The notes under the pieces were generated by a model. The model saw nothing but the letters and a program-made list of their open reading frames with translations, searched no databases and was not told the DNA's origin. This document shows, one piece after another, positions 1 to 64,000 of a stretch of 64,000 nucleotides of DNA (within the stretch, counting starts at the first letter, position 1; every line of letters starts with the position of its first letter). Origin of the DNA: a virus (lineage: Duplodnaviria > Heunggongvirae > Uroviricota > Caudoviricetes); the IMG/VR virus record IMGVR_UViG_3300032038_000042; one strand, written 5' to 3'. The position numbers were made by a program, and so were the translations under genes.

Positions 1-9
1 TACAGAAAA

Positions 10-43
10 GAAAAAGCTGCTCGAAATTGAACAGCTTTTTTTA
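10..43. terminator. Hairpin terminator (stem AAGCTGCTC / GAACAGCTT) with flanking A/T runs, downstream of the minus-strand gene ending at 63
   Basis: 8/9-bp inverted repeat at 14-22/29-37 followed by TTTTTTT, with an A-run upstream so it works on both strands. The same stem sequence recurs at 11.7 kb and 50.05 kb. Confidence 0.5.
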
Positions 44-62
44 AGAAAAAATCGGAAAGTTT

Positions 63-1127
63 TTAATACATTAAAGTTTCGTTTTTATACCTAATTTGAG
101 CACCACCATATTTTTTTGCAATTTGAAGTTGTTTTAAAGCTCCTAAAGCTACATCTAAATCGTTGTCTATTTTTGTATCTAAGCATCCAATAGATACGCA
201 AATTGGTTGATCTGCTAAACCAAATCTATAATTTATACCTGTCCAAATTCTCTGTAAATTGTCAAAAAATACAGTTTCTTCAACTTCGCTTTTAGCTACC
301 AAAAAGAATTGATCTCTTGCATATCTGTATAAGCAGATATCGTCATTTGTATATTCAGATACAATGTTTGTTAAATTCTTTAATATCGTATCTCCTGCAA
401 CTTCCCCGTACTCTTTTACATAAGATTTAAAATTATCTATATCTAATACAGCAACGAAAGATATTGAATTTTTATGTTGTATTAAATCCTCGAATTTTGA
501 TCTGTTAAAACAACCTGTAAGCGGATCTTTCAAAGTCGTATCTAAGAGTAACTCATTTGTATTTGTAAACTTTGTTAAAGCAAAAGTGACTGCTAATAAA
601 GAAAATAAATAACTACTTATAATTCCACCGAAAAGCTCTCTGTAATGTTTAATTAACCAATCGTTCGTAGGATATACAAGATCCGCTAGAAATTGTCCTT
701 GAATTACAATGCGAGGTATCCAACGATTTACTTTCATTGAAATAATGATTAAATAAAATACAAGAACTATAATTGCTGAAATTATATGCTTTTTGTTTTT
801 ATAAGATATTAAACCAAATGCTGTACCGAGGATTGTCAAGTATGTAATGAAAACCAAAGATCTGTTTGTAAAAAGTGTAGCTGGGAAATTTATAAAGGCT
901 GTTGCATATACTGCACAGATGTTAAAGACGTGATACTGTTTTATTGGAAGGAAACTTATAGCAATTGCTATAAGAAAGGTTAAACTAAAAATGATTACTC
1001 TAGTATTAACAATTGACATGAATGCACTAGAAGCTAGACTTAACCTTGTAATTACACCTATTCCGTTTGAAAGTACACCAGCAAAAAATAATGCGTACGC
1101 TATAAATTTCTCTACTTTAGAATCCAT
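63..1127 (-). CDS. Multi-pass membrane protein with a C-terminal degenerate GGDEF (diguanylate-cyclase-like) domain
   Basis: About 6 hydrophobic N-terminal segments. The C-terminus carries DPLTGCFNR...VLDIDNFKSYVKEYGEVAGDTIL...RYARDQFF. This matches the GGDEF fold, but the GG(D/E)EF signature is replaced by ARDQF. Confidence 0.6.
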   Translation of the reverse strand: MDSKVEKFIAYALFFAGVLSNGIGVITRLSLASSAFMSIVNTRVIIFSLTFLIAIAISFLPIKQYHVFNICAVYATAFINFPATLFTNRSLVFITYLTILGTAFGLISYKNKKHIISAIIVLVFYLIIISMKVNRWIPRIVIQGQFLADLVYPTNDWLIKHYRELFGGIISSYLFSLLAVTFALTKFTNTNELLLDTTLKDPLTGCFNRSKFEDLIQHKNSISFVAVLDIDNFKSYVKEYGEVAGDTILKNLTNIVSEYTNDDICLYRYARDQFFLVAKSEVEETVFFDNLQRIWTGINYRFGLADQPICVSIGCLDTKIDNDLDVALGALKQLQIAKKYGGAQIRYKNETLMY

Positions 1128-1195
1128 ACAGGTTTCCTCTTAATTATTTTCAGTTAGTTCTCTAGAATTTTCAAAGAAAACTAAATGTAGTTGTT

Positions 1196-2818
1196 ATGGC
1201 TACAACTACTAATAATACAACAGTTACTGACGAAGAAGCTAAAAAAACAGCTGAAGAAGAATCTACATCAACAAAAGACGCTGAAGCTGCATCAACCAGT
1301 CTTGTCGGTAAATATATAAATAGTACTTATCTAATAGATCAAAGTAAGAAAGCTTTATTAGGTTACAGTTTTTTTCCTAAAAGTGCACCACAAAGCTTAC
1401 GCGGTATGAATGTATCTTTAGCAGGAAACATGTCTCCAAAAGTATTAAGTAAAATAACTATAGGTTTTAAAGAGAATTTTGAAGAAGGAGAAGATGTTGT
1501 AAAAAAAGACTTTGATAAGTTGATGAAACCAGTTAACACTTTATTAACTGGTTTAGTTGCTAGAATACCTGTTTTAAATAAATTAAATCTAAACATTGGT
1601 GGAAACAGTGGTCTGCGAGAAACAGGTATAATGGCATATGCTTTGTTTGGCGGATTAATGAAGATGGCAGGATTTAACAATATTGAGACGAATATTGGAG
1701 ACTTTGACAAAGTTTACTATTACAATGTACCTATTAGAAAAGCTCCTCCTGCTTTATCTATGGGTTTAGGTAGTGATTTTGAAATTGAATTTCGATACGG
1801 ATCTTGTAATGTGTTTGATGCATATTGGGAAGTCTATTACCCGTTAATGCAGTTAAAAGGTAATTTATTCCCAATTTTAAATCATTCTGGAGGTGGGCTT
1901 GGTACCATGTCAGGAGTTAAAGCTCCTTATCCACAGGAAGCTTTCGTTGCTTTATTGAAAAATGTTTTTACTCTCGGATCAAATCCAACTGGTATTTTAG
2001 GAGCTACAGAAGAATTAGGAAAAATTCAAGCTATGTTTGACGCTGACGATTCTCTAGAAGAAAAAGCACAAAAACAAATTGATAGATATAAAGGAAAAGG
2101 AAAACAATATTCAAAAGAAAAGAAAAAGCCTGAGAAGCTCAAGAAAGAGCTTGACAAATTTAAAAGCAAGTATCCAGCATTTATGTCGTTACCTGGTGCA
2201 AGCGAGGTAATAGCAGAATATGAAGATCAAATAGATTTTTCTGAAAGCGAAGGTGATCTACACTGCGAGGATATGCTTGCAGACATCTTACAAAATTATT
2301 ACGATATAAAAACTAAAGATACAGAATTATCTAAGTTTGAAATAAACAGAGTTACAAAAGCAGATCCTGACTTTTTAAAACCTAAAGATAAGCAAGCTAC
2401 TGTCGCTGTTGAAGAAGCACAAAAGAATTATGCCGAAATTATCAAATCTATAATTAATTTTGAACCAACTATGATTGGCCAAACTTTAGCTGACTTGTAC
2501 AGTAAATATATAAGTAATTCTTGTAAACAAATATATTTTGCATTTCCAAGTAAGTATGTAACTAGTTTGGTAGATTTGCACGAAATTAACTCTACAACAG
2601 AAGCTGGTAAGAAAGCTTATCTATCGCTACAAAACATAATTTTTGAAGATGTGGATGTTAGTTTCGATTTTAGCAATGTAGATGAAAGAGGTTATCCGAT
2701 GGCAGGTTCTTTACACATAAAAGCTATGTGGCCAGTAACAGGTCCATCAAGTGCTTTATCCTTTAGAAATCCAAGTAATACGACAGATAACATGAAAGAG
2801 AATATATCGGAGTTCTAA
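1196..2818 (+). CDS. Hypothetical protein (540 aa), possibly virion-associated
   Basis: Long ORF with an acidic/Thr-rich N-terminus and a Lys-rich central segment. No recognisable catalytic motif. An SD-like AAAGAAAACTAAATG lies upstream. Confidence 0.5.
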   Translation: MATTTNNTTVTDEEAKKTAEEESTSTKDAEAASTSLVGKYINSTYLIDQSKKALLGYSFFPKSAPQSLRGMNVSLAGNMSPKVLSKITIGFKENFEEGEDVVKKDFDKLMKPVNTLLTGLVARIPVLNKLNLNIGGNSGLRETGIMAYALFGGLMKMAGFNNIETNIGDFDKVYYYNVPIRKAPPALSMGLGSDFEIEFRYGSCNVFDAYWEVYYPLMQLKGNLFPILNHSGGGLGTMSGVKAPYPQEAFVALLKNVFTLGSNPTGILGATEELGKIQAMFDADDSLEEKAQKQIDRYKGKGKQYSKEKKKPEKLKKELDKFKSKYPAFMSLPGASEVIAEYEDQIDFSESEGDLHCEDMLADILQNYYDIKTKDTELSKFEINRVTKADPDFLKPKDKQATVAVEEAQKNYAEIIKSIINFEPTMIGQTLADLYSKYISNSCKQIYFAFPSKYVTSLVDLHEINSTTEAGKKAYLSLQNIIFEDVDVSFDFSNVDERGYPMAGSLHIKAMWPVTGPSSALSFRNPSNTTDNMKENISEF

Positions 2819-2823
2819 AGAAA

Positions 2824-3273
2824 ATGATATTAAAAGTTCAAAAAGCAAATAGTACATATATAAGTAACCCTTTTTCAGAGAAGAAAAAAATTCTAGTACA
2901 AAATACTGGTAAAAAAATAAAAGCAAAAGCACTTAAAATTGGGGACTTTTTACACGGTGGTTATATAGTGCTAGATATTATTCCAAGTGAAAAGACTAAA
3001 AATGAAAATATAATTTTAACAAACTTCGATCAGCTTTTTTCTGAACTATCAAAGGAGTTTCTTAAAGAAGCAGTTTGGGATTTTGAAAACAAAGAAGCCC
3101 AAGATATCCTTAAGAAATACAATGTAGAACAAATAGATAGTTTGTATAATGGACTTAACTTTAAAACTAAAACTGGAGCTGAACAATTTTTACCAGAAAC
3201 TTTTATGAAACAAGATACTTTTACACTTAACATTTCGAACTTAAACCAAGCAACCCTACAACGTTTGGACTAA
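2824..3273 (+). CDS. Hypothetical protein (149 aa)
   Basis: ORF tightly following the previous gene on the same strand. Confidence 0.4.
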   Translation: MILKVQKANSTYISNPFSEKKKILVQNTGKKIKAKALKIGDFLHGGYIVLDIIPSEKTKNENIILTNFDQLFSELSKEFLKEAVWDFENKEAQDILKKYNVEQIDSLYNGLNFKTKTGAEQFLPETFMKQDTFTLNISNLNQATLQRLD

Positions 3274-3284
3274 ATTAAAATTAT

Positions 3285-4070
3285 ATGCAATCAGAAGAGC
3301 TTAAAAATTACATTAGCAGAAACACTCAACTCTTTTTCAGAAGAGCAGTTATATACGACAACATGAAAATAGGGTCTGACATGATCAGAGTTAGACCTTT
3401 GCCAGATTTCATGGGTTTTGCTGAACAGGATTTGCCGTATTTTGCTCCTTTTAATCCTTCTCAAGTTATAAAAGGTGTATCTGAAAAGCAAACTGGTGAC
3501 ATTAAAAAAGCAACTCAAGTTTGGTTACTTTGTACAGATGATTATAAAGTCGGTTGGATTTTTAGCGAAGCAAGCCAGCAGTATGCTACTAGTCAAACAA
3601 AAGTAGATGCTGCATGGGCTTTTAATGCGTTTAAAACACACATATTACGTCAACACTTAAAAACAAAAGGTGTAAACTACGACGAGATAAAAATACTTTT
3701 TAGTAATCAAAAGTTTGTTCAAAATTACATGGAAGCTGGTATTAAAACAGATGGTACAAATACCAGAACTGCAGTATCTATAGATGCAATAAACGTAAGA
3801 ACCGGAGAAAGGTGGATAATATTACAATCCGGTACATCTATATCTATCATGCAAGATGCGATTGAATTTCGCGTAGGATCTCCAAACAAGGATACTTCTT
3901 GGATTAAAATTACGGCTGGTATGATAGAATTAACAGCAAACAATATTGTAATTTACGGACGAAACGCGACATCTTTAGGAAAACACGGAATGAAAGTTTG
4001 CGGTATTTTAGGAGCTCCATCAGGTTTGGATGGTTCGCCAGTTACTCCAATTCCAGATGTAACTGTTTAA
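3285..4070 (+). CDS. Hypothetical protein, possible baseplate spike-like protein (weak)
   Basis: The C-terminal half (…ISIMQDAIEFRVGSPNKDTSWIKITAGMIELTANNIVIYG…) resembles the repetitive beta-strand segments of phage spike/gpV-like proteins. The assignment is tentative. Confidence 0.4.
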   Translation: MQSEELKNYISRNTQLFFRRAVIYDNMKIGSDMIRVRPLPDFMGFAEQDLPYFAPFNPSQVIKGVSEKQTGDIKKATQVWLLCTDDYKVGWIFSEASQQYATSQTKVDAAWAFNAFKTHILRQHLKTKGVNYDEIKILFSNQKFVQNYMEAGIKTDGTNTRTAVSIDAINVRTGERWIILQSGTSISIMQDAIEFRVGSPNKDTSWIKITAGMIELTANNIVIYGRNATSLGKHGMKVCGILGAPSGLDGSPVTPIPDVTV

Positions 4071-4831
4071 ATCCAACTTTTAGTTTGCTTTATCCAAGTT
4101 TCAATTTTTTGATTACTTAACTCATCCTTAAAAGTGTTTTTATACTTTTCAAGTATAGGTAATGAATTCCTAAATCTATTTTTTGAATTTTGTTTAGTTA
4201 AACTTCCGGGTCTATGAAAGTGTACATGGAATGCAGTAGGTAAAACTACAATTTGATTACTAACAACGTTAAAATACTTTAAGCAAAAAAGCTCTCCTTC
4301 AAAGTTTCTTAAATCAACATCAAAGTTAATTTGCGGATTTTGCTTTACAATATTTGTTGAAAAAATCAATCTATTTATGTCTGTCGGAGTCCAAGACTTT
4401 TCAAAAGCTGGACTTTTATTTGTTTGTATACAATCTTCACTTTGTAAAGTTTGAAAAATATCTTTAGTGTGTATTGTAGATGCATAAACAGCTTTTTCTG
4501 GAAAAAGTTGTAAAGCAGAGTTTACACTATCTATGTAATTTGCACTAATAGCATCATCTGGGTCTAAAAAAGAAAAGTAAGGAGTCTCTACGAATTGTAT
4601 ACCTGTATTACGAGCTGCGGCTGGCCCAGAATTAACAGCTGTACTAGTTACAACTACGTTTTTATTTTCTGCAAAAAGCTTTTTTAGAAAAAGAGGTGTA
4701 CCATCGATAGAGCAATCATCAACAAAAACAATATTAAAGTCTTTATTTTGTTGCCTTATTAAACTTAATAAGCAATAATTTAAAAATTGCATAGCGTTAT
4801 AAGTCGGTATAATTAAAGTTACTTTACTCAC
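4067..4831 (-). CDS. Family-2 glycosyltransferase (GT-A fold)
   Basis: N-terminal IIPTYNAMQFL...FNIVFVDDCSIDGT, which is the typical GT2 signature with a DxD-type motif. Confidence 0.7.
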   Translation of the reverse strand: MSKVTLIIPTYNAMQFLNYCLLSLIRQQNKDFNIVFVDDCSIDGTPLFLKKLFAENKNVVVTSTAVNSGPAAARNTGIQFVETPYFSFLDPDDAISANYIDSVNSALQLFPEKAVYASTIHTKDIFQTLQSEDCIQTNKSPAFEKSWTPTDINRLIFSTNIVKQNPQINFDVDLRNFEGELFCLKYFNVVSNQIVVLPTAFHVHFHRPGSLTKQNSKNRFRNSLPILEKYKNTFKDELSNQKIETWIKQTKSWI

Positions 4832-5681
4832 TAGTTAATCCTTTTAATGCTCTTTCTAAACGTAAAATATCTGTATCTTTTACATCTCCAGTTTTTAGAA
4901 TGTTTTTTCTAAAAAGTAAACCTTGTAATTGCTGAGTCTCTAAACTCGTGTGAAAAGTTGAAGGTATTTTTTCTCCTCTACTTTTTTCCGATGCAGAACC
5001 TTCCCCGATTTTTATATTTGAATCGTCAAATATTTTTACTTTGTTATTCAAATAACTTTTTAATAAAGCTGTCCTTTCTTGAATGAGTTTTGCTTGCTTA
5101 ATTCCCCAGTAATCTTTTGGATATCTATAATATTTATTATCTAAACCTTTATAAAAATCTGGTGCTTTATAATTATATAAAATTACTTTATTTAAATTCC
5201 AATTTAACTTTAAGTACTCTGCTAGCTCTTTTAAAGCTCGGGATTTGTCTGTGTTTGTAGGAAAGACTTGTTCGATATCCAAATCAATTACACTTTTTAA
5301 GTTTTCGTAACAAAGTGGACTATACGCATTACAAGAAAAAACAGTTTTTCCTCTATAGGTAATTTTATATGTCCGCATCTCTAATGTACTTAAATCAATT
5401 ACGAGATAGTCAGGATTTATAGACTCTATTGTAGATAATGCAGTTTTATTTAAATCAAACTGCATCGTCTTTTTTGTAAATGGAGCTGTCTCTTCTTTAC
5501 CTTTTATAAAAGGGGCTTCGTAAAAACTCTTGTAAGGAATATTCAAACCACTTTTAGTTGTAATTCCTAAAAAACAAGGTTGAAAAACATACGGTTCTAT
5601 CTCGATGTCTGTACCAGTAACAGCCTCTTTTAAAGTGTTCATACTGTTGCATACGCCAAGTAAAGCTATCTTTTTACTCAT
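4824..5681 (-). CDS. Hypothetical protein co-transcribed with the glycosyltransferases
   Basis: 285-aa ORF overlapping its neighbours by 8 and 4 nt (operon arrangement). No recognised motif. Confidence 0.5.
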   Translation of the reverse strand: MSKKIALLGVCNSMNTLKEAVTGTDIEIEPYVFQPCFLGITTKSGLNIPYKSFYEAPFIKGKEETAPFTKKTMQFDLNKTALSTIESINPDYLVIDLSTLEMRTYKITYRGKTVFSCNAYSPLCYENLKSVIDLDIEQVFPTNTDKSRALKELAEYLKLNWNLNKVILYNYKAPDFYKGLDNKYYRYPKDYWGIKQAKLIQERTALLKSYLNNKVKIFDDSNIKIGEGSASEKSRGEKIPSTFHTSLETQQLQGLLFRKNILKTGDVKDTDILRLERALKGLTSE

Positions 5682-5685
5682 CTTT

Positions 5686-7425
5686 TTAAACCTCGTAAAT
5701 GCATTTATCTGGATACAGTCTCTTAAAGGCCTCTTCTATAAGTCTATAATCCTCGTCTGTAGCTCTATCTGAATCGTTACAACAAATTGCACGAGGCCTT
5801 TCAACTGTAGTTTTCAAAGCTTCAAGAATTTTTTTCGTATCTATTCCAACTTGGAAATATTTGAATCTGAATGTTTCAAAAACACCATGTCCGTGAAAAA
5901 GTGCATACTCTGTAAATATGTACTGATTGTAATTTTTAGCTTCTCTAAAACGTGTAATCGAAGCCTCAATTAAACTTTTGTATCGTTTGAAAACCTCTAC
6001 ATTAATGGATTTTAACATTGGTTTTCCGATATGCTGTAGTTCGTATAAATGTTCTCCGTCTACGTATTTTGATAAATACTCTGGTACATCTCTAGCAGCT
6101 AACTTTAAGCAGTTAATTGGAATTTGAGCCCAAACTTGATTTATATCTCCATCGTGCCAAAGTTTTCTAATATGTAAATCTGCTTTTAATTTACCTTCTT
6201 CTGGGAAATAAAATTTCGGTTTTAAGATATCGTTTGGATACATATCATCATTTGCATATATAAACTTTTCTGACAACCCTGGGATTCTATGCAAAAACAT
6301 TTCAATAGCACAACTGTTAAACGTTGGTAAGTACTCCGCAGGAATAAAATCTTTATGTAATACAATGTGTACTTTTGTTTGATCTATCCAATCTGGTACT
6401 TGATCTGGATCAGAAACTATCATATGTATTACACTTATCCAAGGCATCCACTTTTCTATAGCTCTGAATTTATACTTAAGTAACTCTTCGTGCGCGTTAA
6501 ATCTCTGGAAGTCTATAACGTTGTTGTACTGTTTATATTGATTCTGCCATTGAGCTTTTGTACAGTCGACATACGGGAAGACATAATCGATTTGACTTGG
6601 TCGTGTAATTACACCTTCAAAATGTTTCTTAACGTTAGATTCTATATACTTAAAATTCTCAATTTTCTCTAAATCGAGTAGCATAGAACTAAAGCTTTGC
6701 AAGAACTTTATTTTTCTAGCATCTTTTAAATTACTATGTGATAACGAATTTTGCTGCAGGACGTAATTATATGTAGGTTTATCTAGAGATAATATTTTAC
6801 CAGATTTACAAACAGCCTTAATGTTAAAGATTGTATCCTCGCACATATCACAATCTGCAAACTTTATTTGATTTTCTTTTATTAAAGAGCTTTTATAGAT
6901 TTTATCCCAACAGTGCCCGATATCGTATAAAGGAGTTGATAATATTTTTCCATCCGAAATTTCGTAAATACCGGGTTCACCTAAATGCCATCTTTTTGAA
7001 ACTAATCCTTCTTTAAAAACGTTTACAGCTGTTTGTGCTATATCTACGTTTGCTTCAATTGCGCTGTTTATTAAATAACTAAAATGATTTGGCTCGATCC
7101 AGTCATCGGCATCTACAAAACCAATCCATTCTCCTTTTGAAAGGTATATACCTAAATTACGAGTTGCACCAGGACCTTCGTTAAATTTGTGAATTACTTT
7201 GAATCTAGAATCTTTAACTGCAAAATAATCGCAAATTGTACTCGAGCAATCTGTACTGCAGTCGTCTATTAAAAAGCATTCCCAGTCTGAAATATCCTGA
7301 GCTAAGATAGATTTTAGACACTTCTCTAAAAATCTTTCTGCATTGTATATTGGAATAATAATCGAAAGCTTCATACAAAATAAAATTAGTTTTTTGTAGA
7401 AAAAAGCTTCGGGATTTTTTTTCAA
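5686..7425 (-). CDS. Two-domain glycosyltransferase: N-terminal GT2 domain plus a C-terminal Stealth-like (hexose-phosphate transferase-like) domain
   Basis: The N-terminus carries LSIIIPIYNAERFL...CFLIDDCSTDCS (GT2). The C-terminal roughly 300 aa contain ...FIYANDDMYP..., reminiscent of Stealth/capsule phosphotransferase conserved regions. The Stealth call is tentative. Confidence 0.6.
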   Translation of the reverse strand: MKKNPEAFFYKKLILFCMKLSIIIPIYNAERFLEKCLKSILAQDISDWECFLIDDCSTDCSSTICDYFAVKDSRFKVIHKFNEGPGATRNLGIYLSKGEWIGFVDADDWIEPNHFSYLINSAIEANVDIAQTAVNVFKEGLVSKRWHLGEPGIYEISDGKILSTPLYDIGHCWDKIYKSSLIKENQIKFADCDMCEDTIFNIKAVCKSGKILSLDKPTYNYVLQQNSLSHSNLKDARKIKFLQSFSSMLLDLEKIENFKYIESNVKKHFEGVITRPSQIDYVFPYVDCTKAQWQNQYKQYNNVIDFQRFNAHEELLKYKFRAIEKWMPWISVIHMIVSDPDQVPDWIDQTKVHIVLHKDFIPAEYLPTFNSCAIEMFLHRIPGLSEKFIYANDDMYPNDILKPKFYFPEEGKLKADLHIRKLWHDGDINQVWAQIPINCLKLAARDVPEYLSKYVDGEHLYELQHIGKPMLKSINVEVFKRYKSLIEASITRFREAKNYNQYIFTEYALFHGHGVFETFRFKYFQVGIDTKKILEALKTTVERPRAICCNDSDRATDEDYRLIEEAFKRLYPDKCIYEV

Positions 7426-7835
7426 AATTTATCGGAAATTCCCAAGGATCTTCTTACCTTTAAGATTTTTGGAAACATTTTTGCATTCCAGTCGATCATC
7501 GTTTCGTTTCGAGGCCAAGCTTCATCTTCTGGAAGCATCGCACTTGAGTCTAAACCACTTTCGTAATAGAACGCGTGGTAAAGCTCATGTGTTAAATCTT
7601 GATCGATTGCAGGATTGTTACTTGGCATTTGTTGAGTACAATACTCGGATATGTAATCGTTTTTGCTTATCCATATCTCTTTTCTGTAAAGTTGTGTTAA
7701 CATCGAAGCTTCTTGCTTTTTTAAAGTCTCCGGAATAATACCTTTTTCTTCGAGGTTAACAACTCTTAATGTCCATTCTTCACCTAAAATGAGTATCTTT
7801 TTACCATCTAACTTGCTAAGTTTTTCGATTGTCAT
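7422..7835 (-). CDS. Hypothetical protein (137 aa)
   Basis: ORF overlapping the upstream GT gene by 4 nt. Confidence 0.45.
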   Translation of the reverse strand: MTIEKLSKLDGKKILILGEEWTLRVVNLEEKGIIPETLKKQEASMLTQLYRKEIWISKNDYISEYCTQQMPSNNPAIDQDLTHELYHAFYYESGLDSSAMLPEDEAWPRNETMIDWNAKMFPKILKVRRSLGISDKF

Positions 7836-7895
7836 TTTTCTCTACAAAAGCTCCCAACTGCAATATAAGTTTTTACCATTGTTTGCTACAAATAG

Positions 7896-7923
7896 AATTC
7901 CAGGTAGAAACTTACCTGGAATT
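7896..7923. terminator. Hairpin (11-bp perfect inverted repeat GAATTCCAGGTA / TACCTGGAATT)
   Basis: Inverted repeat with a 6-nt loop in the intergenic gap between two minus-strand genes. The flanking T-runs are weak. Confidence 0.35.
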
Positions 7924-7952
7924 TTCTGATATTTAAAAAATAACGTAAAAAA

Positions 7953-8867
7953 CTACAATTGCCAATCAGCTACAATACGATTTTTAATACTTGGATTCTG
8001 CTTCAAGAAATCGTTGAATTGCTCGGGATTGGTGAACTCGTACTCGACTTTTGCTGTAGAAAGCTTATAATGAGGCTCTTGAGCACAACCTGTAGGAGCT
8101 CTTTTTGTTACCCAAGCATTGCGAGCGTTAATCTGTTTAGCAGCTTCTTTTTTACTGAATGCTTGAGTTGTAAAATAGGATTTTTCATTATCGTAAGTTG
8201 CTCTTGCGGAGATTAAATAAATATTCATATACTTTGTTTCTGGAGCAGCCTCAATTGGAGGAAGAGCTGGTTCGAGCATTGCTTCTTCCAAGTCTTTAAT
8301 GTACCTTGTCCAACCGTTAATTTGCTTTTGGAAATTTTTTCTACTCCAATCGTCTAAAGTGTATCCCGGGTCTTTTGTACCGTTTAAATAATCCGTTCTA
8401 GTTTGAATGTCCTCTTTAACTTTCTGAATTTGACTTTCAGCTTCTACCATAAGTTCGTCAAAATAAGCTTCGTAGTCTTCATCTGTAATTACTTCTTTAA
8501 GACCTTCGATAATTACATCTGCAAGCTCTGCTCTTGTAACTCCTTCTCTTTTAAAACCATTTTTTGACTCGAACTTCTTAACTGTCCAAGTTGGGCCCTG
8601 ATAAACTAAAGAATCATCACCTTCTGCAATAATATCAAGTCCTTCACCAGCTCCGTGATATTTCCAAATCCAAGCTGACTCTCCATTGCAATGTTCGAAA
8701 ATTGGACAATCATCTCTATGACCTAAAACGTATGCAAGTGTACGATACACTTTCTTATCTTTTTTATCTCCACACTTAAAAGCAAATCGCTTTGCTGTAA
8801 GCTCTCTTGCAATGTCGCTTTTAAACTTGCTATATGGATTTTCTGGTGCTTTGTATTTAACTGCCAT
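7953..8867 (-). CDS. Hypothetical protein (304 aa)
   Basis: Long ORF with no recognisable motif. Confidence 0.5.
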   Translation of the reverse strand: MAVKYKAPENPYSKFKSDIARELTAKRFAFKCGDKKDKKVYRTLAYVLGHRDDCPIFEHCNGESAWIWKYHGAGEGLDIIAEGDDSLVYQGPTWTVKKFESKNGFKREGVTRAELADVIIEGLKEVITDEDYEAYFDELMVEAESQIQKVKEDIQTRTDYLNGTKDPGYTLDDWSRKNFQKQINGWTRYIKDLEEAMLEPALPPIEAAPETKYMNIYLISARATYDNEKSYFTTQAFSKKEAAKQINARNAWVTKRAPTGCAQEPHYKLSTAKVEYEFTNPEQFNDFLKQNPSIKNRIVADWQL

Positions 8868-8924
8868 ATAAAAAATACTCCTTTATTCACTTAAACAATA
8901 AGTACTACACATAATATAGGTTTC

Positions 8925-8972
8925 TAAAAAGAAAAAAGTCAAAAGAAAAACCTCTCAAGAAAAGAGAGGTTT
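8925..8972 (-). terminator. Intrinsic terminator (AAACCTCTC / GAGAGGTTT) with a long U-run on the minus strand
   Basis: 9-bp stem at 8948-8972. On the minus strand it is followed by TTCTTTTGACTTTTTTC. Confidence 0.55.
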
Positions 8973-8988
8973 CTAGCAAATTGTTAAT

Positions 8989-9435
8989 TTAAATCTCTTC
9001 TTTTATGTAGTCATAAAGTCTTCCATAATCTGAAAGGTCATAAGTCTTTTCAGGATTTTCTCCAATTGAAATGCTTCCACCCCAATCCATTTCCCATATA
9101 AAGTAATCTGCTAAATCTTCAAGCTCGTTAACTTTTTCTTCTTCTGATAATTTACTTATAGATATTCCAAGCTCTTCTGCAATTTCTTCCAAAGATTTTC
9201 CTGGAGAATTTTCTTTATAAGTATCTAATCTTGTTTTATAAAAAGCTTTTTCATTTACAGCTGCAAAGAGAGTAACAACATGCTCAAAGACAAGGTCGGT
9301 AAGCCACTTTGGCATTACTCCACTTCCATCTTCTACAAAAGGATTCTGCTCTACCATTAAATCATGCTTCTTGTTTAACTTTTCATATTGCTCTTTAATC
9401 CTTTTCAATCTTGCAATAAAAGTTTCTTTAGTCAT
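8989..9435 (-). CDS. Hypothetical protein (148 aa)
   Basis: ORF with a 4-nt overlap to the upstream gene. Confidence 0.45.
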   Translation of the reverse strand: MTKETFIARLKRIKEQYEKLNKKHDLMVEQNPFVEDGSGVMPKWLTDLVFEHVVTLFAAVNEKAFYKTRLDTYKENSPGKSLEEIAEELGISISKLSEEEKVNELEDLADYFIWEMDWGGSISIGENPEKTYDLSDYGRLYDYIKEEI

Positions 9436-9913
9436 TTTTCTTTATCCTTGTTTCGTTATTAGTTATTAAAAACTCCGCAGTATTTCTCAAAAGATCTTTT
9501 ACATCATCGGAGTAGCCAAAACGCTTTTGATTCATTTCAATAGACTTAAAAATGTCACCATCGTCGTGTCTTTCTGAGGAAGCTTTCCAATCGCAAATCA
9601 ATTCAATCATGTCGATGAGATTCATATCTCTCATTCCATTCTTGAAATGTTCTGGATGATGCCTATTATTTGCATAATGTCTATCGAGTGCAGGTTTCAA
9701 ACCATCTAAGAATGATTTATATTCATCACTACCGTAAGTACAATTTGCTAGCTTTGGAGTATATTCATCGAATAACTCCTTCTCTACAGGATCTTCAATT
9801 TTATCCCAATCGTGCAATTCACCTCTTTCGTACAAAGTATCCGCGCAAGCATAAACATACTGCTTTACTTTTGCAATATGCTTTTTGGTATCTTTTGTTG
9901 AATCGTAACTCAT
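9428..9913 (-). CDS. Hypothetical protein, His-rich (possible metal-dependent hydrolase fold)
   Basis: Contains ...ELHDWDK...DRHYANNRHHPEHF... The HD-like or His-cluster assignment is only suggestive. Confidence 0.4.
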   Translation of the reverse strand: MSYDSTKDTKKHIAKVKQYVYACADTLYERGELHDWDKIEDPVEKELFDEYTPKLANCTYGSDEYKSFLDGLKPALDRHYANNRHHPEHFKNGMRDMNLIDMIELICDWKASSERHDDGDIFKSIEMNQKRFGYSDDVKDLLRNTAEFLITNNETRIKKND

Positions 9914-10740
9914 TATTTTTTCTCCTTTCCAAAATCGTTGTATCTTCCGGAGCTAAAAAACTCTTCATAGAAGTTATCTCGAAGAGTATCCCAAGCAACT
10001 ATAGAATCTATATCCTCATTGCTACAAGCTTTCGATTGCTCTTCCATAAAGTTCAAAACCTTTTGCATAGCGTCTCGGATAACTTTATTTTCTTTAGTCA
10101 AACAAATCTCTACTGCTTGTGTATCTTCAAAATCCTCTAAGCTACCGGACTTAGATTGCTTACCAAAATCAATTCCGTGATCAAAGCAAAGATTATTTTT
10201 AGCCTTTTCTCTTTCTGCATTATACTTTCTTTCGTAATATTCGGAAATTTTGGCTTCTAACTTCAACCACTCGCCAGTTCTTTTATGCAGCAATACACAA
10301 TCTTTTTCAGCAACGTTGTTTGGAACTTTGTAGCAATCGATCCTAAAAGTTTCAGTACCAAAACAACCAAACTTGTAAATGCCAGCTGGTTCAATTCCAT
10401 TTACATGTTTATAGAATGGTGAAAGCTTCATAAAAGCAGCTACCTCAGGACATGCATAAATTGCATCATAATCGTTTGAAATTATCATAGTTAATGTATT
10501 TCCAAAAAGGCGAGCTGCATCAAGTAACTTCTTTGTATCGTCAATCTCTACATTACTTAAATCAGCAACCTTTTGATCAAGTCGGGCTGTTGCAAAAGCT
10601 TTTTTTATTCTTTTGTAGTCTGCTTCAACCTTTACTTGAAACTCATAAAACTTTTTGAAATAGTCTCCTCCTAAAGATTCGAACATGTTAGGATCTGCTT
10701 TTCTGGTTTCTTTTATAAACACATAGTAGGGTTTAATCAT
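9913..10740 (-). CDS. Hypothetical protein
   Basis: The ORF is trimmed to an internal ATG (MIKPYYVF) preceded by GAGGAG, forming an ATGA overlap with the upstream gene. Confidence 0.45.
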   Translation of the reverse strand: MIKPYYVFIKETRKADPNMFESLGGDYFKKFYEFQVKVEADYKRIKKAFATARLDQKVADLSNVEIDDTKKLLDAARLFGNTLTMIISNDYDAIYACPEVAAFMKLSPFYKHVNGIEPAGIYKFGCFGTETFRIDCYKVPNNVAEKDCVLLHKRTGEWLKLEAKISEYYERKYNAEREKAKNNLCFDHGIDFGKQSKSGSLEDFEDTQAVEICLTKENKVIRDAMQKVLNFMEEQSKACSNEDIDSIVAWDTLRDNFYEEFFSSGRYNDFGKEKK

Positions 10741-11615
10741 TTTGTCTCCTCGTTTACTTGTTTTGCAATCTCTTCCCAATCTAAGTCAAGTGACTTTATA
10801 GCATCGACAATGTCGTGTAATAGCGGAGTTGGTATTTTAGAAACTTTGCTGACATTTATGATTCCTAACTTTTCGCATTCGTCAAAAAGCTCTTCTCTTT
10901 CTTTTGAATCATCTTTTATTCGATATTCCCAATCTTTTCCAAACTTTATACTTTCACCAAATTCTTTATCATCAGGACCAATTGCAAACTCTACATCAAA
11001 CCACTCGTTTTCACTTTCCGGAAGTCCCGGAATACAAATTCTTGCTTCAACTCTTTTACCATCTATAAGAGCTTTCATTGCTTCTTTCCAATTAAGCAAT
11101 GTCGGATCTTCAACTTCTGAAAGAAGTACCGGTTGTAAGTTATCGAAGTTTGGAGCTTCTGGAACTAGGGTTTCTGCAATTTTTTCAACTAAGTTTTTTT
11201 CAGCTTGCTCTTTACGAAACTCTCTTATATGTTTATTATGATCTTCTATAAAGTATCTCGCGTCTTGCTTGTTGCGATATGCTCTTATAAACTTCCAATC
11301 CTCTTCGCTAAATTGCTGACCAAGTTCAAAATAGTTGTAAAAACCGTCAGAAATAAATTCACAAACAATAAAATTAAACTCTGCTGAACTTCTCCTGAAA
11401 GGAACCCATAAAACTTCAAGATTCTTTTTTGCAAAGTCTATATAAAAAGTAAGCCATGTATCAAAAGGAAAAAGCGTGTTTATATGACAAGGTTTAATTA
11501 TTTGTTTAAGCCATTTTTCGAATTCGTCTCTCCAGCCTACTTGAGATACTGTATAGAATTCTTTTAAAGGAATTGGTTTAAAGTCTACAGTTTTCTGCAA
11601 AGAACTTTTTTCCAT
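10737..11615 (-). CDS. Hypothetical protein (292 aa)
   Basis: Long ORF in a co-directional early-gene-like block. Confidence 0.5.
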   Translation of the reverse strand: MEKSSLQKTVDFKPIPLKEFYTVSQVGWRDEFEKWLKQIIKPCHINTLFPFDTWLTFYIDFAKKNLEVLWVPFRRSSAEFNFIVCEFISDGFYNYFELGQQFSEEDWKFIRAYRNKQDARYFIEDHNKHIREFRKEQAEKNLVEKIAETLVPEAPNFDNLQPVLLSEVEDPTLLNWKEAMKALIDGKRVEARICIPGLPESENEWFDVEFAIGPDDKEFGESIKFGKDWEYRIKDDSKEREELFDECEKLGIINVSKVSKIPTPLLHDIVDAIKSLDLDWEEIAKQVNEETK

Positions 11616-11716
11616 ATAGTATAACTCCTCCTTTTGTATTTTGTTCCTATAGAGGACTTTTTTTAGCTAAAAATATTCTTGCACTTATACATTTTAATAT
11701 AGGTAAGACTTACAAA

Positions 11717-11749
11717 GAAAAAGCTGCTCTTTTTTTGAGCAGCTTTTTG
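11717..11749. terminator. Intrinsic terminator (AAAAGCTGCTC / GAGCAGCTTTT), bidirectional
   Basis: Perfect 10-11-bp stem with a TTTTTTT loop and flanking T/A runs. Same stem as at 10-43 and 50052-50086. Confidence 0.6.
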
Positions 11750-11762
11750 AAAGTTGCTTTAA

Positions 11763-12218
11763 TTACTTTGCTGTTGCAGAGCTTGTATCGGTAGCTATAA
11801 GCGAAACATCTGTTCCGTTAATTACAAGTTCGTAAAGTTTATCAGGAACACCAGATCTCCTATAAATAATGTATCTGTAGTAGAATTTAGTACGTATGTT
11901 ATTTTTTAGGTTTTCAAAATCTACAAAACGGTTAAAATCTAGGTTATTTGAAGCTTTATTTATTGTATTTTCGTATGTAGTTTCATACCAAGATTCAACC
12001 TCTTCAACAGTAGCACAATCTGGAACCGATATAAATTTTACAGTATCTCCATTATCGCGCTGTGCTGTAATTTCATTGTTTGAATTACCAGTACCGGAAT
12101 TTTCTGGAGTTTTAAAATCAAAACCACCTGAAGCCGAATTAGTACAAGCAACAAGGCTGCTACCAAACAAGGCTGCTACCAAAACTAACAGAACCAAATT
12201 AAACTTCTTCATTTTCAT
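11763..12218 (-). CDS. Lipoprotein
   Basis: N-terminus MKMKKFNLVLLVLVAALFGSSLVAC is a signal peptide with a lipobox L-V-A-C. Confidence 0.6.
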   Translation of the reverse strand: MKMKKFNLVLLVLVAALFGSSLVACTNSASGGFDFKTPENSGTGNSNNEITAQRDNGDTVKFISVPDCATVEEVESWYETTYENTINKASNNLDFNRFVDFENLKNNIRTKFYYRYIIYRRSGVPDKLYELVINGTDVSLIATDTSSATAK

Positions 12219-12361
12219 ACCTCTTTAAAAGAAAATTTTTGCTATTTTTCTACCTTTCTAGCAGAAAACCAATTCGTTACTACCTATTTGTAACGTTTTT
12301 ACAGTAATATTATAGGCAGAGTTTCCTGAGAATTTCCAAAAAATTTTAAAAAAATGATTTT

Positions 12362-12733
12362 TTACACGGATTTTCTACATTGGTCTAAAAAACCTTTTCC
12401 ATATGTTTTTTCTGCATATTGTAAAAAAGGTTTTATATCATTTCCTGTAATGACATCTATCCCTAATTTATCTATCAACTCTATTTTAGCGACTTCTTTT
12501 TCGTTTAATCCTTCCGCGAGGTGCGTACCTTTAATTTCGATTAACTTATCGTGTACTTTAAAATCTGGATGAAAAATGTGGAACTTTTCATCATCTTCTT
12601 CCAGTTTATACGGTATTTCAATATCAGGATGATACTCAAACGGAATACCATAATCACGTAAATAGATGTAGTAAGCTAGCTCCCAAGAAGAGTCGAAAAC
12701 AATATTATCTAATATATACTGAACCTTTCGCAT
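12362..12733 (-). CDS. Small PD-(D/E)xK-like nuclease-fold protein
   Basis: ...DSSWE...HPDFKV...LIEIKGT shows D/E ... PD ... E-I-K spacing typical of restriction-endonuclease-like folds. Confidence 0.4.
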   Translation of the reverse strand: MRKVQYILDNIVFDSSWELAYYIYLRDYGIPFEYHPDIEIPYKLEEDDEKFHIFHPDFKVHDKLIEIKGTHLAEGLNEKEVAKIELIDKLGIDVITGNDIKPFLQYAEKTYGKGFLDQCRKSV

Positions 12734-12739
12734 GCAAAA

Positions 12740-12943
12740 TTAAGCTTCTTCTGTTAAGCTTTTTGCAACTGCGAGTAACTGCTCTATTTCTGTTTTTTGC
12801 TCTTCCGTAAGCAGTAGTTGGTTATTGTTAGTTGCTATTTGATTTTTCAAATCGGTATTTTCGTTTTTCAATACCTTAAGTTTTGCAATTAAATCTTTTA
12901 TAAGCTGTAAAAGAGCTTGATTTGCTTCAAAAATATTATTCAT
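12740..12943 (-). CDS. Small coiled-coil protein (67 aa)
   Basis: Heptad-like Leu/Gln/Glu pattern. Confidence 0.35.
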   Translation of the reverse strand: MNNIFEANQALLQLIKDLIAKLKVLKNENTDLKNQIATNNNQLLLTEEQKTEIEQLLAVAKSLTEEA

Positions 12944-12958
12944 AATGACAATTATAGT

Positions 12959-14752
12959 TTAGCTCACAGCAGCTGAATTAAACACAACTTTAGACGCTTT
13001 TAATATTCGAATAAAAACCGGAGACGTATATACGACTTTTCCAAAAGTAAAATAACCTTCGTTTACAGCACAGGGTGCATCTTCTTTAACTGGTATAACA
13101 AAAGGTTTAGCGAGATTTTGACAATCTAACCAATCTGTATTTCCTTCTGATTTTATATACATTTCTCCGTCATGCTCTATATCAATATTAATGTGACTGT
13201 AGCAATCCTCTGCATCAACTTTAAAACACAATGCAGATTCGCTCGGGTCATCTATTGTATAAACTCCATGATAAAGTTTTGGTTCCCAACTTTCAAGTGC
13301 TTTTTTAGAATCCCAAGCTTCTCCATAATCTCTAAGTGGTGCATGTACACTTGCAGATGGAGTTGTAACTCTATTAGACTCATCACTGTAATCGGAATCT
13401 ATATCAAGTTTAACCTCGTAAGTAAATACATTTTCTTTTTTAATGTTAAAAGCTTTTAGCAATAAAAATCTTGAAGAGGCTTTTATTTCGATATCTTTAT
13501 CGATCTGGAACTCTCCGGAAGTCGGTTGATGTGTATCTACTTCAATATCGTAAGTAAATTGAACATTTCTATTTGCATCTAAAACGGTTAATGTAAAAGG
13601 ATGCTGCGGTCTGAAATACTGTAAGAAATTATTTTTTACAATAAAAGTAAAAGGTAAAGAGTAAATAGTATCAAATTCGTGAGGAAAATAAGCAAAACCG
13701 GATGTCCATTTTGTTTTATACTCCTGTAAAGTTTCTTTTACATAAGTATTTTCTGCTTGAGCTTGGGCTTTAGAGATGTACTCATCAACTCCAATTCTAA
13801 TCGGTTTGGATAATTTTGAGTTACCATTATCATCTGCAATTCTTACTCTTAACTCTACAAAAGGATTTAAAGGGTCGATTGTTGTAAACAAATCCAATAA
13901 ATTAAAAGTTAATGCATACTTATTTCTCCAGTAAAAAGGATTTACATCATCGACTGTATAGACATTTTCTGTTTCAAGAAGTTTCCAATAACTTCCTTTT
14001 CCTTCAAGTATATCTGCTATAGAAGCTACATGACTTGTTTTACTATCATGTACTAAAGCTATACTTGTTGCTTCTGTAAAATTGTTTGCAATACAGAATG
14101 GCTCTACAATCAATTGACAATTCTCGCAACCTGCGTAAGATTTGTAAAACTTTAAACGTAAAACATCGTACTCTTCGTTGTTTTGGTAGCAAATAGCTTT
14201 AAGAGGTTTTTCTCCATCTTGAGTAATACTTAAATTTCGTAACGGAAAGTTTGCAGCTGTAAAATCCTCGATCATGTCATCTGCATACTCTTTGGTTACA
14301 ACATCCGTCGGTTTTACTGGAATGTAACCAGGCTCCATAGTCGAGCTACCATCTTTTAAAAATACTTTTTCCTCGGTTTGGGCTGTATAAATGACTACAG
14401 AGATAGATGTAATTGGATCTATTGGTTCTACCTGACAAACAATAGATGCATAGTCTTGTTTTAAAGTCGGCAAAAATTGAAGTTCGTTTACTTGCTTACC
14501 ATTACAGTAATATTTAATACCTGTATATTTATTTTTAGGTGTTATTGCTAATTTAAGTTTTTCATTAAAAAATTGAGTTCTATACTCCGAATCTTGCGTT
14601 AAGTAAACAGTCTGACGCTTAGCAATAATTTTTCCGTTTTCATCTGCAAAGTAACCGTTTACATCCGGTACAGTATCGTAAACTTTAGCTTCGTATAATT
14701 TTATTGGTACTCCAACTCCGGAGTTTCTATCAAGTCTACCTGTCAATTCCAT
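12959..14752 (-). CDS. Hypothetical large protein (597 aa), possibly virion/tail-associated
   Basis: Long ORF divergent from the giant tail-fibre gene. No catalytic motif recognised. Confidence 0.5.
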   Translation of the reverse strand: MELTGRLDRNSGVGVPIKLYEAKVYDTVPDVNGYFADENGKIIAKRQTVYLTQDSEYRTQFFNEKLKLAITPKNKYTGIKYYCNGKQVNELQFLPTLKQDYASIVCQVEPIDPITSISVVIYTAQTEEKVFLKDGSSTMEPGYIPVKPTDVVTKEYADDMIEDFTAANFPLRNLSITQDGEKPLKAICYQNNEEYDVLRLKFYKSYAGCENCQLIVEPFCIANNFTEATSIALVHDSKTSHVASIADILEGKGSYWKLLETENVYTVDDVNPFYWRNKYALTFNLLDLFTTIDPLNPFVELRVRIADDNGNSKLSKPIRIGVDEYISKAQAQAENTYVKETLQEYKTKWTSGFAYFPHEFDTIYSLPFTFIVKNNFLQYFRPQHPFTLTVLDANRNVQFTYDIEVDTHQPTSGEFQIDKDIEIKASSRFLLLKAFNIKKENVFTYEVKLDIDSDYSDESNRVTTPSASVHAPLRDYGEAWDSKKALESWEPKLYHGVYTIDDPSESALCFKVDAEDCYSHINIDIEHDGEMYIKSEGNTDWLDCQNLAKPFVIPVKEDAPCAVNEGYFTFGKVVYTSPVFIRILKASKVVFNSAAVS

Positions 14753-15017
14753 TTGTAATTTCCTCTACTTCGATGTTGGAGAATTTTCCAGTTGCATAAA
14801 ACTCAATAAAATTAAAAAGATCTTTTGCAGCTTTTACATCTCGTTTATCCAAGCTATCTGGTCCATCTTTTAAGGCTTGTTTAATAAATTTATGTTCACC
14901 TGGAAAATCGTCTACTTTTGCTAAAACTTTATCCGGATTAGTTGCTAAATCGTTTATAAAAATATTCAACCAATTTGATGTAACTTGTGTAAACTGTTCG
15001 CTGTTTTCTACATTCAT
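14736..15017 (-). CDS. Hypothetical protein (93 aa)
   Basis: ORF overlapping the downstream gene by 17 nt. Confidence 0.4.
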   Translation of the reverse strand: MNVENSEQFTQVTSNWLNIFINDLATNPDKVLAKVDDFPGEHKFIKQALKDGPDSLDKRDVKAAKDLFNFIEFYATGKFSNIEVEEITNGIDR

Positions 15018-15046
15018 AATAGCAATTAGTTAATAGCTTAACTAAT

Positions 15047-18000
15047 TTGAATATTATGTTAACAGCTGAAACTAAAACAAGCACACTTTGGAAAGCCCAC
15101 AAAGGTTGGGGTTCTACACATACAGAAAGAGAAACATTTGAAGAGTTATATAGATCTTTTAAAGAAATTTCTAGTAACTCGATTTTAGCTTACGGAGATT
15201 TACTTCCAAGAAAACCTACAGACCAGTTTTTTGAGGATGTAAAAGCGCTCGATGCTACAAACGATACTGTTTACTATAAAGAGTCTTCTTTTAGAACTAT
15301 TCCTTTAATCAAAAAACATGTTAATGTAAGACTTACACCTGTTTCGCAGAATTGTGATCATGCATTCGTTATTGCAGATGTAAAAGGTAATCAGATTAAA
15401 AATATCATTCCGTACGATTTTAGTGATAGTGGAATTTACAACTACAAGCTTACGGACTTTTATGGTAATGAAATTCCATGGGGTATTTGCGACTGGGTTA
15501 TAGATACCAACTCTAGTTTGTTAACATTTAACAATGGAATACCAGACACTGTTAGTGCAGCTTATCCTCCAAAATTAACTTTTTATCAGTACATCGGACC
15601 TGTTGGAGAAAGACATTATATAGATGCTGTATTGTTTGATATTACAGAAGCTGTTTACGAACCATATAAACCGGTTTTGGATATTACAGATCTTGTATCA
15701 ACTCAACTTGATCAAATTGAAAAGGACTTTTTTAACAAAACAAAATTCTCCGGAGATGATACAAACCCTGGTATTGGTTTACAATATAACGTCTTATCTA
15801 ATGTAATTAAAACTGCGACTCAAGATCCAATAAAAGGTTACGACGATAATAGTAAAGCTCAAGTTGTAAGTTTAATTTCTCATTTAAAAGGTTCTACAAC
15901 AGATGCAGAAGTTCTATTTGTAAGTGAAGGAATTGATACTTCAAAAACATATAATATTCAAATAGAAGAAGGTGCAGCCGAAAAAGATAATATTGCTAAA
16001 ATAGAAACTGAAGATGGTTTTTTCATCATCCGAGGTTTGCCAGGAAATTATCAAGTAACAGTAGAGGAAGATCAAAGAGCATATGCAGCTCTTTTAGTTA
16101 AGGATAACGATACTCAAGAATACGAGGTTTTTTATCCAAGAGAAGAGTTAAATGTTACTTTAAAACTTCCAGTATTTGTAGATTTAATTAATTTCCCTCC
16201 ACATTTAAAGTTAACTACATTAACATCTTACTCGGATCACATTACACCACAATTTTACGGTCCACGTGTTGCGGACTTTGTAATTGCAGCAGGTAACTCT
16301 ACAGTTAATTGGCGTTCTGCAGATTATGTAGTTTACAATTATGAGGGTTTTTTCTTAAGAGATGCAATCGCAGCAAGAGAAGGTAATCACATTTTCTTAA
16401 GAAACGGTATTTACGAAAATGATAATAAAGAATTGCTCATTCCAAACAACATTTATCTGCACGGTGAATCTCGAGAAGAAGCAATCATTAAAAATGCAAA
16501 AATTAGATTAGGTAAAGATGCAAGCTTAGATACTCTCAGTTTTCAAGACTGCGAAGTAATAGTTGATAGTTATGCAGCAATAAAGAATTGTAATTTTACA
16601 AATACTCCAGTTTATGTAAGAAATGGACAAAAAACAGCTGTAATGCATGGTTGTTCTTTTGAAGATTTGGAAATAGATGGAAACGATCACATTGCAGATT
16701 CTCAGGTTTTACGATTAAAGATAACAGGTTCTGCAAACTTGTTCGGTACAGCTGTTGTTGAAACTTTAGATGTAAATAACGGAACTTTTGAAGCATTCGG
16801 GTCTTACATAAAGAGTTTTAAGCACACAGATGGAACATTTTACATAAACTCATGTAACATCGGAACATTAAATGTAATAAATAGTAGCAAAAATTCTGTA
16901 TTAAATACAACTGCAATCGGTTATGTTGAAAATCTTCCAGACTTTATCAAAATCGATACGAGTTATGTAACAAAGTTTTCTGACAAAATTACAAGAAGAG
17001 TTTATCCAGATGAAGCTACAATTCCGTATTACTCAAGTTTCGAAAGAAGAGTTTACGCAAAGTTACCAGATCCATTCTTATATGATGAAGAAACAAATAA
17101 ATTAAATATAAAAATCGATACAATTGAGCATACGATTTTTATTAACAAAAACGGTGAACTTCAATGTAGATTCTTCTCTGCAGATGAGATTTGGATTAAA
17201 GATCCCGATATTTTTAAAACTCAAATTGAAGATGTTTACAGTGAACATGCAGATACAAAATTAGATCATCCAAAGCCAATTCATGTAGAAGAGGCTTTAG
17301 TTGATATATACTGGTCTAAAGCAGATTTAAAAAATGGTAAAGTTCCAATCAGTCAACTTCCAGATTCTGTTGCTTACGGTGGTTTAAGTTTAGTTGGAAT
17401 GTGGTCTTTTGAAGACAGCGAAGGTAAATATCCAACTTTTGCAGATGTAGATACTCAATTTGGATCTGATGACGAATATACAGGGTTACAAAACGGTTGG
17501 TTCTTTATTGTAAGTGCATCTCATGCAGAAGATGATCCAGTTAAACCTCAATATTCAGAAGATGGTGTTGAATGGACTGCGGGTGACTGGATTATTTATA
17601 CAGGTGGAAAAAAGCATCTTATAGACTACTTAAAACCAATTCGTTTCTTGTATAAAGGTCAAAATGCAAGCTTACTAGAGAGTTCAAACGAAACTGTTAC
17701 GTATGAAATTCCATTAGAAAAGATAAAGCATGAAGTTTCTGGGGATGGAAGTTTTGAAGGCTCTTACGAAGGTAGCTATGAAGGTTCTTACGAGGGTAGT
17801 TACGAGGGAAGCTCAGAATCGAGTGGTGGAGGTGTTACTGTAATTGATTATGGTACAGTAACAATTGATAAAGAAGGAAAAATTGTAAAGACTTATAACT
17901 TACCTCGTACTTTTACAATTGGTAAGCTATTAAAAGATGTTCCTGGACTTTATATTCGAGAGTATCAATACTCAATGGTATCAGATGGAGATAGCTGGTC

Positions 18001-19771
18001 AAAATTAGATAGAGCTTATCTCGACCCTGTATACTCAAGATTACCAAACTTAGCAACTGCTGCAGGTGCAGACAATCCACAATGGTCTATTGAAGATGGA
18101 GGAACAGGTCTTTTAAGACTTTCTTATAAGTCCCTTGCAGAAGCAATTCGCTTAATTAACGAAACTCTTTTAAAGCTTTCTCCGGATAGACCTACATCTA
18201 TTCAAAACATCGATGTAATTTTTGATGAAGAAAAAACTACAGCTAAGCTTATAGATGTATATCCTATCAGTACAGGTTTGCAATTAAATCAAGTTATTAA
18301 AGAAAACGAACCTTTACATTATTATGATTCTGATTCCGGAAAAATATGCTTTAAGCAAAAAGGTGATCATGATTATTTACCTCTTGAGAATTGTTTTTAC
18401 TGCGGTACTTCATCAACAATAAAAGTTTTAGACTACGAAGGAGACAAAACAGAGGATGTTACCGATAAATATGCAACAATCGAAAGGTTTGATCCTTATC
18501 AAAAATACAGATTAGGTTTTAGAGCACCAACTGTAATGGATGCTGCAGAGGTATCTGGTACAATAAATCTCGGAGAAGGTGATTTTAGAGTTGCTCATAA
18601 GGTAAGGTTTGTACAAGAGGATTTAGTATGCACACCACAAGTAACAGACTTAAAAGAGACTTTAGAAGGTGAAACACGTTCATTTATAAGCTTTGTAGAA
18701 AGTAAAATTTATAAATTCGAATCGATAAAAGTTCAACCGTGTACAGCTCAAACAGTTAACTTGCGTGTCTTGAATACTTTCTTAAACTCTTGTAGGACAG
18801 GTGGATACGGATACGTACCAAACGGACAAAAAATTACCGGTACATTCTTAATTAAAAACTTTACAAAATACGGAGTTGTAGGTAAGGATGCTAATATCGA
18901 ATTAGCAGCTACATTTGCAGGTATTGATTTACCAATTACAATTGAATCTCAAACATTACTTGAAACAGATACAACGTACGAAACTTTTGATTTGGAAGTT
19001 GCATTTACTACTACTTTGCCAGCAGAAAAGGATTATTACGATAGTCAATTGTTGGTAACTGTAAGCGCAAGAAACTTCGATCAAGAAATTAAAAATGAGC
19101 AAGTTTTACTTATAAAAGATTTAATTACAATCAATCCCGATTCAATTCAAAAAATTGTTGAGCCAAGTGGTGCACTACTTTATCCGACTCTTGGAAGAGG
19201 TTCAAATACTTTCGGAGATGAGTATTTAGGTAAAACAGTTCTAAATGTAATCAATAGTCCAGAGCTTGTTTGGGAAGAAAACGGTTATGGTTGGCCAAAA
19301 AGGAGTAAGTTTGTAGATAGATTTAACTTACCAGAAAACGATTATGCAATTCCGGAGCAGAATGGTATAATTGTAGGTGACAATACCTATAGGTTTGTTT
19401 GCTATAAGTTTAGTTTTGACAAAATTCAGGATTTGTGCGGCTTTAATGTAAATTTTGAATGGGCTGAAAACGAACCTAAGTTAAAATCTATAGATGGTAC
19501 TTACGAAAACATAATGCTTCAAGTTTGTGTAGATTCTTTAGAAGCAAAACATAAATATTTGTTAAACGGAAATAAAGCAGTTCCAGTTTTCTTTGAAGCT
19601 ACTTTTGAACAAGATGAAACTTGCAACCACCCAGGAAAAAGTAATTTAACAAAACGAAGAATTACATTTGGTAGAAAACCTATTCCTATACAAGATATTT
19701 ATATAAGAGTTGGTGTTGCAAAAGATTCAGGTGTTAGAATTAAAAAATGCTATGTGACAACAGAGGAGTAA
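15047..19771 (+). CDS. Giant tail-fibre / tailspike-like protein with a parallel beta-helix (pectate-lyase-like depolymerase) region and a (GSYE)n repeat
   Basis: 1574-aa ORF with a TTG start at 15047 (the first ATG is at 15056). Residues about 430-620 show repeated NxxIxG / N-rich beta-helix rungs (…NAKIRLGKDASLDTLSFQDCEVIVD…NCNFTNTPVYVRNG…). GSYEGSYEGSYEGSYEGS lies at nt about 17758-17810. Confidence 0.6.
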   Translation: MNIMLTAETKTSTLWKAHKGWGSTHTERETFEELYRSFKEISSNSILAYGDLLPRKPTDQFFEDVKALDATNDTVYYKESSFRTIPLIKKHVNVRLTPVSQNCDHAFVIADVKGNQIKNIIPYDFSDSGIYNYKLTDFYGNEIPWGICDWVIDTNSSLLTFNNGIPDTVSAAYPPKLTFYQYIGPVGERHYIDAVLFDITEAVYEPYKPVLDITDLVSTQLDQIEKDFFNKTKFSGDDTNPGIGLQYNVLSNVIKTATQDPIKGYDDNSKAQVVSLISHLKGSTTDAEVLFVSEGIDTSKTYNIQIEEGAAEKDNIAKIETEDGFFIIRGLPGNYQVTVEEDQRAYAALLVKDNDTQEYEVFYPREELNVTLKLPVFVDLINFPPHLKLTTLTSYSDHITPQFYGPRVADFVIAAGNSTVNWRSADYVVYNYEGFFLRDAIAAREGNHIFLRNGIYENDNKELLIPNNIYLHGESREEAIIKNAKIRLGKDASLDTLSFQDCEVIVDSYAAIKNCNFTNTPVYVRNGQKTAVMHGCSFEDLEIDGNDHIADSQVLRLKITGSANLFGTAVVETLDVNNGTFEAFGSYIKSFKHTDGTFYINSCNIGTLNVINSSKNSVLNTTAIGYVENLPDFIKIDTSYVTKFSDKITRRVYPDEATIPYYSSFERRVYAKLPDPFLYDEETNKLNIKIDTIEHTIFINKNGELQCRFFSADEIWIKDPDIFKTQIEDVYSEHADTKLDHPKPIHVEEALVDIYWSKADLKNGKVPISQLPDSVAYGGLSLVGMWSFEDSEGKYPTFADVDTQFGSDDEYTGLQNGWFFIVSASHAEDDPVKPQYSEDGVEWTAGDWIIYTGGKKHLIDYLKPIRFLYKGQNASLLESSNETVTYEIPLEKIKHEVSGDGSFEGSYEGSYEGSYEGSYEGSSESSGGGVTVIDYGTVTIDKEGKIVKTYNLPRTFTIGKLLKDVPGLYIREYQYSMVSDGDSWSKLDRAYLDPVYSRLPNLATAAGADNPQWSIEDGGTGLLRLSYKSLAEAIRLINETLLKLSPDRPTSIQNIDVIFDEEKTTAKLIDVYPISTGLQLNQVIKENEPLHYYDSDSGKICFKQKGDHDYLPLENCFYCGTSSTIKVLDYEGDKTEDVTDKYATIERFDPYQKYRLGFRAPTVMDAAEVSGTINLGEGDFRVAHKVRFVQEDLVCTPQVTDLKETLEGETRSFISFVESKIYKFESIKVQPCTAQTVNLRVLNTFLNSCRTGGYGYVPNGQKITGTFLIKNFTKYGVVGKDANIELAATFAGIDLPITIESQTLLETDTTYETFDLEVAFTTTLPAEKDYYDSQLLVTVSARNFDQEIKNEQVLLIKDLITINPDSIQKIVEPSGALLYPTLGRGSNTFGDEYLGKTVLNVINSPELVWEENGYGWPKRSKFVDRFNLPENDYAIPEQNGIIVGDNTYRFVCYKFSFDKIQDLCGFNVNFEWAENEPKLKSIDGTYENIMLQVCVDSLEAKHKYLLNGNKAVPVFFEATFEQDETCNHPGKSNLTKRRITFGRKPIPIQDIYIRVGVAKDSGVRIKKCYVTTEE

Positions 19772-19775
19772 ACTT

Positions 19776-20906
19776 TTGAGTAATACATTTGATTTAAAAT
19801 CTGCTAAATTATATAAACCGGGCGCATATGAAACTTTTGATGATAATTTAGCAGATATACTAGTCGATGTTTTAAACGGAGATGAAAAATTATTAGAGAT
19901 GCCAGAAATACAATCTCTTGGTGCTCGTAACATAAAAGCAGCTTTAGAGTGGCTTGCAACAGCGGATGTAAATGGCGATTATAAAGATTTGTTAGCAAAA
20001 GAAGGTTGGCGTTTGATGTATCGTCGACGTCCTCCAACACCAGAAGAATACTTAACTTGGGATTGGATCGGGGCTCAGTCAGAAGGTTTGTGGCCAAATG
20101 TTAGGCATGCGTTTGTTGAATTTATGAATTTAAGTCCACTAAATCCAAAACGCGGATTAGCTCTATCAACCAGTATAGGTTGGGGAAAATCGCTCTTAAC
20201 CAACTTGTGCATGAGTTACATTATTACACTTTTCTGTTTAATGCGAGAACCTTTCAAAGTTTTAGGCCACAGCCCGATGACCTCATATTGCGTTTCACTT
20301 TGTAGTTATTCGCTCGGGAAAGCATGGGACTTGTTAGGTACTCCTTTTGAGCAATTCATTGAACAAAGTCCGATGTTTGAAAAGGTTGGTCGACGTGACG
20401 ATGTTGTAAATGCAAATAAACTAGATCCAAACTGTACAAAGATTTACTACTCAACAGCTGGTCGTGGATCTGCTCGTATGATTTATAGAAACAACCTTCA
20501 ATTAAAAATGATGTCTACAGAAGGTCACTTGTTAGGAAATGCACAACCGATGTATTCTAAAATCATGAAAGCAGACGGTAGCTACTACGAAATGAAGGAT
20601 GTAAAAGTCGGAGATAAAATTGCTTCTCCAACAGAAGGTGTTACAGAAGTAATTGGAGTGTTTCCTCAACCTAAAAAAAGACCAATTTACGAAATTGAAT
20701 TAGAGAATGGAAAAAAAGTAAGAGCTGCAGATAACCATCTTTGGAAAGTAGCAATAGATAAAGATGAGACTGGTAATTGGAATTGGCAAATTGTTAATAC
20801 CATGCAACTTAAAGATTGGTTAGAAAAAGGTATAGATGTAGAAATTTACGGAGAGGATAATGCTCCAGAATGTAAAATTCCAAAAAACAAAACAAGTGAA
20901 CTTTAA
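19776..20906 (+). CDS. Terminase large-subunit-like ATPase fragment ending in a Hint/intein-like segment; probably truncated or degenerate
   Basis: TTG start preceded by GAGGAG. Walker A ...RGLALSTSIGWGKSLL... and ...STAGRGSARMIY... align with T4 gp17 ...NLSRQLGKT... and ...RGNSFAMIYIDE..., but the Walker B DE is replaced by RNN. Residues about 258-376 match intein blocks A/B (…KADGSYYEMKDVKVGDKI…PIYEIELENGKKVRAADNHLWKV) and a block-F-like IDVEIY. The ORF then stops, with no HN-C/S/T junction and no nuclease domain. Confidence 0.5.
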   Translation: MSNTFDLKSAKLYKPGAYETFDDNLADILVDVLNGDEKLLEMPEIQSLGARNIKAALEWLATADVNGDYKDLLAKEGWRLMYRRRPPTPEEYLTWDWIGAQSEGLWPNVRHAFVEFMNLSPLNPKRGLALSTSIGWGKSLLTNLCMSYIITLFCLMREPFKVLGHSPMTSYCVSLCSYSLGKAWDLLGTPFEQFIEQSPMFEKVGRRDDVVNANKLDPNCTKIYYSTAGRGSARMIYRNNLQLKMMSTEGHLLGNAQPMYSKIMKADGSYYEMKDVKVGDKIASPTEGVTEVIGVFPQPKKRPIYEIELENGKKVRAADNHLWKVAIDKDETGNWNWQIVNTMQLKDWLEKGIDVEIYGEDNAPECKIPKNKTSEL

Positions 20907-20911
20907 AAATT

Positions 20912-20956
20912 GGTAGCTTTCTTGCTAAGTTTCTTTAAAAAGTGCAGAAAGCTACC
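20912..20956. terminator. Bidirectional hairpin between convergent genes (GGTAGCTTTCT ... AGAAAGCTACC)
   Basis: Perfect 11-bp inverted repeat with a 23-nt loop, flanked by A- and T-rich runs. It lies between the + ORF ending at 20906 and the minus-strand ORF ending at 20965. Confidence 0.5.
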
Positions 20957-20964
20957 AATCCTTT

Positions 20965-21711
20965 TCACTCGTTATCGTTACCAGTTTCAAATGAACTGTC
21001 TCCGAAAATCCAATCAAGAGCATCTTCATAATCCTGGGAAGCCAAAGTTCTACAATCTGGATTTTCCCTTGGATCTGACTGATGATCGATGTAACCACCA
21101 AAATCAATCCAATTGGAAATATCTGGATGTGCTTTCCATTCATTCAATGGAGCTTCTTTCAAGTGCTCCAAAGATTTAATGAAGCAACTCTCTCCGTAGT
21201 CACCCTCTGTCTCCCAAAAGGTGTCTCGATCATCTCCAATGAATTTGTGTTCTTCGTTCATGTAGTGGAAGTAACTGAATTTGCAACCCTTTTCTTTAAG
21301 GAAATCAAAAAGACCTTTTACTTTATCGTAAGCAAGATTGCGGATGTAATTGACATTTTCTTCATCAATTTCCTTGTAGTGCTTAATCCAATATTCATCG
21401 TTCTTTTCTTTTGCTCTTGCAATGTCCGTTAGCGAGCCAAAACAAAATGAATACTCTCCCCAGGACTTTTCAAGGTTGTGACGTTCTCCATACTCATTTT
21501 TCTGCATAAGGGAAAGCCAATCGCATAAAGCAACCAGGTAGTAAGAAAACTTTGACTGTGAATCAGAGTAACTTTCGAACTCCCATCCGAACTCATCACC
21601 TTTCCAATTTAAAGTACCATTTTTACCTGCACCGCTTCCTTTTGAAGCGAATGTAAGTGAATGTGCTGAACTTGAATTTGTTTCAAACGTATTTATACGA
21701 ATCGATTTCAT
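20965..21711 (-). CDS. Member 1 of the MKSIR-xx-TFETNSSS-xHS N-terminal family (acidic, 248 aa)
   Basis: N-terminus MKSIRINTFETNSSSAHSLTF. It shares its first ~18 residues with the ORFs at 32513, 40449 and 46999, which otherwise have unrelated bodies. Confidence 0.55.
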   Translation of the reverse strand: MKSIRINTFETNSSSAHSLTFASKGSGAGKNGTLNWKGDEFGWEFESYSDSQSKFSYYLVALCDWLSLMQKNEYGERHNLEKSWGEYSFCFGSLTDIARAKEKNDEYWIKHYKEIDEENVNYIRNLAYDKVKGLFDFLKEKGCKFSYFHYMNEEHKFIGDDRDTFWETEGDYGESCFIKSLEHLKEAPLNEWKAHPDISNWIDFGGYIDHQSDPRENPDCRTLASQDYEDALDWIFGDSSFETGNDNE

Positions 21712-23429
21712 GCTTCCTCCAAAAACTGGCTAAATTGTTTAATCTGACTTGCTGTATAAACCTTTTCAATTGGCATATCAATCTTTCTACACCAGTCGGA
21801 AACGATTGAAGGATCGATATACGAATTTTTTGCTGTTCCTGACGTAAAATTCTGGTTACGTTCTTTTGACTCAAGGTTAAGCTCAGCTTGATCGATTTTA
21901 GCTTTTGATTTTTCAATCTGCTCTTTCAAAGCTTTAATCTTATCCTTGTAACCATCCTTTTTAGCAGCTTTCAAAGCCTTGATCTTTTCTTCACGCTTTT
22001 TATTCTGCTCTACAACTTTTGCTTTACGCTCGTCGAGTTTTTCTTCAGAAGCTTTGAAGCTTGCTTTACGCTTTTCTTCAGCAACCTTATTTACACCACG
22101 CTGATGATTCAAACGACGTGCAACCTGCATTGTAGCTTCATCAAATGCAATCTTTTTAAGTGCAATTGGCGAATCTTTTGTTACTTTGAACTTTGCAGTC
22201 ATCTCTTCAAGTGCTTTAGTAGCTGTATAAGCTGCAACTGCAGTACGTGCAAGTTTTGGAGTAAAGATTCCGTCAAGCTCTGGAACGACCTGAGAAATGT
22301 ATTGCTTAATCTGAAGCTTATCTGTCTTGAGCTTTTTGTCCTTTGCCCAAGTTTCTTCAATAACATCTGCATATTCAGTTTCAATTACGCTTGTATCTCT
22401 TACAGAATCTTTTCCGTAAAAGTCAAACTTAATTTTATTTCCTGAACGCTTAACTTCTTTTCCCCATTCAAGTGCAAGAAGCCCTTTTGTACCATTTATA
22501 GTTTCGCTTGCAGAACCAATTCGAATACCTTTTTCGAAAAGCATGAAAACTGCAACTGCTGTACTCAAGTCCTTTTTTGCTTTAAAATCGCTTGCTATTT
22601 TTGCAAGTACTTTTTCGTAAGATTTTCCAAGTGTTGCTCCTGCAGCGTACTTTTTTGTCTGGCCTTCCTTCTTTACGGAAGAAGCAGCAGCAAACTGAAT
22701 CATCTTGTATTTTGTTGACTTAAGTGTTTTGATAGAACCATCTGCATTTGGAATTCCAACATTAATGTTGTACTGAGCAGCAAAATGTGATTCTGGATTC
22801 CAATCAACGTTCCAAGCAAAACCACTTGTAATTAGCATTTCACCATCTTCGCCATAATAAAGCACTTCTGGAAGCTTTTTGCTGTTTGTGTTAAGTTTAA
22901 CATCTGCAGCTGTATTTTCGAATTTCCAATATCCGTTAAGGGGTGAATCTCCTCGTCCGAAGAAAATTCCTTCTGGTTCAATTGTCCAGCTTGCAAGCGG
23001 TTCGTCGTTACCGTTAATCTTTACAATACCGTATTTTGCTTTAAGTTCTTCATTCTGCTTTTTGATTTCGGCTGCATTAGCCTTTTTCCAAGCAGCTTTG
23101 CATTCTTTTGCTTCCGCGTACCATTTACGCCATTTTGCAATTTCTTTATCGTTTGCTACAAAATTAACCAAATCTGGATACTTTGTAAAGTCTTTTCCAC
23201 CTGCAGAAGCAATGCAGGTAAAAACACGCTTAATAAACTTTGTATCCTGCATGCAAGGAAGTTCCGGATTAATACGACAAAAAGCTCCAAAAATGCGGTC
23301 TGAAAGTTTATTTTTATCTGCAAAAGGGGGAACTGGGATTCTTGCTGGAATACCAATTCCTTTTATTTCTACTGATGTTAAATCCTGTAACTTCATTTCG
23401 TAACCTCGCCGTATAATATAGTGATACAC
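21708..23429 (-). CDS. Type IB DNA topoisomerase (573 aa) with an N-terminal extension and a coiled-coil linker between the catalytic His and Tyr
   Basis: ...FYGKDSVRD... (Arg), ...TPKLARTAVAAYTATK... (Arg), ...ARRLNHQRG... (His) and ...GTAKNSYIDPSIVSDWCRK... align with poxvirus/bacterial TopIB motifs (...GTSKLNYLDPRITVAWCKK...). About 95 residues of K/E-rich heptad sequence separate the His and Tyr. Confidence 0.7.
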   Translation of the reverse strand: MYHYIIRRGYEMKLQDLTSVEIKGIGIPARIPVPPFADKNKLSDRIFGAFCRINPELPCMQDTKFIKRVFTCIASAGGKDFTKYPDLVNFVANDKEIAKWRKWYAEAKECKAAWKKANAAEIKKQNEELKAKYGIVKINGNDEPLASWTIEPEGIFFGRGDSPLNGYWKFENTAADVKLNTNSKKLPEVLYYGEDGEMLITSGFAWNVDWNPESHFAAQYNINVGIPNADGSIKTLKSTKYKMIQFAAASSVKKEGQTKKYAAGATLGKSYEKVLAKIASDFKAKKDLSTAVAVFMLFEKGIRIGSASETINGTKGLLALEWGKEVKRSGNKIKFDFYGKDSVRDTSVIETEYADVIEETWAKDKKLKTDKLQIKQYISQVVPELDGIFTPKLARTAVAAYTATKALEEMTAKFKVTKDSPIALKKIAFDEATMQVARRLNHQRGVNKVAEEKRKASFKASEEKLDERKAKVVEQNKKREEKIKALKAAKKDGYKDKIKALKEQIEKSKAKIDQAELNLESKERNQNFTSGTAKNSYIDPSIVSDWCRKIDMPIEKVYTASQIKQFSQFLEEA

Positions 23430-23459
23430 CTTTAAGGATTTTCCGAAAATTTCACAGAA

Positions 23460-24110
23460 TTACCTTGGGTAAATGTCGCTTTCGTCGACGACATCTACAG
23501 AATCGTTGTAGTCCACATTTATAAAAGGTGCGCTTCGATGCAAATCTTCAGAATAAACTGCAATTTTTGCAGCTGCAGCTTCGTAGTCTGCATAAGCTTC
23601 AACTTCAAGTGAAAAGTTATAATCCTTTAACAAAGCTTTAAAATCTCTTAAAAACTTTTTAGCTTTTTCGCAAAATCTTTCATCATCGCGAACTTTCTGA
23701 AAGTGCTCCTTGATTGCATTTATATTGAAACTTTCTGCAGAGTAGCTATCAATACCTAAAATATTGTTAACCCAATCTGCAACCTCTTTAGCATCTGTAT
23801 GCTGGAAGTTTTTATTTCCAATTTTATCTACAACTTTGTAGCTCTTATAGATTTCTACAAACTCGTTTTCAATAAAGATAAACTGCACAAAGTACTCAAC
23901 ATCGAGGCGCTTACCATTACCTAGACAAGGTTGTACATAGCGATAATCTGTATCAAGATTTGATATGCAGAATTTGTTGTAATCGCTTTTATACTTTTCA
24001 ATAATCTCTTCTCTTGAGCAATTGTATATCCGGGTAGTACCTGGGTCTGTAACCTTTACTCTTTTATCAATTACAAGTATTTCCTGATTTTTCATTTCTT
24101 TGTACCTCAC
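23460..24110 (-). CDS. Hypothetical protein (216 aa)
   Basis: ORF at the head of the leftward topoisomerase operon. Confidence 0.45.
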   Translation of the reverse strand: MRYKEMKNQEILVIDKRVKVTDPGTTRIYNCSREEIIEKYKSDYNKFCISNLDTDYRYVQPCLGNGKRLDVEYFVQFIFIENEFVEIYKSYKVVDKIGNKNFQHTDAKEVADWVNNILGIDSYSAESFNINAIKEHFQKVRDDERFCEKAKKFLRDFKALLKDYNFSLEVEAYADYEAAAAKIAVYSEDLHRSAPFINVDYNDSVDVVDESDIYPR

Positions 24111-24235
24111 GCCATATAATATAGCAAGACATCTTTAAAAACTTTCTAAAAAAATTTTACTTTTTAGCCTATATTATGAATGCAGTTACAAACTTAAGTG
24201 TGTAATAATTTTTTTTAAACCAAGGAGTCAAAAGT

Positions 24236-24637
24236 ATGAGAGTTGAAGAAGCTTGCGGTTTCGGAATAGGTGCTAAACCTGAAATTGGAATGCCTTGTAC
24301 TTTACACATGTACAGCGATAGCCACGCATGTGAAGTTGTAAAGATTTCTAAAAGTGGTAAAACATGCTGGATTCGAAGAAATGTTGTAACTGTAGATCCT
24401 TCTTCGGAGGGTGGAATAGGACATCAGGATTGGGTAATTCATAAAGGTGAATTTGTAAAAATACACTCTAATCCAAAAACGTTTGAAGATTACCCAGAAC
24501 CTCGGCTTGCAGATGTTCCAGATTATTTTACTTACTATAAAGTAACTTTGAGAAAGAACGGAGCATGGAGAACTTCAAAGACAAACGAGTATGTTCAGCT
24601 TGGAGTTGCACACGAGTATTACGATTGGTCGTTTTGA
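24236..24637 (+). CDS. Hypothetical protein (133 aa)
   Basis: AAGGAG SD 7 nt upstream of the ATG. Confidence 0.5.
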   Translation: MRVEEACGFGIGAKPEIGMPCTLHMYSDSHACEVVKISKSGKTCWIRRNVVTVDPSSEGGIGHQDWVIHKGEFVKIHSNPKTFEDYPEPRLADVPDYFTYYKVTLRKNGAWRTSKTNEYVQLGVAHEYYDWSF

Positions 24638-24753
24638 AGAACTAAAATTCAACAGTCTATATTAATAACTAATTATCGTATCAAAAGGAGATTAAATGAG
24701 AGTAACAAAATATGCAGTCTTTTAAGTAAACTTATAATGCTTAGGAGACTTAA

Positions 24754-25791
24754 ATGAGTAGAAGTTACAGAAAAGGTTACTCAGGACACTGCTCCACTTA
24801 TGGAGATAAATGGTGTCGCTTTCAGTATCACAAAAGCTTAAGAGCAAAGGATCATCGTATCCTAAAAGAGTGTGAGCAATTTTACAGAGATTGCAAACTT
24901 TTTGAACCATATGAAGAATGCTGTGGTTTGAATGGTGAAGTTTGTGATGTAGATGTAGATTGGTATTATCTCGAATTGGATGATCCACACGATAAAGCAA
25001 TCTATGATAACAATCTTATCAACCCAGAAGAAATTCTTTGCAATGTTCATTCTAAAAGAATAAACAAATGCATAGGTTGCTACTATTCAGAAAATTGCTG
25101 GAAAGATGGAGAATTCTTCGATGCTTGGGAAGCAAGTCCAGATGAAAAATTCTGCAACAACAGAATCGATCATTCAATCAGATATTCTGATAAATGGAGT
25201 TGGGCATCAGATGGAGGTGTTTACTATCAAGAAAGTGTTGCTAGCTTAAGAATCGATTTCGACAAGGAGATGTTTGGAGAGGAAAATAATAGATACTCTC
25301 ATACAAATGCTTGGGATGATTATTGTAAATTCAAACAAGCAAAGTACAACACAACACCACGTAAATGGTACCTGGTATACGAAATTCCTACAAAAGAAAC
25401 AATTCGTATTAACTGGGTAAGTTATTATACACGAAATGCACTTCCAAAGTCAACAAAAAATGTTTGGTACAAAATAGAGTCTTTTTGGGGAGATGAAAAA
25501 CCATCTATTTACAAATATGAAAGGTGTTGGGAAACAGCAAAAGATAAAATACTTTTAGACCATAAACCTATGCTTTCAGATCTTCCAAAAAATGCTAAAT
25601 TTTTATACTCTTGCAAATCCCGCAAACATACTTATACTCAAGCAAAAAGTGACTGGGATCTAATGGAGTTTTTATTTTACAGAAACATTATACCGACTCA
25701 CTTTACTAGTAGAGAGGATTTAAATAAATGGCTTTATGCGAACGAAGAGAAGATAGTTCGCAAATGGTACAAAATTAAAAATCGAAAATAA
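24754..25791 (+). CDS. Cys/Trp/Tyr-rich hypothetical protein (345 aa)
   Basis: Many CxxC / CxC pairs (…CEQFYRDCKLFEPYEECCGLNGEVCDVD…CIGCYYSENC…). SD-like GGAGA upstream. Confidence 0.5.
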   Translation: MSRSYRKGYSGHCSTYGDKWCRFQYHKSLRAKDHRILKECEQFYRDCKLFEPYEECCGLNGEVCDVDVDWYYLELDDPHDKAIYDNNLINPEEILCNVHSKRINKCIGCYYSENCWKDGEFFDAWEASPDEKFCNNRIDHSIRYSDKWSWASDGGVYYQESVASLRIDFDKEMFGEENNRYSHTNAWDDYCKFKQAKYNTTPRKWYLVYEIPTKETIRINWVSYYTRNALPKSTKNVWYKIESFWGDEKPSIYKYERCWETAKDKILLDHKPMLSDLPKNAKFLYSCKSRKHTYTQAKSDWDLMEFLFYRNIIPTHFTSREDLNKWLYANEEKIVRKWYKIKNRK

Positions 25792-25801
25792 GGGGTTTTA
25801 C

Positions 25802-26695
25802 ATGAAGAGAAAAGTTTACCGGGTTGGAGATTTAGATAAATATCAAAGAAAAGCAGATACAATGTATCAAATGTTTGGTAGAAGTACTGGTTATTTTGGA
25901 ACAGGTTATTACTTTTGTACAAAACCTGAATATTGCTGTACGATAACAAGAGAAAATGACCCTTTGTACGAACTTACATTGAAAGATGATATTAAGCTTT
26001 TTAGAGGTGATCGAACTGCACATGAATTTCTTAAAAAGTTTAATAATTATATGATCAATTATCCTTTAATTTGTAATAATAAGGATTTGGTAGATAAAGA
26101 AAAAGACTTTGCAAGAGCTGCAGAATCTTTTTACACAGAACACTTTTTAATTGGATCTTCTATAAAAGCTATGTTTGAAGCTTGGGGAGATGATTACGAT
26201 GGTTGGGAAGATTATTTTCAAAGAGATTGGAGTATAAAAAATCTTGCTAAAAAGGCAAAAGAGATTCCAGACTTGGAAGAGTTTGCAAATATACTTGAAA
26301 GTAAAAATCCCAATTTTGAAAGACTCGATGAAATCCAAAAAGAAAATTCAGACCTTTTTGATTATAAATACATTTCTAGTATGAAATCCTTAGTGTACGA
26401 TGTTTTGGAACTTTTACCAATTCATCTTAATACCGATACAGAAACTATAAAAATGGCGGCAGACCATATTTACGAGACTTATCAAAGTTTTTATGAAAAT
26501 GGAAGGTTAAGGCAGGATCCAAAACTTGCACAAGACGATTCCTTTCCTACAATGCTTTTAAAGATTTTAGGTTATGATGGTGTATGGCCTTCGATAGATT
26601 GTGACAATACAGCTTACGGTGGAGTTATTTTCGATTTAGAAAACTTTACTTATAAAAGACTTGCAGACCATGCAAAAGATTACGTAAAGGACTAG
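25802..26695 (+). CDS. Hypothetical protein (297 aa)
   Basis: The ORF starts 10 nt after the previous stop. GGGG SD-like sequence upstream. Confidence 0.5.
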   Translation: MKRKVYRVGDLDKYQRKADTMYQMFGRSTGYFGTGYYFCTKPEYCCTITRENDPLYELTLKDDIKLFRGDRTAHEFLKKFNNYMINYPLICNNKDLVDKEKDFARAAESFYTEHFLIGSSIKAMFEAWGDDYDGWEDYFQRDWSIKNLAKKAKEIPDLEEFANILESKNPNFERLDEIQKENSDLFDYKYISSMKSLVYDVLELLPIHLNTDTETIKMAADHIYETYQSFYENGRLRQDPKLAQDDSFPTMLLKILGYDGVWPSIDCDNTAYGGVIFDLENFTYKRLADHAKDYVKD

Positions 26696-26700
26696 TAAAT

Positions 26701-27009
26701 ATGAAAAAATTGAGAGATTTAGCTGACTTTATAACACACAATAAAAAGTTTATTACTCAGGTACACGGTGCTTTCGGTAACTATAAAATACCGGTTTCTG
26801 ACTTTGGGTACGATTCAAGAGGTTATACAATGTACCTTTTTTGCGACGAGGATGCTAATCCGATAGCTGTAAAAGATTTGTTAGCTGCTTCGCATAGGTA
26901 TCCAAATGTACCAATCGTTATTGTGAATGAAACTTTAGCAGAAATAAATAATGTAAAAGATTTTCACACCGAATATGATTACGAGGACAATTACGTAATT
27001 TGTGATTGA
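26701..27009 (+). CDS. Hypothetical protein (102 aa)
   Basis: Short co-directional ORF. Confidence 0.4.
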   Translation: MKKLRDLADFITHNKKFITQVHGAFGNYKIPVSDFGYDSRGYTMYLFCDEDANPIAVKDLLAASHRYPNVPIVIVNETLAEINNVKDFHTEYDYEDNYVICD

Positions 27010-27196
27010 ATTTTTTTTAAAAATTTAAACTTTTTTCAAAATCTTCAGCTGAAAAAGATGTAAGAGCTAATACAGAAAAAATCAATTCAATTGAATTCTT
27101 TTTCAGAGATACAATCATAAACGAAAAAATAGGAGAGGAAAAATAAGAAGATATCTTTTTTAAGAATCTATCAAAAGCAACTAACTATATTAAATA

Positions 27197-27243
27197 TTTG
27201 ATAGAAGATACATTCAGTATTGACTGTCAAATCTTATATTATT
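27197..27243 (+). promoter_or_regulatory. Sigma70-like promoter upstream of the NAD salvage operon
   Basis: TTGACT - 17 nt - TTATAA, followed by the AAGGAG SD and the ATG at 27261. Confidence 0.4.
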
Positions 27244-27260
27244 TATAAGGAGAAAACATC

Positions 27261-28550
27261 ATGTGGAAAATTCACGGAGAAATGGTCTCTAACGAAAGAG
27301 ACGTAATGGAACATTTTGGTCTAAAATACCCACCTATTGTAAAATCACTTTTGGATACCGACTTATATAAGTATAGCATGGGCCAAACGTATCATCATCA
27401 ATTTGGAAATCTAAAGACAACTTGGGATTTTAAAGCTCGCAATGTTGGCGAAAACACAACTCACACTTCTATCTATACAGAAGAGGACAAAAAAGAGATA
27501 AACAATCAGCTTTGCGCTTACGCAGCACTTCGTTTTGATGAAGATGAATTGCAATATCTCAATGCAAAATGTCCTTGGATTAAGCAAGATTACATCAACT
27601 TCTTGCGCTTTTGGCATCCACGCCTAGAAGACTTTCAATGCACAACTAACAACAAGTTCGGTAATGGAATTATGTTTTTTGGTGTTCAAGAGTATATTGA
27701 ATACTACGAGATTCCAGTCCTCGAAATTTTTGCCGAAGTCTATTACAGAAACCACTACAATTATGATGAGCTTCTTGCAGGTTTCAAAGAAAAGACTAAC
27801 GAAAAAATCGCTGAAATGAAGAGCAACAAAGACCTTCATTTTGGAACTTGGTCAGAGTTTGGAGCACGTCGTCGCCTTTCATTTGAAGCTCAAGACTGGT
27901 TGATTGGTCGTCTTACAGAAGAAAAGCTTCCAGGTTTTATTGGAACTTCAAACGTTCTTTTGGCAAAAAAGTATAAAGTCACACCTGTTGGAACTTGTGC
28001 TCATGAATTTATTGAATGCGTTGGCCAGGGAAATCCAATGTACAATCCAGCTTACAGCAATAAGATTGCAATGGAAGCTTGGATAAAAGAATATGGTGTT
28101 TGGAACGGAATTTGGTTGACTGACACTATTGGTGATGAACTTTGCCGTAGAGACATGCAAAAAACTTATGCAACACTTTTCAGTGGAGTTCGTAACGATT
28201 CCGGAGATCCATTTAAGTGGGCAGATGATTGGATAAATCATTATACCAATCTTGGAATTGATCCAAAAACCAAAACTTTGCTTTTCAGTAACAGTATAAA
28301 TTCTCTTGAGCTTTGGTCAAAGTTGTGCTTTTATGTCGAAGGTCGTGCTAAACCTGCTTTCGGAATTGGAACGTATTGGTCTGGCCCGCAAACTATTGAT
28401 CCTCTTAACATTGTTGCAAAAGTCGTTCTTGTAAATGGAAAAGATGTTGCAAAACTTTCTGATGATAGCGGAAAGACAATGAGTCGTAGTCAAGAGTATG
28501 TTGATTACCTTCGCAGAACTCTCGATTGGCGTTTAAAATCTGAGGAGTAA
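27261..28550 (+). CDS. pncB: Nicotinate phosphoribosyltransferase
   Basis: ...SLLDTDLYKYSMGQTYHHQFGN... matches the PncB N-terminal signature (E. coli ...[20 protein letters not shown]...). The 429-aa length is typical. Strong SD. Confidence 0.8.
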   Translation: MWKIHGEMVSNERDVMEHFGLKYPPIVKSLLDTDLYKYSMGQTYHHQFGNLKTTWDFKARNVGENTTHTSIYTEEDKKEINNQLCAYAALRFDEDELQYLNAKCPWIKQDYINFLRFWHPRLEDFQCTTNNKFGNGIMFFGVQEYIEYYEIPVLEIFAEVYYRNHYNYDELLAGFKEKTNEKIAEMKSNKDLHFGTWSEFGARRRLSFEAQDWLIGRLTEEKLPGFIGTSNVLLAKKYKVTPVGTCAHEFIECVGQGNPMYNPAYSNKIAMEAWIKEYGVWNGIWLTDTIGDELCRRDMQKTYATLFSGVRNDSGDPFKWADDWINHYTNLGIDPKTKTLLFSNSINSLELWSKLCFYVEGRAKPAFGIGTYWSGPQTIDPLNIVAKVVLVNGKDVAKLSDDSGKTMSRSQEYVDYLRRTLDWRLKSEE

Positions 28551-28553
28551 AAA

Positions 28554-29135
28554 ATGATTACACCAAAACTTTTGAATAAAACAAAAGAAGTAGACCTTAT
28601 CAAAACTCCAGTCTTTACTGTTGTTGAAAAAGAATACGAAAATCTGGAATTCAAACCAGTAGGATTGAATTGCAAAGATTGGGTAATGGTTATTGCTAAA
28701 GACTCAATTTCAGATCCAGTCTGTGTTTTTGTAAAGCAAACAAGATGGGGTTGTGAGCATTCCACAATTGAATTTCCTTGCGGTACAGTAGACTTAAATG
28801 AAAGTCCTGTAGAAGCTGCAGTAAGAGAATTTCGAGAAGAAACAGGTATTGAGGTTGCACAATCTTCGTTAAAAGAGATTGCAACATTCAATCCAAATCC
28901 AGCTTACTTTAACAATCTTATGCACATTTTTGAATTTGTAGACAGAGGTTTGTTGAGCAAGTTCTTAAATAAGAAAAAGCAAAAGCTGGATAAAAACGAG
29001 GATTGCGAAGTCTTTGTTGATAGACTTGAAAATCAAGCAACACTCTTAAAGAAAGGTGGAATGAGTTTAATTGGATATGTATATGCTTCAAAAGTAAATA
29101 CATCTGCAAAGTACGAATTGAAGGAGATTAAATAA
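28554..29135 (+). CDS. Nudix hydrolase
   Basis: Perfect Nudix box GTVDLNESPVEAAVREFREETGI (Gx5Ex7REUxEExGU). Confidence 0.75.
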   Translation: MITPKLLNKTKEVDLIKTPVFTVVEKEYENLEFKPVGLNCKDWVMVIAKDSISDPVCVFVKQTRWGCEHSTIEFPCGTVDLNESPVEAAVREFREETGIEVAQSSLKEIATFNPNPAYFNNLMHIFEFVDRGLLSKFLNKKKQKLDKNEDCEVFVDRLENQATLLKKGGMSLIGYVYASKVNTSAKYELKEIK

Positions 29136-29136
29136 C

Positions 29137-29712
29137 ATGAAAAATAAATTTTTAGTTGTAATTGATATGCAGAATGATTTCTGTACAGGTGCTTTGAAAA
29201 ACGATGATGCAGTAGCTGTAATTCCTTTTATTAAAAAGCAGATTGAGGAAGCTCGTAAGAATGGTACTCGAATTGTTTATACTCGCGATACTCACGGAAG
29301 CGATTATATGGAAACACTCGAAGGAAAGCATCTTCCATTTCCTCACTGCTTGAATGAATCCTTTGGTTGGGAAATCGTAGATGAACTTAAACCAGTTAAT
29401 CCGATAGTATTTGCTCCCTTTGGAGTTATTTGTAAGATGATTGAGAATGATCCAAAAGCCGATATTGTTGTAAACAAAAATCATTTCGGTTTTGATGGAT
29501 GGAAACATCTCATTCCAGAAGATTCAGAAGTAACAATGGTTGGAACTTGTACAGATATCTGCGTGGTTTCAAACGCATTAGCTATTAAGACTATTGAAGG
29601 TGTTGAAGTAACAATTCTTGCAAATGGTTGCGCTGGTTTGACAAAAGAAAAGCACGAACATGCTCTTGATGTAATGGAAAGTTGTCAGTGTAAAGTTGTT
29701 AGAGGAGAGTAA
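29137..29712 (+). CDS. pncA: Nicotinamidase (isochorismatase-family cysteine hydrolase)
   Basis: FLVVIDMQNDFCTGAL aligns with E. coli PncA LLLVDLQNDFCAGGAL. Catalytic Cys context ...VGTCTDICVVSNA. Confidence 0.75.
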   Translation: MKNKFLVVIDMQNDFCTGALKNDDAVAVIPFIKKQIEEARKNGTRIVYTRDTHGSDYMETLEGKHLPFPHCLNESFGWEIVDELKPVNPIVFAPFGVICKMIENDPKADIVVNKNHFGFDGWKHLIPEDSEVTMVGTCTDICVVSNALAIKTIEGVEVTILANGCAGLTKEKHEHALDVMESCQCKVVRGE

Positions 29713-29714
29713 AA

Positions 29715-30524
29715 ATGGGTCCAAAAAAGTTCGATGTAAAAGAAGTTCACGACGAGATTATTGAGTTTATTAAAGACTTCTTTAAGGATAAAAATGGTCC
29801 TGCTACATTAGGAATTTCCGGGGGAAAGGACAGTACCATTTGTGCAGCTTTGTTAGCAGAAGCTTTAGGTCCAAAAAGAGTTGTTGGCGTAATGATGCCA
29901 AACGGTGTCCAGATGGACCTTAACGACTCTGTCAAAGTTTGTGAACTTTTGGGAATTCAGGCAATGAAAGTAAACATTGGTCCAGTTTACGATGCTTTGA
30001 GAGATCAGATTGATACATCTGATATTAAAGAGTCTCCTGATCAGTGGACACCTCTTTTCACAACAAATACTCCTGCACGACTTCGAATGGTAACACTTTA
30101 CGGTATTGCTGCTCAACTTGGCGGCTTTGTTTGCAACACTTGCAACTATTCAGAAGACTTTGTCGGTTACTCTACAAAGTATGGAGATTGTTGCGGAGAC
30201 TTTTCTTTATTGAATCAGCTTACAAAAACTGAAGTTGTTGCTTTAGGTGACTATATGAAACTTCCAAAAGAGTTAGTTCATAAAACACCTTCGGATGGAA
30301 TGTGCGGAAAGAGTGATGAAGATAATATGGGCTTTACATATGACTCTTTGGATACTTTTATCAGAACTGGATTAGCTCCAAAATCATTTGAAGTTTATAA
30401 CAAAATCAAAAAGATGCATCTCAATCCAAATACAAAACTAAAGTTGCTGCCAATGTCTTATCCGGAATTGCATTTGGAAGAAAATTGGAAGTTTGAAGAC
30501 CCAATTGGAGAAGTTTTAGCTTAA
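29715..30524 (+). CDS. nadE: NH3-dependent NAD+ synthetase
   Basis: PP-loop GISGGKDSTICAALL (SGGxDS). The 269-aa length matches NadE. Confidence 0.75.
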   Translation: MGPKKFDVKEVHDEIIEFIKDFFKDKNGPATLGISGGKDSTICAALLAEALGPKRVVGVMMPNGVQMDLNDSVKVCELLGIQAMKVNIGPVYDALRDQIDTSDIKESPDQWTPLFTTNTPARLRMVTLYGIAAQLGGFVCNTCNYSEDFVGYSTKYGDCCGDFSLLNQLTKTEVVALGDYMKLPKELVHKTPSDGMCGKSDEDNMGFTYDSLDTFIRTGLAPKSFEVYNKIKKMHLNPNTKLKLLPMSYPELHLEENWKFEDPIGEVLA

Positions 30525-30554
30525 AATTAAAGTACGTAAAATTTTAAACAGTAA

Positions 30555-30590
30555 AAAAGCCTAGGAACGAATCCTAGGCTTTGCTTTTTT
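30555..30590. terminator. Bidirectional intrinsic terminator (AAAGCCTAGGA / TCCTAGGCTTT + TTTTTT)
   Basis: Perfect 11-bp stem with a 5-nt loop and a T-run, between convergent genes. Confidence 0.65.
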
Positions 30591-30903
30591 AATCTTTCAA
30601 GATTTCAATTCCGTATCTTTCACAGACTTCGTGTTCAATAAAACAACCATTAAAGTTTTGCCAATTGTCACCGAAAATTACAGCATCTGCTTCTGAAAGC
30701 TTCATAAGTGATTTACCCAACCACCAAACAGGTTCTGTAACAATGTTGTCTTTGTTTTTTGGTGCATCTGTGAAGAAAGAATCGATAACTTCTAGATCCT
30801 CTCCTGCGATCTTTTCTGCTGCAGCAATCAAAGCATTTCTTTCTTTTAGAATTTCTTCATCTGTCTTACCTCTCATAGGTTGGCTAATAAATAATTTCTT
30901 CAT
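30589..30903 (-). CDS. DUF4406 / nucleoside 2-deoxyribosyltransferase-like small protein
   Basis: MKKLFISQPMRGKT... resembles the second copy at 43231 (MKKKVYLSGPITAD...), the M-K-K-h-Y/F-h-S-G/Q-P-M pattern of this fold. Confidence 0.4.
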   Translation of the reverse strand: MKKLFISQPMRGKTDEEILKERNALIAAAEKIAGEDLEVIDSFFTDAPKNKDNIVTEPVWWLGKSLMKLSEADAVIFGDNWQNFNGCFIEHEVCERYGIEILKD

Positions 30904-30957
30904 TAATTACTCCTTATAGAAGAAGTATAGTAAACTAACTGTAGATTTTAGTCTTTT

Positions 30958-31272
30958 TTAACTCGCATTAAGCTGCCAATCTAAAACACTTAACTTTTTA
31001 ACTTCATCTTCTAATTTCTCAATACGAATTCTATTTTCGGCTATTTGCTTATCGTACTGATAAATGACAATTGAGCAAATATCTTCGACAGTTCTTTTTA
31101 ATTTTTCGTCTAAAGTAGCTTGTGCATACGATAAAATTGCAGCAATTAGTTCTTTATTTACATCTGGAAATTGCTTAAAAAGTTCTTTTTCAAAAGTCTC
31201 TTTTTTGATCATCAGAATTGTCCTTTTAACGTGCTTATTAGAAAGTTCCGACATTTCTTGCTGTATATACAC
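30958..31272 (-). CDS. Hypothetical protein (104 aa)
   Basis: ORF only. Confidence 0.35.
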   Translation of the reverse strand: MYIQQEMSELSNKHVKRTILMIKKETFEKELFKQFPDVNKELIAAILSYAQATLDEKLKRTVEDICSIVIYQYDKQIAENRIRIEKLEDEVKKLSVLDWQLNAS

Positions 31273-31344
31273 TATATTAGTTGAAAAATTGAAATGTTTT
31301 TAGTCTGACTTACTATATTATATAAGGCCTACAGGAGGGAGCTT

Positions 31345-31716
31345 ATGAATCAACTAAAAAAATTAAATGCAATACACAAAGGAATAATGGTCTTTGTTGC
31401 AAGTGAGGTTGTTGAAAAAGCAAGAGAACTTTCTGAAGGTTGGAACAAAGGAGAACATATTCAACACAATTCGGACTCTTTACAGGGGCAAATAAACATT
31501 TTTCAAAGACAATTACCTAATACATTAAATGCTATCGAAAATGAAGATAAAGATTTGATCAAAAAATCTTTAGATATGTACAAGAAAGATAGAGAAAAGC
31601 TAAAATTCGATATTCAAAAAGATAAAATCAAGAGAGAGCTTTTTGACTCTTTAAACGATTATGTTGAATCATTGAATGATTGGATTACTGTTTTAGAGGA
31701 TGCTCTTGAAAGTTAA
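31345..31716 (+). CDS. Hypothetical protein (123 aa)
   Basis: GGAGGGAG SD 6 nt upstream. A promoter-like TTGAAA ... TATATTAT lies upstream. Confidence 0.45.
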   Translation: MNQLKKLNAIHKGIMVFVASEVVEKARELSEGWNKGEHIQHNSDSLQGQINIFQRQLPNTLNAIENEDKDLIKKSLDMYKKDREKLKFDIQKDKIKRELFDSLNDYVESLNDWITVLEDALES

Positions 31717-31776
31717 CATAGCTAGAAAAACTTTTTATTTAAAAAAAGCATTCTAGAGAATAATTCTGATTAGTTT

Positions 31777-32427
31777 TCAGTAAAAGGTAAAAAACAAACC
31801 TGTTAACTTTTCTATTTCAGTAACAGTAGTTTCTCTGCATTCGTTTTCCTGAGTAAAAATAAAGCATTGAAGCACTTTATACTTTTTGTTATAAAAGATT
31901 TTAAAGAACATTTCAGGTACAACTATATAACCATTTTTGCTTGGAATCTTTTTAGTATTTTTACCAAAAATTGGTCCACAACAAACATCTATCCAACCTA
32001 AATCCTGGGCATAAGCGTGAGCAGCTTCCTCGTAATCTTTCCAAACTCCTGCGTTTAGTTTATGAGTTTGAGGACAGATATTACACATCCTAAAAGTATC
32101 CTTTGAATGTTCTAAATCCCAGTCTCTATCATTGCATGGACACATGTGACCCCTATCGTACTTTGTATTTGTATAAGAATTGTGCTTTTGAGTATTTTTA
32201 CATTCTACAAAATTACTTGGTCTTTTTATTTTCGAAGCTTCCGATGCTGCAGCTTCTTTGTCTGTAAGTCTCCAAATAACAAAATCGGGGTTTTGTTTTT
32301 GTACATTATAACTTACGATATATGTTTTATGCTCATGTACAGGGTATTTACCTTTTACAGAAATATCTTGAGCGTTTAAGTATAAAACTGAAAAAAGAAG
32401 AGTTGTAAATAAAATAAATCGTTTCAT
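31777..32427 (-). CDS. Secreted DNA/RNA non-specific endonuclease (Serratia NucA family)
   Basis: DRGHMCPCNDRD... (the DRGH active-site motif) and a classic signal peptide MKRFILFTTLLFSVLYLNAQ. Start trimmed to the internal ATG at 32427. The upstream part of the 286-aa ORF is unlikely to be coding. Confidence 0.65.
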   Translation of the reverse strand: MKRFILFTTLLFSVLYLNAQDISVKGKYPVHEHKTYIVSYNVQKQNPDFVIWRLTDKEAAASEASKIKRPSNFVECKNTQKHNSYTNTKYDRGHMCPCNDRDWDLEHSKDTFRMCNICPQTHKLNAGVWKDYEEAAHAYAQDLGWIDVCCGPIFGKNTKKIPSKNGYIVVPEMFFKIFYNKKYKVLQCFIFTQENECRETTVTEIEKLTGLFFTFY

Positions 32428-32512
32428 ATTTAAAATTAGTTTGAAAACTGCGTACCGGAAAAGCCTATATTGTATATGTATTGTATTTTTGGGAATCCAA
32501 AGGAGATAAAAA

Positions 32513-33169
32513 ATGAAAAGTATTAGACAAGGAACATTTGAAACAAACAGTTCAAGTGCACACTCAATGGTAGTACCAAATATTAAAAAAATTGAAATTG
32601 ATAATTTCAATGCAGGTAAAACTTGGTATTGCTGCATTGATCACAATCGTAATAAACCTTTCTGGACGACAGCTGAACTTGTAGAAGAGTTGAAAAAATC
32701 GACTAAAACAGAAGAATTCGAGCGTTTGTCTGTAGGTTATGTTGACTTGAAATTCTCTCCTGTATATAATCCTTTTGAAGGTATTTGGAATACTTGGAAC
32801 TTGACTAAAGATGAAGAGCAAAATGTAATTGAGGATTTTGAAAACTTCAAAAGTTATTTTGCAGAAAACATTTCAGAGGATATGTTTGAATGGGCATTCA
32901 GCGATTCAAAAGAGAAAAAGTATTTTTCAAAGTATTTGATTAGAGCTTTCATTAGATTTTGGATTGAGGAAGTTTGGTATTCTCCTTTGTTGAAGATTGA
33001 CGATTTAAGTAAAGAAAACTGGGGAAACGATATTTCAATTCAGTTAAACGGTGGAGATTACGATTACGATAGAGGAAGTTTCAAATTAAAAGATGGTAAA
33101 TTGGTTCCATTTAATGAGAAGTGGGAAGATGGTTGTGATTACGAGTTTGCAATTAATTTGAGGAATTAA
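32513..33169 (+). CDS. Member 2 of the MKSIR-xx-TFETNSSS-xHS family (218 aa)
   Basis: N-terminus MKSIRQGTFETNSSSAHSMVV. GGAG SD upstream. Confidence 0.55.
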   Translation: MKSIRQGTFETNSSSAHSMVVPNIKKIEIDNFNAGKTWYCCIDHNRNKPFWTTAELVEELKKSTKTEEFERLSVGYVDLKFSPVYNPFEGIWNTWNLTKDEEQNVIEDFENFKSYFAENISEDMFEWAFSDSKEKKYFSKYLIRAFIRFWIEEVWYSPLLKIDDLSKENWGNDISIQLNGGDYDYDRGSFKLKDGKLVPFNEKWEDGCDYEFAINLRN

Positions 33170-33173
33170 AAAA

Positions 33174-33407
33174 ATGGCAAATAAAAAACCTTTGGAACTT
33201 GGAATTGGAATTACAAACAACGTTTACGCAGGTCATACCCGTGAACTTAAAAACGGTGAAAAAGTCTGGACGTCTAAAGAAGATGTAACTTCCGAGTTCT
33301 ATAAAGCAATGTTAGATTTGCTTATTGAAAACGGTAATACGTTGCAAGTCTCCGGAAAGAATGATCCGAACTTGTATACAATAAAGTTGGAGATAACTAA
33401 AAAGTGA
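33174..33407 (+). CDS. Hypothetical small protein (77 aa)
   Basis: ORF only. ATGA overlap with the next gene. Confidence 0.4.
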   Translation: MANKKPLELGIGITNNVYAGHTRELKNGEKVWTSKEDVTSEFYKAMLDLLIENGNTLQVSGKNDPNLYTIKLEITKK

Positions 33408-33913
33408 AAGATTGGGATAAAACCTTTATCGAAATAGCTGAAAAGTTTGCTGAACATTCTACCTGCGTAAAAAGACAGGTAGGAGCCGTACTTGTAAAAG
33501 ATTTAAGAATTCTTTCTACTGGCTACAACGGTACTCCATCCGGTTTTTGCAATTGTAAAGATGTTTTTGAAAACGGTCCAAAAGAGATAGCTACTAAAGC
33601 GATTTTTTACAAAAACGATTTTCCAACCTCATTAAACAGTAAGAAATCTTCTAAGGGTTATTACTTTACTCATCACGAATTTGCAGAGAGGTTTGAAATT
33701 CATGCTGAACAGAACTGTATAGCTTTTGCTGCTAAAAACGGAGTAAGTACAGAAGGTTGTACAATTTATGTAACTACTGCTCCTTGCGTACACTGCGCAA
33801 AAATAATTATTGCAAGCGGAATAAAAAAAGTTGTATACAAAGAGATCTATAAAGATGACTTCGGTATACAACTTTTGGAAGAAGCTAATGTTGAAGTATT
33901 AGCTATAACTTAA
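33404..33913 (+). CDS. dCMP / cytidine deaminase-family zinc enzyme (dCMP deaminase-like)
   Basis: ...HAEQNCIAF... and ...TTAPCVHCAKIIIASGIKKVVY... form the H(A)E ... PCxxC zinc-binding signature. Confidence 0.7.
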   Translation: MKDWDKTFIEIAEKFAEHSTCVKRQVGAVLVKDLRILSTGYNGTPSGFCNCKDVFENGPKEIATKAIFYKNDFPTSLNSKKSSKGYYFTHHEFAERFEIHAEQNCIAFAAKNGVSTEGCTIYVTTAPCVHCAKIIIASGIKKVVYKEIYKDDFGIQLLEEANVEVLAIT

Positions 33914-34605
33914 AAATTAATTGTAAATGCAAATGTAAAACCACCTGCAGCAGTAGCAGCCCCACCAATACCTAATAAAAGGTTTTTAATATTTTGTTGC
34001 TCATCGGTCCAAATTGGTAAGCATCCTATAACAAGACAGGGTACACCAACAGCGAGTTCCACATATGCGGTTGTACGAAGTCTTTTTTTCATTTTTTCAT
34101 AAGAAACAACAAGCTCATTTAACTTTTTTATTTTTTCATAAAGCTCTCCAAGTTCCGCAACTACGACTGAAGTGTCTTCCTTATTGCTCAGAAGAGCTTG
34201 TTTTAACTCTTTTAAGGTTTTCTTCGAGTTCTCCAATTCTATTTTCGTATTGAGTAAACCTTCTTCGAAGCTCAATGATGATTTGGCTGCTTCCTCGTAA
34301 TTCTTCTGTGCCTTGTCTAATTTCATCTCTAATAGATCTAGCAGTTCGAATGGATTCATCGATTCCAATTCCGACTGAGTCAAGTTGTCCTTCGAGCTGT
34401 TCACACTGCTCAATTCTGGCTTGTAGCTCTGATTCAAGTTCTCCGACTTTTTCTGTGAGTTGTTCGACTTGTTGCTCAGTTCTAATGCTGTCCTCTGAAA
34501 CTCTTCCAAATCTGATGAATCTTCCTGCGCAAAAGCAGGCGATACCAAACACAATAATACACCCAAGCTTAATAAAAAACTTTTTATCGATCTTAATCTC
34601 CACAT
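33910..34605 (-). CDS. Secreted/membrane coiled-coil protein (231 aa)
   Basis: ATG at 34605 with AAAGGAG 6 nt upstream. Signal peptide MWRLRSIKSFLLSLGVLLCLVSPAFAQ. Hydrophobic Gly/Ala-rich C-terminus ending in F. A second coiled-coil ORF in another frame (34181-34603, GTG start) overlaps. Confidence 0.45.
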   Translation of the reverse strand: MWRLRSIKSFLLSLGVLLCLVSPAFAQEDSSDLEEFQRTALELSNKSNNSQKKSENLNQSYKPELSSVNSSKDNLTQSELESMNPFELLDLLEMKLDKAQKNYEEAAKSSLSFEEGLLNTKIELENSKKTLKELKQALLSNKEDTSVVVAELGELYEKIKKLNELVVSYEKMKKRLRTTAYVELAVGVPCLVIGCLPIWTDEQQNIKNLLLGIGGAATAAGGFTFAFTINF

Positions 34606-34728
34606 TGCTACTCCTTTTTCTTACTTAAATTTAGTTTGCTGGAAAAATGAAGTCTTTTTAGACTATAATTACTGTTAATTACTACTATTACTGCAACCGG
34701 TTTTTCGTAGTTGCAAAAGGAGTAAAGA

Positions 34729-35445
34729 ATGTCTAAATTCACAGGAAAATGCGATCTATACGATTCAGCTTTTATGCTTCAAGATGATCCTGAGGACTTT
34801 GTAAAAAACTCAGTTTTTTATCTTGAAGGAGGTAAGTTAGATGTTAAGACTGCAAAGGATCTAATTCCTTATTGTACACATTTAACAGCAGTTGCAGCTT
34901 ACTCAAAAGACTCAGGTAATACAATTCATCTTTCAAGAGATTCTTTTATCGATTCAGAAGAAAGAAATTTTTTAAGCTGGAAAATAATTGATGCAATTAA
35001 AGCTGCTCGTAAAGCAAAAAAAGAAAAGAAAACTTTTGATTTTGAGTATCTAAAAAATTTTTGTAAAGAGGTTAATTCGTTTTACCCTTGGATACCAATT
35101 ATTGAGACTATCAACAAAAACCCAGATTTATTGAAGACTCATATTCCAGCAGATTACAGAAGAGCTTATCACTTTTTTGAGAGTTGGATAATTCCAGAAT
35201 ACTTTAGCACTTTGCACGATGCAATGCACAATCGATTTAGAGAAGATTTTTTGAAGTTTGCAAAAGAAAACGGGTATGCTGTTGCAGATTGGAAAGGTAA
35301 TTACGAGTACAATAAGTTTACAGACGGAATTTACCATCCAATAATTTCTCATATGTGCTTGAGTGTTGCAGAATATTATAAAACAATTGATAAAATTAAA
35401 AAAGATTATAAAGCTTCGGAAGAGGCTTATAACATCGGAGGATGA
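34729..35445 (+). CDS. Hypothetical protein (238 aa)
   Basis: AAAGGAG SD. Confidence 0.5.
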   Translation: MSKFTGKCDLYDSAFMLQDDPEDFVKNSVFYLEGGKLDVKTAKDLIPYCTHLTAVAAYSKDSGNTIHLSRDSFIDSEERNFLSWKIIDAIKAARKAKKEKKTFDFEYLKNFCKEVNSFYPWIPIIETINKNPDLLKTHIPADYRRAYHFFESWIIPEYFSTLHDAMHNRFREDFLKFAKENGYAVADWKGNYEYNKFTDGIYHPIISHMCLSVAEYYKTIDKIKKDYKASEEAYNIGG

Positions 35446-35449
35446 AAAA

Positions 35450-35668
35450 ATGCCAAAAGTTCAAGAATGGGAGTTGAATGGGCTATATAAGAGAGTATCA
35501 ATTGCAATGAGCAGATTTCCAAACTTAAGATACGGACAAGCAATTTTTAACGAAGCATATTCCTTATGGCCTGACTTCGTAAACACTATTAGAGGTACGG
35601 ATGATGATTGTTTTTACGACGATGAAAAGGTTAAGGATTTTCTGAAACACTTTGAGGTTGAAGGATGA
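35450..35668 (+). CDS. Hypothetical small protein
   Basis: Trimmed to the ATG preceded by GGAGGA. The longer ORF would overlap the previous gene. Confidence 0.4.
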   Translation: MPKVQEWELNGLYKRVSIAMSRFPNLRYGQAIFNEAYSLWPDFVNTIRGTDDDCFYDDEKVKDFLKHFEVEG

Positions 35669-35853
35669 TAAAGAGTTTGCACAGTGCACTGTTTAATGAA
35701 ACAGAATTGAAAGATATTGAAGATTGTATCACAGCTTACTTGCTCTGCGACTTTGGGCCCCAAGATATGGAATTAATGACTCAAGCAGCTGCTCAAAGAG
35801 AAAGAGTACTTGAGTTGCAAAAAGGTATTAAAGAGATATTAAAGGAGGAGTAA
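35665..35853 (+). CDS. Hypothetical small protein (62 aa)
   Basis: ATGA overlap. Confidence 0.35.
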   Translation: MIKSLHSALFNETELKDIEDCITAYLLCDFGPQDMELMTQAAAQRERVLELQKGIKEILKEE

Positions 35854-35854
35854 C

Positions 35855-36448
35855 ATGTATTATCCAAACGGTAATTATAGACTTACACAATTAATTAAGG
35901 ATTTCGAAAGTGGCGATTTCGACATTTATCTTGAAAAAAATGAAGATCCTCCAAAGGATTGGGATTGGAAAAAGCAAGGTTTTTACAGAGGTCCTTCTAA
36001 GCTTATAGAATCAATTGAAGAACTAAAAGATGCAGTTGTAAAAGATATGGGTACAGAATACACAATTTGCATTGAAGCTCGTCCATCTTATTACGCTAAG
36101 CATCCATACGAAGGAGAGAGCAAATCCTATACAAAAGAAGTTTTTTATTGGGAATACGCATCACATTACGGAAGAAAACTATATTATGCAATAAGAGACT
36201 GTACATACCTTAAAGGTTACGAACCAAAGTATAAATCTCTTGGACTTGATTGCTACGAAAATGGTTTTAACGGAACATGTTTTCAAATTGGTTCGTGGGA
36301 AAGAGGTAAAGAAGGTTACGAGTTTAAGTCTTGCGGTAGCAGACTTTTTGAGTATATCGAACCTGAGGATTTGGAAGTAATTTTTAATGCAGTAAAAGCT
36401 GCAGATAAATACTTAAATGAAAGGTTTCATAATGAGGAGGAAAATTAG
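35855..36448 (+). CDS. Hypothetical protein (197 aa)
   Basis: GGAGGAG SD. Confidence 0.5.
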   Translation: MYYPNGNYRLTQLIKDFESGDFDIYLEKNEDPPKDWDWKKQGFYRGPSKLIESIEELKDAVVKDMGTEYTICIEARPSYYAKHPYEGESKSYTKEVFYWEYASHYGRKLYYAIRDCTYLKGYEPKYKSLGLDCYENGFNGTCFQIGSWERGKEGYEFKSCGSRLFEYIEPEDLEVIFNAVKAADKYLNERFHNEEEN

Positions 36449-36450
36449 TA

Positions 36451-37359
36451 ATGAATCCAAAAACACTTAAAAAGCTGATCGTTTCAGCTGTAATTCTACT
36501 TATCGTATTGCTTATTGGTATCAATTCATGCTCGGTTATTGATCCTACAGAAAGAGGAGTTGTAGTAACTCTTGGACAGGTAAAAGATGTACTTGAACCA
36601 GGTATTCATTTTAAGACCCCGTTTGTGTCAAAGGTTAAGAAATATGACATAACGCCAATTCCTTATAAGAAGTCACTTGGTATAAATACTGATGCTGCAG
36701 TTACAGCTGATAAGCAGTCTATTGGTATTGATTACGAATTGTATTGGAAGTATAAAGAGGATTCTGTGAAGGAGATTGCACAGAGATATTCTAATAAAGA
36801 TGCAATTTATGATCCAATTTCTACAGCACTTAAAGAAATTATCAAGGACGAAGCAGGTCGTATTTCAATCGCACAGTTCATTAACGATCAGTCAGCAGTA
36901 TCTGCAAGAGTATCGCAAAGACTTAAAGAACGCATTTCATACATTCCTGTAGAAATTACTCAGTTTAGTATTACTAACCTTGATTGGTCTGATGATTATG
37001 ACAAGGCTATTAAGGAGACTGCTCGTATTGCACAGGAAATTGAACGCGCAAAGAATGAAGCAGAAGTTGCTGCACAGCAAGCTCAGAAGAAAGTAAAAGA
37101 AGCAGAAGCTGAAGCTCAAGCAGCAGAGTTTAATAAGAAAGCTGCTATTGCAAAAGCAGAAGGTGAAGCTGAGTCAGCAAAGATCGAGGCTGATGCAACA
37201 GCATATAAGAATCTTAAAGTTGCACAGAATCTTTCTGTAATGCAAGCTCAGTGGAAACACGAAGAGGAAATGGCTCGTCTTCAGAGATGGGATGGTGTTC
37301 AAGTTTCTTCACAGAGTGTTTATGTACCAAATACATACGATTTGAAGTCAGGTAAGTAG
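36451..37359 (+). CDS. SPFH / band-7 (prohibitin/stomatin-like) membrane protein
   Basis: N-terminal TM segment, then ...DPTERGVVVTLGQV...GIHFKTPF..., a typical band-7 core, followed by an Ala/Glu-rich coiled coil. Confidence 0.7.
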   Translation: MNPKTLKKLIVSAVILLIVLLIGINSCSVIDPTERGVVVTLGQVKDVLEPGIHFKTPFVSKVKKYDITPIPYKKSLGINTDAAVTADKQSIGIDYELYWKYKEDSVKEIAQRYSNKDAIYDPISTALKEIIKDEAGRISIAQFINDQSAVSARVSQRLKERISYIPVEITQFSITNLDWSDDYDKAIKETARIAQEIERAKNEAEVAAQQAQKKVKEAEAEAQAAEFNKKAAIAKAEGEAESAKIEADATAYKNLKVAQNLSVMQAQWKHEEEMARLQRWDGVQVSSQSVYVPNTYDLKSGK

Positions 37360-37383
37360 TTTTTTAAGCGTTTAAGCTTTACA

Positions 37384-37415
37384 ATCCTCTGGAAATTTCC
37401 AGAGGATTTTTTTTG
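37384..37415 (+). terminator. Intrinsic terminator (ATCCTCTGGAAA / TTTCCAGAGGAT + TTTTTTTT)
   Basis: Perfect 12-bp palindrome immediately followed by a T-run. Confidence 0.7.
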
Positions 37416-37479
37416 AAAATTGCTAATGGTGTTTTACCTATATTATATAGAACTTATTGGTTGTAGGAGATTAAAAAAA

Positions 37480-38013
37480 ATGGAATTTTACATCTTAAAT
37501 AAGAAAGGAAAATCGTACTTTCAAATAGATGAGATAAACTCTACTGTAGATGTTTTAGATATCGATTACTCTAATCCTGCAAAAGCAATTGAAAAGTTAA
37601 TGCAAATTCACTCGGTATGGAAAGCTGCTCCCGATTCTGAAGATTTTAAGAAATTTATAACAACAGATACTTTCGTTGACTACAATGACTTAATGAATCT
37701 ATCAAAATTCTTTAAAAGGATTGGAAGCGTACTCGAAGCTAGAAGAGCTTTAGAAGAAGCAATTGAAAGTGCAATAGAGAATGAGAATATTGAATGCTGT
37801 AATCCATCTGTCAACTTGGGAGATTTAATACTTTTAGATGCACAAGGAAATACAGTAAAAGTGAACGAACGTCACTTTTCAAGCTTCGAAGCTTATTTAG
37901 CTTTTATTTACGATCATACTTGGTATTTTGATAAATTCTGCGAAAAGCTTGGTGACATGTACGAAGAAATGGCTTACAAGTATGACGAATATTTGGATAA
38001 CCAAGAAAACTAA
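37480..38013 (+). CDS. Hypothetical protein
   Basis: Trimmed to the ATG (MEFYILNK) preceded by AGGAGA. Confidence 0.45.
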   Translation: MEFYILNKKGKSYFQIDEINSTVDVLDIDYSNPAKAIEKLMQIHSVWKAAPDSEDFKKFITTDTFVDYNDLMNLSKFFKRIGSVLEARRALEEAIESAIENENIECCNPSVNLGDLILLDAQGNTVKVNERHFSSFEAYLAFIYDHTWYFDKFCEKLGDMYEEMAYKYDEYLDNQEN

Positions 38014-38039
38014 ATAAATATAAAGGAGAAACTTTTAAT

Positions 38040-38915
38040 ATGGGAAATCCACTTACAAATAATCTACCTGCTGATCTTGACCAATTTTTAATGGATATGG
38101 CACAAACGGTAGGACCATTTGATTACAGCGATGTAATGAAGTTTGCAAATAAAATTTCAGATGTAAAAACAGATAAAAATGTTGCAATTATTCGCAGGTT
38201 GTATGCAGCCGCTAAAAACGCAACTGAATGTGACGACGATGACGAGTTTTTTGCAGTCGGCGAAGATTTAAATGATATTGTTACCGGTGTTAAGGACTTC
38301 AACCAACCTGGAGCAATTTTTGCAGATACAAGAACATTTAAGTATGAAGATTCTCAGACTTCTGAATACAACGATTTAGGAACCGATATAAGAACTGGAG
38401 AAAAATTTCCAGAACCTTTAAACGAAAGCGAGAATACTCTTACAGATACGCAGAAAGACCTTATAAAGGAAATTGCTTTAGCAGACTTTGAATGTGGTCA
38501 GTTTACAACTGCGGAATTCTTTATTGAGGATGAGGAAGGAGATTTTACAGGTGTAGAGCAAGCTGCTGCAGATTATTATCAAGAACTTGTTGACATGGGT
38601 CCTGCAGGTTTTTATGAAGAATTTGCAGGTGAACTTGATTTTGATCCAGACTTCGTAGCTGAGTATGGAGATTCCGAAGAAGATGATTTAGACGAGTCTT
38701 CAAAAAAGAATAATTTAAAAGAGGATTCAGATTTAGATAGCTTGGTAGGAAAAAAGGTAAAGTGCATAAAAGGTGCTTCTCATCCAAACATGGGTAAACT
38801 TTTCGACAAGGGTAGATCATATAAAGTTTCTAAATCAGATGATGGTAGAATTTGCGTAGGAAAAGTTTATGTAGGAAAAGAATTCTTCGATAGTCATTTT
38901 GAAGTTGAAAATTAA
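38040..38915 (+). CDS. Highly acidic hypothetical protein (291 aa)
   Basis: GGAG SD. Asp/Glu-rich throughout. Confidence 0.5.
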   Translation: MGNPLTNNLPADLDQFLMDMAQTVGPFDYSDVMKFANKISDVKTDKNVAIIRRLYAAAKNATECDDDDEFFAVGEDLNDIVTGVKDFNQPGAIFADTRTFKYEDSQTSEYNDLGTDIRTGEKFPEPLNESENTLTDTQKDLIKEIALADFECGQFTTAEFFIEDEEGDFTGVEQAAADYYQELVDMGPAGFYEEFAGELDFDPDFVAEYGDSEEDDLDESSKKNNLKEDSDLDSLVGKKVKCIKGASHPNMGKLFDKGRSYKVSKSDDGRICVGKVYVGKEFFDSHFEVEN

Positions 38916-38933
38916 GTTTGAATTTAAACGTTT

Positions 38934-38965
38934 AAAGGTCCTTCTTTTTGAAGGACCTTTTTTAA
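38934..38965. terminator. Bidirectional intrinsic terminator (AAAGGTCCTTC / GAAGGACCTTT)
   Basis: Perfect 11-bp stem with a TTTTT loop and T-run, between convergent genes. Confidence 0.7.
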
Positions 38966-38968
38966 TTT

Positions 38969-40177
38969 TTAAATTTTAATTTTTGTATTTAATTCTGGAA
39001 TTGATAAGTATGCTCCATCCCTTTCCCCGAAAGTAAATTGAATTTGATAATCTAGAATTAATTTTCTAACAACCTGTAAAGCTCCTAAAGCATCTTTAAC
39101 TTCAATAGTTGTTTTATATGGATTTGGAATTGGTTCTCCCAAAACTTCGTTTACAAATCTTTTTGGATCCTCGAGGGCTAAAGTAAGCAAATCATTCTCT
39201 GTTACAAAAGCTTTTTTAGCATTTGTAGTAAAAGTTTGCTGCACACTAGCAGGAAATTCCCGAATGTCGCTATTTGGATGTTTTTCTATGTAGGCTTTTA
39301 CATTTTCTATATCACCTACCGCTCCATTTGATACATCTATAAAATGTGTATTCCTTGGAAGTTGAGCGACATCTTTGCAACTCTTTACATGACTTAAATA
39401 AATTGGAACAAAATGCTCTACCAGGTAATCGCAATTCTTTTCAATTTCATTAATGTGTTGATCTAACAAATCGTTATAAAGGTTGTTTGGGGACTTTTCT
39501 ACTAAAAAGCAAGAAAATAAAGCTTTTGAAGAGCTAAATCTCGCTGCTATTCTGTATTTAAGGTTTTCATAAAATCTCATAGCTGTCGCAGTTTCATAAC
39601 CATCTGCATCATAATCAACTATAAGCGGATTTGTACCAAGTACTTCTGCATTGCTTTTTATAGCTCGAAACGCAATTTTGTTACCTTTATAGTAAGCAAA
39701 ATATCTTTTATCTTCATCTTTGTAAATAATGATTTGATCATCCGAAACGTTAAAGTTTTCTGCATCTTCTAAAAATACAAAAAGTGGATTTTCTTTATCT
39801 TGAATACCTCGTAAAAAACCAACAAAGCGTGCTAACTTCTCATCGCAACGCATTCCTGCAAAAACGCAAGAAAGATCTGCTGTAGGAGCAAACTTAAAAA
39901 TTTCTTCTTTTGGATTTTTAAGTAACATTCCTAAGTACAATCTGTATGCAACAATTAAAGATGCATAAACTCCTTTACCTATTCCGATTGCTCCGGATGC
40001 GTAAACTTCAGATGTTTTTGTTAGATTTTTATCGAACTCTTTATCGTATGTTTTTAGAGCAAGTTCGATACAACCGAAGAGTTGTTTAAGATTAGTTTGC
40101 TTTTCAACAAACTCCCAAAATGTGAGAGGTTTTTTAACGTAATAAGACTCCCACAAAACCTTAATTTGGTTTTGCAT
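38969..40177 (-). CDS. Hypothetical protein (about 402 aa) with a P-loop-like GIGKG and acidic clusters
   Basis: Trimmed to the ATG (MQNQIKV) preceded by AAGGAGAAAAAT. Contains ...ASGAIGIGKGVYAS... and ...FVFLEDAE...IVDYDADGYE... Function not assignable. Confidence 0.45.
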   Translation of the reverse strand: MQNQIKVLWESYYVKKPLTFWEFVEKQTNLKQLFGCIELALKTYDKEFDKNLTKTSEVYASGAIGIGKGVYASLIVAYRLYLGMLLKNPKEEIFKFAPTADLSCVFAGMRCDEKLARFVGFLRGIQDKENPLFVFLEDAENFNVSDDQIIIYKDEDKRYFAYYKGNKIAFRAIKSNAEVLGTNPLIVDYDADGYETATAMRFYENLKYRIAARFSSSKALFSCFLVEKSPNNLYNDLLDQHINEIEKNCDYLVEHFVPIYLSHVKSCKDVAQLPRNTHFIDVSNGAVGDIENVKAYIEKHPNSDIREFPASVQQTFTTNAKKAFVTENDLLTLALEDPKRFVNEVLGEPIPNPYKTTIEVKDALGALQVVRKLILDYQIQFTFGERDGAYLSIPELNTKIKI

Positions 40178-40448
40178 ATTTTTCTCCTTATCAAAAAGAA
40201 AACAAATCAATCGCAGCAATATCGGATTGACGGGTTTTTAAATGATACTTTAGTTAGTCGTTTGCCTATATTTTTATATATGAAGTGTGAAGTTATATCT
40301 TCGGAAGAAGATAAACGGAAAAAGATTTTTAGAATTCAAGTCACTCCGGAAAATTGGGAAGAGAACGAACAAATAGCAAAAGCTATGGGAGTTAAGTTGC
40401 TCGCGGAGCACGTTGAATTGAATTTTGAGTTGAAAAGGAGAATAAATA

Positions 40449-40943
40449 ATGAAGAGTATTAGACAGTCAACTTTTGAAACAAATTCGAGCTCTGCTCACT
40501 CGCTCACTTTAGTTATGAAATCTCTTAGGGAAAAGTTACAGAATAGAGATTTGTTTTATGTAGGTCCTTTTGAAAAGGATTCCGATTCTGATGAAACTTC
40601 AGTAAACAAAATCGAAGAAAAAAATTGTATTACTGTTGAAGAAGCAATTAAAAGAGTAAAGGATTATCTTACCGCAAATCCAGATTTTGGTCTTCCGGAT
40701 AATTTTAATTTGGATATGCTTACTCCAGAATTTGTAAAAGAGAATTATTGGAATAATGATTACGATCTTTATAATATGTTTTACGATATTTTGGATCCTT
40801 GCGAAAGAGGTGAGCATTACATTCCTGCTGAAGACCTTTTTGCATCCGAAGAATCAGATTCCTGTTTAATCGGAGATGTGCTAACTTACGACTTAAAAGA
40901 TGGAGACAGTCTTGAAATTTACAACGTAAGCATAGCTTGTTAG
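40449..40943 (+). CDS. Member 3 of the MKSIR-xx-TFETNSSS-xHS family (164 aa, acidic)
   Basis: N-terminus MKSIRQSTFETNSSSAHSLTL. AAAAGGAG SD. Confidence 0.55.
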   Translation: MKSIRQSTFETNSSSAHSLTLVMKSLREKLQNRDLFYVGPFEKDSDSDETSVNKIEEKNCITVEEAIKRVKDYLTANPDFGLPDNFNLDMLTPEFVKENYWNNDYDLYNMFYDILDPCERGEHYIPAEDLFASEESDSCLIGDVLTYDLKDGDSLEIYNVSIAC

Positions 40944-41018
40944 TAATATCAGTTCTTAGTGAAAAAGTTGTAAGTTTCTTTTTTAAGTGCTTACAGCTAT
41001 TTCTATTAATGTTTTTCA

Positions 41019-41624
41019 TTATCTTGTAAATTTTATAAAGAACTTTTTAAAATCTTCAATCGAGTCTAAAAATTTCGGCTCAGGAATGTTTTCTAAAGTT
41101 TCCAATTTATAGTTTGGGAATTTTTTGTTATAATGAATAATTGCTGTATTAATTGCTCTTGTAAGAGCCAAATAAGCAAAGTATTTATCTTTTACGCATT
41201 TTACATCGTCAAACTTTTCAGAATCTTCTGTAGAAACTATATCGTTAAAATTATCTACAGTCACCTTTATATTTGCATCAAGTTTGTAAATAAAAGTTTT
41301 CTTTTTACTGCTTTTGGTTGTAATAGGCTTATTGCAGTCGATAAACGCTTTACAAAACATTAATGTTTGTTTATAGTGAATTTTAAATTTTCTAAGATTT
41401 TCCTCGAAATCTTTTCTCTCTTCTCCTTCACAAATATATGCTGATTCATTTACTGAAAAGAGGCTTAATGGAATGATAAGTTCGTTAAGGTTATCCGTCA
41501 ATTTTTCGAAGGCTAAAGCAAAATCCTCTAAGGTAACATCCGCTTCTTTTTCTTCAACCCTTTCTCCTAACTTATCTATTTCTTGAAATTGCATTTTGTA
41601 TAATTTTTCGGTTAATCTATCCAT
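41019..41624 (-). CDS. Hypothetical protein (about 201 aa)
   Basis: Trimmed to the ATG preceded by GAGGTG. Confidence 0.45.
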   Translation of the reverse strand: MDRLTEKLYKMQFQEIDKLGERVEEKEADVTLEDFALAFEKLTDNLNELIIPLSLFSVNESAYICEGEERKDFEENLRKFKIHYKQTLMFCKAFIDCNKPITTKSSKKKTFIYKLDANIKVTVDNFNDIVSTEDSEKFDDVKCVKDKYFAYLALTRAINTAIIHYNKKFPNYKLETLENIPEPKFLDSIEDFKKFFIKFTR

Positions 41625-41743
41625 AATGCACACCTCACACAAAATATAGGTATTTTTCGTCGGAATTTTTCAAATAAATTGGAAAAATCATCTAAAATAA
41701 AGCCTATATTTTATGTGTAAAATAGCACATAAGAGGTACAAGA

Positions 41744-42316
41744 ATGGGTGCAGAATTTATTTCAAATACAGTAGAAGCTCCAAAAGATTCAATTACAGGA
41801 TCAGTAATCAATAGTTGGTCAGAAAGACACGATTCTTATAGTGGAGATTGGAATACCTGCAGCACAGTTGGTAAAAGAATTAAATTCCAGGACAAGTATT
41901 ACGGTGTGCTTAAGCCTGCAGACAGAAAGAGACTTGACAAGATTGTTGACGAAGAAACAAATAAATGGAAATCAACAGTAATCGACATGGGTATTGTTGG
42001 TTACGATGTCATTCGTGTAAAGAAGGCTGCAAAAAAGTCAACTGCAAAGTTTGAAAGAAAATATGTTGTAAAGAATGAAAGCTCAAACAATGTAAAGGAT
42101 TTCAAGTCAGCAAAGGATGCTAAGCTTTTTGCAGAAAAAGAAAGTATCAGAACGGGGCTTTCACATTGGATTTCAATTGAATATGTAAAATCAGGAAGCA
42201 GTGTTGTTTGTGAATGCACCGTAACCAAGAAAAGAGTTACAAGAAAGCCGACAAGAGCAAACGTACATTTCCAGGAAATTCACAAATACTATGTAACAGC
42301 TTTTGCTTCGACTTAA
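41744..42316 (+). CDS. Hypothetical protein (190 aa)
   Basis: AGAGG SD. Lys-rich. Confidence 0.5.
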   Translation: MGAEFISNTVEAPKDSITGSVINSWSERHDSYSGDWNTCSTVGKRIKFQDKYYGVLKPADRKRLDKIVDEETNKWKSTVIDMGIVGYDVIRVKKAAKKSTAKFERKYVVKNESSNNVKDFKSAKDAKLFAEKESIRTGLSHWISIEYVKSGSSVVCECTVTKKRVTRKPTRANVHFQEIHKYYVTAFAST

Positions 42317-42328
42317 GGAGAAAAGAAA

Positions 42329-42604
42329 ATGACAAAGAATCTTGAGAATATTATTACAAAAATTGTTGCAGACGAAATGATTGAAAATCAAAGCACTGCA
42401 ATCGAAGTTGTTTATGCAGCAATTGACGCTCAGGTTGAAGCTTGCCTTGATAATATTCGAAACACAGAGCAGTGCTTGGCTCATGCAGGTAAAGATTCTT
42501 CAGATTATCAAACAGCATTAAAGAACGAAAAAGCACTTCGTTCAGCTCTTCGAACCGATATTCTTTTAGCTGTATATGCTGAATTGGAGAGTCAGATAAA
42601 CTGA
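42329..42604 (+). CDS. Hypothetical protein (91 aa)
   Basis: AAGGAGAAAAGAAAATG. Confidence 0.45.
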   Translation: MTKNLENIITKIVADEMIENQSTAIEVVYAAIDAQVEACLDNIRNTEQCLAHAGKDSSDYQTALKNEKALRSALRTDILLAVYAELESQIN

Positions 42605-42620
42605 AAAAAGGAGTTGTAAA

Positions 42621-43040
42621 ATGATGCATTATTTGGTAACACTTCCAATGTCCCCAAAGCCAGATGAGTTTCATATTTGGGGACAGAACGAATTGGACAC
42701 TTGCTGCGGAGATGTAAAGGTAATTTATAAAAACGAATCTGCAGATGTTTGTTATCAATTTGCAAAAGAAGAATCTTGGAAGGATTTTTACTCAAACGGT
42801 TTCTTTTCTAAAATCTTCCCTTCAATTAATAAAACCAATATGCGTTATATCCAAACAGCTTTTTATGATGGTTTTGAAGAGTCTAGCACAGAAGCTTCTT
42901 TCGAAAAGTATTCACACGACACTCGCAAGTTTGGTAAGGGTAAGAACGGATTTGGAGATGAAGATTACGTACTTTTAATAAATTGTTACGTTGCAGGAAT
43001 GAATTACAGAAGTGAAGGTATACCAGGAGGCTTGAAATGA
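42621..43040 (+). CDS. Hypothetical protein (139 aa)
   Basis: AAAGGAG SD. Confidence 0.45.
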   Translation: MMHYLVTLPMSPKPDEFHIWGQNELDTCCGDVKVIYKNESADVCYQFAKEESWKDFYSNGFFSKIFPSINKTNMRYIQTAFYDGFEESSTEASFEKYSHDTRKFGKGKNGFGDEDYVLLINCYVAGMNYRSEGIPGGLK

Positions 43041-43225
43041 GCTTTTGTTGTGGATTTCTTGTTGCGCTTATTTTTGTCGAAGTAGCCCATGCGGTTGTAA
43101 AGCAAAAGAAATACGATAGATGGACAATTGACGAATTTAAACTTTTTCAGGAAGCAGAATTAAAAGAATTTCTTCTCTATAAAGAAGAGCAGGAAAAAGA
43201 AGAAACGAAAGACCTATATTCTTAA
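43037..43225 (+). CDS. Small membrane protein (62 aa)
   Basis: Hydrophobic N-terminal segment. ATGA overlap. Confidence 0.35.
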   Translation: MSFCCGFLVALIFVEVAHAVVKQKKYDRWTIDEFKLFQEAELKEFLLYKEEQEKEETKDLYS

Positions 43226-43230
43226 ATCAT

Positions 43231-43665
43231 ATGAAGAAGAAAGTATACCTAAGTGGTCCTATAACTGCTGATAAAGAGCATTATAAGGAGCATTTCGCAA
43301 AAATCGAAGAGTATCTCACAAACTTGGGATTTGATGTAACAAATCCATCTAAAGATGAGTACGATGATGAAATCGCAAAAGATCACGAAGATAAGTGGAC
43401 AAAAGAAGCTTGGCTCGATTACATAAAAAGAGATATTGAGCTTGTTTCTAAACACGACATTGTTTGTGTTTTAAAAGGTTGGCAGAAGAGTTTAGGTGCT
43501 CTTATGGAGCTTGCTGTAGCAAAGCGTTACGGAATACCAATCATGATTGAAGGTGAAAATAAGATTTACACAAAATGGGATTTTCAGTTCTGCGGTTTGG
43601 GAGTAGACCCTCTCGAAGGATATTCAATTCAAAAGGAGATAGATGATGCTAAATCAGGAAGTTGA
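43231..43665 (+). CDS. DUF4406 / nucleoside 2-deoxyribosyltransferase-like protein
   Basis: MKKKVYLSGPITAD... Second copy of the fold seen at 30589. Confidence 0.45.
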   Translation: MKKKVYLSGPITADKEHYKEHFAKIEEYLTNLGFDVTNPSKDEYDDEIAKDHEDKWTKEAWLDYIKRDIELVSKHDIVCVLKGWQKSLGALMELAVAKRYGIPIMIEGENKIYTKWDFQFCGLGVDPLEGYSIQKEIDDAKSGS

Positions 43666-43963
43666 TGATACAAAAGAACCAAAAGTTTTCAGAAAAAAGC
43701 CAGTTGAAATCTGTGCTATGAAATGGACTGGAAAGAACATAAAAGAGATCGAAGCTTTTTCAAAAGGTAATGCTTTTGTGGAAGATGACGAATTGGTTAT
43801 CAAAACATTGGAAGATGGTAAAACAGGAAAAGCAAAGCACGTAGCTTCTATAGGAGATTATATCATAGAAGGAGTGCAGGGAGAATTTTACTTCTGTAAA
43901 CCTGATATTTTCGACCAAACGTATGAAGTTGTTGTAGAGAAGAGAAATGAGAGAAAGATTTAA
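43643..43963 (+). CDS. Hypothetical protein (106 aa)
   Basis: AAAGGAGATAG ATG. Confidence 0.4.
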   Translation: MMLNQEVDDTKEPKVFRKKPVEICAMKWTGKNIKEIEAFSKGNAFVEDDELVIKTLEDGKTGKAKHVASIGDYIIEGVQGEFYFCKPDIFDQTYEVVVEKRNERKI

Positions 43964-44660
43964 ACAACTTTTTATGAGTAAAGAGCAGATTATATATTTA
44001 CTCTTTTTGTTTTTTAATTGCGTAGTATGCGGAATGTTTACCGCAACTTTTACGTACTATCAAATTGGACTTGGTACAAGATTTTATTCTTTAATTATTT
44101 GTACCGGTTGCATTGTTGGAGTAATACACGCTTTTGTTTCAGCGGATGTAAAAAAGAAAAGATGGGTTTTTTGTCACTACAAAGCAATTGATTTAGGTGA
44201 AAGTATTTTTTATACTTGCACTGAATTAAGTTTTGCAATTTATTACTTTGCAAATAATCTAAATCCCTTGTCAGATGAAGCACCTGTACTAAACTTATTT
44301 TTCTTTTGGTCAATCTTTTACAGAATTGTAAACGGAATTGTTTCGATTGTAATACCTTCGATTGGAGATGTATTTGAGCAAAGTCTTTACAAAAATCAAA
44401 TTGATTATCAAAATCACTCTAATGCAGAAAATCTGATGTGTTGTTTTGGTGCGGCTTTGGGAGCAGGCGCTTGCTTCCTTGTAGGAGACTTCTTTAAAAA
44501 TCGTCCGTACTTCATTTTCTTTTTGGTTATTTTTGACTGGATTGGATTGTGGAGTAGGTGGCAATTTTATTTTAAACCTTCAAACTATTCAATAATAAAA
44601 AGAAATTTTGCAAAAGATAGTGGAGAAAAATTAAGAAAACTTCGTAGAGGAGAATTGTAA
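43947..44660 (+). CDS. Multi-pass membrane protein (237 aa)
   Basis: At least 5 hydrophobic segments. Confidence 0.45.
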   Translation: MRERFKQLFMSKEQIIYLLFLFFNCVVCGMFTATFTYYQIGLGTRFYSLIICTGCIVGVIHAFVSADVKKKRWVFCHYKAIDLGESIFYTCTELSFAIYYFANNLNPLSDEAPVLNLFFFWSIFYRIVNGIVSIVIPSIGDVFEQSLYKNQIDYQNHSNAENLMCCFGAALGAGACFLVGDFFKNRPYFIFFLVIFDWIGLWSRWQFYFKPSNYSIIKRNFAKDSGEKLRKLRRGEL

Positions 44661-45353
44661 ATGGATGTAAAAGAGAATTGTGATGATACTTTACCTACTG
44701 AATTGTGTGGAATAAAATTTCAAAGAGGTTGGTATTACCTTGTTGACAAAAAGGTATTGGAACCCTACATTCTTGAAGATGAAAAAGACACAGATTACAA
44801 GTCAATTGTAATTTATTTGGACTGCGAAGAGTATCCTCATATAGGTGATGTAGTTTATGAAGCTATCTTTTTTACAGATATTAAGCATGTTGGAATTTCC
44901 GGTCGCATTTGTACAGTAAGGAAGGATTTAAAGGACAAGGCAGCCGCGAGAGAAGAATTTTTGAAAAAGCTCCAGGAAACTCTTCCGAAGTTGAATTTAA
45001 AAGTTGATACAGATATGTTAATCAAACAGCGAGATGCACTTTTGAACGCAATTAAAGACATTTCGATTGAGTTGGATGAAATTAACTCTGAACTTAAAAA
45101 GGAACAAAAAATGAAAAGATTTGTACTTGTTTATTACGATGTTACATACCGTTTTAGAGGTTGCGCTGTAAAAGATCTCTTCAAGCTTTCAAGAAGAGAA
45201 GTAAAAGAAATTCCAGAGTCCTTTGAAAGCGAAAATGAAGTAAAAGAGTGGCTTGATGAATTGGAAATTGAATTAGCAAAAGAATTTATCGAAAAAGATA
45301 TTGATTTTTACAACGACGTCAACGCTTATATCACAAACATTGTGAGGTTGTAA
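44661..45353 (+). CDS. Hypothetical protein (230 aa)
   Basis: AGAGGAGAA SD. Confidence 0.45.
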   Translation: MDVKENCDDTLPTELCGIKFQRGWYYLVDKKVLEPYILEDEKDTDYKSIVIYLDCEEYPHIGDVVYEAIFFTDIKHVGISGRICTVRKDLKDKAAAREEFLKKLQETLPKLNLKVDTDMLIKQRDALLNAIKDISIELDEINSELKKEQKMKRFVLVYYDVTYRFRGCAVKDLFKLSRREVKEIPESFESENEVKEWLDELEIELAKEFIEKDIDFYNDVNAYITNIVRL

Positions 45354-45355
45354 AA

Positions 45356-45889
45356 ATGGAAAAAGAAGAAATGAAAAAGCTTCTCGAGAAGTATCCATTT
45401 CTCATTCATAAGAATATTTTCTCTCAGGAAGTTTGTTGTCAAACAGAAGAAGAGAATTTAGAATACAATTGGTATACTGAGTGGGACGGATACGGTTGGG
45501 AAAAGATTTGGAAGCAATTTATGCAAGAACTCTTTAAAGAGTACGATAAACTTCCTGACGAAGCAAAAGAAAAGTTTGCTATTTACGATACAAAAGATAA
45601 GTACGGTACACTAAGAGTTTCTCTTTCTGGTTATACAGATGGTATGAGAAAAGCAGAATCTACATTACGCTTCCTTTCTTCTGTAACGTGTCAATATTGT
45701 GGAAAGCAACCCCGGGATTCAAAAGGTAATCATATCATTTGGACAACAGAGGGTTGGATTACCAATCTTTGTAAAGATTGCTTTAAGAAAGAAGTGTTAA
45801 AGAATAAATCCATTAAACAGCTTTCTAAAGGAGAGTTTAAAGAGTACGTAATAATGTGCAGACAAAAAAAATCCCAAAAGTTTGTTTGA
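45356..45889 (+). CDS. Zinc-ribbon-containing hypothetical protein
   Basis: C-terminal CQYCGK...(24 aa)...CKDC. Confidence 0.45.
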   Translation: MEKEEMKKLLEKYPFLIHKNIFSQEVCCQTEEENLEYNWYTEWDGYGWEKIWKQFMQELFKEYDKLPDEAKEKFAIYDTKDKYGTLRVSLSGYTDGMRKAESTLRFLSSVTCQYCGKQPRDSKGNHIIWTTEGWITNLCKDCFKKEVLKNKSIKQLSKGEFKEYVIMCRQKKSQKFV

Positions 45890-45952
45890 CTGAAACTCTT
45901 GAAAATTCCAAGAGGTAAACTCCTATATTTGTTATTAAAGAGGTATAAAAGA

Positions 45953-46537
45953 GTGGCATATTTTTACAAAAGAGACATTCTGATAACAAACTATTTCATT
46001 ACAAAGGAAAACGCAGAACTCGAATTTATTAAATTAACGCATGATGGAGATTATTTTCTTACCCATCAAAAGAAGCAATCCGAAGGTAAAACTTTTATTT
46101 GGAAAGGTGAACTTTCCGAAGAAACTAGAATAAAGCTTGTTGACAACCTTACCAGAACCGTTGTTAACATTCCTTTATCCGATGAGTCTGCAAAACGCAT
46201 TTACAGAGTTAGTATTGAAGGTTATCAGCTAGAGGATATTGCTACTCCAGATGCTCAAAACCCTAATCAGTTTAATGTCGATCCTGCGAAAATTAATTTC
46301 GAAGACTTTGAAATACCTTTTAAAGTTTGTAAGCATTGTGGTAACATTTATCTGCCAGATTACGACTTCATTGAAGATGAAGTTATGTGCGAGCATTTGA
46401 ATAGTATGTTTGGAGGTACTTACGAGTATCCTGCAGACTGGCCTGATTACTGTGCAAAGTGCTTAGAAGAGCTTTATGAATTGGATACAGCAAGAAGTGT
46501 TTATAAATGCTTTAAAGAAAGGGACATCATAAAATGA
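45953..46537 (+). CDS. Zinc-ribbon-containing hypothetical protein
   Basis: A GTG start with AAAGAGG upstream is preferred over the upstream TTG. Contains CKHCGN...CEHL...CAKC. Confidence 0.4.
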   Translation: MAYFYKRDILITNYFITKENAELEFIKLTHDGDYFLTHQKKQSEGKTFIWKGELSEETRIKLVDNLTRTVVNIPLSDESAKRIYRVSIEGYQLEDIATPDAQNPNQFNVDPAKINFEDFEIPFKVCKHCGNIYLPDYDFIEDEVMCEHLNSMFGGTYEYPADWPDYCAKCLEELYELDTARSVYKCFKERDIIK

Positions 46538-46809
46538 GAGATACCGGAGAAGCAACAGCTGATTATATTTTAAGAAAAACATTTTTTGAAAGTTATCAAA
46601 AACAGAATATAGCGAATGTAGCTTTTGATACAGATACAGAAAAGCACGAGTTGACCGTTTACATAAAACTTTACAATTACACGGATTCAATTCCTTTAAA
46701 AATTGATTTGAAACCTTTTGCATCGAAGTCAGAAAAAGAAGATTGTAAAAGTTTTTATAGAGACGATTCAAATAAAGGAATGAGTTGGTTTGAAGGAATA
46801 CCGCAATGA
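46534..46809 (+). CDS. Hypothetical protein (91 aa)
   Basis: ATGA overlap. Confidence 0.4.
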   Translation: MRDTGEATADYILRKTFFESYQKQNIANVAFDTDTEKHELTVYIKLYNYTDSIPLKIDLKPFASKSEKEDCKSFYRDDSNKGMSWFEGIPQ

Positions 46810-47012
46810 AACATATTCAGTTTAGAAATACAAGACTTTGTGTAGTATGCATGCCGACGTACACCTCTTTTACAGGAGTAAGAATTTCAAAAGAGGAGTA
46901 TGAATGTATTGAAAGCCAGAGTTGTAACTGCGAAGTTTGCAGTATTATAAAAGATAAACTAAACGATTATTTTTTGGAATTAAAAGAAGGAGGAAATAAT
47001 GAAGAGTATTAG
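46806..47012 (+). CDS. Cys-rich small protein (68 aa)
   Basis: CVVCMP...CNCEVC. Confidence 0.4.
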   Translation: MKHIQFRNTRLCVVCMPTYTSFTGVRISKEEYECIESQSCNCEVCSIIKDKLNDYFLELKEGGNNEEY

Positions 47013-47595
47013 GTCAAATACTTTTGAGACAAATTCGAGTTCTGTGCATTCACTCACTTTGACTTCAGCCTCAAACTACAAAGCGTGGGAAGATGGTGAA
47101 GCAATCTTAGTTGGAGAAGGAAATATTGTTCCTTTTACAGATCTGTATAGCACTATCGAAAAGTATACAAAAGATCGTATAGCAAGATATGAAAAAGAGA
47201 TTGCTGAAGAAAAGGATGAAAAGTCGAAAGAGTATAAAAAGAAATGGCTTGAAGAGGAAAGAGAAACACTTGCTAAGATCGAATCGATTGAGAAGGATCA
47301 GTTCTTGGCTCTTTCAAAAGAAATTATCGTCAAGGATGCAGAAGGTAGATTTGACGAGACTTATTACGATGATTATTACTACTTAGATGATGATGGTAAA
47401 GTACCGGAACTTTCAGAAGAAATTACAGATTGGGGAATCAAAAAGAAAGTTGCAGACATTTTGATCGACTATTGCGAGGAAGGTTATTTCACGGAAGATA
47501 GGTACTACGATAACGACTACTACGAAACATTCCAGCATGAACAAACTATCGACGGTGTTAAAGTTGTAGCTTTTGGTTATTACGGACACGACTGA
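46999..47595 (+). CDS. Member 4 of the MKSIR-xx-TFETNSSS-xHS family (198 aa, very acidic with a Tyr/Asp-rich tail)
   Basis: N-terminus MKSIRSNTFETNSSSVHSLTL. GGAGGAAATAATG. Confidence 0.55.
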   Translation: MKSIRSNTFETNSSSVHSLTLTSASNYKAWEDGEAILVGEGNIVPFTDLYSTIEKYTKDRIARYEKEIAEEKDEKSKEYKKKWLEEERETLAKIESIEKDQFLALSKEIIVKDAEGRFDETYYDDYYYLDDDGKVPELSEEITDWGIKKKVADILIDYCEEGYFTEDRYYDNDYYETFQHEQTIDGVKVVAFGYYGHD

Positions 47596-47612
47596 GATTA
47601 ATTTTTACATTA

Positions 47613-47650
47613 AAAAGGGTTCCAACTTTGGAACCCTTTTTTCTTTTTTA
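47613..47650. terminator. Bidirectional intrinsic terminator (AAGGGTTCCAA / TTGGAACCCTT + T-run)
   Basis: Perfect 11-bp stem with a 3-nt loop, between convergent genes. Confidence 0.7.
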
Positions 47651-48748
47651 ACGAACTTCATCTACTTTAGGAGGTTCTCTAAGTTTAACGTTTTTCCTTT
47701 CTTCCTCTTCTTTGTAGTAGTCAAAAACATTTTGATCTAAATCAGGTTGGAAATCTCCAAGTACACCATCTTTGCAAGCCCACCAAGATTCATCTACATC
47801 AATTAAAGTACCATCGCAAGGTGCTCTAACTTCTCCTTCAAGACTTTGGTCTATCGGATTTTCAATAAATGCAATTTGTTCACCTTTTTTATAATGTCCT
47901 AGAGGATTTCCTCTTAAATATCTGTAAATACCATCTCCGTAAGTTGTAAGTTGGAAAGACTTCTTATCGTAAAGATTTGGAAGATAAGTAAGGTTGTAGT
48001 TATTTCCTTTTTTCCAGAAAGTGTGTTTAGGAAATTTTACAGCACTATTTCTTTCATCATACTGCCACTCTCTATCAAACACTTTATCAAAAGTCCAAAG
48101 TTGACCAATTGCCGTTAAGAATTTTTCAAAATCATTTACTTCCCATTCTACCCAATTTGGATCTCTTCTTTGATCATAACCCATCCCTGAAAATTCATAA
48201 GTAAATGCAATTTTATTAAAATCAATATCTACATGTCTTTTAATAGTCGGAGTATCATCTGTTAAAATAAATTGTGTTTTACTTCTTATGGCCCAATCAA
48301 TGTATGTAGGTGCATTCTTATTTAATGCAATCGAAATGCACGAAAGGACGTTTGGACTATTATGTACATCTACAACAACGTCAACATTTCTAATAATTGA
48401 TTCTAACTCATCCATTACAGCTTCTTTTGTAGTTTGAGTAGTTGTATTAAAATACCTATTTAAATCGTTTGTTTCTGTTTCTTCTTCCTGAATAAATTCC
48501 CTTTCGTTATACTTTAATCCATTTTGATTGAGTGCATTTACTACAGTCACTCGGTTAAAGTACGTGTTCTTCCACCAACCCTCTGTACTGTTAGGATTTA
48601 TTTTTCTTAAAAACTCTGAAACCATTTTTACAGCATTAGATTCATTTCCGTGAGTTCCACCAATTACTAAAAGATGTAGAGCGTCATTTTCCCTGTCTGC
48701 ATCTTTTTTAAACCATTCGTTTTCTAATTTTATTGTTTGCTTATACAC
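47648..48748 (-). CDS. Zinc-dependent hydrolase of the succinylglutamate desuccinylase/aspartoacylase (AstE/AspA, M14-like) family
   Basis: ...LLVIGGTHGNESNAV... (the GG.HGNE metal-binding motif of the family). Confidence 0.55.
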   Translation of the reverse strand: MYKQTIKLENEWFKKDADRENDALHLLVIGGTHGNESNAVKMVSEFLRKINPNSTEGWWKNTYFNRVTVVNALNQNGLKYNEREFIQEEETETNDLNRYFNTTTQTTKEAVMDELESIIRNVDVVVDVHNSPNVLSCISIALNKNAPTYIDWAIRSKTQFILTDDTPTIKRHVDIDFNKIAFTYEFSGMGYDQRRDPNWVEWEVNDFEKFLTAIGQLWTFDKVFDREWQYDERNSAVKFPKHTFWKKGNNYNLTYLPNLYDKKSFQLTTYGDGIYRYLRGNPLGHYKKGEQIAFIENPIDQSLEGEVRAPCDGTLIDVDESWWACKDGVLGDFQPDLDQNVFDYYKEEEERKNVKLREPPKVDEVR

Positions 48749-48763
48749 TTATAAACCTCCTTT

Positions 48764-49075
48764 TTACAGAAAAATATATCCAAACTTTTCTAGCTCTTTA
48801 AATCCGTTTTCCCCTTTTCCAAAAATAATTTCTTCGCCCGAAGGAAGAATTACTGAATATGTAGGTTCATTTTCTCTTCTTTTCATTACTGATCTGTACT
48901 TGTAACAGACACCACTTTCCAACAAAATTGAGTAAAGAGTATAATTGTTTCCTTCTTTCTTTTGGTATACATGCCATTTGCTTATACTTCTCAAGTCTAT
49001 TAATCTATCTTTACCAAAAACTTTAAGCATAATAGGTTTACCATTGTACTCGTCCAGAGTAATATCCTCACTCAT
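48764..49075 (-). CDS. Hypothetical protein
   Basis: Trimmed to the ATG (MSEDITL) preceded by GGGGAAAACA. The longer ORF would overlap tdk by 113 nt. Confidence 0.4.
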   Translation of the reverse strand: MSEDITLDEYNGKPIMLKVFGKDRLIDLRSISKWHVYQKKEGNNYTLYSILLESGVCYKYRSVMKRRENEPTYSVILPSGEEIIFGKGENGFKELEKFGYIFL

Positions 49076-49643
49076 TGTTTTCCCCTTTCTCATTACATCT
49101 TCTATTGTAGCATTTTGCACAAAGACATAAATATTTCGAATCACCAACTTCAATTGCGGATGTTTTGTTAAAGTTAGCATAAGAGTAATTAGCTATTTCG
49201 CTTCCGCAATCTTGACATACAGAATTTAATTTTTTGATTTTTTCGCAGAAAGGAAGGATTTGAATTGTTTCAGGGAAAAGGTTACAATCTGAATCTGCTA
49301 ACAATCCTCCAAAATAAACATCATAATCGTTTTGATAACATAGTTGATGAGCACCAGGAATCATAAAGTACTCATCTACAAAAACTGCTTCAAACTTTTC
49401 GTAAACAATCCAATCTAGAAAACCTTTTTTAATATCTTCGACTTCTTCAATAAAGAAAAGATCTTTAAAGTTTTCTTCAAGCTTTTTTAAATCAACTCCG
49501 CCAGAGTGTGTAAAATAACCTCTGTCATCTTTCTTTGGGCGTATCAAAAGGACTTTCTTTTTAGCAAATAAGCATCTTTCCAACCGCTGAAAAAGTGCAG
49601 TTGATTTGCCAGAATACATTGGTCCGCAAATTAATGTTTTCAT
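49068..49643 (-). CDS. tdk: Thymidine kinase
   Basis: P-loop ICGPMYSGKST and ...VDEYFMI..., plus a C-terminal zinc ribbon CQDCGS...CAKC. The 191-aa length is typical of type II TK. Confidence 0.8.
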   Translation of the reverse strand: MKTLICGPMYSGKSTALFQRLERCLFAKKKVLLIRPKKDDRGYFTHSGGVDLKKLEENFKDLFFIEEVEDIKKGFLDWIVYEKFEAVFVDEYFMIPGAHQLCYQNDYDVYFGGLLADSDCNLFPETIQILPFCEKIKKLNSVCQDCGSEIANYSYANFNKTSAIEVGDSKYLCLCAKCYNRRCNEKGENNE

Positions 49644-49684
49644 ATGAACTCCTAATCGAAAATATAGATTAGGAGGTTTTAAAG

Positions 49685-50050
49685 CTAGCAGTAACAGTCA
49701 AAATCGCTACAATCTAATTTTGCTTCTTTAAGTATCTTTTTAATTTCTTCAGGTTTAAGTTTTTCAAAATTTTCAAGCTCTTTAAGGTAACCTTCCATAC
49801 TATCTCTAAAGTATCTTGCTTCATCTTTAAGGTCTTCGTAGGAACTTTCAAGCTCGTCGTAATCTTCCTGTGGAACTGTTTCTTCCTCTTCACAGTCTTC
49901 TCCGTAAAAGATGTCTGCAAGCTTATCGATGACTTCTGAAATCTCGTTGTAGTTATATGGATACTCTTTCTCTTTAAGCATGCTTAAATGATCAATCAAA
50001 TAAAGTTGAGCTTTTCCTTTTACATCACCAATGTTCATTTTTACCTCCAT
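49685..50050 (-). CDS. Acidic hypothetical protein (121 aa)
   Basis: Asp/Glu-rich ORF between tdk and dut. Confidence 0.45.
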   Translation of the reverse strand: MEVKMNIGDVKGKAQLYLIDHLSMLKEKEYPYNYNEISEVIDKLADIFYGEDCEEEETVPQEDYDELESSYEDLKDEARYFRDSMEGYLKELENFEKLKPEEIKKILKEAKLDCSDFDCYC

Positions 50051-50051
50051 A

Positions 50052-50086
50052 GCGAAAGCTGCTCAAGAAAACGAGCAGCTTTTTTC
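50052..50086. terminator. Hairpin GAAAGCTGCTC / GAGCAGCTTTT (third copy of the same stem)
   Basis: Perfect 11-bp stem with an 8-nt loop. The T-run is on the plus strand only. Confidence 0.5.
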
Positions 50087-50089
50087 CTT

Positions 50090-50608
50090 TTACTTTCCGC
50101 TAGAACCGAATCCACCTTCTCCACGATTTGTAGAATCGAGTTCGTCAACTTCTTTTACCCAAACGTACTGGCTCTGATTAACCATATCTGTATTAAAGAT
50201 TGGATGACAAATCATCTGGCAAACTCTTTCACCTTTTTTAATCTCAAAAGGCTTCGTAGTTGTATTTACCAAAATAGCTCCAACTTCTCCACGGTAGTTT
50301 GAGTCAATCGTTCCCGGAGTATTCAAAACAGTAATACCATTTTTAAGTGCTAAACCGCTTCTTGGACGAATGTCACCAACCCAACCCTTTGGAATAGCAA
50401 CTTTAAATCCGAGAGGAACTAAAACTCTTCCTAAGCCTTCTTCCAATGTAAAAGGAGGAACAGTTACATCTGCATTTGCGTAACAATCCATTGCTGCATC
50501 ACCTGCTCTCGAGTATTCAGGAAGATGAGCATCTTCAGTTACCTTCTGAAAATTGATTCTTGCAAAAATCGCTGAATCGTCTTCTTTTTTAAGATCTTCG
50601 TATGTCAT
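50090..50608 (-). CDS. dut: dUTP pyrophosphatase
   Basis: ...RSGLALKNGITVLNTPGTIDSNYRGEV... and ...GERVCQMI... are the conserved dUTPase motifs (172 aa). Confidence 0.8.
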   Translation of the reverse strand: MTYEDLKKEDDSAIFARINFQKVTEDAHLPEYSRAGDAAMDCYANADVTVPPFTLEEGLGRVLVPLGFKVAIPKGWVGDIRPRSGLALKNGITVLNTPGTIDSNYRGEVGAILVNTTTKPFEIKKGERVCQMICHPIFNTDMVNQSQYVWVKEVDELDSTNRGEGGFGSSGK

Positions 50609-50647
50609 GTCTTAAATTATAGAGCGATTTGAATGTTTTGTTCCTTT

Positions 50648-51232
50648 TTAACGCTTTCGAGTTAACGTAAATTTCTTTTTAATGTCTGTAGTCACTTTAT
50701 CTTTTATTGGATCATATCTGTAACTTTCTACAAAAAAGTCTTTATTGAGACAATCTGCGTTCAAAGCATTTCCTAAATGCAAATGATACTTCCAAAAGTC
50801 TTTGTCATACTCTTTCAATCCGTGAGTTTCGCAGTAATGAGTAAAACGCTTTCTGCACAATTCAAGCGGTTTTAAACTTAACTCGTTTCCAAAAACATTT
50901 TTAGGGTAATCTTTATTTATAGAAATACCTGCAATTAAAGCGGCCATTATTAAATTACCACTTCCGCAGGTTGGATCTAAAATTGTTTTTGTTGCAAATT
51001 CTTCTAAAGTACAATCGTACATCTCCAGCATATCCGCGCAAAGGATTGGGGGCGTGTAAAAGGCTCCCAATTCATCCCTTTCTTCTTTTGTAAGACCACC
51101 GTATTGGTCTGTACCTGATTTTATTTCGTTGAGATATTCTTCCGATTCTCTTTTTATCTCTTCTTTAATTTCTTCTGAAAGTTTCATAATAATAATTATA
51201 GTGAGCTTTAATGAAAAGTTTTCAATATTCAT
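50648..51232 (-). CDS. N-terminal half of a gamma-class amino-methyltransferase (motifs X and I only), truncated
   Basis: ...GAFYTPPILCADML... (motif X) and ...ILDPTCGSGNLIMAALIAG... (motif I, SAM binding). No NPPY motif in the 194-aa ORF. Confidence 0.5.
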   Translation of the reverse strand: MNIENFSLKLTIIIIMKLSEEIKEEIKRESEEYLNEIKSGTDQYGGLTKEERDELGAFYTPPILCADMLEMYDCTLEEFATKTILDPTCGSGNLIMAALIAGISINKDYPKNVFGNELSLKPLELCRKRFTHYCETHGLKEYDKDFWKYHLHLGNALNADCLNKDFFVESYRYDPIKDKVTTDIKKKFTLTRKR

Positions 51233-51236
51233 AACC

Positions 51237-52067
51237 TTATAGTTTCAAATAGTTTACGGAAAACAGACGATATTTTTCTTTCAACCTCAACTTTTCTTTT
51301 TCAAAATTATTTTTGAAATTTTCGTAGTTGAATTTTCTGTACAACTCCTCAATCTCTTTTCCCGTTAAAAAGTTCCAAACCATTACATTCTTCAATGAGT
51401 CTTCTACGAAAAGGTTTAAATTGTTTTTATACCTCTCCCAATTTTCAAAAAGATTTTTCAATACTTCATTTTTCGCGGAGTTGATTTCCAATTGTACTTC
51501 AAACTCTTTTTTAATTTCATTCCAACCCTGCAAAGTCCTCACTTCCATTAAATTGTTGAAGTCAAAAACCCCAATTCCGTCGAATCCGTATAAATCACTC
51601 TTTACAGAAACATCCAAGGTGTAAAAAGCATTACGCAAAATCTTTCCACTATTTCCTTCAATGTTTACAAAACCCTCAAAGCCCAATTCTTTTAAGATTT
51701 CAATTAAGCACTCTCTTTCTTCAATCTCAAAAACATCTAACCAATTGTTATCTGCTAACAAAGGTAAAGCGCCTAGCCAACCGTACATTTTGTTCTTTCT
51801 AAAAAAATCTTCAAGTATTCTACAATCCTTTTGAGATCTTGCATTGAAAAGATTTAAAGGTTTTTTAATTACAAATTGAGAAAGGTAATTAGCATTTTCT
51901 ACAATAGGTTTATCAAAATCTTTTGAGAAATTCAAAGCATACAATACTTGGGTAGAAACATAAGGACAACAAAATGCTCCTGATTTCCACTCCTTGTATT
52001 TTGAACCTCTCCAAAGTATTCTACCTTTGTTTTTTAAGAATTGTTCTTTTAAAATCATATTAATCAA
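51237..52067 (-). CDS. Hypothetical protein, paralog of 52962..53726
   Basis: Shares WRGSKY/YRGSLY, NLFNARS/NLFNANS, LGFEGFVN/LGFDGFVN and IGVFD/IGLFD with the ORF at 52962. Confidence 0.5.
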   Translation of the reverse strand: MINMILKEQFLKNKGRILWRGSKYKEWKSGAFCCPYVSTQVLYALNFSKDFDKPIVENANYLSQFVIKKPLNLFNARSQKDCRILEDFFRKNKMYGWLGALPLLADNNWLDVFEIEERECLIEILKELGFEGFVNIEGNSGKILRNAFYTLDVSVKSDLYGFDGIGVFDFNNLMEVRTLQGWNEIKKEFEVQLEINSAKNEVLKNLFENWERYKNNLNLFVEDSLKNVMVWNFLTGKEIEELYRKFNYENFKNNFEKEKLRLKEKYRLFSVNYLKL

Positions 52068-52156
52068 AAAATACCTTCAATAACATCCTTTCTAAATCCT
52101 TCACAATCAAAGTAAGTATATCTCCTGAAAACTCTTGATCTAAGTTAGATTAGCTT

Positions 52157-52954
52157 CTAATCCTCCCTTTCGTAAAGGTATTCGAACAACGTTCCAAAAA
52201 AGTCAAGTTTCACATTTTTACTGATTCTAGGGTCCCAATAAACATTCATTACTTTTTTAATTTCTTCAGCATCTACGATTTTATTATTCTTTGGTAGTTT
52301 GTCATTTTTAATATCTTCAAAAATATCCATAACAGTTTTGTGAATCACTTTTTCACTCTTTTCACCATTCAGGTTGTAAAGAATTTTTAATTTCTCTCCT
52401 ACTTCCCTAGCCAAAGCATCTACTTCATACTGATTCGAAAAATACTTTACATTTCTTTCAATACCTAAATCGTATGGTAAATCAGGATCGTATTGAATGT
52501 AATTCCTATTTATTTTTAAGGGTTTTAGACCTTTCTTACTCATTGATTTATCAATTTTATTTTGTTGCTGAAAATGTGTGTCCTCGTGTACAAAAGCTGT
52601 CCAAACATAATCTGCTATTTCATATAATTCCTCTTCATCTAACAGCTTTATTAAATCTAAAGTAGTTTTATCTAAAAGAAAAACGATCTTGTTTTCTGTA
52701 ATATCATAGTATCCACTTAAACCGGATTCTATCTGAAATAATCCAAAATGATTTCTAGTATTAAAATTATCAAAATCCTTTTTAGTTTTTTTATCTAAAA
52801 GATAATCTCTTAAATTTCTAAAAAAACTTAAAAATAAAGACTTGTCGGATTTTTTGTACACCTCTGTTAGAATTTGGTTGCATAAACCCTCTTTTAAGGA
52901 GATTGTTTTTATCTGATAATTTTTAAAGTTTATTGTTTTCATTTTCTTCACCAT
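52157..52954 (-). CDS. Hypothetical protein with an HExxH (zincin-like) motif
   Basis: ...YVWTAFVHEDTHFQQQNKID... Confidence 0.45.
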   Translation of the reverse strand: MVKKMKTINFKNYQIKTISLKEGLCNQILTEVYKKSDKSLFLSFFRNLRDYLLDKKTKKDFDNFNTRNHFGLFQIESGLSGYYDITENKIVFLLDKTTLDLIKLLDEEELYEIADYVWTAFVHEDTHFQQQNKIDKSMSKKGLKPLKINRNYIQYDPDLPYDLGIERNVKYFSNQYEVDALAREVGEKLKILYNLNGEKSEKVIHKTVMDIFEDIKNDKLPKNNKIVDAEEIKKVMNVYWDPRISKNVKLDFFGTLFEYLYERED

Positions 52955-52961
52955 AGTTTAG

Positions 52962-53726
52962 TTAGGAGAGCCTGAAGGTCTTCCTATGGCTTTCTAATTT
53001 GAATCGCTCTTGTAATTTCTCTGGATTTATATTATTCACTATACTTTCAATATCATCTAAACTAATAAGGTGTTTGTTTACATCGGATAACAGAATCAGT
53101 TTGATCAAGTCTTTTTTATTGGATACAAGATCAAATTTATCCTCCGCAAACATTCTTACATACTTTAGTTCATTTTCTATATCAGCTTTTACTTTTGGAA
53201 TTTTAGAGATTTCTGAAAAGCCTTTATACTGTTTTCCTTGCTTGAAAAACTTCAAATGGTCAAATAATCCAATACCTGAAAAGGATCTTGTGCTTCCGAA
53301 GTTTCGTCTTAGGTAAAAACCTTTTACATGTTCAAAATTCACAAATCCATCAAAACCAAGATCCTTTAGAAACTTTATCAACTCTTCCTTTTTATCTGGG
53401 CTTAACAAAAGCCAATCCTCTGTACGCAAAGTTTTCAAATCCTGTAAGGATATCGAACTTTCTTTTTTTGTTAAGTATGTTTTAAGTATCTGAAAATCCC
53501 TGTCAGAGTTTGCATTAAAAAGATTACAAGATTTGTTTAAGTAAAATTCAGTTACATATCCTACTTCGTGAGAACCCTCATCCGTAGCATAATACAGAGC
53601 ATAAGAAGGTTCTGAAGTTACATAAAAGCACTTAAAAAGAGATAGACTTTCGTTCCAAAATGGATATAAAGAGCCTCTGTAAAATAGTCCTCCGAGTCTT
53701 TTTAGTTTTTGTTCTGTAATTAGCAT
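52962..53726 (-). CDS. Hypothetical protein, paralog of 51237..52067
   Basis: See the shared motifs listed at 51237..52067. Confidence 0.5.
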   Translation of the reverse strand: MLITEQKLKRLGGLFYRGSLYPFWNESLSLFKCFYVTSEPSYALYYATDEGSHEVGYVTEFYLNKSCNLFNANSDRDFQILKTYLTKKESSISLQDLKTLRTEDWLLLSPDKKEELIKFLKDLGFDGFVNFEHVKGFYLRRNFGSTRSFSGIGLFDHLKFFKQGKQYKGFSEISKIPKVKADIENELKYVRMFAEDKFDLVSNKKDLIKLILLSDVNKHLISLDDIESIVNNINPEKLQERFKLESHRKTFRLS

Positions 53727-53756
53727 TTTCTTTCTTCTCCTTTAAGTGTCGTTTTT

Positions 53757-54380
53757 CTAACCTCTGTACTTTACCAAATTACTCCAATCCTTTTCTTTTA
53801 CAATTCCAAATCCATAAATATGGATAGTTTCAGCGATTTGAGACTCTTCAAAAGGTTGTAAAAGTTTGTAAGGATAATAATCATTGAAGTCAACAATTAT
53901 AGCATTCAAGGAATTCATAGATTCTGTTAAATGTTTCATTGGCTCGGATAAACTTTTACTTGGAAGGGTAATATCAAATTCGTGTAAAAACTTACTATAC
54001 CTTGCGACTGTAATTTCATAGTTTGTAAACATGTCTAGAAAGGACTGATTTGTACCTTTTACAAAGTTTTGAGAAAGTTGTGGTTTTTTATCCAAAAGTT
54101 CCTTTATTCTTTTGATATTATTCTGTATTCTCTTATCGACATTCTGAATGTTGTAATACAGCTCTTTAAGTTCGTTTACCGCGTTTTGTTTTGTTTTTGC
54201 TTCAAAAAGCTCTCTATTATCTTCGGAGAACTCTTTTACTTGGGAGATGTATTTTTGAAACAAATAGATGTTATGACGTAAATCCTCGATTTCAACAGTA
54301 AGTTCATCTGTTTCTTCTGTAAAATCAATTTCCATTTCATTCAAGATGTCTTCTGCTTCTTTTTCTGTTAATTCGCTCAT
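53757..54380 (-). CDS. Hypothetical protein (207 aa)
   Basis: ORF in the leftward operon. Confidence 0.45.
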   Translation of the reverse strand: MSELTEKEAEDILNEMEIDFTEETDELTVEIEDLRHNIYLFQKYISQVKEFSEDNRELFEAKTKQNAVNELKELYYNIQNVDKRIQNNIKRIKELLDKKPQLSQNFVKGTNQSFLDMFTNYEITVARYSKFLHEFDITLPSKSLSEPMKHLTESMNSLNAIIVDFNDYYPYKLLQPFEESQIAETIHIYGFGIVKEKDWSNLVKYRG

Positions 54381-54398
54381 AACAATAATATAGGTTTT

Positions 54399-54917
54399 TT
54401 AATTGTCGTAATTCTTGAGAGTTTCTTCCTTGATCATGGCACGCATTTCGTCGTACTTTTTGTGAGCTTCTTCAGGAGAGATAATCTTAAATCCAAAACT
54501 CTGAACAACCTCGGAATTGTTGTACACTTTTATATTATTTTCCATTACATTAAACCTTGCAATAAGTCTTTTATGTAAATCGATTACTTCTGTATATTTT
54601 TGTAAAGCAGGTAATTTCAAAGAGAATTGAATATTGTCAAGCCTGTTTATTGACTCTATGTACTCACTGTTTATTTCTTCAATTTCATCCTTTGAAAGAG
54701 TCTTATAAAAAAGTCTTAATTCATCACTGTAACAAGTTTCAATTCTCTCAATTACATCCTCAATTAAAGTTAAAGCTTCCTGCATCTGCTCAATTGCAGC
54801 TTTTTTCCTTGATTCAACATCCTCTTTGAGAGCTTGTGTTCTGAACTCTGTATAAGCATGGGAGTATATTTGTAAGTAATTGTTTAGTTCTTCAAACAGT
54901 TTTAATAGTTTTTGCAT
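54399..54917 (-). CDS. Hypothetical protein, tandem paralog of 54935..55483
   Basis: Both begin MQKLLKLF(E/D)(E/K)L and end ...FGFKIISPEEA(H/A)K(K/L)Y... Confidence 0.5.
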   Translation of the reverse strand: MQKLLKLFEELNNYLQIYSHAYTEFRTQALKEDVESRKKAAIEQMQEALTLIEDVIERIETCYSDELRLFYKTLSKDEIEEINSEYIESINRLDNIQFSLKLPALQKYTEVIDLHKRLIARFNVMENNIKVYNNSEVVQSFGFKIISPEEAHKKYDEMRAMIKEETLKNYDN

Positions 54918-54934
54918 ATATCACTCTTCTAGTC

Positions 54935-55483
54935 TTATCTTATAAGAGTTCTTCCGTTTAGTTTGCTGTTTTCTTTTAATTCCTGTTGAAGTATCTTATA
55001 CCTTTCTCCGTATAATTTTGCGGCTTCCTCTGGGGAAATTATTTTAAAACCAAATTTTACAACCTCTAGCTGCTTGTTGTAAAACTTGATATTGTTGTTT
55101 AAAATCTCAAATTGCTTAGTTACTTGAGAATGCATTTCTATAAGTTCTGAGAACTTCTGAACCCCTGGTAAAGTCATTTCTACTTTAATGTAGGTAACTT
55201 CATTAAACAATTCCTGATATCTATCTGAAATTTCCTCTGCAGCTTCTTTTGTAAGAGTTTCTAATAACCCTACATAACCTTCTTTTGTAAAACATTTTGA
55301 AATTTTTTCTCTAAGATACTTTATTTCTGCTAGCGCATACTCCATTCTACTTTTTGCATCTTCAGCTGTTTCATGAGTAAATGATTCTTGTTTACGTAAG
55401 CAGAGTTTGTAATTGCGATAAGCATCCTCATATTCTAAAATCCAGTGCTGTAATTTATCAAAAAGTTTTAATAGTTTTTGCAC
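54935..55483 (-). CDS. Hypothetical protein, tandem paralog of 54399..54917
   Basis: See previous entry. Confidence 0.5.
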   Translation of the reverse strand: MQKLLKLFDKLQHWILEYEDAYRNYKLCLRKQESFTHETAEDAKSRMEYALAEIKYLREKISKCFTKEGYVGLLETLTKEAAEEISDRYQELFNEVTYIKVEMTLPGVQKFSELIEMHSQVTKQFEILNNNIKFYNKQLEVVKFGFKIISPEEAAKLYGERYKILQQELKENSKLNGRTLIR

Positions 55484-55634
55484 AAGCTACCTCTTTTTAC
55501 CTTCTCTATATCTTTTACTCCTTCTCCAAGAAATCCTCTTCTTGTAAGTCGTTAAAAGTAATAACCTCTTCTTTAATTTCTTCTGAAAGCTTCATAAACG
55601 TATATATTATAGGTCGCTGTTTTGCACTTTTTAA

Positions 55635-56588
55635 CTAAAGCTTCCCTGCGTAGGAGGAAGACCATCTTAGCATATTATAATCCAAGACAGTAGCAATGCC
55701 ATAAACGAGAGTGTCATCGGATTCTATAAGCACTCTCTCTTGCTCTTCGTCAAAAAAGAAACAACATTCGTCCTCAACTATGTTAATGTTTACAGAACCA
55801 AAGAAAGGGTTTTCTTCTTTAAAGTGCCTCCAGCTAAAATAATGAAATGTTACATTACCTATTTCACCTTGAATATCTGTCAAGAAGCGATACTTTTGAA
55901 GCATCATTTTAATGTATTTAAGTATTTCTAAACTAGAATGATTCCAAGTCCTACGCAAGTACTCTATATGGGACTTCCTGGCGTCCAACTTATTATCAGT
56001 ATACAAAATGTCCTTATAACCATACATAAATGGTTTTTCATAAAGGATGTTTAAGGCCTTAAAGTTTTCTTCGATGTAATTTCTTAAAGAATCTTTAACA
56101 CCTACGCCAATAATAACACCCTTGATAGCTTCTTTAAAAGACTTTACGTATTCTACTGGCCCACAGATTGACCTTTTGCAGAGTCTTACTTCTTTTTCAT
56201 GTTTCCAATCTAGTGATTTTTTATACTGTAGAAAATCTTCGCTATCACGATAAATAACATCATGAATCTCAATACTGTTATCCTTTGCTATGCTTTCTAC
56301 TTTTACTCTATCAAAAATTAAACAAAGACCTTTGTGATTGCAATAGTATGACCACATTAAATTATTTTTATATGCGTTTTTTGATAAGGAAGCTATTTTT
56401 AAATAAAATTTTAAGTTTTCTATTTCCTGAAGCATCTCAGATGTATTGTTAACACTAAAAAACTCTTTTGGGTCGTTAAGATAAGATGCTTGGCTAAATT
56501 TAAGACTACTTAAACATCCATTTATATCCTTTTTATTACTAACGTTAACAATTTTATACAAAAAATCTTTTTCATTAAGTTGTAACAT
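55635..56588 (-). CDS. Hypothetical protein (317 aa), possibly DUF2971-like
   Basis: ...ASYLNDPKEF... and ...WSYYCNHKGLCLIF... weakly resemble the NDPxE/aromatic core of DUF2971. Tentative. Confidence 0.4.
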   Translation of the reverse strand: MLQLNEKDFLYKIVNVSNKKDINGCLSSLKFSQASYLNDPKEFFSVNNTSEMLQEIENLKFYLKIASLSKNAYKNNLMWSYYCNHKGLCLIFDRVKVESIAKDNSIEIHDVIYRDSEDFLQYKKSLDWKHEKEVRLCKRSICGPVEYVKSFKEAIKGVIIGVGVKDSLRNYIEENFKALNILYEKPFMYGYKDILYTDNKLDARKSHIEYLRRTWNHSSLEILKYIKMMLQKYRFLTDIQGEIGNVTFHYFSWRHFKEENPFFGSVNINIVEDECCFFFDEEQERVLIESDDTLVYGIATVLDYNMLRWSSSYAGKL

Positions 56589-56590
56589 TT

Positions 56591-57784
56591 TTACTCCTTC
56601 TCCAAGAAATCTTCCGGTAATCCAATCTCTTTTAATATTTCTTTATCTGTCCATGGATGAGACCAATCTACATGCGGAAGATAATCGTAAAAACTATTTA
56701 CTCCTGCTGATGTACTTACAGCCTCACAAAGCATTCCTAAAATGTAGTTGGTTAAACCTTTTCTTTCTTTACCGTAAAGTTCCTTGCAAGAATACCACCA
56801 TTTATTGAAGTTCTCTCTAGAGATTCTATCTTTAAATACAAAAAGATCACCACCGCGTCCTTTAAACCAACCCTCTTTTACTTTTTCATCAAAAACGTTG
56901 TTAAGGTTGTAACGAATATCGTGACTCTCGGTTGTATGGACTCCATTAGATGGAGTCCATATAGTTTTGAAAAAGCATTGAAAGTTTTTTACAAGCTCTG
57001 CAAGCCTTTTATCTGCAATACATTTTAGATTTACAGAAAGCTGTATTTGGAAGTTTGTATCCTTTAACTGCAAATCCCACTTTTTTGGGAAACAGTTACC
57101 ATCAACGACGTGAAAGTATGCATCATGTTGACTGTTGTAGTTTCTTATTGCAGAGAGTAACTCTGTCTGTTTTTTATTCAAAGAAATGTTTTCATAAGTG
57201 TACTTGTTTATTACATCAGAAACGATTCTAGTAATCGCTAGACGATCTATTGCAGCATCTGTAAAGCAGTTTTTTATATCTTGATATGTAGATACATGAG
57301 CAAGTATTTTAGAATCTTTGTAAGTATTTCTTGGAGAAAGATATATTATTTCTTTTGCTACTTTACTCTCGAGCATTTTGTTAACAATCTTTTTACTCAA
57401 ACTACTTGACTTTCCGTACGGTGGATTTGCTATGACCAAATCAAACATTCTTTTTTCTTCTCCTAGTTCCTGTGAAGCTTCCTGCATTTCCACTTCAACA
57501 AACTTCAAGAATTCTTCTTCACTCTCCCAATCATACTTTAGTGGAATAGCCTTAAAGAGATTTGCTGGTTTTGCAAACTCTAAAAAGTTGATCAAAGCTG
57601 GATAATCAAAAACAACGAATTGCGTATTCTTATACTTATCCAGGATAAGTTCAACAGTGCGAGCATCTCCAATTGTAAACAAACAAGCTGTTTTGGGTTC
57701 TTCTTTTATTTGTGAAGTGAAAAGATCCGCGTATTCATCTTTCGACTTTGGATCCTTTTTCATGTTTTCTAATGTCCAAGACAC
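56591..57784 (-). CDS. Amino-methyltransferase with an NPPY catalytic motif (probable N6-adenine DNA MTase)
   Basis: ...FDLVIANPPYGKSSS... (motif IV). Confidence 0.55.
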   Translation of the reverse strand: MSWTLENMKKDPKSKDEYADLFTSQIKEEPKTACLFTIGDARTVELILDKYKNTQFVVFDYPALINFLEFAKPANLFKAIPLKYDWESEEEFLKFVEVEMQEASQELGEEKRMFDLVIANPPYGKSSSLSKKIVNKMLESKVAKEIIYLSPRNTYKDSKILAHVSTYQDIKNCFTDAAIDRLAITRIVSDVINKYTYENISLNKKQTELLSAIRNYNSQHDAYFHVVDGNCFPKKWDLQLKDTNFQIQLSVNLKCIADKRLAELVKNFQCFFKTIWTPSNGVHTTESHDIRYNLNNVFDEKVKEGWFKGRGGDLFVFKDRISRENFNKWWYSCKELYGKERKGLTNYILGMLCEAVSTSAGVNSFYDYLPHVDWSHPWTDKEILKEIGLPEDFLEKE

Positions 57785-57871
57785 CTTTTTGTACCTCTTT
57801 ATACAACATATAATATAGGGTTGTTTTCAGTAAATTTTCAATTTCTTTTGAAAATTCTCAAAATCCTCTTT

Positions 57872-58663
57872 TTACTGTACATTTTCCAAATTCTCCAAAA
57901 TACAATCGCAAGCGTCAATCCAAGCATCGTAATCTTTATTTGAAAAGAAGCTGTCGATTTCAGATGGTCCAATTACATTTACCGGAAGTCTATAGTCAGC
58001 CTCGTTTTTTGAAAAAACAGTGTTTGTAAAAGTAAGCAAAATCTGACGAGGCCTTTTCAGGAACTTTTCTGCTTTATCTGGATTTTTATAAAGGTAAACA
58101 AGACCTTCAATTCCAAGTTTGTAAAAAGCCAAATAATCCAATTCACCTGAAAAGTTTTTTATCTGAATGTTTACATCAACTCCATCTTTTGATTGAGCAA
58201 AAGCATCAACAAAACGCTCATTTGAAGGATCAACCGGATCGTAAGTCGACTTATCAATATAACTTCCAAATTCTGTCAAAATGTACTCTGCAAGAATTTC
58301 TCCAACATTTCCTCGGAATTTGTTTGCAATTTTAGTTGCTTGCTCTTCTGTGCACTCTTTTTCCTTTTTAAGAGACTTGTAAAAAATATTCCAATACTTG
58401 TCACAATACTGAACCCACGCTTTGCAAAAACTTACCAAATCCTTGCTTGAGACTTTTATCTTGAAACCATCCCAAAAGCTCTTGTAATGTTGCAGGATGT
58501 AGCTTTCGAGGTTTTCGGTCTTAAAAATGTTTTGCATATTTCTATTCTGTTCCCAAGCGTAAAGTTTAGATTGTGTAATGGTCTTTAACTCTTTCATCCT
58601 TTTACCTACCTTTTTAGCACTGAATGTTTCTTTTTGCGAAAACCTTTGTAAGAAGGTTTGCAA
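57872..58663 (-). CDS. Hypothetical protein (263 aa)
   Basis: The ORF overlaps the helicase gene by 50 nt. Confidence 0.45.
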   Translation of the reverse strand: MQTFLQRFSQKETFSAKKVGKRMKELKTITQSKLYAWEQNRNMQNIFKTENLESYILQHYKSFWDGFKIKVSSKDLVSFCKAWVQYCDKYWNIFYKSLKKEKECTEEQATKIANKFRGNVGEILAEYILTEFGSYIDKSTYDPVDPSNERFVDAFAQSKDGVDVNIQIKNFSGELDYLAFYKLGIEGLVYLYKNPDKAEKFLKRPRQILLTFTNTVFSKNEADYRLPVNVIGPSEIDSFFSNKDYDAWIDACDCILENLENVQ

Positions 58664-60575
58664 TCTTCTTATTCTCTACAATGAGGTTTATAAAACCTGC
58701 TCTATCTTCATTGTAGTACCTGTTAAGGTTTTCGCTTACGCGATTTTTCTGAACTTGCTTGATGTAGTAAGTAATCATCTCCTTAAAAGATTGCTTGTTT
58801 GTTTTCTCCTCTTTTTCTACATCTTTTGATTCTTCCGTTTTTGTAGCAGCATCTTTTGTTGATTTTTCTTCATTCGAATCCTCTACATCTTCGGTAGCTT
58901 CTAATTCTTCTTTTTCTGAAGAAGATTTTGCTTTTTTATCGTCAATTTGTTTCTTAATTGAGGTTGCTGAAAAGCCTGCACTACAAGCATGAGACTTTGA
59001 ACTGTAGAAATCCCAGAGCTCCTGCAAATCAGTTAACTCTTCTTCTGAAAGATCAACTTTGTCGAAGTTTTTGAAAACTTTGTTATTGTTGAATTCCATC
59101 TTAAAGAGAGTTTCAATATCAATTTGGGCTTCTATTGCGTGTGTTTTCTTAAATTCTGGTGGTTCGTCACTGTTTACAGCTCCACTAGACTCGTAAATGT
59201 CTCCAAGCTTCAACCAACTTGTCCATGGTGTTTCGTCTCCGAGGCTGTACTCCTGCAAAGCAAGCATCAAAGATGCAATTTCGTAAGCATTATCGACTCC
59301 AACATAAACTTGAGCAAGATCATTTTGGTTTTTGTTTACAGGGTAGTTGGAATTTCTCAAAACGCGACCGATTTGCTGAACCTGTTTTTGTCCGGAATGT
59401 GTCGAAATGTAAACCGCAGAAAAGCTTTTTACATTTACACCTTCAGATATTGTATCAACCTGAAATACAACTAAGGGTTTATCCAAAAAGTCTTTTGCTA
59501 CAAAAACTCGTTTTTTATCCTCTATCTCAAAATCCAAATCGTTGTTATCCAAAGCATCAAGCATACTAAGGATTGTACTCTTTTCAACTTCTTTTCCGTT
59601 AATTGTAGATGTTGCATCTACAAACCTGTTCTTTTCGTTACCTTGCTTGTAACTATGAATTGCAAAAACGTGCACTCCTTCGATTTTGTTTTTGATATCT
59701 GTAATTGGGTCAATTCCATTACTGCAAATCAAAATTCGAGGATACTTTCCTTCATACTGCTCAAAACGTTTTATTTCGTTTTTGATAATCATTTCAACTT
59801 CAGATTTGAAAAGCTGAATTTCTTTTGTAGCTAAATCTGGTTCTTTATCGTAAACAAGGTTCAAAGTAGGTTTACAAATCCAGTTATTTGCACCTGCAGT
59901 TGCAACCGAGCAGAGAGCCTTATTTGTAGTTTTCTTAAAAATGTCGAACTGATACTGTGCAGGAGTACCACTCATGAAAAGCGAAATCTTAAAAAGTTTT
60001 GAGAATTTGTCGATTTCACTCTTGAGTGCATCTCCGTTACCTTTGTAATTATGGGCTTCGTCGTAAGCTATAACTCCAATTGAACGTCCAAGTTTCTTTT
60101 CATTTTCAAGGAATTTCTTGAAACGGTTGAATCTGATTTTAGCTTCAACTTTTTTACCGCCCCAAATAGATGCATCACAAGCTACAACAAAAACGTGCTT
60201 ATTTTCAGGTGAAAGAGGATTCAAGTTTCCGTCTTTTACCGAAAGGTGCTCAAAACTCTCGTTACAATTACTAGAATTGAGAAGAACAAAATTACCTTCA
60301 ATACCTGCAGTTGTAATGTATTCTTTCATTTCTGAAAGTTGCTGGTCACAAAGACTCAATCTTGGACAAATAAATACCTGTACTGATTTTTCTGGGTTGA
60401 ACTTTTCAATAAACGAAATCATTGCTTCAAAAGCGACATTTGTTTTACCAGAACCTACACAAGCGTTAATAGCAAAAAGTTTCTGATCTTCTTCAAGAGC
60501 TCTATCAATTGCTTCTTTAGCTTCCCACTGCCACGTACGCTCTTTCAACCTAGTTATTTGCTCACTTCTTAGCAT
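58614..60575 (-). CDS. Superfamily-2 DEAH-box helicase
   Basis: Walker A ...CVGSGKTNVA..., DEAH box ...IAYDEAHNY..., motif III ...FMSGTPA..., motif VI ...QQIGRVLR... Confidence 0.7.
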   Translation of the reverse strand: MLRSEQITRLKERTWQWEAKEAIDRALEEDQKLFAINACVGSGKTNVAFEAMISFIEKFNPEKSVQVFICPRLSLCDQQLSEMKEYITTAGIEGNFVLLNSSNCNESFEHLSVKDGNLNPLSPENKHVFVVACDASIWGGKKVEAKIRFNRFKKFLENEKKLGRSIGVIAYDEAHNYKGNGDALKSEIDKFSKLFKISLFMSGTPAQYQFDIFKKTTNKALCSVATAGANNWICKPTLNLVYDKEPDLATKEIQLFKSEVEMIIKNEIKRFEQYEGKYPRILICSNGIDPITDIKNKIEGVHVFAIHSYKQGNEKNRFVDATSTINGKEVEKSTILSMLDALDNNDLDFEIEDKKRVFVAKDFLDKPLVVFQVDTISEGVNVKSFSAVYISTHSGQKQVQQIGRVLRNSNYPVNKNQNDLAQVYVGVDNAYEIASLMLALQEYSLGDETPWTSWLKLGDIYESSGAVNSDEPPEFKKTHAIEAQIDIETLFKMEFNNNKVFKNFDKVDLSEEELTDLQELWDFYSSKSHACSAGFSATSIKKQIDDKKAKSSSEKEELEATEDVEDSNEEKSTKDAATKTEESKDVEKEEKTNKQSFKEMITYYIKQVQKNRVSENLNRYYNEDRAGFINLIVENKKIANLLTKVFAKRNIQC

Positions 60576-60744
60576 TTTATGTACCTTCTTAGTTTTAAGT
60601 CGTGTAGTAATAAAACTTTAGCAAAAAATATAGTTTACGACCTTTAAAAATATTCAAAAATTTAAGTGCTATTTAAAAAATACCTTTTATAGGAACTTTT
60701 ATTCAAAATAAAACCTATATTATAAGCACGAGGTAACGAAAAAA

Positions 60745-61065
60745 ATGACATTACTTGATCATCAGTTTCTTTTAAGTCTTCCAAAACGGAGAGGTTTTAC
60801 AAAGTGTACAATAAATAACAATGTATACGCAAATATCTACACACTTGGAATTCCGAACAGAGCTTCTAAGTCAGGTTATTCATATTTCTGCGGAACAGAT
60901 AAAGGTAATCCGTGGAAAGGAAGAGAGAATGCGATAGACGAGATTTACCACGATTTGAAGGATTACGTCGATCGCAGAATTGGTACAGAATTTGAAAAAA
61001 ATGTAAAGGATTTAATTCCTTACGTAAAGCGTTTTGAAAGAGCATTTCCAGGAGTATTGAAGTGA
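60745..61065 (+). CDS. Hypothetical protein (106 aa) preceding rtcB
   Basis: ORF with an ATGA overlap into rtcB. Confidence 0.45.
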   Translation: MTLLDHQFLLSLPKRRGFTKCTINNNVYANIYTLGIPNRASKSGYSYFCGTDKGNPWKGRENAIDEIYHDLKDYVDRRIGTEFEKNVKDLIPYVKRFERAFPGVLK

Positions 61066-62291
61066 TTGAAATTACAGGAAAGTATAATACAGCAAAAGTT
61101 TTGGTTTCTGATTGGACAAAGTTGGAAGAAGCTTGTCACAAGCAGATTTTGAATTTGCTTAACCAGAAGTTTGCAGAAGGATCAAAGATTGCTATCATGC
61201 CCGATTGTCACAGCGGAGCTGGCTGCGTAATTGGTTTTACTCAGACTATTGTTGACAGAGTCGTTCCAAATCTTGTCGGAGTTGATATTGGATGCGGAAT
61301 GCTTGTTTTGAAAATCGACAAAAAGTATGGCAAAGAACTCTTTAACAAACCAAATCTTGAAAAGCTTGACAAAGTAATCCGTCAGCATATTCCAATGGGA
61401 ATGAATCACAGAAATAAAAAACATGCTTTTTGTGATAAAGTTCACATTAATGAAATTAAGGCTCCAATTAACGCAGAAAAGCTTATGTTGAGTATTGGAA
61501 CAATAGGTGGTGGAAATCACTTTATCGAAGTTGATAAGGACAGCAATGGAGATTATTACATCGTAATTCACTCCGGATCTCGTCACCTCGGAATTGAAGT
61601 CTGTAAATACTATCAGAATTTGGCTATCAAATATCACTCTTCAAATACAAAAGAAAGAGATGAATTGGTTGCAAAATTGAAAGCTGAAGGAAGAGAAAAA
61701 GACATTCAAGCTGAACTTGCAAAGATCAAAAAGGAACCAATTCCAAACGAACTTGCATATTTGGAAGGAAACGATCTTAAAGATTATCTTCACGATATGA
61801 AACTTGCTCAGGAGTATGCAATTTGGAATCGCGAAGCAATGCTTGATGAAATTATGGAACACATGGGAATCAAAAAGAAGATGATTCTTGATAAGTTCTG
61901 TACAATTCACAACTACATCGATGTTGAAAACAGAATTCTTCGTAAGGGATCAATTTCTCTTCAGAAAGATGAAACAGCTATTATTCCAATAAATATGAGC
62001 TACGGCAGCTTGATTGTAAAGGGAAAAGGAAACGCAGAATACAACTTTTCAGGTCCTCACGGAGCAGGAAGGTTAATGTCGCGTTCAGCAGCAAAAGAAT
62101 CTCTTAAAATGGAGGATTTCAAAGCTTCTATGAAAGATGTTTTTACAACTTCAGTTTCAACTGCAACAATTGACGAAGCCCCAATGGCTTACAAACCTGC
62201 TGAAGATATTTTGGAAAACATTAAAGATCTTTGCGATGTAGTAGAAGTTATTAAACCAATCTACAACGTAAAAGCAGGTGACGAGGAATAA
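61062..62291 (+). CDS. rtcB: RNA 3'-phosphate ligase RtcB
   Basis: ...MPDCHSGAGCVIGF..., ...IGGGNHFIEV..., ...CTIHNYID... and ...GPHGAGR... are the RtcB metal-binding and guanylylation motifs. 409 aa. Confidence 0.8.
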   Translation: MIEITGKYNTAKVLVSDWTKLEEACHKQILNLLNQKFAEGSKIAIMPDCHSGAGCVIGFTQTIVDRVVPNLVGVDIGCGMLVLKIDKKYGKELFNKPNLEKLDKVIRQHIPMGMNHRNKKHAFCDKVHINEIKAPINAEKLMLSIGTIGGGNHFIEVDKDSNGDYYIVIHSGSRHLGIEVCKYYQNLAIKYHSSNTKERDELVAKLKAEGREKDIQAELAKIKKEPIPNELAYLEGNDLKDYLHDMKLAQEYAIWNREAMLDEIMEHMGIKKKMILDKFCTIHNYIDVENRILRKGSISLQKDETAIIPINMSYGSLIVKGKGNAEYNFSGPHGAGRLMSRSAAKESLKMEDFKASMKDVFTTSVSTATIDEAPMAYKPAEDILENIKDLCDVVEVIKPIYNVKAGDEE

Positions 62292-62309
62292 AGTTTTTCT
62301 AAAACTTTT

Positions 62310-62370
62310 TTAGTCAAGATCGACTATATTCATTCTTGAACAGTTGAAAAAATTAGTCGATCTTGACTAA
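62310..62370. repeat. Perfect 17-bp inverted repeat (TTAGTCAAGATCGACTA ... TAGTCGATCTTGACTAA) with a 27-nt spacer
   Basis: Read directly: 62310-62326 is the reverse complement of 62354-62370. It could be the rtcB terminator or a protein-binding/recombination site. Confidence 0.6.
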
Positions 62371-62384
62371 CTAAAAATTAGCAC

Positions 62385-62409
62385 TGCATAGGATGTTCCT
62401 ATTTTTATT
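62385..62409. repeat. Copy 1 of the 25-bp direct repeat TGCATAGG(A/T)TGTTCCTATTTTTATT (internal palindrome ATAGGA..TCCTAT)
   Basis: 24/25 identical to 63755-63779. The two copies bracket the non-coding RNA cassette. Confidence 0.6.
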
Positions 62410-62427
62410 TTTTTACAAAAAAAGTTA

Positions 62428-62449
62428 GATCGCTCTTCGGAAGAGCGAT
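62428..62449. promoter_or_regulatory. GC-rich palindrome ATCGCTCTTCGGAAGAGCGAT abutting the -35 element (operator-like or attenuator hairpin)
   Basis: Near-perfect 21-bp palindrome ending exactly where TTGAAA begins. Confidence 0.4.
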
Positions 62450-62477
62450 TGAAATACATCTCGCAGTTTAATATATA
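62449..62477 (+). promoter_or_regulatory. Sigma70-type promoter TTGAAA - 17 nt - TATATA driving the tRNA/tmRNA cassette
   Basis: -35 at 62449-62454 and -10 at 62472-62477 with a 17-nt spacer. Predicted start near 62485. Confidence 0.5.
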
Positions 62478-62697
62478 TATGCTAAAATGAGGTGAAATAA
62501 ATTCACAAGCAAGAGCTGCTCCTCATTGCTGAAGGCTCTTATAAAAATTGTGTGAATGTGTATGACAGTTTCTAGATCTTGTCACGTGACTTAAGGGGCT
62601 AAGGCCCTTCAGTGAAGTAAGAGTCTTCCGAGTTATAGGATTAGAAATTGTAACGAAACAGCACCCTTTTGACAGAGGTTGTGATAGGACGTTTTTT

Positions 62698-62770
62698 GGC
62701 CCTATTCGTTAACTGGATAAACGACCAGACTTCTAATCTGATAATCCCCGTTCGAGTCGGGGTAGGGTCA
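62698..62770 (+). tRNA. tRNA-Arg (anticodon TCT)
   Basis: Hand-folded cloverleaf. Acceptor GGCCCTA/TAGGGTC (7 bp, one G-U). D-arm CGTT-aactggata-AACG with G18G19. Anticodon arm CAGA-cTTCTAa-TCTG with U33 and A37. 4-nt variable loop. T-arm CCCCG-TTCGAGT-CGGGG. Discriminator A, no encoded CCA. Confidence 0.6.
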
Positions 62771-62902
62771 ATTTACCCATTGTGGATGGAAACGGTTTTA
62801 TGGTAGTTAGGTATAACAAAGGTCTTAAAACCTAGTTCTACAAGTGACTTGCGAAAGACAATCTAACAGTCAGCTACTTTTGCAAGTTGCGAAACTTTCT
62901 AC

Positions 62903-63280
62903 GGGGGTGAAAGGATTCGACTTGCAGGTAAGTAACAAAATTATCAGGTACATAAGTTATTGCACTTTAAAAGCAAACGTAACAAACGACGAAGAACAGT
63001 TTGAAGACATGAGAATGGCTGCTTAACCGCAACCTTCAAATGTTCCTAGTCCAAAGAGATTAGGTGCTTTGCGGAGAGGTTCCTATAGTATCCAAAAAAG
63101 TATCGCTACAATAGGATAAGGATTAGTAGAGAGGAGTCTGAAACCTGTAACTGATCACGAAAACAAACTGGTGGTAGAATCCGGTAGTCATTCCGAACAG
63201 AAAACTGACTTAAACCTGTATAGAAGTAGTTTTGTAAAAACCTGTTACAAGGACCCGGCTATCATATGCCGGCATCTCCA
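62903..63280 (+). ncRNA. ssrA: tmRNA (ssrA); predicted tag peptide ANVTNDEEQFEDMRMAA
   Basis: 5' end GGGGGTGAAAGGATTCGACTTGCAGG matches the tmRNA consensus (E. coli GGGGCUGAUUCUGGAUUCGACGGG). An A-rich stretch precedes the resume codon GCA at 62973, and the frame ends GCT GCT TAA at 63026. The 3' end has GGAC + T-arm CCGGC/GCCGG + acceptor CATCTCC pairing with GGGGGTG (two G-U) + A. The T-loop appears 8 nt long, which is atypical. Confidence 0.6.
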
Positions 63281-63745
63281 TTAAGGTATTTGTTTCCAAG
63301 TTTTTTGAAGCTTCCTTATAACTTCGGTTTGAAACATTAATGAAACTTGGTGGTGGATGAATGGTTGCCAAATCGGTGACATTCCCTAATACCTTTTAGC
63401 CTCAAAAGCTATTAGGTGTTTTAAGCTTTTGCTTCGAGTAAAGAACGCTAGAGTGAGTGACCGTAGCTACATAGTAGGATGAGTTACTTCAGAAAAAGAG
63501 AGTGGTGCGTATCTGAAAGCTCTCGTTTAGGTGTTATGTACAAGCACCTGTATAAGTATGATGTAGCAAGAGTGTTCCTCGCGGAGCTTTAAAAAGGGTA
63601 AATTGCTAGCTATACCTGGATTGGGGTTTGAGTAGTCTGTAAGCAACTTTACTGAACTGCAGAAAACAATTCTGAATAACCTTAAAGGTGGTATTGAAAG
63701 AGGAACGAAGCGTCCGAAAGGAAAGAGTAGGGATCTTTTTTTTGA
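63281..63745 (+). ncRNA. Unassigned GC-enriched non-coding RNA segment downstream of tmRNA, ending at an intrinsic terminator
   Basis: About 465 nt with no ORF of protein-like composition, visibly higher GC than the genome, and many local stems (e.g. TCCGAAAGGA). It ends with ...GTAGGGATCTTTTTTTTG at 63730-63745. No match to RNase P, SRP, 6S or tRNA consensus could be made by eye. Confidence 0.3.
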
Positions 63746-63754
63746 AAATTAAAT

Positions 63755-63779
63755 TGCATAGGTTGTTCCTATTTTTATT
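63755..63779. repeat. Copy 2 of the 25-bp direct repeat TGCATAGGTTGTTCCTATTTTTATT
   Basis: See copy 1. It lies immediately after the cassette terminator and upstream of the next + gene. Confidence 0.6.
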
Positions 63780-64000
63780 CTTAAGCAAAGATTTATACAA
63801 TCCGCAATTTTTTCTATATAAGATATGAAAATTAAATTCAGAAACTTTTGGATTTGGTTTAAGGATCAAATTATGTGAAGGAATTAACTTAACACCGTGC
63901 GGAAAAATAAAACTGTAAAGAAAGCAAAGAAACAAACTGCTGCAGCAAAAATGAAAGAAGAGTTTCGCTTGACACCTGAATGGTGGGCAATGCGAAAAGA

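Follow-up and report, generated by a model that had tools for sequence, protein, structure and literature searches.

A long-form type IB topoisomerase of predicted catalytic competence in a phage-like genome of 394.5 kb or more

The TopIB locus and the genome that carries it

The DNA analyzed here, a viral stretch of 64,000 nucleotides (the window), encodes a type IB topoisomerase (TopIB) on its minus strand. A TopIB had been placed at this locus in a preliminary description of the DNA, and an intact open reading frame indeed fills positions 21708..23429 exactly when counted from a GTG at 23429 (573 aa). Its start needs correction, however. Translation most likely begins with the ATG at 23396, since a GAGG core lies 7 nt upstream of it and the corresponding Met is the first residue of all homologues; residue 12 of the query (573-aa numbering) pairs with residue 1 of the homologue P0006. 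Unless noted otherwise, residue numbers below refer to the resulting 562-aa protein. The features of the locus are compiled in Table 1.

Table 1. Features in and around the TopIB gene (window coordinates).
Feature	Position	Strand	Remarks
1574-aa protein, no assigned function	15047..19771	+	conserved convergent neighbor of the TopIB gene
Intein-bearing P-loop ATPase	19776-20906		
248-aa gene, no assigned function	20965..21711	-	downstream of TopIB; start codon and TopIB stop codon overlap in ATGA
Long-form TopIB gene, most likely extent	21708..23396	-	562 aa plus TGA stop (21708-21710); ORF, three-domain Pfam match, Shine-Dalgarno core, homologue N-termini
C-terminal domain, aa 516-562	21711..21851	-	Topo_C_assoc; catalytic Tyr in GTAKNSYIDP
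Catalytic Tyr526 codon	21819-21821	-	Tyr537 in 573-aa numbering
Linker, aa 436-515	21852..22091	-	helices 437-478 and 483-513, 4-residue turn between
CAT catalytic core, aa 236-435	22092..22691	-	Pfam Topoisom_I; contains R292, K329, R384, H431
H431 codon	22104-22106	-	catalytic
R384 codon	22245-22247	-	catalytic
K329 codon	22410-22412	-	catalytic
R292 codon	22521-22523	-	catalytic
CAP clamp, aa 1-235	22692..23396	-	core subdomains I/II; "nose-cone" helices H84-106 and H108-122
Shine-Dalgarno core GAGG	23404..23407	-	upstream of ATG 23396; read in the sequence

Because of the start/stop overlap, TopIB and the 248-aa gene that follows it are probably co-translated. The 248-aa protein has no match in Pfam or PHROGs, and its gene adjoins TopIB elsewhere only in the close relative L001. 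Proteins 49-99% identical to the 1574-aa neighbor adjoin TopIB in L001, L005, and L089; Pfam, PHROG, and PDB searches with this protein all remained without a match. The C-terminal half of the intein-bearing ATPase was sought just past the TopIB cassette and was not found there, and a scan for sigma-70 promoters and terminators around the TopIB gene returned nothing exceeding shuffled sequences. Compositional signs of a recent acquisition of TopIB are missing, its GC3 (0.272) being typical of the window (mean 0.267).

Bases 1-12818 of the window are identical (100%) to part of ERZ27256903 k141_2087336, a contig of 394,539 bp. The coding density of the window is 93%, and Shine-Dalgarno cores precede 47 of its 75 genes (63%) against a background of 8%. 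Genes of the window with PHROG matches encode RtcB, dUTPase, dCMP deaminase, TK, an NAD salvage set, and a GGDEF protein; relatives encode PolA, a GyrB-like protein, QueC, RNase H, GroEL, a DnaG-type primase, and QueD/FolE. Our search of the window for virion hallmarks, baseplate and tail genes included, yielded nucleotide-metabolism and auxiliary genes only, and capsid, portal, and terminase genes were found neither in the 64-kb window (about 75 ORFs; Pfam, PHROGs) nor in the closest relatives. In the relative L002, a T4-like baseplate wedge gene (phrog_219, 1e-12) lies 7 kb from TopIB; as this match comes from a relative whose TopIB is only 45% identical, the present sub-lineage is putatively one of tailed phages. 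Given the contig of at least 394.5 kb, the abundance of Shine-Dalgarno sites, and the PolA, DnaG, GroEL, 7-deazaguanine, and baseplate genes in relatives, the carrier has the appearance of a huge tailed phage that infects a prokaryote, probably a bacterium. The sole taxonomic hint is a related 65-kb contig that sits in a Treponema MAG, and the binning of phage contigs is unreliable.

Domain architecture, catalytic residues, and linker

Three Pfam families match the protein, all above their curated cut-offs: Topoisom_I_N (PF02919; E = 3e-14) in the N-terminal CAP region, Topoisom_I (PF01028; E = 8e-19; 68.4 bits, cut-off 23.7), and Topo_C_assoc (PF14370; E = 2e-13; 50.7 bits, cut-off 25.1). Human Top1 (PDB chains) aligns with it collinearly from end to end (E ~2e-30), as does the archaeal CsTOP1 (6z01; E 5e-26). 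The protein had been described as a type IB topoisomerase on account of its motifs, and both this assignment and the motifs themselves hold (GKDSVR at 339, LARTAV at 393, NHQRG at 441, AKNSYIDP at 533, and WCRK at 546; 573-aa numbering). The whole protein is a long-form (eukaryote/archaeal-type) TopIB composed of clamp, core, linker, and Tyr domain.

The alignment of the catalytic residues holds in profile searches. R292, K329, R384, and H431 pair with human R488, K532, R590, and H632, and Tyr526 pairs with human Tyr723. The R-K-R-H-Y pentad is invariant across 49 relatives (alignment A2), where T521 is invariant alongside Y526. R292, K329, R384, and H431 are invariant in alignment A3 too, and the pentad is conserved in 276-277 of 278 long-form sequences. 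The residue preceding the catalytic Tyr is Ser in this enzyme, Ala in most relatives, and Asn (Asn722) in human Top1, and a few further DNA-contact residues are unlike those of the human protein; because of these substitutions, the enzyme may cleave with another specificity and respond to drugs in another way than human Top1. With Ser at the position of Asn722, its sensitivity to camptothecin/topotecan is predicted to be low.

The distance from His442 to Tyr537 (573-aa numbering) is 95 residues. The 82-aa stretch between them is composed of 27% Lys, 16% Glu, and 12% Ala, and its position (about nt 21849-22094) agrees with that given in the preliminary description for a Lys/Glu-rich segment. 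This segment occupies, as had been proposed, exactly the position of the linker of nuclear Top1. The median net charge of the linker in the phage family is +11. In the AlphaFold model of the protein (pLDDT 91.9), the two linker helices form an antiparallel helix-turn-helix hairpin with confidence (pLDDT 81-91) instead of a disordered tail. The model superposes on the human Top1-DNA complex over 434 residues at 2.9 Å (TM 0.78) with a predicted closed clamp, and human Top1 is the best match in the PDB by sequence and by structure alike. The heptad character previously attributed to the linker stands for its second helix, which has a hydrophobic period of 3.5 residues (shuffle p = 0.0085), but the first helix has no single heptad register.

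Short TopIB enzymes, such as those of vaccinia/variola virus, Deinococcus, and Pseudomonas, measure about 310-350 aa and carry a small beta-domain at the N-terminus in place of the CAP clamp; in them the catalytic Tyr follows the His after about 9 residues, and they possess neither a linker nor a Topo_C_assoc domain. The structures of the Variola and Deinococcus enzymes overlap the phage protein over about 240 residues only, in the CAT half (TMq 0.29 versus 0.78 for human Top1), and the N-terminal domain of bacterial TopIB (PF21338) has no match in it. Two elements of the preliminary description therefore have to be revised: what was taken for an N-terminal extension of more than 250 aa is the CAP clamp with its nose-cone helices, matching Topoisom_I_N, and the protein is not a poxvirus/bacterial enzyme into which a linker was inserted. 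Since the whole protein is a long-form TopIB, its linker is an inherited feature of that family.

Relatives, selection, and comparison with known enzymes

About 60 full-length metagenomic relatives with 31-95% identity were recovered, all of them on phage-like contigs. The dN/dS ratio of the TopIB gene is 0.17 against a 95% identical relative, 0.19-0.22 against relatives at 45-61% identity, and 0.07 for the linker alone; the gene is under purifying selection. The phage family forms its own clade (bootstrap 93%) outside the clades of BAT archaea (88%) and of eukaryotes plus NCLDV (97%). This tree was calculated by neighbor-joining from distances that are saturated (1.5-2.0 substitutions per site), and the deep placement of the phage family is therefore tentative; the alignment of 199 sequences was built with FFT-NS-i. 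Counted as residues between His and Tyr, the spacing is 88-98 in the phage family (median 92) and 94 in the present protein, compared to a median of 67 in archaea. A second, larger long-form clade (G29), with linkers of about 105 residues, resides on other large phage-like genomes. We dropped a candidate assignment of its contigs to crAss-like phages, which had been based on the size of their giant proteins (about 2,300 aa), as none of eight neighboring proteins had a PHROG match.

In GTDB genomes, the only cellular prokaryotic homologues recovered are those of Nitrosopumilus/Thaumarchaeota and Bathyarchaeia. A tblastn search of 50,697 GenBank phage records with the TopIB protein gave no match at E 1e-5 (a spurious tail-fiber match had E 5), and the G29 representative P0111 had no match among GenBank phage records either. 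Scanning IMG/VR with a close pattern gave zero matches; an alignment-based scan recovered one family member, on a viral contig, and NCLDV bins.

The four-part build is common to phage, archaeal, and eukaryotic Top1, except for the charged N-terminal tail of the latter. Human Top1 (1K4T/1A36) has the same catalytic pentad and a nearly equal His-Tyr distance (91 versus 95 residues in the phage enzyme), but its identity to the phage protein is only about 22-30% (about 22-33% for eukaryotic proteins), and the phage enzyme falls outside the eukaryotic clade. It also lacks the charged N-terminal domain of about 200 aa with an NLS that characterizes eukaryotic Top1; human residues before about 215 remain unmatched, and the phage protein begins directly at the CAP. 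The archaeal enzymes of Thaumarchaeota, Aigarchaeota, and Bathyarchaeia are 25-31% identical to the phage enzyme and belong to a separate clade. The linker of CsTOP1 (6Z01), with 53-57 aa, is shorter than that of the phage enzyme (PMC8748870). Top1 proteins from NCLDV bins (Dasosvirus, Marseillevirus LCMAC101/202, IMG/VR GVMAGs) are likewise virus-encoded long forms (TM 0.65-0.74), but they originate from viruses infecting eukaryotes, are 24-26% identical to the phage enzyme, and are nested in the eukaryotic clade, a position consistent with their capture from the hosts.

The statement in the preliminary description that TopIB is rare in phages needs qualification. A divergent, phage-specific TopIB is known from the jumbo phages PaBG, Lu11, phiRSL1, and Motura (PMC7824862), and marine jumbo phages carry PF01028 (PMC9123017). 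These enzymes share the TopIB/tyrosine-recombinase fold and their residence in jumbo phages with the enzyme studied here, and PaBG gp84 also has 562 aa; gp84, however, matches the PF01028 core only, not Topoisom_I_N or Topo_C_assoc. We detected no homology between the two proteins beyond this shared core (PaBG belongs to jumbo phage subgroup 2.2): tblastn found no similarity, hhalign aligned 94 core columns with a probability of 21%, and the structures compare at a TMq of 0.46 with 12% identity. We accordingly rejected PaBG gp84 as an earlier-known long-form phage TopIB.

Proposed role, alternative explanations, and significance

We consider it quite probable that the product of the gene is a long-form TopIB "swivelase" with catalytic competence, carried by a phage-like genome (394.5 kb or more) with a prokaryotic host, most likely a bacterium. 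Going by its homologues human Top1 and CsTOP1, CAP and CAT would close round duplex DNA, and Tyr526, assisted by R292, K329, R384, and H431, would attack one strand to form a 3'-phosphotyrosyl link. The downstream duplex could then swivel, with friction supplied by the positively charged linker and the nose-cone helices ("controlled rotation"), and the strand would be religated without ATP or Mg2+. Positive and negative supercoils arising from replication and transcription of the very large phage chromosome would be removed in this manner. Because bacterial topo IA does not relax positive supercoils, such an enzyme might make the phage less reliant on host gyrase and topo IV.

A long-form fold might instead serve a specialized role, such as cutting and rejoining DNA at specific sites to resolve concatemers or junctions, the processing of genome ends, or, following the example of poxviruses, incorporation into virions for early transcription. 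We regard this as unlikely, since human Top1, human Top1mt, and CsTopIB, which have been characterized, act as general relaxases (PMC4824112), the combination of clamp and linker is the one associated with controlled rotation, and neither recombination-site repeats nor partner recombination genes were noticed near TopIB.

A decidedly small chance is left to an archaeal origin, in which the element would be a virus or extrachromosomal element of an archaeon (of the BAT group or a gut methanogen) and TopIB a gene of the host type, in which case a long form would come as no surprise. The restriction of cellular prokaryotic homologues to archaea, the use of Shine-Dalgarno sites by archaea as well, and the weak host assignment speak in its favor. 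The low identity to archaeal TopIB, the position of the phage family outside the archaeal clade, and its far longer linker argue against it, as do the bacterial/phage-type replication genes of the relatives (PolA, DnaG-type primase), the GGDEF diguanylate cyclase of the window, which represents bacterial signaling, and the relative binned with Treponema. In addition, the samples resemble rumen or gut, to judge from their names, where BAT archaea are scarce.

That the gene was acquired recently from a eukaryote or giant virus (e.g., from rumen protists) and is a passenger of little use to the phage is very improbable. The best PDB match by sequence and structure is human Top1, the linker has the human length, and NCLDV MAGs contain long Top1 genes, but about 60 relatives on phage-like contigs form a clade of their own while the NCLDV copies group with eukaryotes, selection is strongly purifying even in the linker, GC3 is genome-typical, the eukaryotic N-terminal domain is missing, and identity to eukaryotic proteins is low. 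There is practically no chance that a short poxvirus/bacterial TopIB was later enlarged by a coiled coil inserted into it and by unrelated sequence at its N-terminus: the catalytic motifs are common to all TopIB enzymes and PF01028 matches short forms too (P0256), but the two flanking Pfam domains, the missing PF21338, the half-length overlap with the Variola and Deinococcus structures, and the full-length collinearity with human and archaeal enzymes contradict it.

With a general relaxase of a huge phage as the preferred reading, the enzyme suggests that very large phages meet their topological load with an ATP-independent swivelase absent from their bacterial hosts. According to the literature searched, the long eukaryotic TopIB is known among prokaryotes only from Thaumarchaeota and related BAT archaea and a few Asgard archaea (PMC4824112, PMC12395588). 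We found no phage record or paper describing a long-form phage TopIB; reports of this form so far concern only eukaryotes, the giant viruses that infect them, and a few lineages of archaea. The genome is most likely that of a prokaryotic virus, and we found no earlier report of a linker-bearing TopIB from such a virus, an occurrence that the preliminary description had called unexpected. About 60 selectively maintained long-form enzymes in huge phages, probably of bacteria, would constitute a third reservoir. The known distribution of the long form enters into arguments over where the archaeal tree is rooted and how eukaryotes arose. TopIB phylogenies would need to include the phage clade.

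There is a minor but appreciable chance that huge bacterial phages hold at least two old, self-sustaining long-form TopIB lineages, i.e., the present family and the clade with linkers of about 105 residues, both outside archaea plus eukaryotes. If this placement were true, the Top1 now taken as a signature of BAT archaea and eukaryotes would have had an old reservoir, and perhaps its origin, in viruses, a case parallel to eukaryotic Topo IIA, for which a viral origin has also been proposed. The human-length linker would then be either ancestral or independently selected for the handling of very large genomes. Being compact (562 aa), with a linker of human length but no N-terminal tail, and predicted to express well in bacteria, the phage enzyme would suit work on the controlled-rotation mechanism and inhibitor design.

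Domain architecture and predicted structure of the topoisomerase

Nucleotides 21708..23429 of the minus strand form an unbroken ORF that encodes 573 aa when begun at a GTG codon. The true start of the gene is almost certainly the ATG at position 23396, since a GAGG sequence lies 7 nt 5' of it, Shine-Dalgarno cores precede 47 of the 75 genes in the window (against a background of 8%), and the homologues all start at the corresponding Met. We number residues on the resulting 562-aa form, in which the catalytic His and Tyr are residues 431 and 526 (His442 and Tyr537 in the 573-aa form). The motifs quoted in the preliminary description were all found (in 573-aa numbering, GKDSVR at residue 339, LARTAV at 393, NHQRG at 441, AKNSYIDP at 533 and WCRK at 546), as was the spacing of 95 residues between His and Tyr. 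The 82 residues separating the conserved blocks are rich in Lys (27%), Glu (16%) and Ala (12%).

From these features, the protein had been described as a type IB topoisomerase (TopIB) of the poxvirus/bacterial type with an inserted eukaryote-like coiled-coil linker and an N-terminal extension of more than 250 aa. The observation is correct and its interpretation sound in substance, but the framing has to be revised. The complete set of three Pfam domains of eukaryotic Top1 is present, each over its curated cut-off: Topoisom_I_N (E 3e-14) for the DNA-binding CAP fragment, Topoisom_I (E 8e-19) for the catalytic core, and Topo_C_assoc (E 2e-13). In phmmer searches of PDB sequences, human Top1 aligned collinearly from residue 99 to 569, including the linker (E about 2e-30), followed by the archaeal enzyme CsTOP1 (6Z01; 5e-26) and the Leishmania enzyme. 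In the human alignment, R292, K329, R384, H431 and Y526 fall on R488, K532, R590, H632 and Y723; they are unchanged throughout an alignment of 49 relatives, and are found in 276-277 of 278 long-form sequences. Because of the three domains, the collinear alignment and the matching catalytic residues, the supposed extension is to be read as the CAP clamp and the protein, judged by its sequence, is a long-form TopIB as a whole. A poxvirus/bacterial enzyme with an inserted linker is ruled out by the Topoisom_I_N and Topo_C_assoc matches together with the collinear alignment to human Top1.

An AlphaFold2 model built from a 49-sequence alignment (mean pLDDT 91.9, pTM 0.81) contains no disordered segments. 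Rather than a disordered tail, the linker is predicted to comprise two helices (residues 437-478 and 483-513) joined by a four-residue turn, with pLDDT values of 81-91. The heptad pattern claimed for this region holds for the second helix, which has a hydrophobic period of 3.5 residues (p = 0.0085), whereas the first helix keeps no single register. The top Foldseek matches of the model were human Top1-DNA complexes, and 1k4t aligned along some 598 columns at a TM of 0.78 in either direction. TMq was 0.63 for 1a31, a reconstituted enzyme that has no linker, and the variola and Deinococcus enzymes matched the catalytic half only (TMq 0.29).

Genomic setting and putative host

The window has a coding density of 93%, uses the standard code and carries numerous short overlapping genes; across bases 1-12818 it matches a stretch of a 394,539-bp metagenomic contig at 100% identity. 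No virion genes were found within the 64 kb. Its recognisable genes, for RtcB, dUTPase, dCMP deaminase, thymidine kinase, NAD salvage (a cluster of four), glycosyltransferases and a GGDEF protein, are auxiliary ones typical of jumbo phages. Contigs with the same TopIB family measure 134-425 kb. In these relatives, genes near TopIB encode a family A DNA polymerase, a GyrB-like topoisomerase, QueC, RNase H, QueD, FolE, a DnaG-type primase and GroEL; a T4-like baseplate wedge protein (phrog_219, 1e-12) lies near TopIB in L002, a contig whose TopIB is 45% identical. One relative is a 140-kb IMG/VR viral contig, and a second contig, of 65 kb, has been assigned by binning to a Treponema MAG. Contig sizes, the auxiliary, replication and baseplate genes and the viral-contig relative together indicate that the source genome is a putative huge tailed phage of a prokaryote. 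The host is probably a bacterium, as suggested by the GGDEF protein and by replication genes of bacterial type.

Selected features of the window and their conservation
Feature	Coordinates	Strand	Remarks
GGDEF (diguanylate cyclase) domain protein	63-1127	-	
1574-aa protein	15047-19771	+	Conserved convergent neighbour of TopIB in L001, L005 and L089, 49-99% identity
376-aa ORF, deviant P-loop (IGWGKS)	19776-20906	+	L001 counterpart at 13616-15767
NAD salvage/synthesis cluster (NAPRTase, NUDIX, isochorismatase/nicotinamidase-like, NAD synthase)	27261-30524	+	Four genes, kept in L001
Block of 15 co-directional genes	47648-60575	-	Matches only phrog_1762, phrog_5172 and, weakly, Srd anti-sigma-like
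RtcB tRNA-splicing ligase	61062-62291	+	PHROG E 3e-135
tRNA-Arg(TCT)	62697-62771	+	Sole tRNA gene of the window

The GGDEF protein suggests that the virus manipulates c-di-GMP signalling in bacteria, and the 15-gene block is perhaps a hitherto undescribed module for virion structure or host takeover. RtcB lies about 400 nt from the tRNA gene, and the pair may constitute a tRNA-repair counter-defence module. The 1574-aa protein had no match in Pfam, PHROG or PDB sequence searches; an ORF of comparable size (1440 aa) occupies its position in the related contig L102. The 376-aa ORF matches intein-bearing primase, DnaC and terminase families in PHROG, and its last 120 or so residues before the stop resemble a Hint/N-intein, in the window and in the close relative L001 alike; the L001 copy has an additional full HNH-endonuclease intein directly after GWGK. 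Neither of the two ORFs that follow downstream contained a C-terminal half. The 376-aa ORF may encode a trans-spliced ATPase that carries a split intein and is perhaps the terminase.

Relatives, phylogenetic position and residence of the gene

Among 5.8 billion proteins searched, 58 proved to be full-length homologues at 31-95% identity; they are 547-585 aa long and all metagenomic. An exhaustive representative search gave 838 clusters at E<1e-3, mostly eukaryotic or archaeal, and GTDB matches besides the Treponema-binned contig all came from Nitrosopumilales/Thaumarchaeota or Bathyarchaeia (25-31% identity). In neighbour-joining trees of 400-434 well-aligned columns, from which the linker was left out, the phage family grouped with sequence P0110 (bootstrap 93%), the BAT archaea with each other (88%) and the eukaryotes with giant-virus copies (97%), while a fourth group, G29, was loose (32%). 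Archaea and eukaryotes stood together against the other two groups at 61%. The distances from our protein to each other group are saturated (1.5-2.0), so the deep branching order is tentative. Nesting of the phage family within eukaryotes or archaea is not supported by these trees. A more far-reaching reading, in which viruses were an old reservoir of Top1 or even its source, we consider improbable.

The G29 proteins possess all three Pfam domains with a His-Tyr spacing of about 105 and are encoded on contigs measuring 91-329 kb (in L085, L087, L097 and L098 alike, TopIB occupies 10001-11734), some of which binning has assigned to MAGs of Bacteroidales, Gallicola or Patescibacteria. Gene order is conserved: TopIB comes third, after the genes for a giant protein (about 2,240-2,990 aa) and for one of about 755 aa. 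The proteins neighbouring TopIB had no match in a PHROG search. Nearby are a lytic transglycosylase (SLT), an amidase (Amidase_2) and TnpB insertions. This larger clade, whose TopIB had no counterpart among GenBank phages, has the appearance of another large-phage lineage.

According to the 2016 characterisation of archaeal TopIB, Thaumarchaeota are the only prokaryotes with the long version (PMC4824112), and a 2025 analysis describes Topo IB as present throughout BAT archaea and Eukarya, with a few Asgard exceptions (PMC12395588). The linker of our protein has human length; that of archaeal TopIB is given as 53 aa against 76 aa in the human enzyme (PMC4824112), and the structure paper on CsTOP1 confirms that it is shortened in most archaea (PMC8748870). 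Like archaeal TopIB, our protein is without an N-terminal tail. A 'phage-specific version of topoisomerase I' is known from the jumbo phages PaBG, Lu11, phiRSL1 and Motura (PMC7824862), and PF01028 cores are present in marine jumbo phages (PMC9123017). However, PaBG gp84 has the PF01028 core only, without CAP or C-terminal domain matches, and shares essentially no profile similarity with our protein past 94 core columns. We found no report of long-form TopIB in phages in the freely readable full-text literature. The protein is a new phage-encoded member of a well-known family, and its novelty is its place of occurrence and phylogenetic separateness, not a new architecture.

The dN/dS value was 0.17 against the 95%-identical relative (CAP 0, CAT 0.06, linker 0.07) and 0.19-0.22 in comparisons with relatives that share 45-61% identity. 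The gene's GC3 (0.272) equals the window mean (0.267 +/- 0.044), and across the phage family the linker keeps its length (88-98 residues from His to Tyr), composition and net charge (about +11). By these sequence measures, the gene is a long resident under selection and no recent passenger. In L001, the 95%-identical relative, a cassette of about 1.1 kb (11664-12805) is inserted at the TopIB 3' end (compare window 21708-21830); its 325-aa ORF, which matches DUF7487 faintly, is encoded on the opposite strand. The C-terminus there is a strongly diverged replacement (dN 0.49 over residues 516-562), and a 97%-identical leftover of the original last 36 codons follows downstream. The cassette looks like a homing-endonuclease-type mobile element carrying its own copy of the gene end.

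Predicted activity and role

By homology, CAP and CAT would clamp around duplex DNA, Tyr526 would form a 3'-phosphotyrosyl intermediate, the free duplex would swivel with friction from the nose-cone helices and the basic linker, and resealing of the nick would follow, with neither ATP nor Mg2+ required. Such ATP-independent relaxation of positive and negative supercoils could complement or bypass host gyrase, topo IV and topo IA, and would serve a genome of about 400 kb under intense replication and transcription. Some relatives also encode a GyrB-type enzyme, which suggests a self-sufficient topology toolkit. Since Ser precedes the catalytic Tyr in place of human Asn722 (Ala in most relatives), we expect the enzyme to be only weakly sensitive to camptothecin, as has been reported for CsTopIB. 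Genes of the 7-deazaguanine pathway (QueC, QueD/PTPS, GTP cyclohydrolase I and a radical-SAM enzyme) occur in relatives at L002 5961-6635, L101 18615-20425 and L098 15476-16228; they suggest modified DNA in these phages, which could bear on which topoisomerases act on it.

Follow-up and report, generated by a model that had tools for sequence, protein, structure and literature searches.

Li et al. 2024 (Microbiome, PMC11662467) described 174 'NAD-jumbo phages' that carry salvage or Preiss-Handler routes to NAD+. A pncB-nadD-nadE cluster was reported, for example in Kuafu_71, and a phage pncA is mentioned. The work was bioinformatic, and the genes were framed mainly as metabolic support, complementary to host pathways. 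Three further pathways reconstitute NAD+. NARP1 consists of Adps and Namat and NARP2 of Nampt and Nmnat (bioRxiv 10.1101/2024.02.11.579819), and NARP3, the third, of PnuC and NadR (PMC13464706). All three defeat NADase defences experimentally (bioRxiv 10.1101/2024.02.11.579819; PMC13464706).

Two cultured jumbo phages also carry a gene set of equivalent function. In Sinorhizobium phage Phosso (PV764938, gp366-377) it comprises NadE, PncB, a MutT-like Nudix protein, an NMNAT and a PncA-like 'hydrolase', with tail and head-adaptor genes at its flanks. Agrobacterium phage Atu_ph07 (NC_042013, gp236-242) encodes a PncA-like protein, a cytidyltransferase, a NUDIX protein annotated as 'ADP-ribose pyrophosphatase' in GenBank, and PncB. 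Both clusters span 5-7 kb of a >450-kb genome. The same enzymes are found in bacterial niacin-salvage operons, where a Nudix-fold gene sits between pncB and pncA. That gene encodes NrtR, a winged-helix regulator whose Nudix box is often degenerate. In the NadM-Nudix proteins and KVP40 NatV, a bifunctional NMNAT-ADPR pyrophosphatase, an ADPRase-type Nudix domain is coupled to NAD salvage by being fused with the adenylyltransferase, and Nampt is its partner in the amidated route.

The locus examined here lies in a 64-kb stretch of DNA (64,000 nt, IMGVR_UViG_3300032038_000042), referred to as the window. It encodes PncB, a Nudix hydrolase, PncA and NadE. We consider it probable that these genes form a jumbo-phage operon for deamidating (Preiss-Handler) salvage of nicotinamide to NAD+, most likely sustaining NAD+ in infection. 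Like the gut phages of Li et al., the source is metagenomic and >200 kb, with clustered pncB and nadE and a proposed NAD+ supply of its own. Their cluster contains nadD and lacks Nudix and PncA, whereas the operon has PncA and an ADPRase-like Nudix. Judged by the pncB/nadD/nadE criterion of Li et al., pncB and nadE are present and nadD was found neither in the window nor in the 9 kb upstream (source contig 394.5 kb). Phosso and Atu_ph07 resemble the operon in clustering PncB, a PncA-like isochorismatase, a Nudix protein and an adenylyltransferase (plus NadE in Phosso). They differ in that their proteins are 27-36% identical to those of the operon, their Nudix proteins fall in another subfamily, which lacks the N-terminal β-domain, they encode their own NadM/NadR-type adenylyltransferase (xQPxHxGH), and their NAD genes are interspersed with others and form no tight operon. 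The preliminary description had presented a PncA/PncB/NadE route as a different solution, a claim of novelty that is overstated: Li et al. 2024 (PMC11662467) already reported this kind of route, Phosso and Atu_ph07 carry the gene set, and NARP3 has been published as a third reconstitution pathway. Not yet described in the literature are the linked ADPRase-like Nudix and the decay of NadD.

Features of the NAD+ salvage operon and its flanks (positions counted from the first nucleotide of the window)
Feature	Position	Strand	Size	Basis or detail
Candidate -10-like box	27186..27191	+		TATATT; upstream alignment
Leader hairpin	27196..27232	+	37 nt	downstream of -10-like box
PncB Shine-Dalgarno	27247..27252	+		AAGGAG
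PncB, nicotinate phosphoribosyltransferase	27261..28550	+	429 aa	TIGR01514, Pfam, PDB match
Nudix hydrolase, ADP-ribose / NDP-sugar pyrophosphatase type	28554..29135	+	193 aa	profile, motif, predicted fold
PncA, nicotinamidase	29137..29712	+	191 aa	Isochorismatase, PDB match, phrog_19305
NadE, single-domain ammonia-dependent NAD synthetase	29715..30524	+	269 aa	TIGR00552, PF02540
Bidirectional intrinsic terminator	30556..30582	both		11-bp stem, 5 G-C pairs, T-runs on both strands

The four ORFs are consecutive on the + strand (27261-30524), with intergenic gaps of 3, 1 and 2 nt. Each is preceded by a Shine-Dalgarno sequence (AGGAG, GAGGAG or AAGGAG), and an SD-like core occurs at 47/80 window genes versus ~9% of random positions. 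The terminator, a strong one, begins 32 nt past the NadE stop and is shared with a convergent DUF4406 gene (30589-30903, - strand). The tight spacing and the stem with its T-runs bear out the earlier picture of four SD-led genes ending at one terminator. The sigma70-like promoter of that picture was not recovered. A scan of the 251-nt intergenic region (27010-27260) found 0 canonical sigma-70 sites on the + strand, and promoter-like sites were no more common than in shuffles (10 observed, 13.0 expected). Alignment of upstream regions revealed a conserved -10-like box with the consensus TATA(A/T)T, which reads TATAAT in three relatives (L004, L005 and L011), and no recognisable -35 was found upstream of it. 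The box is a candidate promoter element.

The leader hairpin has an outer stem of 9 bp, a 2x2 internal loop, an inner stem of 5 bp and the loop ATTCA, and its MFE fold has z = -2.2. Across 4 loci the 14 pairs are paired in 100% of cells, with compensatory changes in 4 pairs, and all one-sided changes yield G.U on the sense strand. There is 1 copy per locus, each time upstream of PncB, and no Rfam family matched. By its position the hairpin would open the operon transcript or lie close to its 5' end.

All four gene identities first assigned from the sequence alone were upheld by profile searches (PncB, NUDIX, Isochorismatase and NAD_synthase), each above the Pfam or TIGR cutoff cited, and the catalytic motifs are intact in all four proteins on alignment. 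PncB scored 314 bits over the whole protein with TIGR01514 (cutoff 269.55) and has the two-domain architecture NAPRTase_N (PF17767, 58.3 bits) plus NAPRTase (PF04095, 169.7 bits). It matches PDB 1yir at 4.5e-62, and the phage Nampt family phrog_448 at only 1.6e-8. The motifs GTCAH248EF (aligned with GTMAHEW of 1yir), FGARR, RNDSGD and GIGT are kept. We take the GTxAHE histidine to be the autophosphorylated His, as in Salmonella and yeast NAPRTase.

PncA was identified by Isochorismatase (89.8 bits, cutoff 27) and phrog_19305 (1.4e-31), and its best PDB match is the P. horikoshii pyrazinamidase/nicotinamidase 1ilw/1im5 (2.4e-12). It falls below the equivalog NF008623 (45.4 bits vs cutoff 174, over the N-terminal 58 residues only), and as a sequence it is divergent. 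The Asp-Lys-Cys triad D10, K114 and C142 is nevertheless invariant in 10/10 phage sequences. A pairwise alignment to 1im5 put K100, in a lineage-specific insert, as the lysine, unlike the K114 of the family alignment. The metal ligands D51, H53 and H70, equivalent to D52, H54 and H71 of P. horikoshii PncA, are invariant in the same 10 sequences. A metal-binding Asp/His/His set separates nicotinamidases from other isochorismatase-like hydrolases.

The gene set recurs in relatives. All four genes occur in identical order in L005 and L011, and L004 has PncB-Nudix-PncA with NadE displaced, so the association is more than chance. A five-gene set including NadD is found in L008 (NCBI GCA_902725545.1, 295 kb) and L010. 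All four genes are under purifying selection (dN/dS 0.05-0.37): PncB at 0.08-0.10, the Nudix gene at 0.05-0.08, PncA at 0.26-0.37 and NadE at 0.10-0.22.

In the pathway we propose, PncA would convert nicotinamide to nicotinate (NA) and NH3, and PncB would join NA to PRPP, with ATP, to give NaMN. An adenylyltransferase, here most likely the host's essential NadD, would form NaAD, from which NadE would make NAD+ using NH3 and ATP. The Nudix enzyme is predicted to cleave ADPR to AMP and ribose-5-phosphate, which may re-enter PRPP via host Prs. Nicotinamide and ADPR, the two compounds that NAD+ glycohydrolysis yields, would both be handled by the operon, which would most likely keep up NAD+ during infection, also after NADase-type immune effectors fire. 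We infer the substrates, the dependence on host NadD, the link from ADPR to PRPP and the counter-defence purpose, the last being plausible.

It is possible, though rather unlikely, that the same enzymes serve another purpose, as a general auxiliary metabolic module not aimed specifically at NADase immunity. Such a module would raise the NAD+ available to a phage that is large and replicates slowly, and to its NAD-consuming enzymes, or would complement hosts whose niacin salvage is weak. This is how Li et al. 2024 (PMC11662467) read phage Preiss-Handler and salvage genes, and it suits the neighbourhood, which is one of nucleotide metabolism (TK, dUTPase, deaminases and NDT-like genes) with no defence or anti-defence families nearby. 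Against it, the two compounds released when NAD+ is glycohydrolysed are precisely those on which PncA and an ADPRase act, a match better explained by recycling after cleavage than by net synthesis, and NARP1-3 show anti-defence selection on the rebuilding of NAD+ by phages. Both purposes could hold at once.

The recycling of ADPR would depend on the Nudix protein, which had been proposed to act on ADP-ribose or cyclic-ADPR-derived signals. Its assignment as an ADP-ribose-type enzyme was supported: the box is intact and the best profile and Foldseek matches are all ADPRases or NDP-sugar hydrolases. Pfam NUDIX scored 42.6 bits (cutoff 21.1). The Nudix box GX5EX7REUXEEXGU is complete from G77 to residue 98 (TVDLNESPVEAAVREFREETG), and R91, E92, E95 and E96 do not vary across 47 family members. 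When the family profile was compared with the PDB, the best 19 matches were all ADPR or ADP-sugar pyrophosphatases (top 8.6e-15). With the AF2 model (pLDDT 90.4), the best 50 Foldseek matches were all ADPRases or NDP-sugar hydrolases over the full length (TM 0.62-0.80), including the GDP-mannose hydrolase YffH. The protein has the full-length ADPRase-type fold with its N-terminal β-domain, and ADPRases are closer than MutT-type enzymes. It scores far under the NCBIfam cutoffs for NudE (NF008736, 44.1 vs 169) and YffH/AdpP (TIGR00052, 25.7 vs 79.55), and forms a separate family with members from metagenomes only. The gene co-localises with NAD genes in L004, L005, L008, L010 and L011. ADPR is the predicted substrate, specificity being more than a sequence can fix.

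An improbable alternative is that the Nudix protein does not recycle ADPR, but instead regulates the operon in the manner of NrtR or destroys immune signals derived from ADPR (cyclic ADPR isomers or His-ADPR, for example). It is the most constrained protein of the operon, which would suit such a role, and in bacterial pncB-nrtR-pncA operons NrtR is often annotated as an ADPR pyrophosphatase (PMC2330246). A regulator is hard to reconcile with a fully intact Nudix box in a stand-alone protein of ADPRase type, features that, with the viral context, set the operon apart from its bacterial counterparts. In the AF2 model the Nudix fold is followed by only ~35 residues (two short helices), too few for a winged-helix domain, and none is present. 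The NrtR-like 2fml ranks many orders of magnitude behind ADPRases, and the leader palindrome does not match the NrtR core GT-N7-AC. As for signal destruction, phage enzymes have been reported that break down the ADPR-based signals of Thoeris and supply NAD+ synthesis (PMC13232231); our data lend this reading no specific support. An ADPR-recycling Nudix also differs from NatV in standing alone, with no adenylyltransferase in the window.

The adenylyltransferase was searched for in several ways. The 64-kb window contains no HxGH motif in six frames, no CTP_transf_like Pfam match, and no tblastn match to a relative's NadD. NadD is intact in L005, L008 and L010 and disrupted in L011/L012. It adjoins the NAD module in most relatives, and this lineage lacks it at the locus. 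The preliminary description had the NaMN adenylyltransferase step missing and borrowed from the host. The first part stood for the window, while borrowing is no design feature, most relatives' modules having NadD. Since none is encoded in the window, the step is most likely carried out by the host's NadD. Because relatives carry their own, this reliance is plausible and would be specific to the lineage. NadD is missing from the window and disrupted in L011/L012; the remaining four genes thus persist where NadD is decaying. Loss or pseudogenisation of phage NadD in parts of the clade may reflect streamlining toward the host enzyme.

NadE scored 154.3 bits with TIGR00552 (cutoff 63.65) and matched PF02540 NAD_synthase and phrog_11189 (7e-48). 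It has the PP-loop SGGKDS at 35-40 and lacks a glutaminase domain. Its PDB matches are the archaeal 2e18 (8e-32) and the Francisella 3fiu (5.8e-31), at about equal similarity. The second match raises the quite improbable alternative that NadE amidates NaMN, as the Francisella NMN synthetase with its partner NadM does (PMC3376133), and that an NMN adenylyltransferase completes the route. The NadM/NadR-type enzymes of Phosso and Atu_ph07 would fit such a route. However, the top match is an archaeal-type NadE, and the single-domain NadE of M. jannaschii is truly NaAD-dependent, without NMN synthetase activity (PMC3376133). The NadD of close relatives carries GGTFDPFHxGH (NadD-type), which fits NaMN to NaAD to NAD and favours NaAD over NaMN as the probable substrate.

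A phage origin, as first proposed, agrees with the genome context. The exact genes of the operon, PncB included, lie on a 394,539-bp metagenome contig (k141_2087336). Close relatives comprise IMG/VR viral contigs as well as a clade of discrete 377-404 kb genomes recovered from many samples, among which two assemblies of 397.6 kb are circular permutations of each other. The 56 neighbouring proteins include 30 PHROG families. About two thirds of genes are ORFans, and no cellular housekeeping, ribosomal or core-metabolism genes are present in the window. Homing endonucleases are inserted within the NAD module of relatives. A phage-like, non-chromosomal context is strongly suggested, and unproven because the window plus 9 kb upstream (~73 kb) yielded no capsid, portal or terminase gene. 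That the segment belongs to a bacterial chromosome, megaplasmid or other giant element with ordinary niacin salvage is very unlikely: such virion genes were not found in relatives' flanks either and bacterial pncA-pncB-nadE-type operons are common (PMC2330246), but against this stand the viral relatives, the recurring and permuted contigs, the ORFans, the many PHROG matches and homing endonucleases, and Nudix and NadD families with essentially no named cellular members above ~35% identity.

Compared with NARP1-3, the operon would share the phage-encoded restoration of NAD+, and like NARP1 it would in principle handle ADPR and nicotinamide. No component is homologous, none of NARP1, NARP2 or NARP3 being found in the operon or window, and the predicted intermediates are NA, NaMN and NaAD. 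From its genes alone, the route would need a host adenylyltransferase and Prs. It may be slower than NARP1 because several ATP are spent and a host enzyme is needed. We tentatively suggest, as less than an even prospect, that the operon is a fourth, mechanistically distinct route of phage NAD+ reconstitution, recycling both NADase products, dependent on host NadD, and with a transcript led by a covarying hairpin. If so, it would shield jumbo phages from NAD+ depletion of the Thoeris, DSR and SIR2 types.

Four open reading frames on the + strand encode PncB, Nudix, PncA and NadE. Gaps of 3, 1 and 2 nt lie between them, and each ORF is preceded by a strong Shine-Dalgarno (SD) sequence. SD-like cores were found at 47/80 genes of the window compared with ~9% of random positions. 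The operon follows an AT-rich intergenic region of 251 nt, and a terminator hairpin begins 32 nt past the NadE stop codon. The four consecutive SD-led genes with one terminator, as given in the preliminary description, were thus recovered, except for the proposed sigma70-like promoter. A promoter scan of the upstream region found no sigma-70 site on the + strand, and the whole region contained 10 promoter-like sites where shuffled sequences gave an expectation of 13.0, i.e. no enrichment. TTGACT at 27220 with TATAAG 18 nt downstream was rejected as a promoter since its -10 element overlaps the SD sequence, so that the transcript would begin downstream of it. The terminator is shared with a convergent DUF4406-like gene, one of two such genes in the window. 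In phage Phosso a nucleoside deoxyribosyltransferase (gp366) also adjoins the NAD module.

Features of the NAD+ operon and of other genes in the window
Feature	Position	Strand	Remarks
GGDEF-domain protein, 354 aa	63-1127	-	possible nucleotide cyclase; several PHROG families of unknown function match
GT2 glycosyltransferase-Stealth_CR2 fusion, 562 aa	5686-7374	-	adjoins a second GT2 gene
1571-aa ORF	15056-19771	+	no match by Pfam, PHROG or tblastn to deposited phages
Topoisomerase IB, eukaryote-type, 562 aa	21708-23396	-	full-length; Topoisom_I_N + Topoisom_I + Topo_C_assoc
TATA(A/T)T box	27186-27191		no -35
Leader hairpin, 37 nt	27196-27232	+	in the PncB leader
PncB, 429 aa	27261-28550	+
Nudix, 193 aa	28554-29135	+
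PncA, 191 aa	29137-29712	+
NadE, 269 aa	29715-30524	+
Terminator hairpin, 11 bp	30556-30582		G+C-containing; T-runs on both strands
DUF4406/nucleoside 2-deoxyribosyltransferase-like	30589-30903	-	convergent with NadE
DUF4406/nucleoside 2-deoxyribosyltransferase-like	43231-43665	+
Thymidine kinase	49068-49643	-
dUTPase	50090-50608	-
RtcB RNA ligase	61197-62291	+	tRNA-Arg follows directly
tRNA-Arg(TCT)	62697-62771	+

The enzymatic interpretation of the operon is well supported. Profile searches, matches to solved structures and intact motifs agree on the four identities first proposed, and alignment showed that the catalytic motifs of all four proteins are in place. PncB scored above the curated equivalog cutoff of TIGR01514 (314 bits vs 269.55), contains both NAPRTase domains and can be aligned over its whole length with solved NAPRTases (1yir, 4.5e-62). 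It keeps the GTxAHE motif, whose histidine is H248, along with other motifs. NadE exceeded the TIGR00552 cutoff (154 bits vs 63.65). With an SGGKDS PP-loop and no glutaminase domain, it is predicted to take its nitrogen from ammonia. PncA is an isochorismatase-family protein (89.8 bits) whose best solved relative is the nicotinamidase of P. horikoshii. Its D10, C142 and metal ligands D51, H53 and H70 are unchanged across 10 phage homologues. Pairwise alignment had pointed to K100 as the invariant lysine; among the ten phage homologues the invariant one is K114.

The Nudix box is complete. With a profile built from 47 family members, the top 19 solved structures were ADP-ribose or ADP-sugar pyrophosphatases (best 8.6e-15). 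The top 50 Foldseek matches to an AlphaFold model (pLDDT 90.4) were exclusively ADPRase or NDP-sugar hydrolase structures, and they span the full length, including the N-terminal β-domain. Both Nudix and PncA scored far under the NCBIfam equivalog cutoffs. An NrtR-like regulator was ruled out for the Nudix protein, as the catalytic box is intact and the winged-helix domain is absent. NadE could possibly be an NMN synthetase, since 3fiu was its second-best match; the NadD-type partner present in relatives disfavors this assignment. Purifying selection acts on each of the four genes, with dN/dS values against three relatives of 0.08–0.10 for PncB, 0.05–0.08 for Nudix, 0.26–0.37 for PncA and 0.10–0.22 for NadE.

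The same gene order, PncB, Nudix, PncA, NadE, was found in two related loci, L005 and L011. Both carry a NadD-type gene (MRIGIYGGTFDPFHMGH...) 3–4 kb downstream of the operon, ahead of a Band_7 gene that is also present in the window. In L004, from an 87%-identical relative, PncB-Nudix-PncA is followed by a NUMOD3 homing-endonuclease insertion and then NadE. The endonuclease gene (- strand) and three small ORFs separate PncA from NadE at 12452-14554, and a second, paralogous Nudix gene lies at 17479-18021. PncA, NadE and PncB are dispersed across ~10 kb in L002, L003 and L006. On a 295-kb contig (L008, NCBI GCA_902725545.1) PncA-NadE-PncB-NadD are consecutive, with Nudix 1.6 kb beyond, while in L010 NadD-Nudix-NadE-PncA form a tight block with PncB upstream. 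The gene sets of these relatives indicate a recurring unit of five genes, four of which are held by the window. Identity to the relatives is mosaic: 83% for PncB, 89% for Nudix, 56% for PncA and 91% for NadE against L011; only 61% for PncB, 90% for Nudix and 87% for NadE against L005; and 76% for NadE and 88% for PncB against L004. This pattern suggests gene-by-gene recombination or replacement. A 3289-aa ORFan adjoins the operon in relatives (L005 1-9261, - strand).

The fifth gene, NadD, would convert NaMN to NaAD. The preliminary description had proposed a search for a NadD-like HxGH protein. The HxGH motif is absent from all frames of the 64-kb window, no CTP_transf_like domain was found there with Pfam, and tblastn with the NadD of L005 gave no match. 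The segment from NadE to the Band_7 gene (30525-36450) contains unrelated genes. The members of the NadD cluster, together with one contig look-up, placed no NadD on the 394,539-bp source contig. In a 397.6-kb relative the gene is a pseudogene (L011 8733-10000, L012 1-76). Its start is replaced by a 1,241-bp insertion with a 337-aa ORF, and a frameshifting 4-nt insertion with a stop codon lies between IGIYGGT and TFDPFHMGH, so the called 195-aa product lacks the catalytic motif. The 337-aa ORF is a DUF7487 protein homologous to window 12362-12733. In the same region, 18 bp of the NadD 5' end recur as an inverted copy. Several further truncated variants of 195–198 aa belong to the same NadD cluster. 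Given its absence from the window and its disruption in L011 and L012, part of the clade seems able to do without NadD. Reliance on the essential NadD of the host would fit these observations, which cover all but ~320 kb of the source contig.

The window, L004, L005 and L011 share a conserved region upstream of PncB. A hairpin begins ~5 nt past a TATA(A/T)T box. All 14/14 pairs form in 4/4 sequences, compensatory double changes occur at 4 pairs and every single change gives G.U on the sense strand; two of these four sequences are nearly identical. The pairing and the nature of the changes are suggestive of a hairpin formed in the RNA, at the transcript's 5' end or close to it, where it may have a role in stability or processing. 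Rfam assigned the leader to neither an NAD+ riboswitch nor any other family. The palindrome does not fit the GT-N7-AC core of an NrtR operator, the TGT/ACA signatures of a NiaR site or the published NadR operator. Matches to a 15-mer of the hairpin in IMG/VR occurred only at a frequency judged, rather than computed, to be at chance level for so large a collection.

We felt that the operon very likely belongs to a jumbo phage rather than a host chromosome, as first described, in view of its viral IMG/VR relatives, the gene content and the recurring 377–404 kb contigs. An identical PncB is encoded on an ENA metagenome contig of 394,539 bp (ERZ27256903, k141_2087336). In IMG/VR the closest relatives, whose PncB is 77% identical, are two viral contigs (300,878 and 97,293 bp). 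Homologues of PncB, Nudix and NadD form large metagenome-only families with many members on 377–404 kb contigs from independent samples; the window's Nudix falls in a cluster represented by a protein from a 1,087-bp contig, and the listed contig data describe the representative only. Two assemblies from different samples, 397,621 and 397,595 bp, encode an identical NadD-homologue product (P0342). Their gene order agrees over ~10 kb, and this stretch lies 310 kb into one assembly and at the end of the other, which fits a complete, circularly permuted genome. By coordinate arithmetic the end of the window (58214-64000) reaches ~5.8 kb beyond the end of the 394,539-bp contig, on which the identical operon lies, so the window derives either from a different assembly or from the genome in another circular permutation.

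The 80 ORFs of the window give a coding density of 90%, and the majority have no family. Nucleotide metabolism is represented by thymidine kinase, dUTPase, dCMP/dCTP deaminase-like and nucleoside deoxyribosyltransferase-like genes. MazG, nucleases, methyltransferases, a GGDEF protein, topoisomerase IB of the eukaryotic type and RtcB with an adjacent tRNA-Arg are also encoded, and ribosomal or core-metabolism genes are absent from the window. In relatives the module is interrupted by homing-endonuclease genes. Neither the ~73 kb that was read nor the flanking DNA of relatives yielded a capsid, portal or terminase gene, including by three PHROG scans, and no hallmark gene was found in source-contig DNA flanking the window. 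DNA-level searches of the operon and L008 against deposited phages returned no match. The architecture of the topoisomerase is unusual for a phage-like genome. Upstream of the window on the source contig (L007 6083-7777), 1.7 kb without a called gene lies amid dense coding.

Phage NAD+ pathways demonstrated experimentally are NARP1 (Adps + Namat) and NARP2 (Nampt + Nmnat) (bioRxiv 10.1101/2024.02.11.579819) and NARP3 (PnuC + NadR) (PMC13464706). PncA, PncB and NadE are unmentioned in these papers. None of the three pathways shares a component with the operon or uses the deamidated route; the logic of NARP1 is similar while its chemistry and proteins differ. A wide-ranging survey from 2022 of NAD+/ADPr systems in viruses listed only NadV, NadM and NadR (PMC9503650). 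The claim of an undescribed solution was overstated. Li et al. (2024) reported complete salvage or Preiss-Handler pathways in 174/668 gut jumbo phages, with a pncB-nadD-nadE cluster named for Kuafu_71 and phage pncA noted as well (PMC11662467). Functionally equivalent clusters are present in GenBank entries of two cultured phages, Phosso (NadE, PncB, a MutT-like Nudix, NMNAT and a PncA-like ‘hydrolase’) and Atu_ph07 (PncA-like gp236, a cytidyltransferase, NUDIX and PncB), the NUDIX of the latter being annotated ‘ADP-ribose pyrophosphatase’. PncB and NadE are adjacent in the 735-kb phage LR756501. Our literature search found neither a tested deamidated-route phage pathway nor any phage nicotinamidase. 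The operon is a Preiss-Handler module, very likely of a jumbo phage, that includes a dedicated ADPRase-like Nudix but no NadD within the window. Preiss-Handler genes in jumbo phages were already known; we found no earlier description of the linked ADPRase-like Nudix as a part of the module.

The Preiss-Handler route proceeds from nicotinamide through nicotinate, NaMN and NaAD to NAD+. PncA would convert nicotinamide to nicotinate, PncB would join nicotinate with PRPP to form NaMN, the host NadD would produce NaAD, and NadE would complete NAD+ with NH3. An ADPRase-type Nudix would split ADP-ribose into AMP and ribose-5-phosphate, a PRPP precursor. Thoeris, DSR, SIR2-HerA and systems related to them have NADase effectors that yield exactly nicotinamide and ADPR. 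As both products would be consumed, the operon appears well equipped for recycling once NAD+ has been cleaved, and it may represent a fourth NAD+ reconstitution route. The main alternative is that the operon supplies a large phage with NAD+ in general, which is compatible with a recycling role.

Among the outputs of bacterial immunity against phages, NAD+ depletion is one of the most frequent. Jumbo-phage Preiss-Handler genes are known from genome surveys, and we found no published test of them against immunity. As a compact and conserved unit of four genes in 3.3 kb, the operon could be cloned and tested directly, and relatives with intact, disrupted or absent NadD provide a natural comparison for the sufficiency of the host enzyme. 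If a counter-immunity test were negative, the operon would still stand as an auxiliary metabolic module of the ordinary kind in a large phage.

Follow-up and report, generated by a model that had tools for sequence, protein, structure and literature searches.

Do two methyltransferase open reading frames (ORFs) that lie 5.4 kb apart on the same strand of a phage genome encode one enzyme, the decayed remains of one, or proteins that have come together by coincidence? The question is raised by the region between the dUTPase and SF2 helicase genes of an uncultivated animal-gut jumbo phage (genome >200 kb), of which a stretch of 64 kb, referred to below as the window, was analysed.

Layout of the locus

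The interval between the dUTPase and the helicase contains ten minus-strand ORFs (g1 to g10), each of at least 170 aa, and, as an eleventh element, a 26-codon relic ORF at 55515-55595. The original prediction of eleven co-directional genes was therefore right about the strand and wrong about the count. The features are as follows.

50090..50608, minus strand: dUTPase; conserved right-hand boundary, 91% identical in L008, L012 and L098
50648..51187, minus strand: g1, AdoMet-binding half; 179 aa from M16; Pfam N6_Mtase 2.8e-6; motifs X, I, II and III
51237..52067, minus strand: g2 (A1), 276 aa; family A
52157..52954, minus strand: g3, HExxH protein, 265 aa; contains FVHEDTHFQQ
52962..53726, minus strand: g4 (A2), 254 aa; family A
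53757..54380, minus strand: g5, 207 aa; sole island gene common to the nearest relatives
54399..54917, minus strand: g6 (B1), 172 aa; paralog of B2
54935..55483, minus strand: g7 (B2), 182 aa; orphan cassette gene
55515..55595, minus strand: recombination scar, 26-codon ORF MKLSEEIKEEVITFNDLQEEDFLEKE plus stop; N-half codons 1-10 run into the final 7 codons of a C-half
55635..56588, minus strand: g8, 317 aa, DUF2971 protein; the first of the inserted cassettes
56591..57451, minus strand: g9, catalytic/recognition part, residues 112-397; MFDLVIANPPYG (motif IV), beta4-beta7, TaqI-like recognition region
57452..57784, minus strand: g9, N-domain, residues 1-111; divergent Rossmann beta1-beta3 without canonical motif I
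57872..58597, minus strand: g10, 241 aa from M23 (the ORF reaches 58663); conserved companion of the helicase, PD-(D/E)xK-like motif
58614..60575, minus strand: SF2 helicase, 653 aa; opens the conserved helicase-g10-methyltransferase module

The methyltransferase and HExxH motifs, the DUF2971 ORF and both paralog pairs that had been named beforehand were all recovered in place, and the description of a variable accessory region is borne out by the nearest relatives (related loci are denoted by L and a number). L008, L012 and L098 share ~90% DNA identity with the window up to position 51214 and again from 60627, the DNA homology spanning 49104 (L012) or 49224 (L008) through 51214, and inside the interval g5 is the only gene in common. 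Base composition does not differ between the island and its flanks. It forms the hypervariable centre of a conserved module that consists of an SF2 helicase, then g10, then a probable DNA adenine methyltransferase.

Two methyltransferase proteins and their pairing

The full ORF of g1 (50648-51232, 194 aa) contains GAFYTPP and ILDPTCGSGNL; judging by all homologues, its true start is most likely M16 at position 51187. The N6_Mtase match exceeds the curated Pfam cut-off. Motifs X (FYTP) and I (DPTCGSG) were thought to be the only ones in this ORF; both are there, accompanied by motifs II (GNE, within VFGNEL) and III (HLGNAL), and the protein terminates at the point where motif IV would come next. 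The g1 family comprises 93 homologues, confined to phages and all short (most 130-210 aa), none of which includes the motif IV half. FxTP, DPTxGxG and GxE are invariant among them, as are the motif residues of g1; the motifs are intact down to 39% identity, and length and C-terminal tail are conserved as well. Of 39 loci of cellular relatives, only a few do not have NPPY in the ORF itself. Purifying selection on g1 is strong (dN/dS 0.045-0.14 in comparisons with four orthologues; the value for dut is 0.17). Because of these dN/dS values and the 93 free-standing homologues, a split enzyme is preferred over a decayed one, the two options having originally been offered side by side.

g9 (56591-57784, minus strand, 397 aa) carries the predicted motif IV, FDLVIANPPYG, at residues 114-124 and matches Pfam Eco57I (5.4e-6); when all six frames of the window were searched for (N/D/S)PP(Y/F/W), the g9 copy was the only one found. 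Across 64 homologues, residues N120, P121, P122 and Y123 show no or almost no variation, and the C-terminal end, WTDKEILKEIGLPEDFLEKE, is conserved. g9 had been regarded as a bare half; however, its AlphaFold2 model (pLDDT 88.8) displays a complete seven-strand Rossmann sheet (beta1 at residues 32-36, beta2 at 55-60, beta3 at 76-81, beta4 at 114-119) with a target recognition domain C-terminal to it, both of which are gamma-class features. In the N-domain of the same 64 homologues D60 never varies, and conservation is 90% or higher at G39 and E87. IGDARTV stands where motif I is expected, motif X is absent, and a profile comparison with the canonical N-half revealed no similarity (hhalign probability 0.1). 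The N-domain exists as two alleles, which assort independently of the recognition region. Since g9 is, by its model, a structurally whole methyltransferase domain, the simple picture of two halves of one enzyme is incomplete. Motifs X, I, II, III and IV do not occur together in one polypeptide, this order being found only across g1 and g9.

In the window the two genes are not adjacent, eight genes lying between them. In L013 and L014 only 5 nt separate the g9 orthologue (82%) from the g1 orthologue (93%) behind it; the two gene types overlap by 4 nt in L010 and also overlap in L028, and they are neighbours in at least 12 loci beyond L013/L014. An NPP(Y/F) gene is located upstream of the N-half, on the same strand and at a distance of 0-4.7 kb, in 12 of the 13 strong N-half loci (viral contigs), and L098 repeats the frame of the window with two intervening genes. 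Some catalytic halves have no N-domain (N-less) and start exactly at motif IV. Three of them, beginning MFDLI(V/I)ANPP(F/Y), follow the N-half in L007 and two do so in L006, with start codons overlapping the prior stop by 8 and 11 nt; in L028 and L023-25 an N-less C-half lies upstream of the N-half. Essential motifs are missing from each of these polypeptides (g1 and the N-less halves of L006, L007, L023-25 and L028); g9 of the window has a full fold in the model and may or may not depend on g1. Both gene types form large phage-only families. Taken together, the gene arrangements support the earlier view that the two ORFs are functionally linked pieces and no coincidence.

We consider it probable that g1 and g9 constitute a naturally bipartite gamma-class N6-adenine methyltransferase, the genes of which are separated by cassettes. 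g1, a canonical AdoMet-binding half in a separate protein that ends exactly before motif IV, would bind AdoMet and dock on the beta4 edge of the catalytic half, completing the sheet in trans; g9 would supply the NPPY catalytic loop, beta4-beta7 and an M.TaqI-like recognition region, after its divergent Rossmann N-domain. The phage DNA would be methylated by such an enzyme on adenines, with the exchangeable recognition region determining the sites, and the mark might protect the phage DNA from host restriction or from the helicase/nuclease of the module itself. The adjacency of the two genes, the N-less halves and the census of N-half loci argue for the bipartite enzyme, as do the scar ORF, the mosaicism of N-domains and recognition regions and the linkage to the helicase, which are considered below.

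What speaks against it is the complete sheet in the g9 model, together with the conserved G39, D60 and E87, according to which g9 may bind AdoMet and work alone. g9 could then be self-sufficient by means of its own divergent N-domain, and g1 would be functionally separate in the window, either serving N-less halves elsewhere in the >200-kb genome or acting as an AdoMet-binding regulator or sequestering protein. This fits the single NPPY gene of the window, the N-domain-bearing enzymes of L002/L003 and L099, which have no N-half within 9-10 kb, and the loci L008 and L012, which retain g1 and have no catalytic half at this position. However, an N-domain-bearing catalytic gene is followed by an N-half in L010, L013/14, L016-22, L050 and L098, so that redundancy of the N-half in the presence of an N-domain would be hard to explain; the N-domain also lacks the glycine-rich motif I, motif X and any profile similarity to AdoMet-binding halves. 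We regard the self-sufficiency of g9 as possible, if rather unlikely.

Helicase linkage, cassettes and recombination

The helicase matches Pfam ResIII (2.8e-13) and DEAD (3.3e-11) and precedes both g10 and a C-half gene in L008, L012, L020-22, L051, L098 and L099; synteny thus links it to the methyltransferase in at least eight loci, and in L009 it is fused to the C-half. Its identity to the L008 and L098 copies is only 32-36%, against ~90% in the flanks. g10, whose start is most likely M23 (58597) by comparison with the L008 homologue, adjoins the helicase in variable order and is found between two helicase ORFs in L020/L021. KFRGN..E..E, P..P..E..DA and IQxKN are invariant in its seven homologues. 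Since g10 has no Pfam or PDB sequence match (nor one in PADLOC), it is assigned as a putative nuclease by its motif alone.

The helicase, the putative g10 nuclease and the methyltransferase with its recognition region might be viewed as a disassembled restriction-modification-like machine, comparable to Type ISP and Type III enzymes and aimed at host DNA or competing phages, in which case the methyltransferase would shield the phage DNA from this machine and not from host restriction enzymes. The linkage of an SF2 ATPase to a methyltransferase, typical of those enzymes, is present here (ResIII match, synteny, L009 fusion), and the invariant E..E, DA, IQxK pattern of g10 is a mere candidate for their PD-(D/E)xK nuclease domain. 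On the other hand, homology between g10 and a nuclease family could not be detected, the helicase yielded no restriction match in PADLOC, just weak Cas3/PbeA-like ones, and the methyltransferase pair of L013/14 has no recognisable helicase or g10 upstream. Such a machine can be entertained only tentatively.

In the window, eight cassette genes occupy the junction between the N-half and the catalytic half, among them g8, the two B paralogs, g5, the two A paralogs and the HExxH protein. The cassettes belong to phage-only orphan families, which are reshuffled at the same site in relatives. g8 belongs to the DUF2971 family (PF11185; 26.1 bits, cut-off 22; E 2.3e-5), as had been anticipated, and also matches the PADLOC candidate system PDC-S31 (4e-16) and phrog_1762 (2.5e-17); it is absent at the corresponding position in L008, L012, L013, L046 and L098. 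The two pairs of diverged paralogs hold up, with 35% identity for A1/A2 (E 8e-26) and 37% for B1/B2 (E 3e-33). A1, for which an ATG start at 52058 is likelier than the TTG at 52067, has an orthologue in L009 (56% identical) directly after the N-half, and A2 has one in L001 (84% identical, dN/dS 0.10) beside the N-half. Invariant in family A are GS, FNA, D, W, GF, R and G.F; five copies surround the module in L099, and no Pfam or PDB match was found for the family. The B2-B1 pair directly follows the g9 orthologue in L046. g5 is 92% identical in L008, L012 and L098 (dN/dS 0.10), follows g9-like genes in L049, L052, L053 and L055, and gave weak matches only (phrog Srd 1.4e-3). g3 does contain the predicted HExxH motif; its structure model matched neither a zincin nor any other known fold.

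A counter-defence role of the cassettes, as proposed in the original prediction, is plausible as a conjecture, and the searches yielded no positive evidence for it. Searches of the island in PADLOC, PHROGs, Pfam, NCBIfam and PDB returned only the methyltransferase and DUF2971/PDC-S31 matches, the cassettes matching no known anti-defence protein. A1, A2, B1, B2 and the HExxH protein gave nothing in PHROGs, Pfam, NCBIfam or PADLOC, and the PADLOC scan that had been suggested matched no A, B, g5 or HExxH family to described anti-defence proteins.

The 26-codon ORF is a recombination scar, a chimera of the N-half start and the C-half end. Its repeats are 97% identical to the 5' end of g1 and 96% identical to the 3' end of g9, the 30-nt N-half start is present in two copies in the window (0 expected from 100 shuffles), and the junction from the scar to B2 is collinear with that from the g9 end to B2 in L046. 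Among relatives, N-domains, recognition regions and cassettes are all reshuffled at conserved DNA ends. The tandem N-less genes could be unexpressed recombination cassettes, that is, a store for switching recognition specificity by recombination in which only fused or first-position genes are active. The conserved 5' (motif IV) and 3' DNA ends around highly variable cores, the independent assortment of N-domain and recognition alleles and the scar, as recombination at these very ends, would suit such a store, but each N-less copy possesses a start codon (ATG) placed one or two codons ahead of FDLI, the copies have an SD-like sequence or a coupled overlap and are under purifying selection (0.16), and the repeats are direct, so that switching would delete cassettes. 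We find this explanation doubtful.

It is very unlikely that the enzyme methylates RNA (rRNA or tRNA adenine) and not DNA: the matches behind this reading span just the ~165-residue Rossmann core, whereas M.BseCI, M.TaqI, MmeI and CamA, all of them DNA enzymes, align with both domains of the whole protein, the sequence families are N6_Mtase and Eco57I, and the genetic linkage is to a DNA helicase. Finally, that the 194-aa ORF is the decayed remnant of a formerly full-length methyltransferase gene, as its halt just short of motif IV and its distance from the sole NPPY gene might suggest, is hardly credible and already contradicted by the homologues, the dN/dS values and the conserved length and tail; g1 is not a decayed gene.

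Comparison with known systems

Type ISP (LlaGI-like) and Type III are restriction enzymes, and DarB of P1 is a methyltransferase-helicase fusion. The module resembles these systems in bringing together an SF2 ATPase, a putative PD-(D/E)xK protein and a methyltransferase of the gamma type that has a recognition region, and in the helicase-methyltransferase fusion of L009. It differs from all three in that its components are separate genes and the g10 nuclease is putative, and no sequence-level match between the module and these families was found.

M.TaqI, M.BseCI and CamA, gamma-class N6-adenine enzymes with Eco57I-like and N6_Mtase Pfam domains, are single polypeptides. In the phages, by contrast, a protein of its own forms the canonical AdoMet half, and catalytic halves occur with no N-domain at all or with a non-canonical one that lacks motif I.

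Two-polypeptide methyltransferases exist in nature among the C5-cytosine enzymes, namely M.AquI and M.EcoHK31I (PMC3404938). As in these, the phage methyltransferase domain would be split over two genes, adjacent or overlapping in relatives of the window, neither of which would be complete alone. In the C5 enzymes the break follows motif VIII or lies at motif IX, whereas in the phage amino-methyltransferase it would fall between motifs III and IV, where the AdoMet-binding subdomain meets the catalytic one, and one N-half goes with up to three catalytic halves. Natural splitting has been reported earlier for C5 enzymes only, and a gamma-class N6-adenine case would be new.

Type I HsdM/HsdS and the multispecific phage C5 methyltransferases such as SPR and phi3T (Trautner 1996, cited in PMC12707154) likewise combine a constant part with exchangeable recognition modules that are shuffled by recombination at conserved borders. 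In the multispecific enzymes the recognition domains reside in one chain, unlike in the module described here. In Type I systems the whole catalytic domain is constant and HsdS alone varies, whereas the variable unit of the phages includes half of the catalytic sheet.

The island and its genomic frame

The island and the two genes that bound it are the following:

50648-58663, minus strand: island of ten tightly packed ORFs, bounded by dUTPase and SF2 helicase
50090-50608: dUTPase gene (dut), island boundary
58614-60575: SF2 helicase gene (Pfam ResIII, 2.8e-13), island boundary

The original prediction had placed eleven genes here; ten were counted, and the eleventh element exists as a 26-codon relic. 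The motifs on which that prediction relied were all found: FYTPP and DPTCGSGNL in g1, the free-standing AdoMet-binding half (N-half; 50648-51187), VIANPPYG in g9, the catalytic/recognition gene (56591-57784), and HEDTH in g3. The two paralog pairs it described are likewise real, A1 and A2 (g2 and g4) being 35% identical (E 8e-26) and B1 and B2 (g6 and g7) 37% identical (E 3e-33). Pfam matches over the curated cut-off were obtained for g1 (N6_Mtase, 2.8e-6), g9 (Eco57I, 5.4e-6) and g8 (DUF2971, 2.3e-5), and the sole (N/D/S)PP(Y/F/W) motif in the six frames of the 64-kb window is that of g9. The most likely start of g1 is M16 (51187), giving a protein of 179 aa and occupying the same place in every homologue; for g10, the partner gene of the helicase, it is M23.

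GenBank phages gave no match to the 9-kb region, to g9 or to g1, and scans of IMG/VR with g9 and with the C-half alignment returned no relative. Locus contexts were gathered instead by looking up exact proteins, scanning with an N-half alignment and scanning JGI metagenomes. The close relatives, among them JAIFIL010000002.1 (417,893 bp) and ERZ11466755 NODE_1 (342,217 bp), are contigs of 134–418 kb from the metagenomes of pig gut and further samples. The DNA of three related loci (L008, L012 and L098) is ∼90% identical to the window as far as 60627 on the RtcB side and as far as 51214 on the dut/thymidine kinase (TK) side; between these positions only g5 (53754-54380) is common to them and the window. 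Since such similar flanks enclose an interior that shares only g5, this is a truly variable island in a conserved frame. Its composition carries no foreign-DNA signature and is not distinct from that of the flanks; promoter and terminator scans were at chance (36 versus 37.5 expected and 5 versus 5.0 expected, respectively).

Several other genes of the window and its relatives deserve mention. The RtcB RNA ligase gene (61062-62291, plus strand; Pfam, 3e-63) adjoins a tRNA-Arg(TCT) gene (62697-62771, plus strand); its orthologue in the 342-kb relative L012 (1969-4302) contains an intein, which is absent from the window copy. A 138-aa ORF overlaps the window TK gene (48764-49643), which is intact. 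In L008 (11602-13307), the 418-kb relative, an HNH-like ORF of 286 aa and a second TK 3' fragment of 40 aa come after the TK gene, an arrangement that suggests insertion of a homing endonuclease. A few kb past the dut/TK block, L008 (15334-17019) and L098 (15487-17172) encode a eukaryote-type topoisomerase IB (Topoisom_I_N, Topoisom_I, Topo_C_assoc). The window also carries auxiliary-looking genes for a NAMPT-like protein (27261-28550; phrog_448), a GtrB-like glycosyltransferase (5686-7425) and an AstE/AspA-like deacylase (47648-48748).

The two gene types of the proposed split methyltransferase

A search of 5.8 billion proteins yielded 93 relatives of g1, all of them short (most 130–210 aa) and all lacking the motif IV half. 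Within their alignment FxTP (motif X), DPTxGxG (motif I) and GxE (motif II) are invariant and HxGxAL (motif III) is nearly so, the proteins stopping shortly past motif III. Of 39 cellular loci with the nearest relatives of the N-half, all except a few encode it as part of a full-length enzyme whose ORF also contains NPPY, which makes the free-standing form specific to these phages. Comparison of g1 with four orthologues gave Nei-Gojobori dN/dS ratios of 0.045–0.14, below the 0.17 of the dUTPase. Of the two readings first offered for the separated pieces, a decayed enzyme is rejected for g1 on these ratios and the family size, and a split enzyme is supported and extended here.

The catalytic gene g9 has 275 relatives, many of which are 284–306 aa long and start exactly at M-(S)-FDLIIANPPYG, without the first 110 residues; some of the remainder have a different N-terminus or a different C-terminal part. 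Compared with g9 segment by segment, the N-domain occurs as two alleles (75–85% or 23–32% identity) and the core from beta5 to the recognition region as many (13–40%), and the motif IV region (41–90%) and the C-end (56–94%) are conserved. The segments of g9-type proteins evidently assort independently. An AlphaFold2 model of g9 (64 sequences; pLDDT 88.8, pTM 0.84) predicts a complete sheet, with beta1 at 32–36, beta2 at 55–60, beta3 at 76–81, beta4 at 114–119 followed by NPPY, and then beta5–7 and a helical region, so that g9 exceeds a mere half. D60, where beta2 ends, is invariant, and conservation reaches at least 90% at G39 (following beta1) and E87 (following beta3). Neither motif I nor motif X is present in canonical form in the N-domain, and the g1-family profile has no similarity to it (hhalign probability 0.1). 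The methionine preceding FDLVIANPPY (M112 in g9; 57449-57451) shows conservation of at least 90% across 64 fused homologues and in the window lies 11 nt downstream of AGGAG; it is possibly an internal start producing a catalytic half without the N-domain, or else a relic of gene fusion.

The two gene types travel together. In an HMM census over 45 loci, 12 of the 13 strong N-half loci on viral contigs had an NPP(Y/F) gene 0–4.7 kb upstream in the same orientation. In L013 and L014 the g9 orthologue (82%) is followed 5 nt on by the g1 orthologue (93%), and L010 has a 4-nt overlap between the N-half gene and the gene for an NPPF protein of 360 aa. L098 has the exact frame of the window: helicase, g10, catalytic gene, g5, a ferritin-like gene, N-half and dut. 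A 128-aa N-half precedes three catalytic halves in L007, and in L006 an N-half precedes two; each of these halves starts at motif IV, the start codon of the first overlapping the N-half stop by 8 or 11 nt. For such N-less halves (L006, L007, L023-25 and L028) the separate N-half is the only visible source of beta1–beta3 and of the AdoMet site, and the straightforward inference would be that it complements them in trans. g9 itself may or may not need g1: L002 and L099 have N-domain-bearing enzymes and no N-half nearby, and L008 and L012 have g1 and no local catalytic gene.

Also considered was a programmed frameshift by which the first catalytic half would be made as a fusion with the N-half; neither of the overlaps (AATAATGTTTGA and AATGTTCACTAA) contains a slippery heptamer, and fusion of a second or third half could never come about by such a shift.

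Assembly of the island and its cassettes

The gap between g8 and g7 holds a remnant of both methyltransferase genes:

55595-55515: relic ORF of 26 codons in the 151-nt gap between g8 and g7, reading MKLSEEIKEEVITFNDLQEEDFLEKE up to its stop

Its first 30 nt are those of the g1 start with one synonymous change, a sequence found twice in the window versus 0 expected (100 shuffles), and its last 26 nt match the 3' end of g9 with 96% identity. From the relic into B2 the sequence is collinear with the g9-end/B2 junction of L046, a 226-kb JGI contig in which B2-B1 come directly after g9. Composed in this manner, the relic makes the window look like two alternative locus versions joined head to tail. 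One would have been g9-DUF2971-N-half and the other C-half-B2-B1-g5-A2-HExxH-A1-N-half, the internal N-half and C-half having been deleted to a stub. Directly after the catalytic gene, other relatives have g5, B2-B1, an A gene or the N-half, and L018 has about nine small ORFs at the corresponding place. The 3' ends of catalytic genes are 90–95% identical in DNA between proteins otherwise 28–40% identical, and it is plausible that they act as homology arms for cassette exchange. The scar and the allele comparison show concretely how an accessory island grows in a giant phage, by the joining of alternative locus versions at short conserved gene ends.

A perfect TATAAT lies 10–15 nt upstream of the g1 ATG (51188-51214, minus strand), and the stretch upstream of g1 is kept in the scar copy (55596-55612, minus strand) and in L008 and L012. 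Transcription of the N-half gene may start from a promoter of its own, with a very short leader devoid of a Shine-Dalgarno sequence.

The original prediction viewed the island as a possible site of counter-defence genes. In addition to DUF2971, g8 matches the PADLOC single-gene candidate PDC-S31 (4e-16). The A, B and HExxH families and g5 have no match in PADLOC, Pfam, PHROG functions, NCBIfam or PDB sequences. When all aligned sequences of the A, HExxH and g10 families were scanned against Pfam, only scattered chance matches came up. Among 1.8 billion proteins only 24 represent the HExxH family, in which H123, E124, T126, H127, Q129, Q130 and R183 are invariant and E177 and D179 nearly so. 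All island genes tested are under purifying selection (dN/dS 0.10–0.22). A and HExxH genes recur round the methyltransferase module, with three HExxH and two A genes in L001, two HExxH genes in L002, and five A and two HExxH genes in L099, an 84-kb JGI contig where they occupy both sides of the helicase-g10-methyltransferase module (995-5212 and 10911-13674), a strong local expansion of these orphan families. The lack of housekeeping homologues among the cassette genes fits the counter-defence idea, and there is no positive link to a known counter-defence mechanism. As three orphan families clustering round the module, A, B and HExxH are candidates for conflict functions. The 102-kb pig-gut contig L002 also encodes a 399-aa IS605 OrfB/TnpB-like (Cas12f-related) protein (8450-9649, minus strand), ∼3 kb downstream of its methyltransferase genes.

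The wider module and known methyltransferases

In many loci the catalytic gene comes after the helicase and g10, whose order varies. Between genomes with ∼90% identical flanks these two are only 32–47% identical. In L020 (36-2858) and L021 (3024-5879) the helicase consists of two ORFs with a g10-like gene between them, so that the partner gene splits the helicase. L009 (5905-9213) encodes a fusion protein of 1102 aa, an SF2 helicase with a catalytic half at its C-terminus; next come an HExxH gene, an N-half and a gene of family A. The invariant E..E / DA / IQxK pattern of g10 is reminiscent of PD-(D/E)xK nucleases; the databases gave no support for a nuclease identity. Searches of PDB sequences with profiles of the A, HExxH and g10 families and with the helicase as query gave nothing usable, the RecA matches of g10 being an artefact of concatenated chains. 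That the module has a restriction-like role, rather than simple self-protection from host enzymes, is a live but unproven alternative. An action on RNA instead of DNA has a low probability; it is kept alive by a report that a two-subunit phage enzyme with a DNA methyltransferase annotation acts on 16S rRNA (bioRxiv 10.1101/2023.09.20.558713).

Tentatively, and with more doubt than confidence, we propose a combinatorial DNA methyltransferase in which one AdoMet-binding subunit would be common to several catalytic/recognition subunits. The interchangeable subunits would be the N-less halves and possibly also a form of g9 initiated at M112; helicase, nuclease and methyltransferase would constitute a disassembled Type ISP-like machine, and the junction between C-half and N-half genes would double as a recombination landing site for conflict-related cassettes. 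If true, a jumbo phage would obtain several methylation specificities from one cofactor module.

In the literature searched, the only natural two-polypeptide DNA methyltransferases found were the C5 enzymes M.AquI and M.EcoHK31I, and no report of a split amino-methyltransferase or of the present phage family was found. An adenine-type split exactly at the subdomain boundary would be a new route to diversify DNA modification specificity, especially since one cofactor half is encoded beside up to three catalytic/recognition halves. It would also offer the engineering of split, programmable adenine methyltransferases a natural scaffold that already exists. In fold and motifs the phage enzyme resembles gamma-class N6-adenine DNA methyltransferases of the M.TaqI/Eco57I kind; it departs from one defining feature of that class, the presence of all motifs in a single chain. 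In M.AquI and M.EcoHK31I the break lies after motif VIII or at motif IX (PMC3404938), whereas the putative phage amino-methyltransferase is divided at the boundary between the AdoMet-binding and catalytic subdomains.
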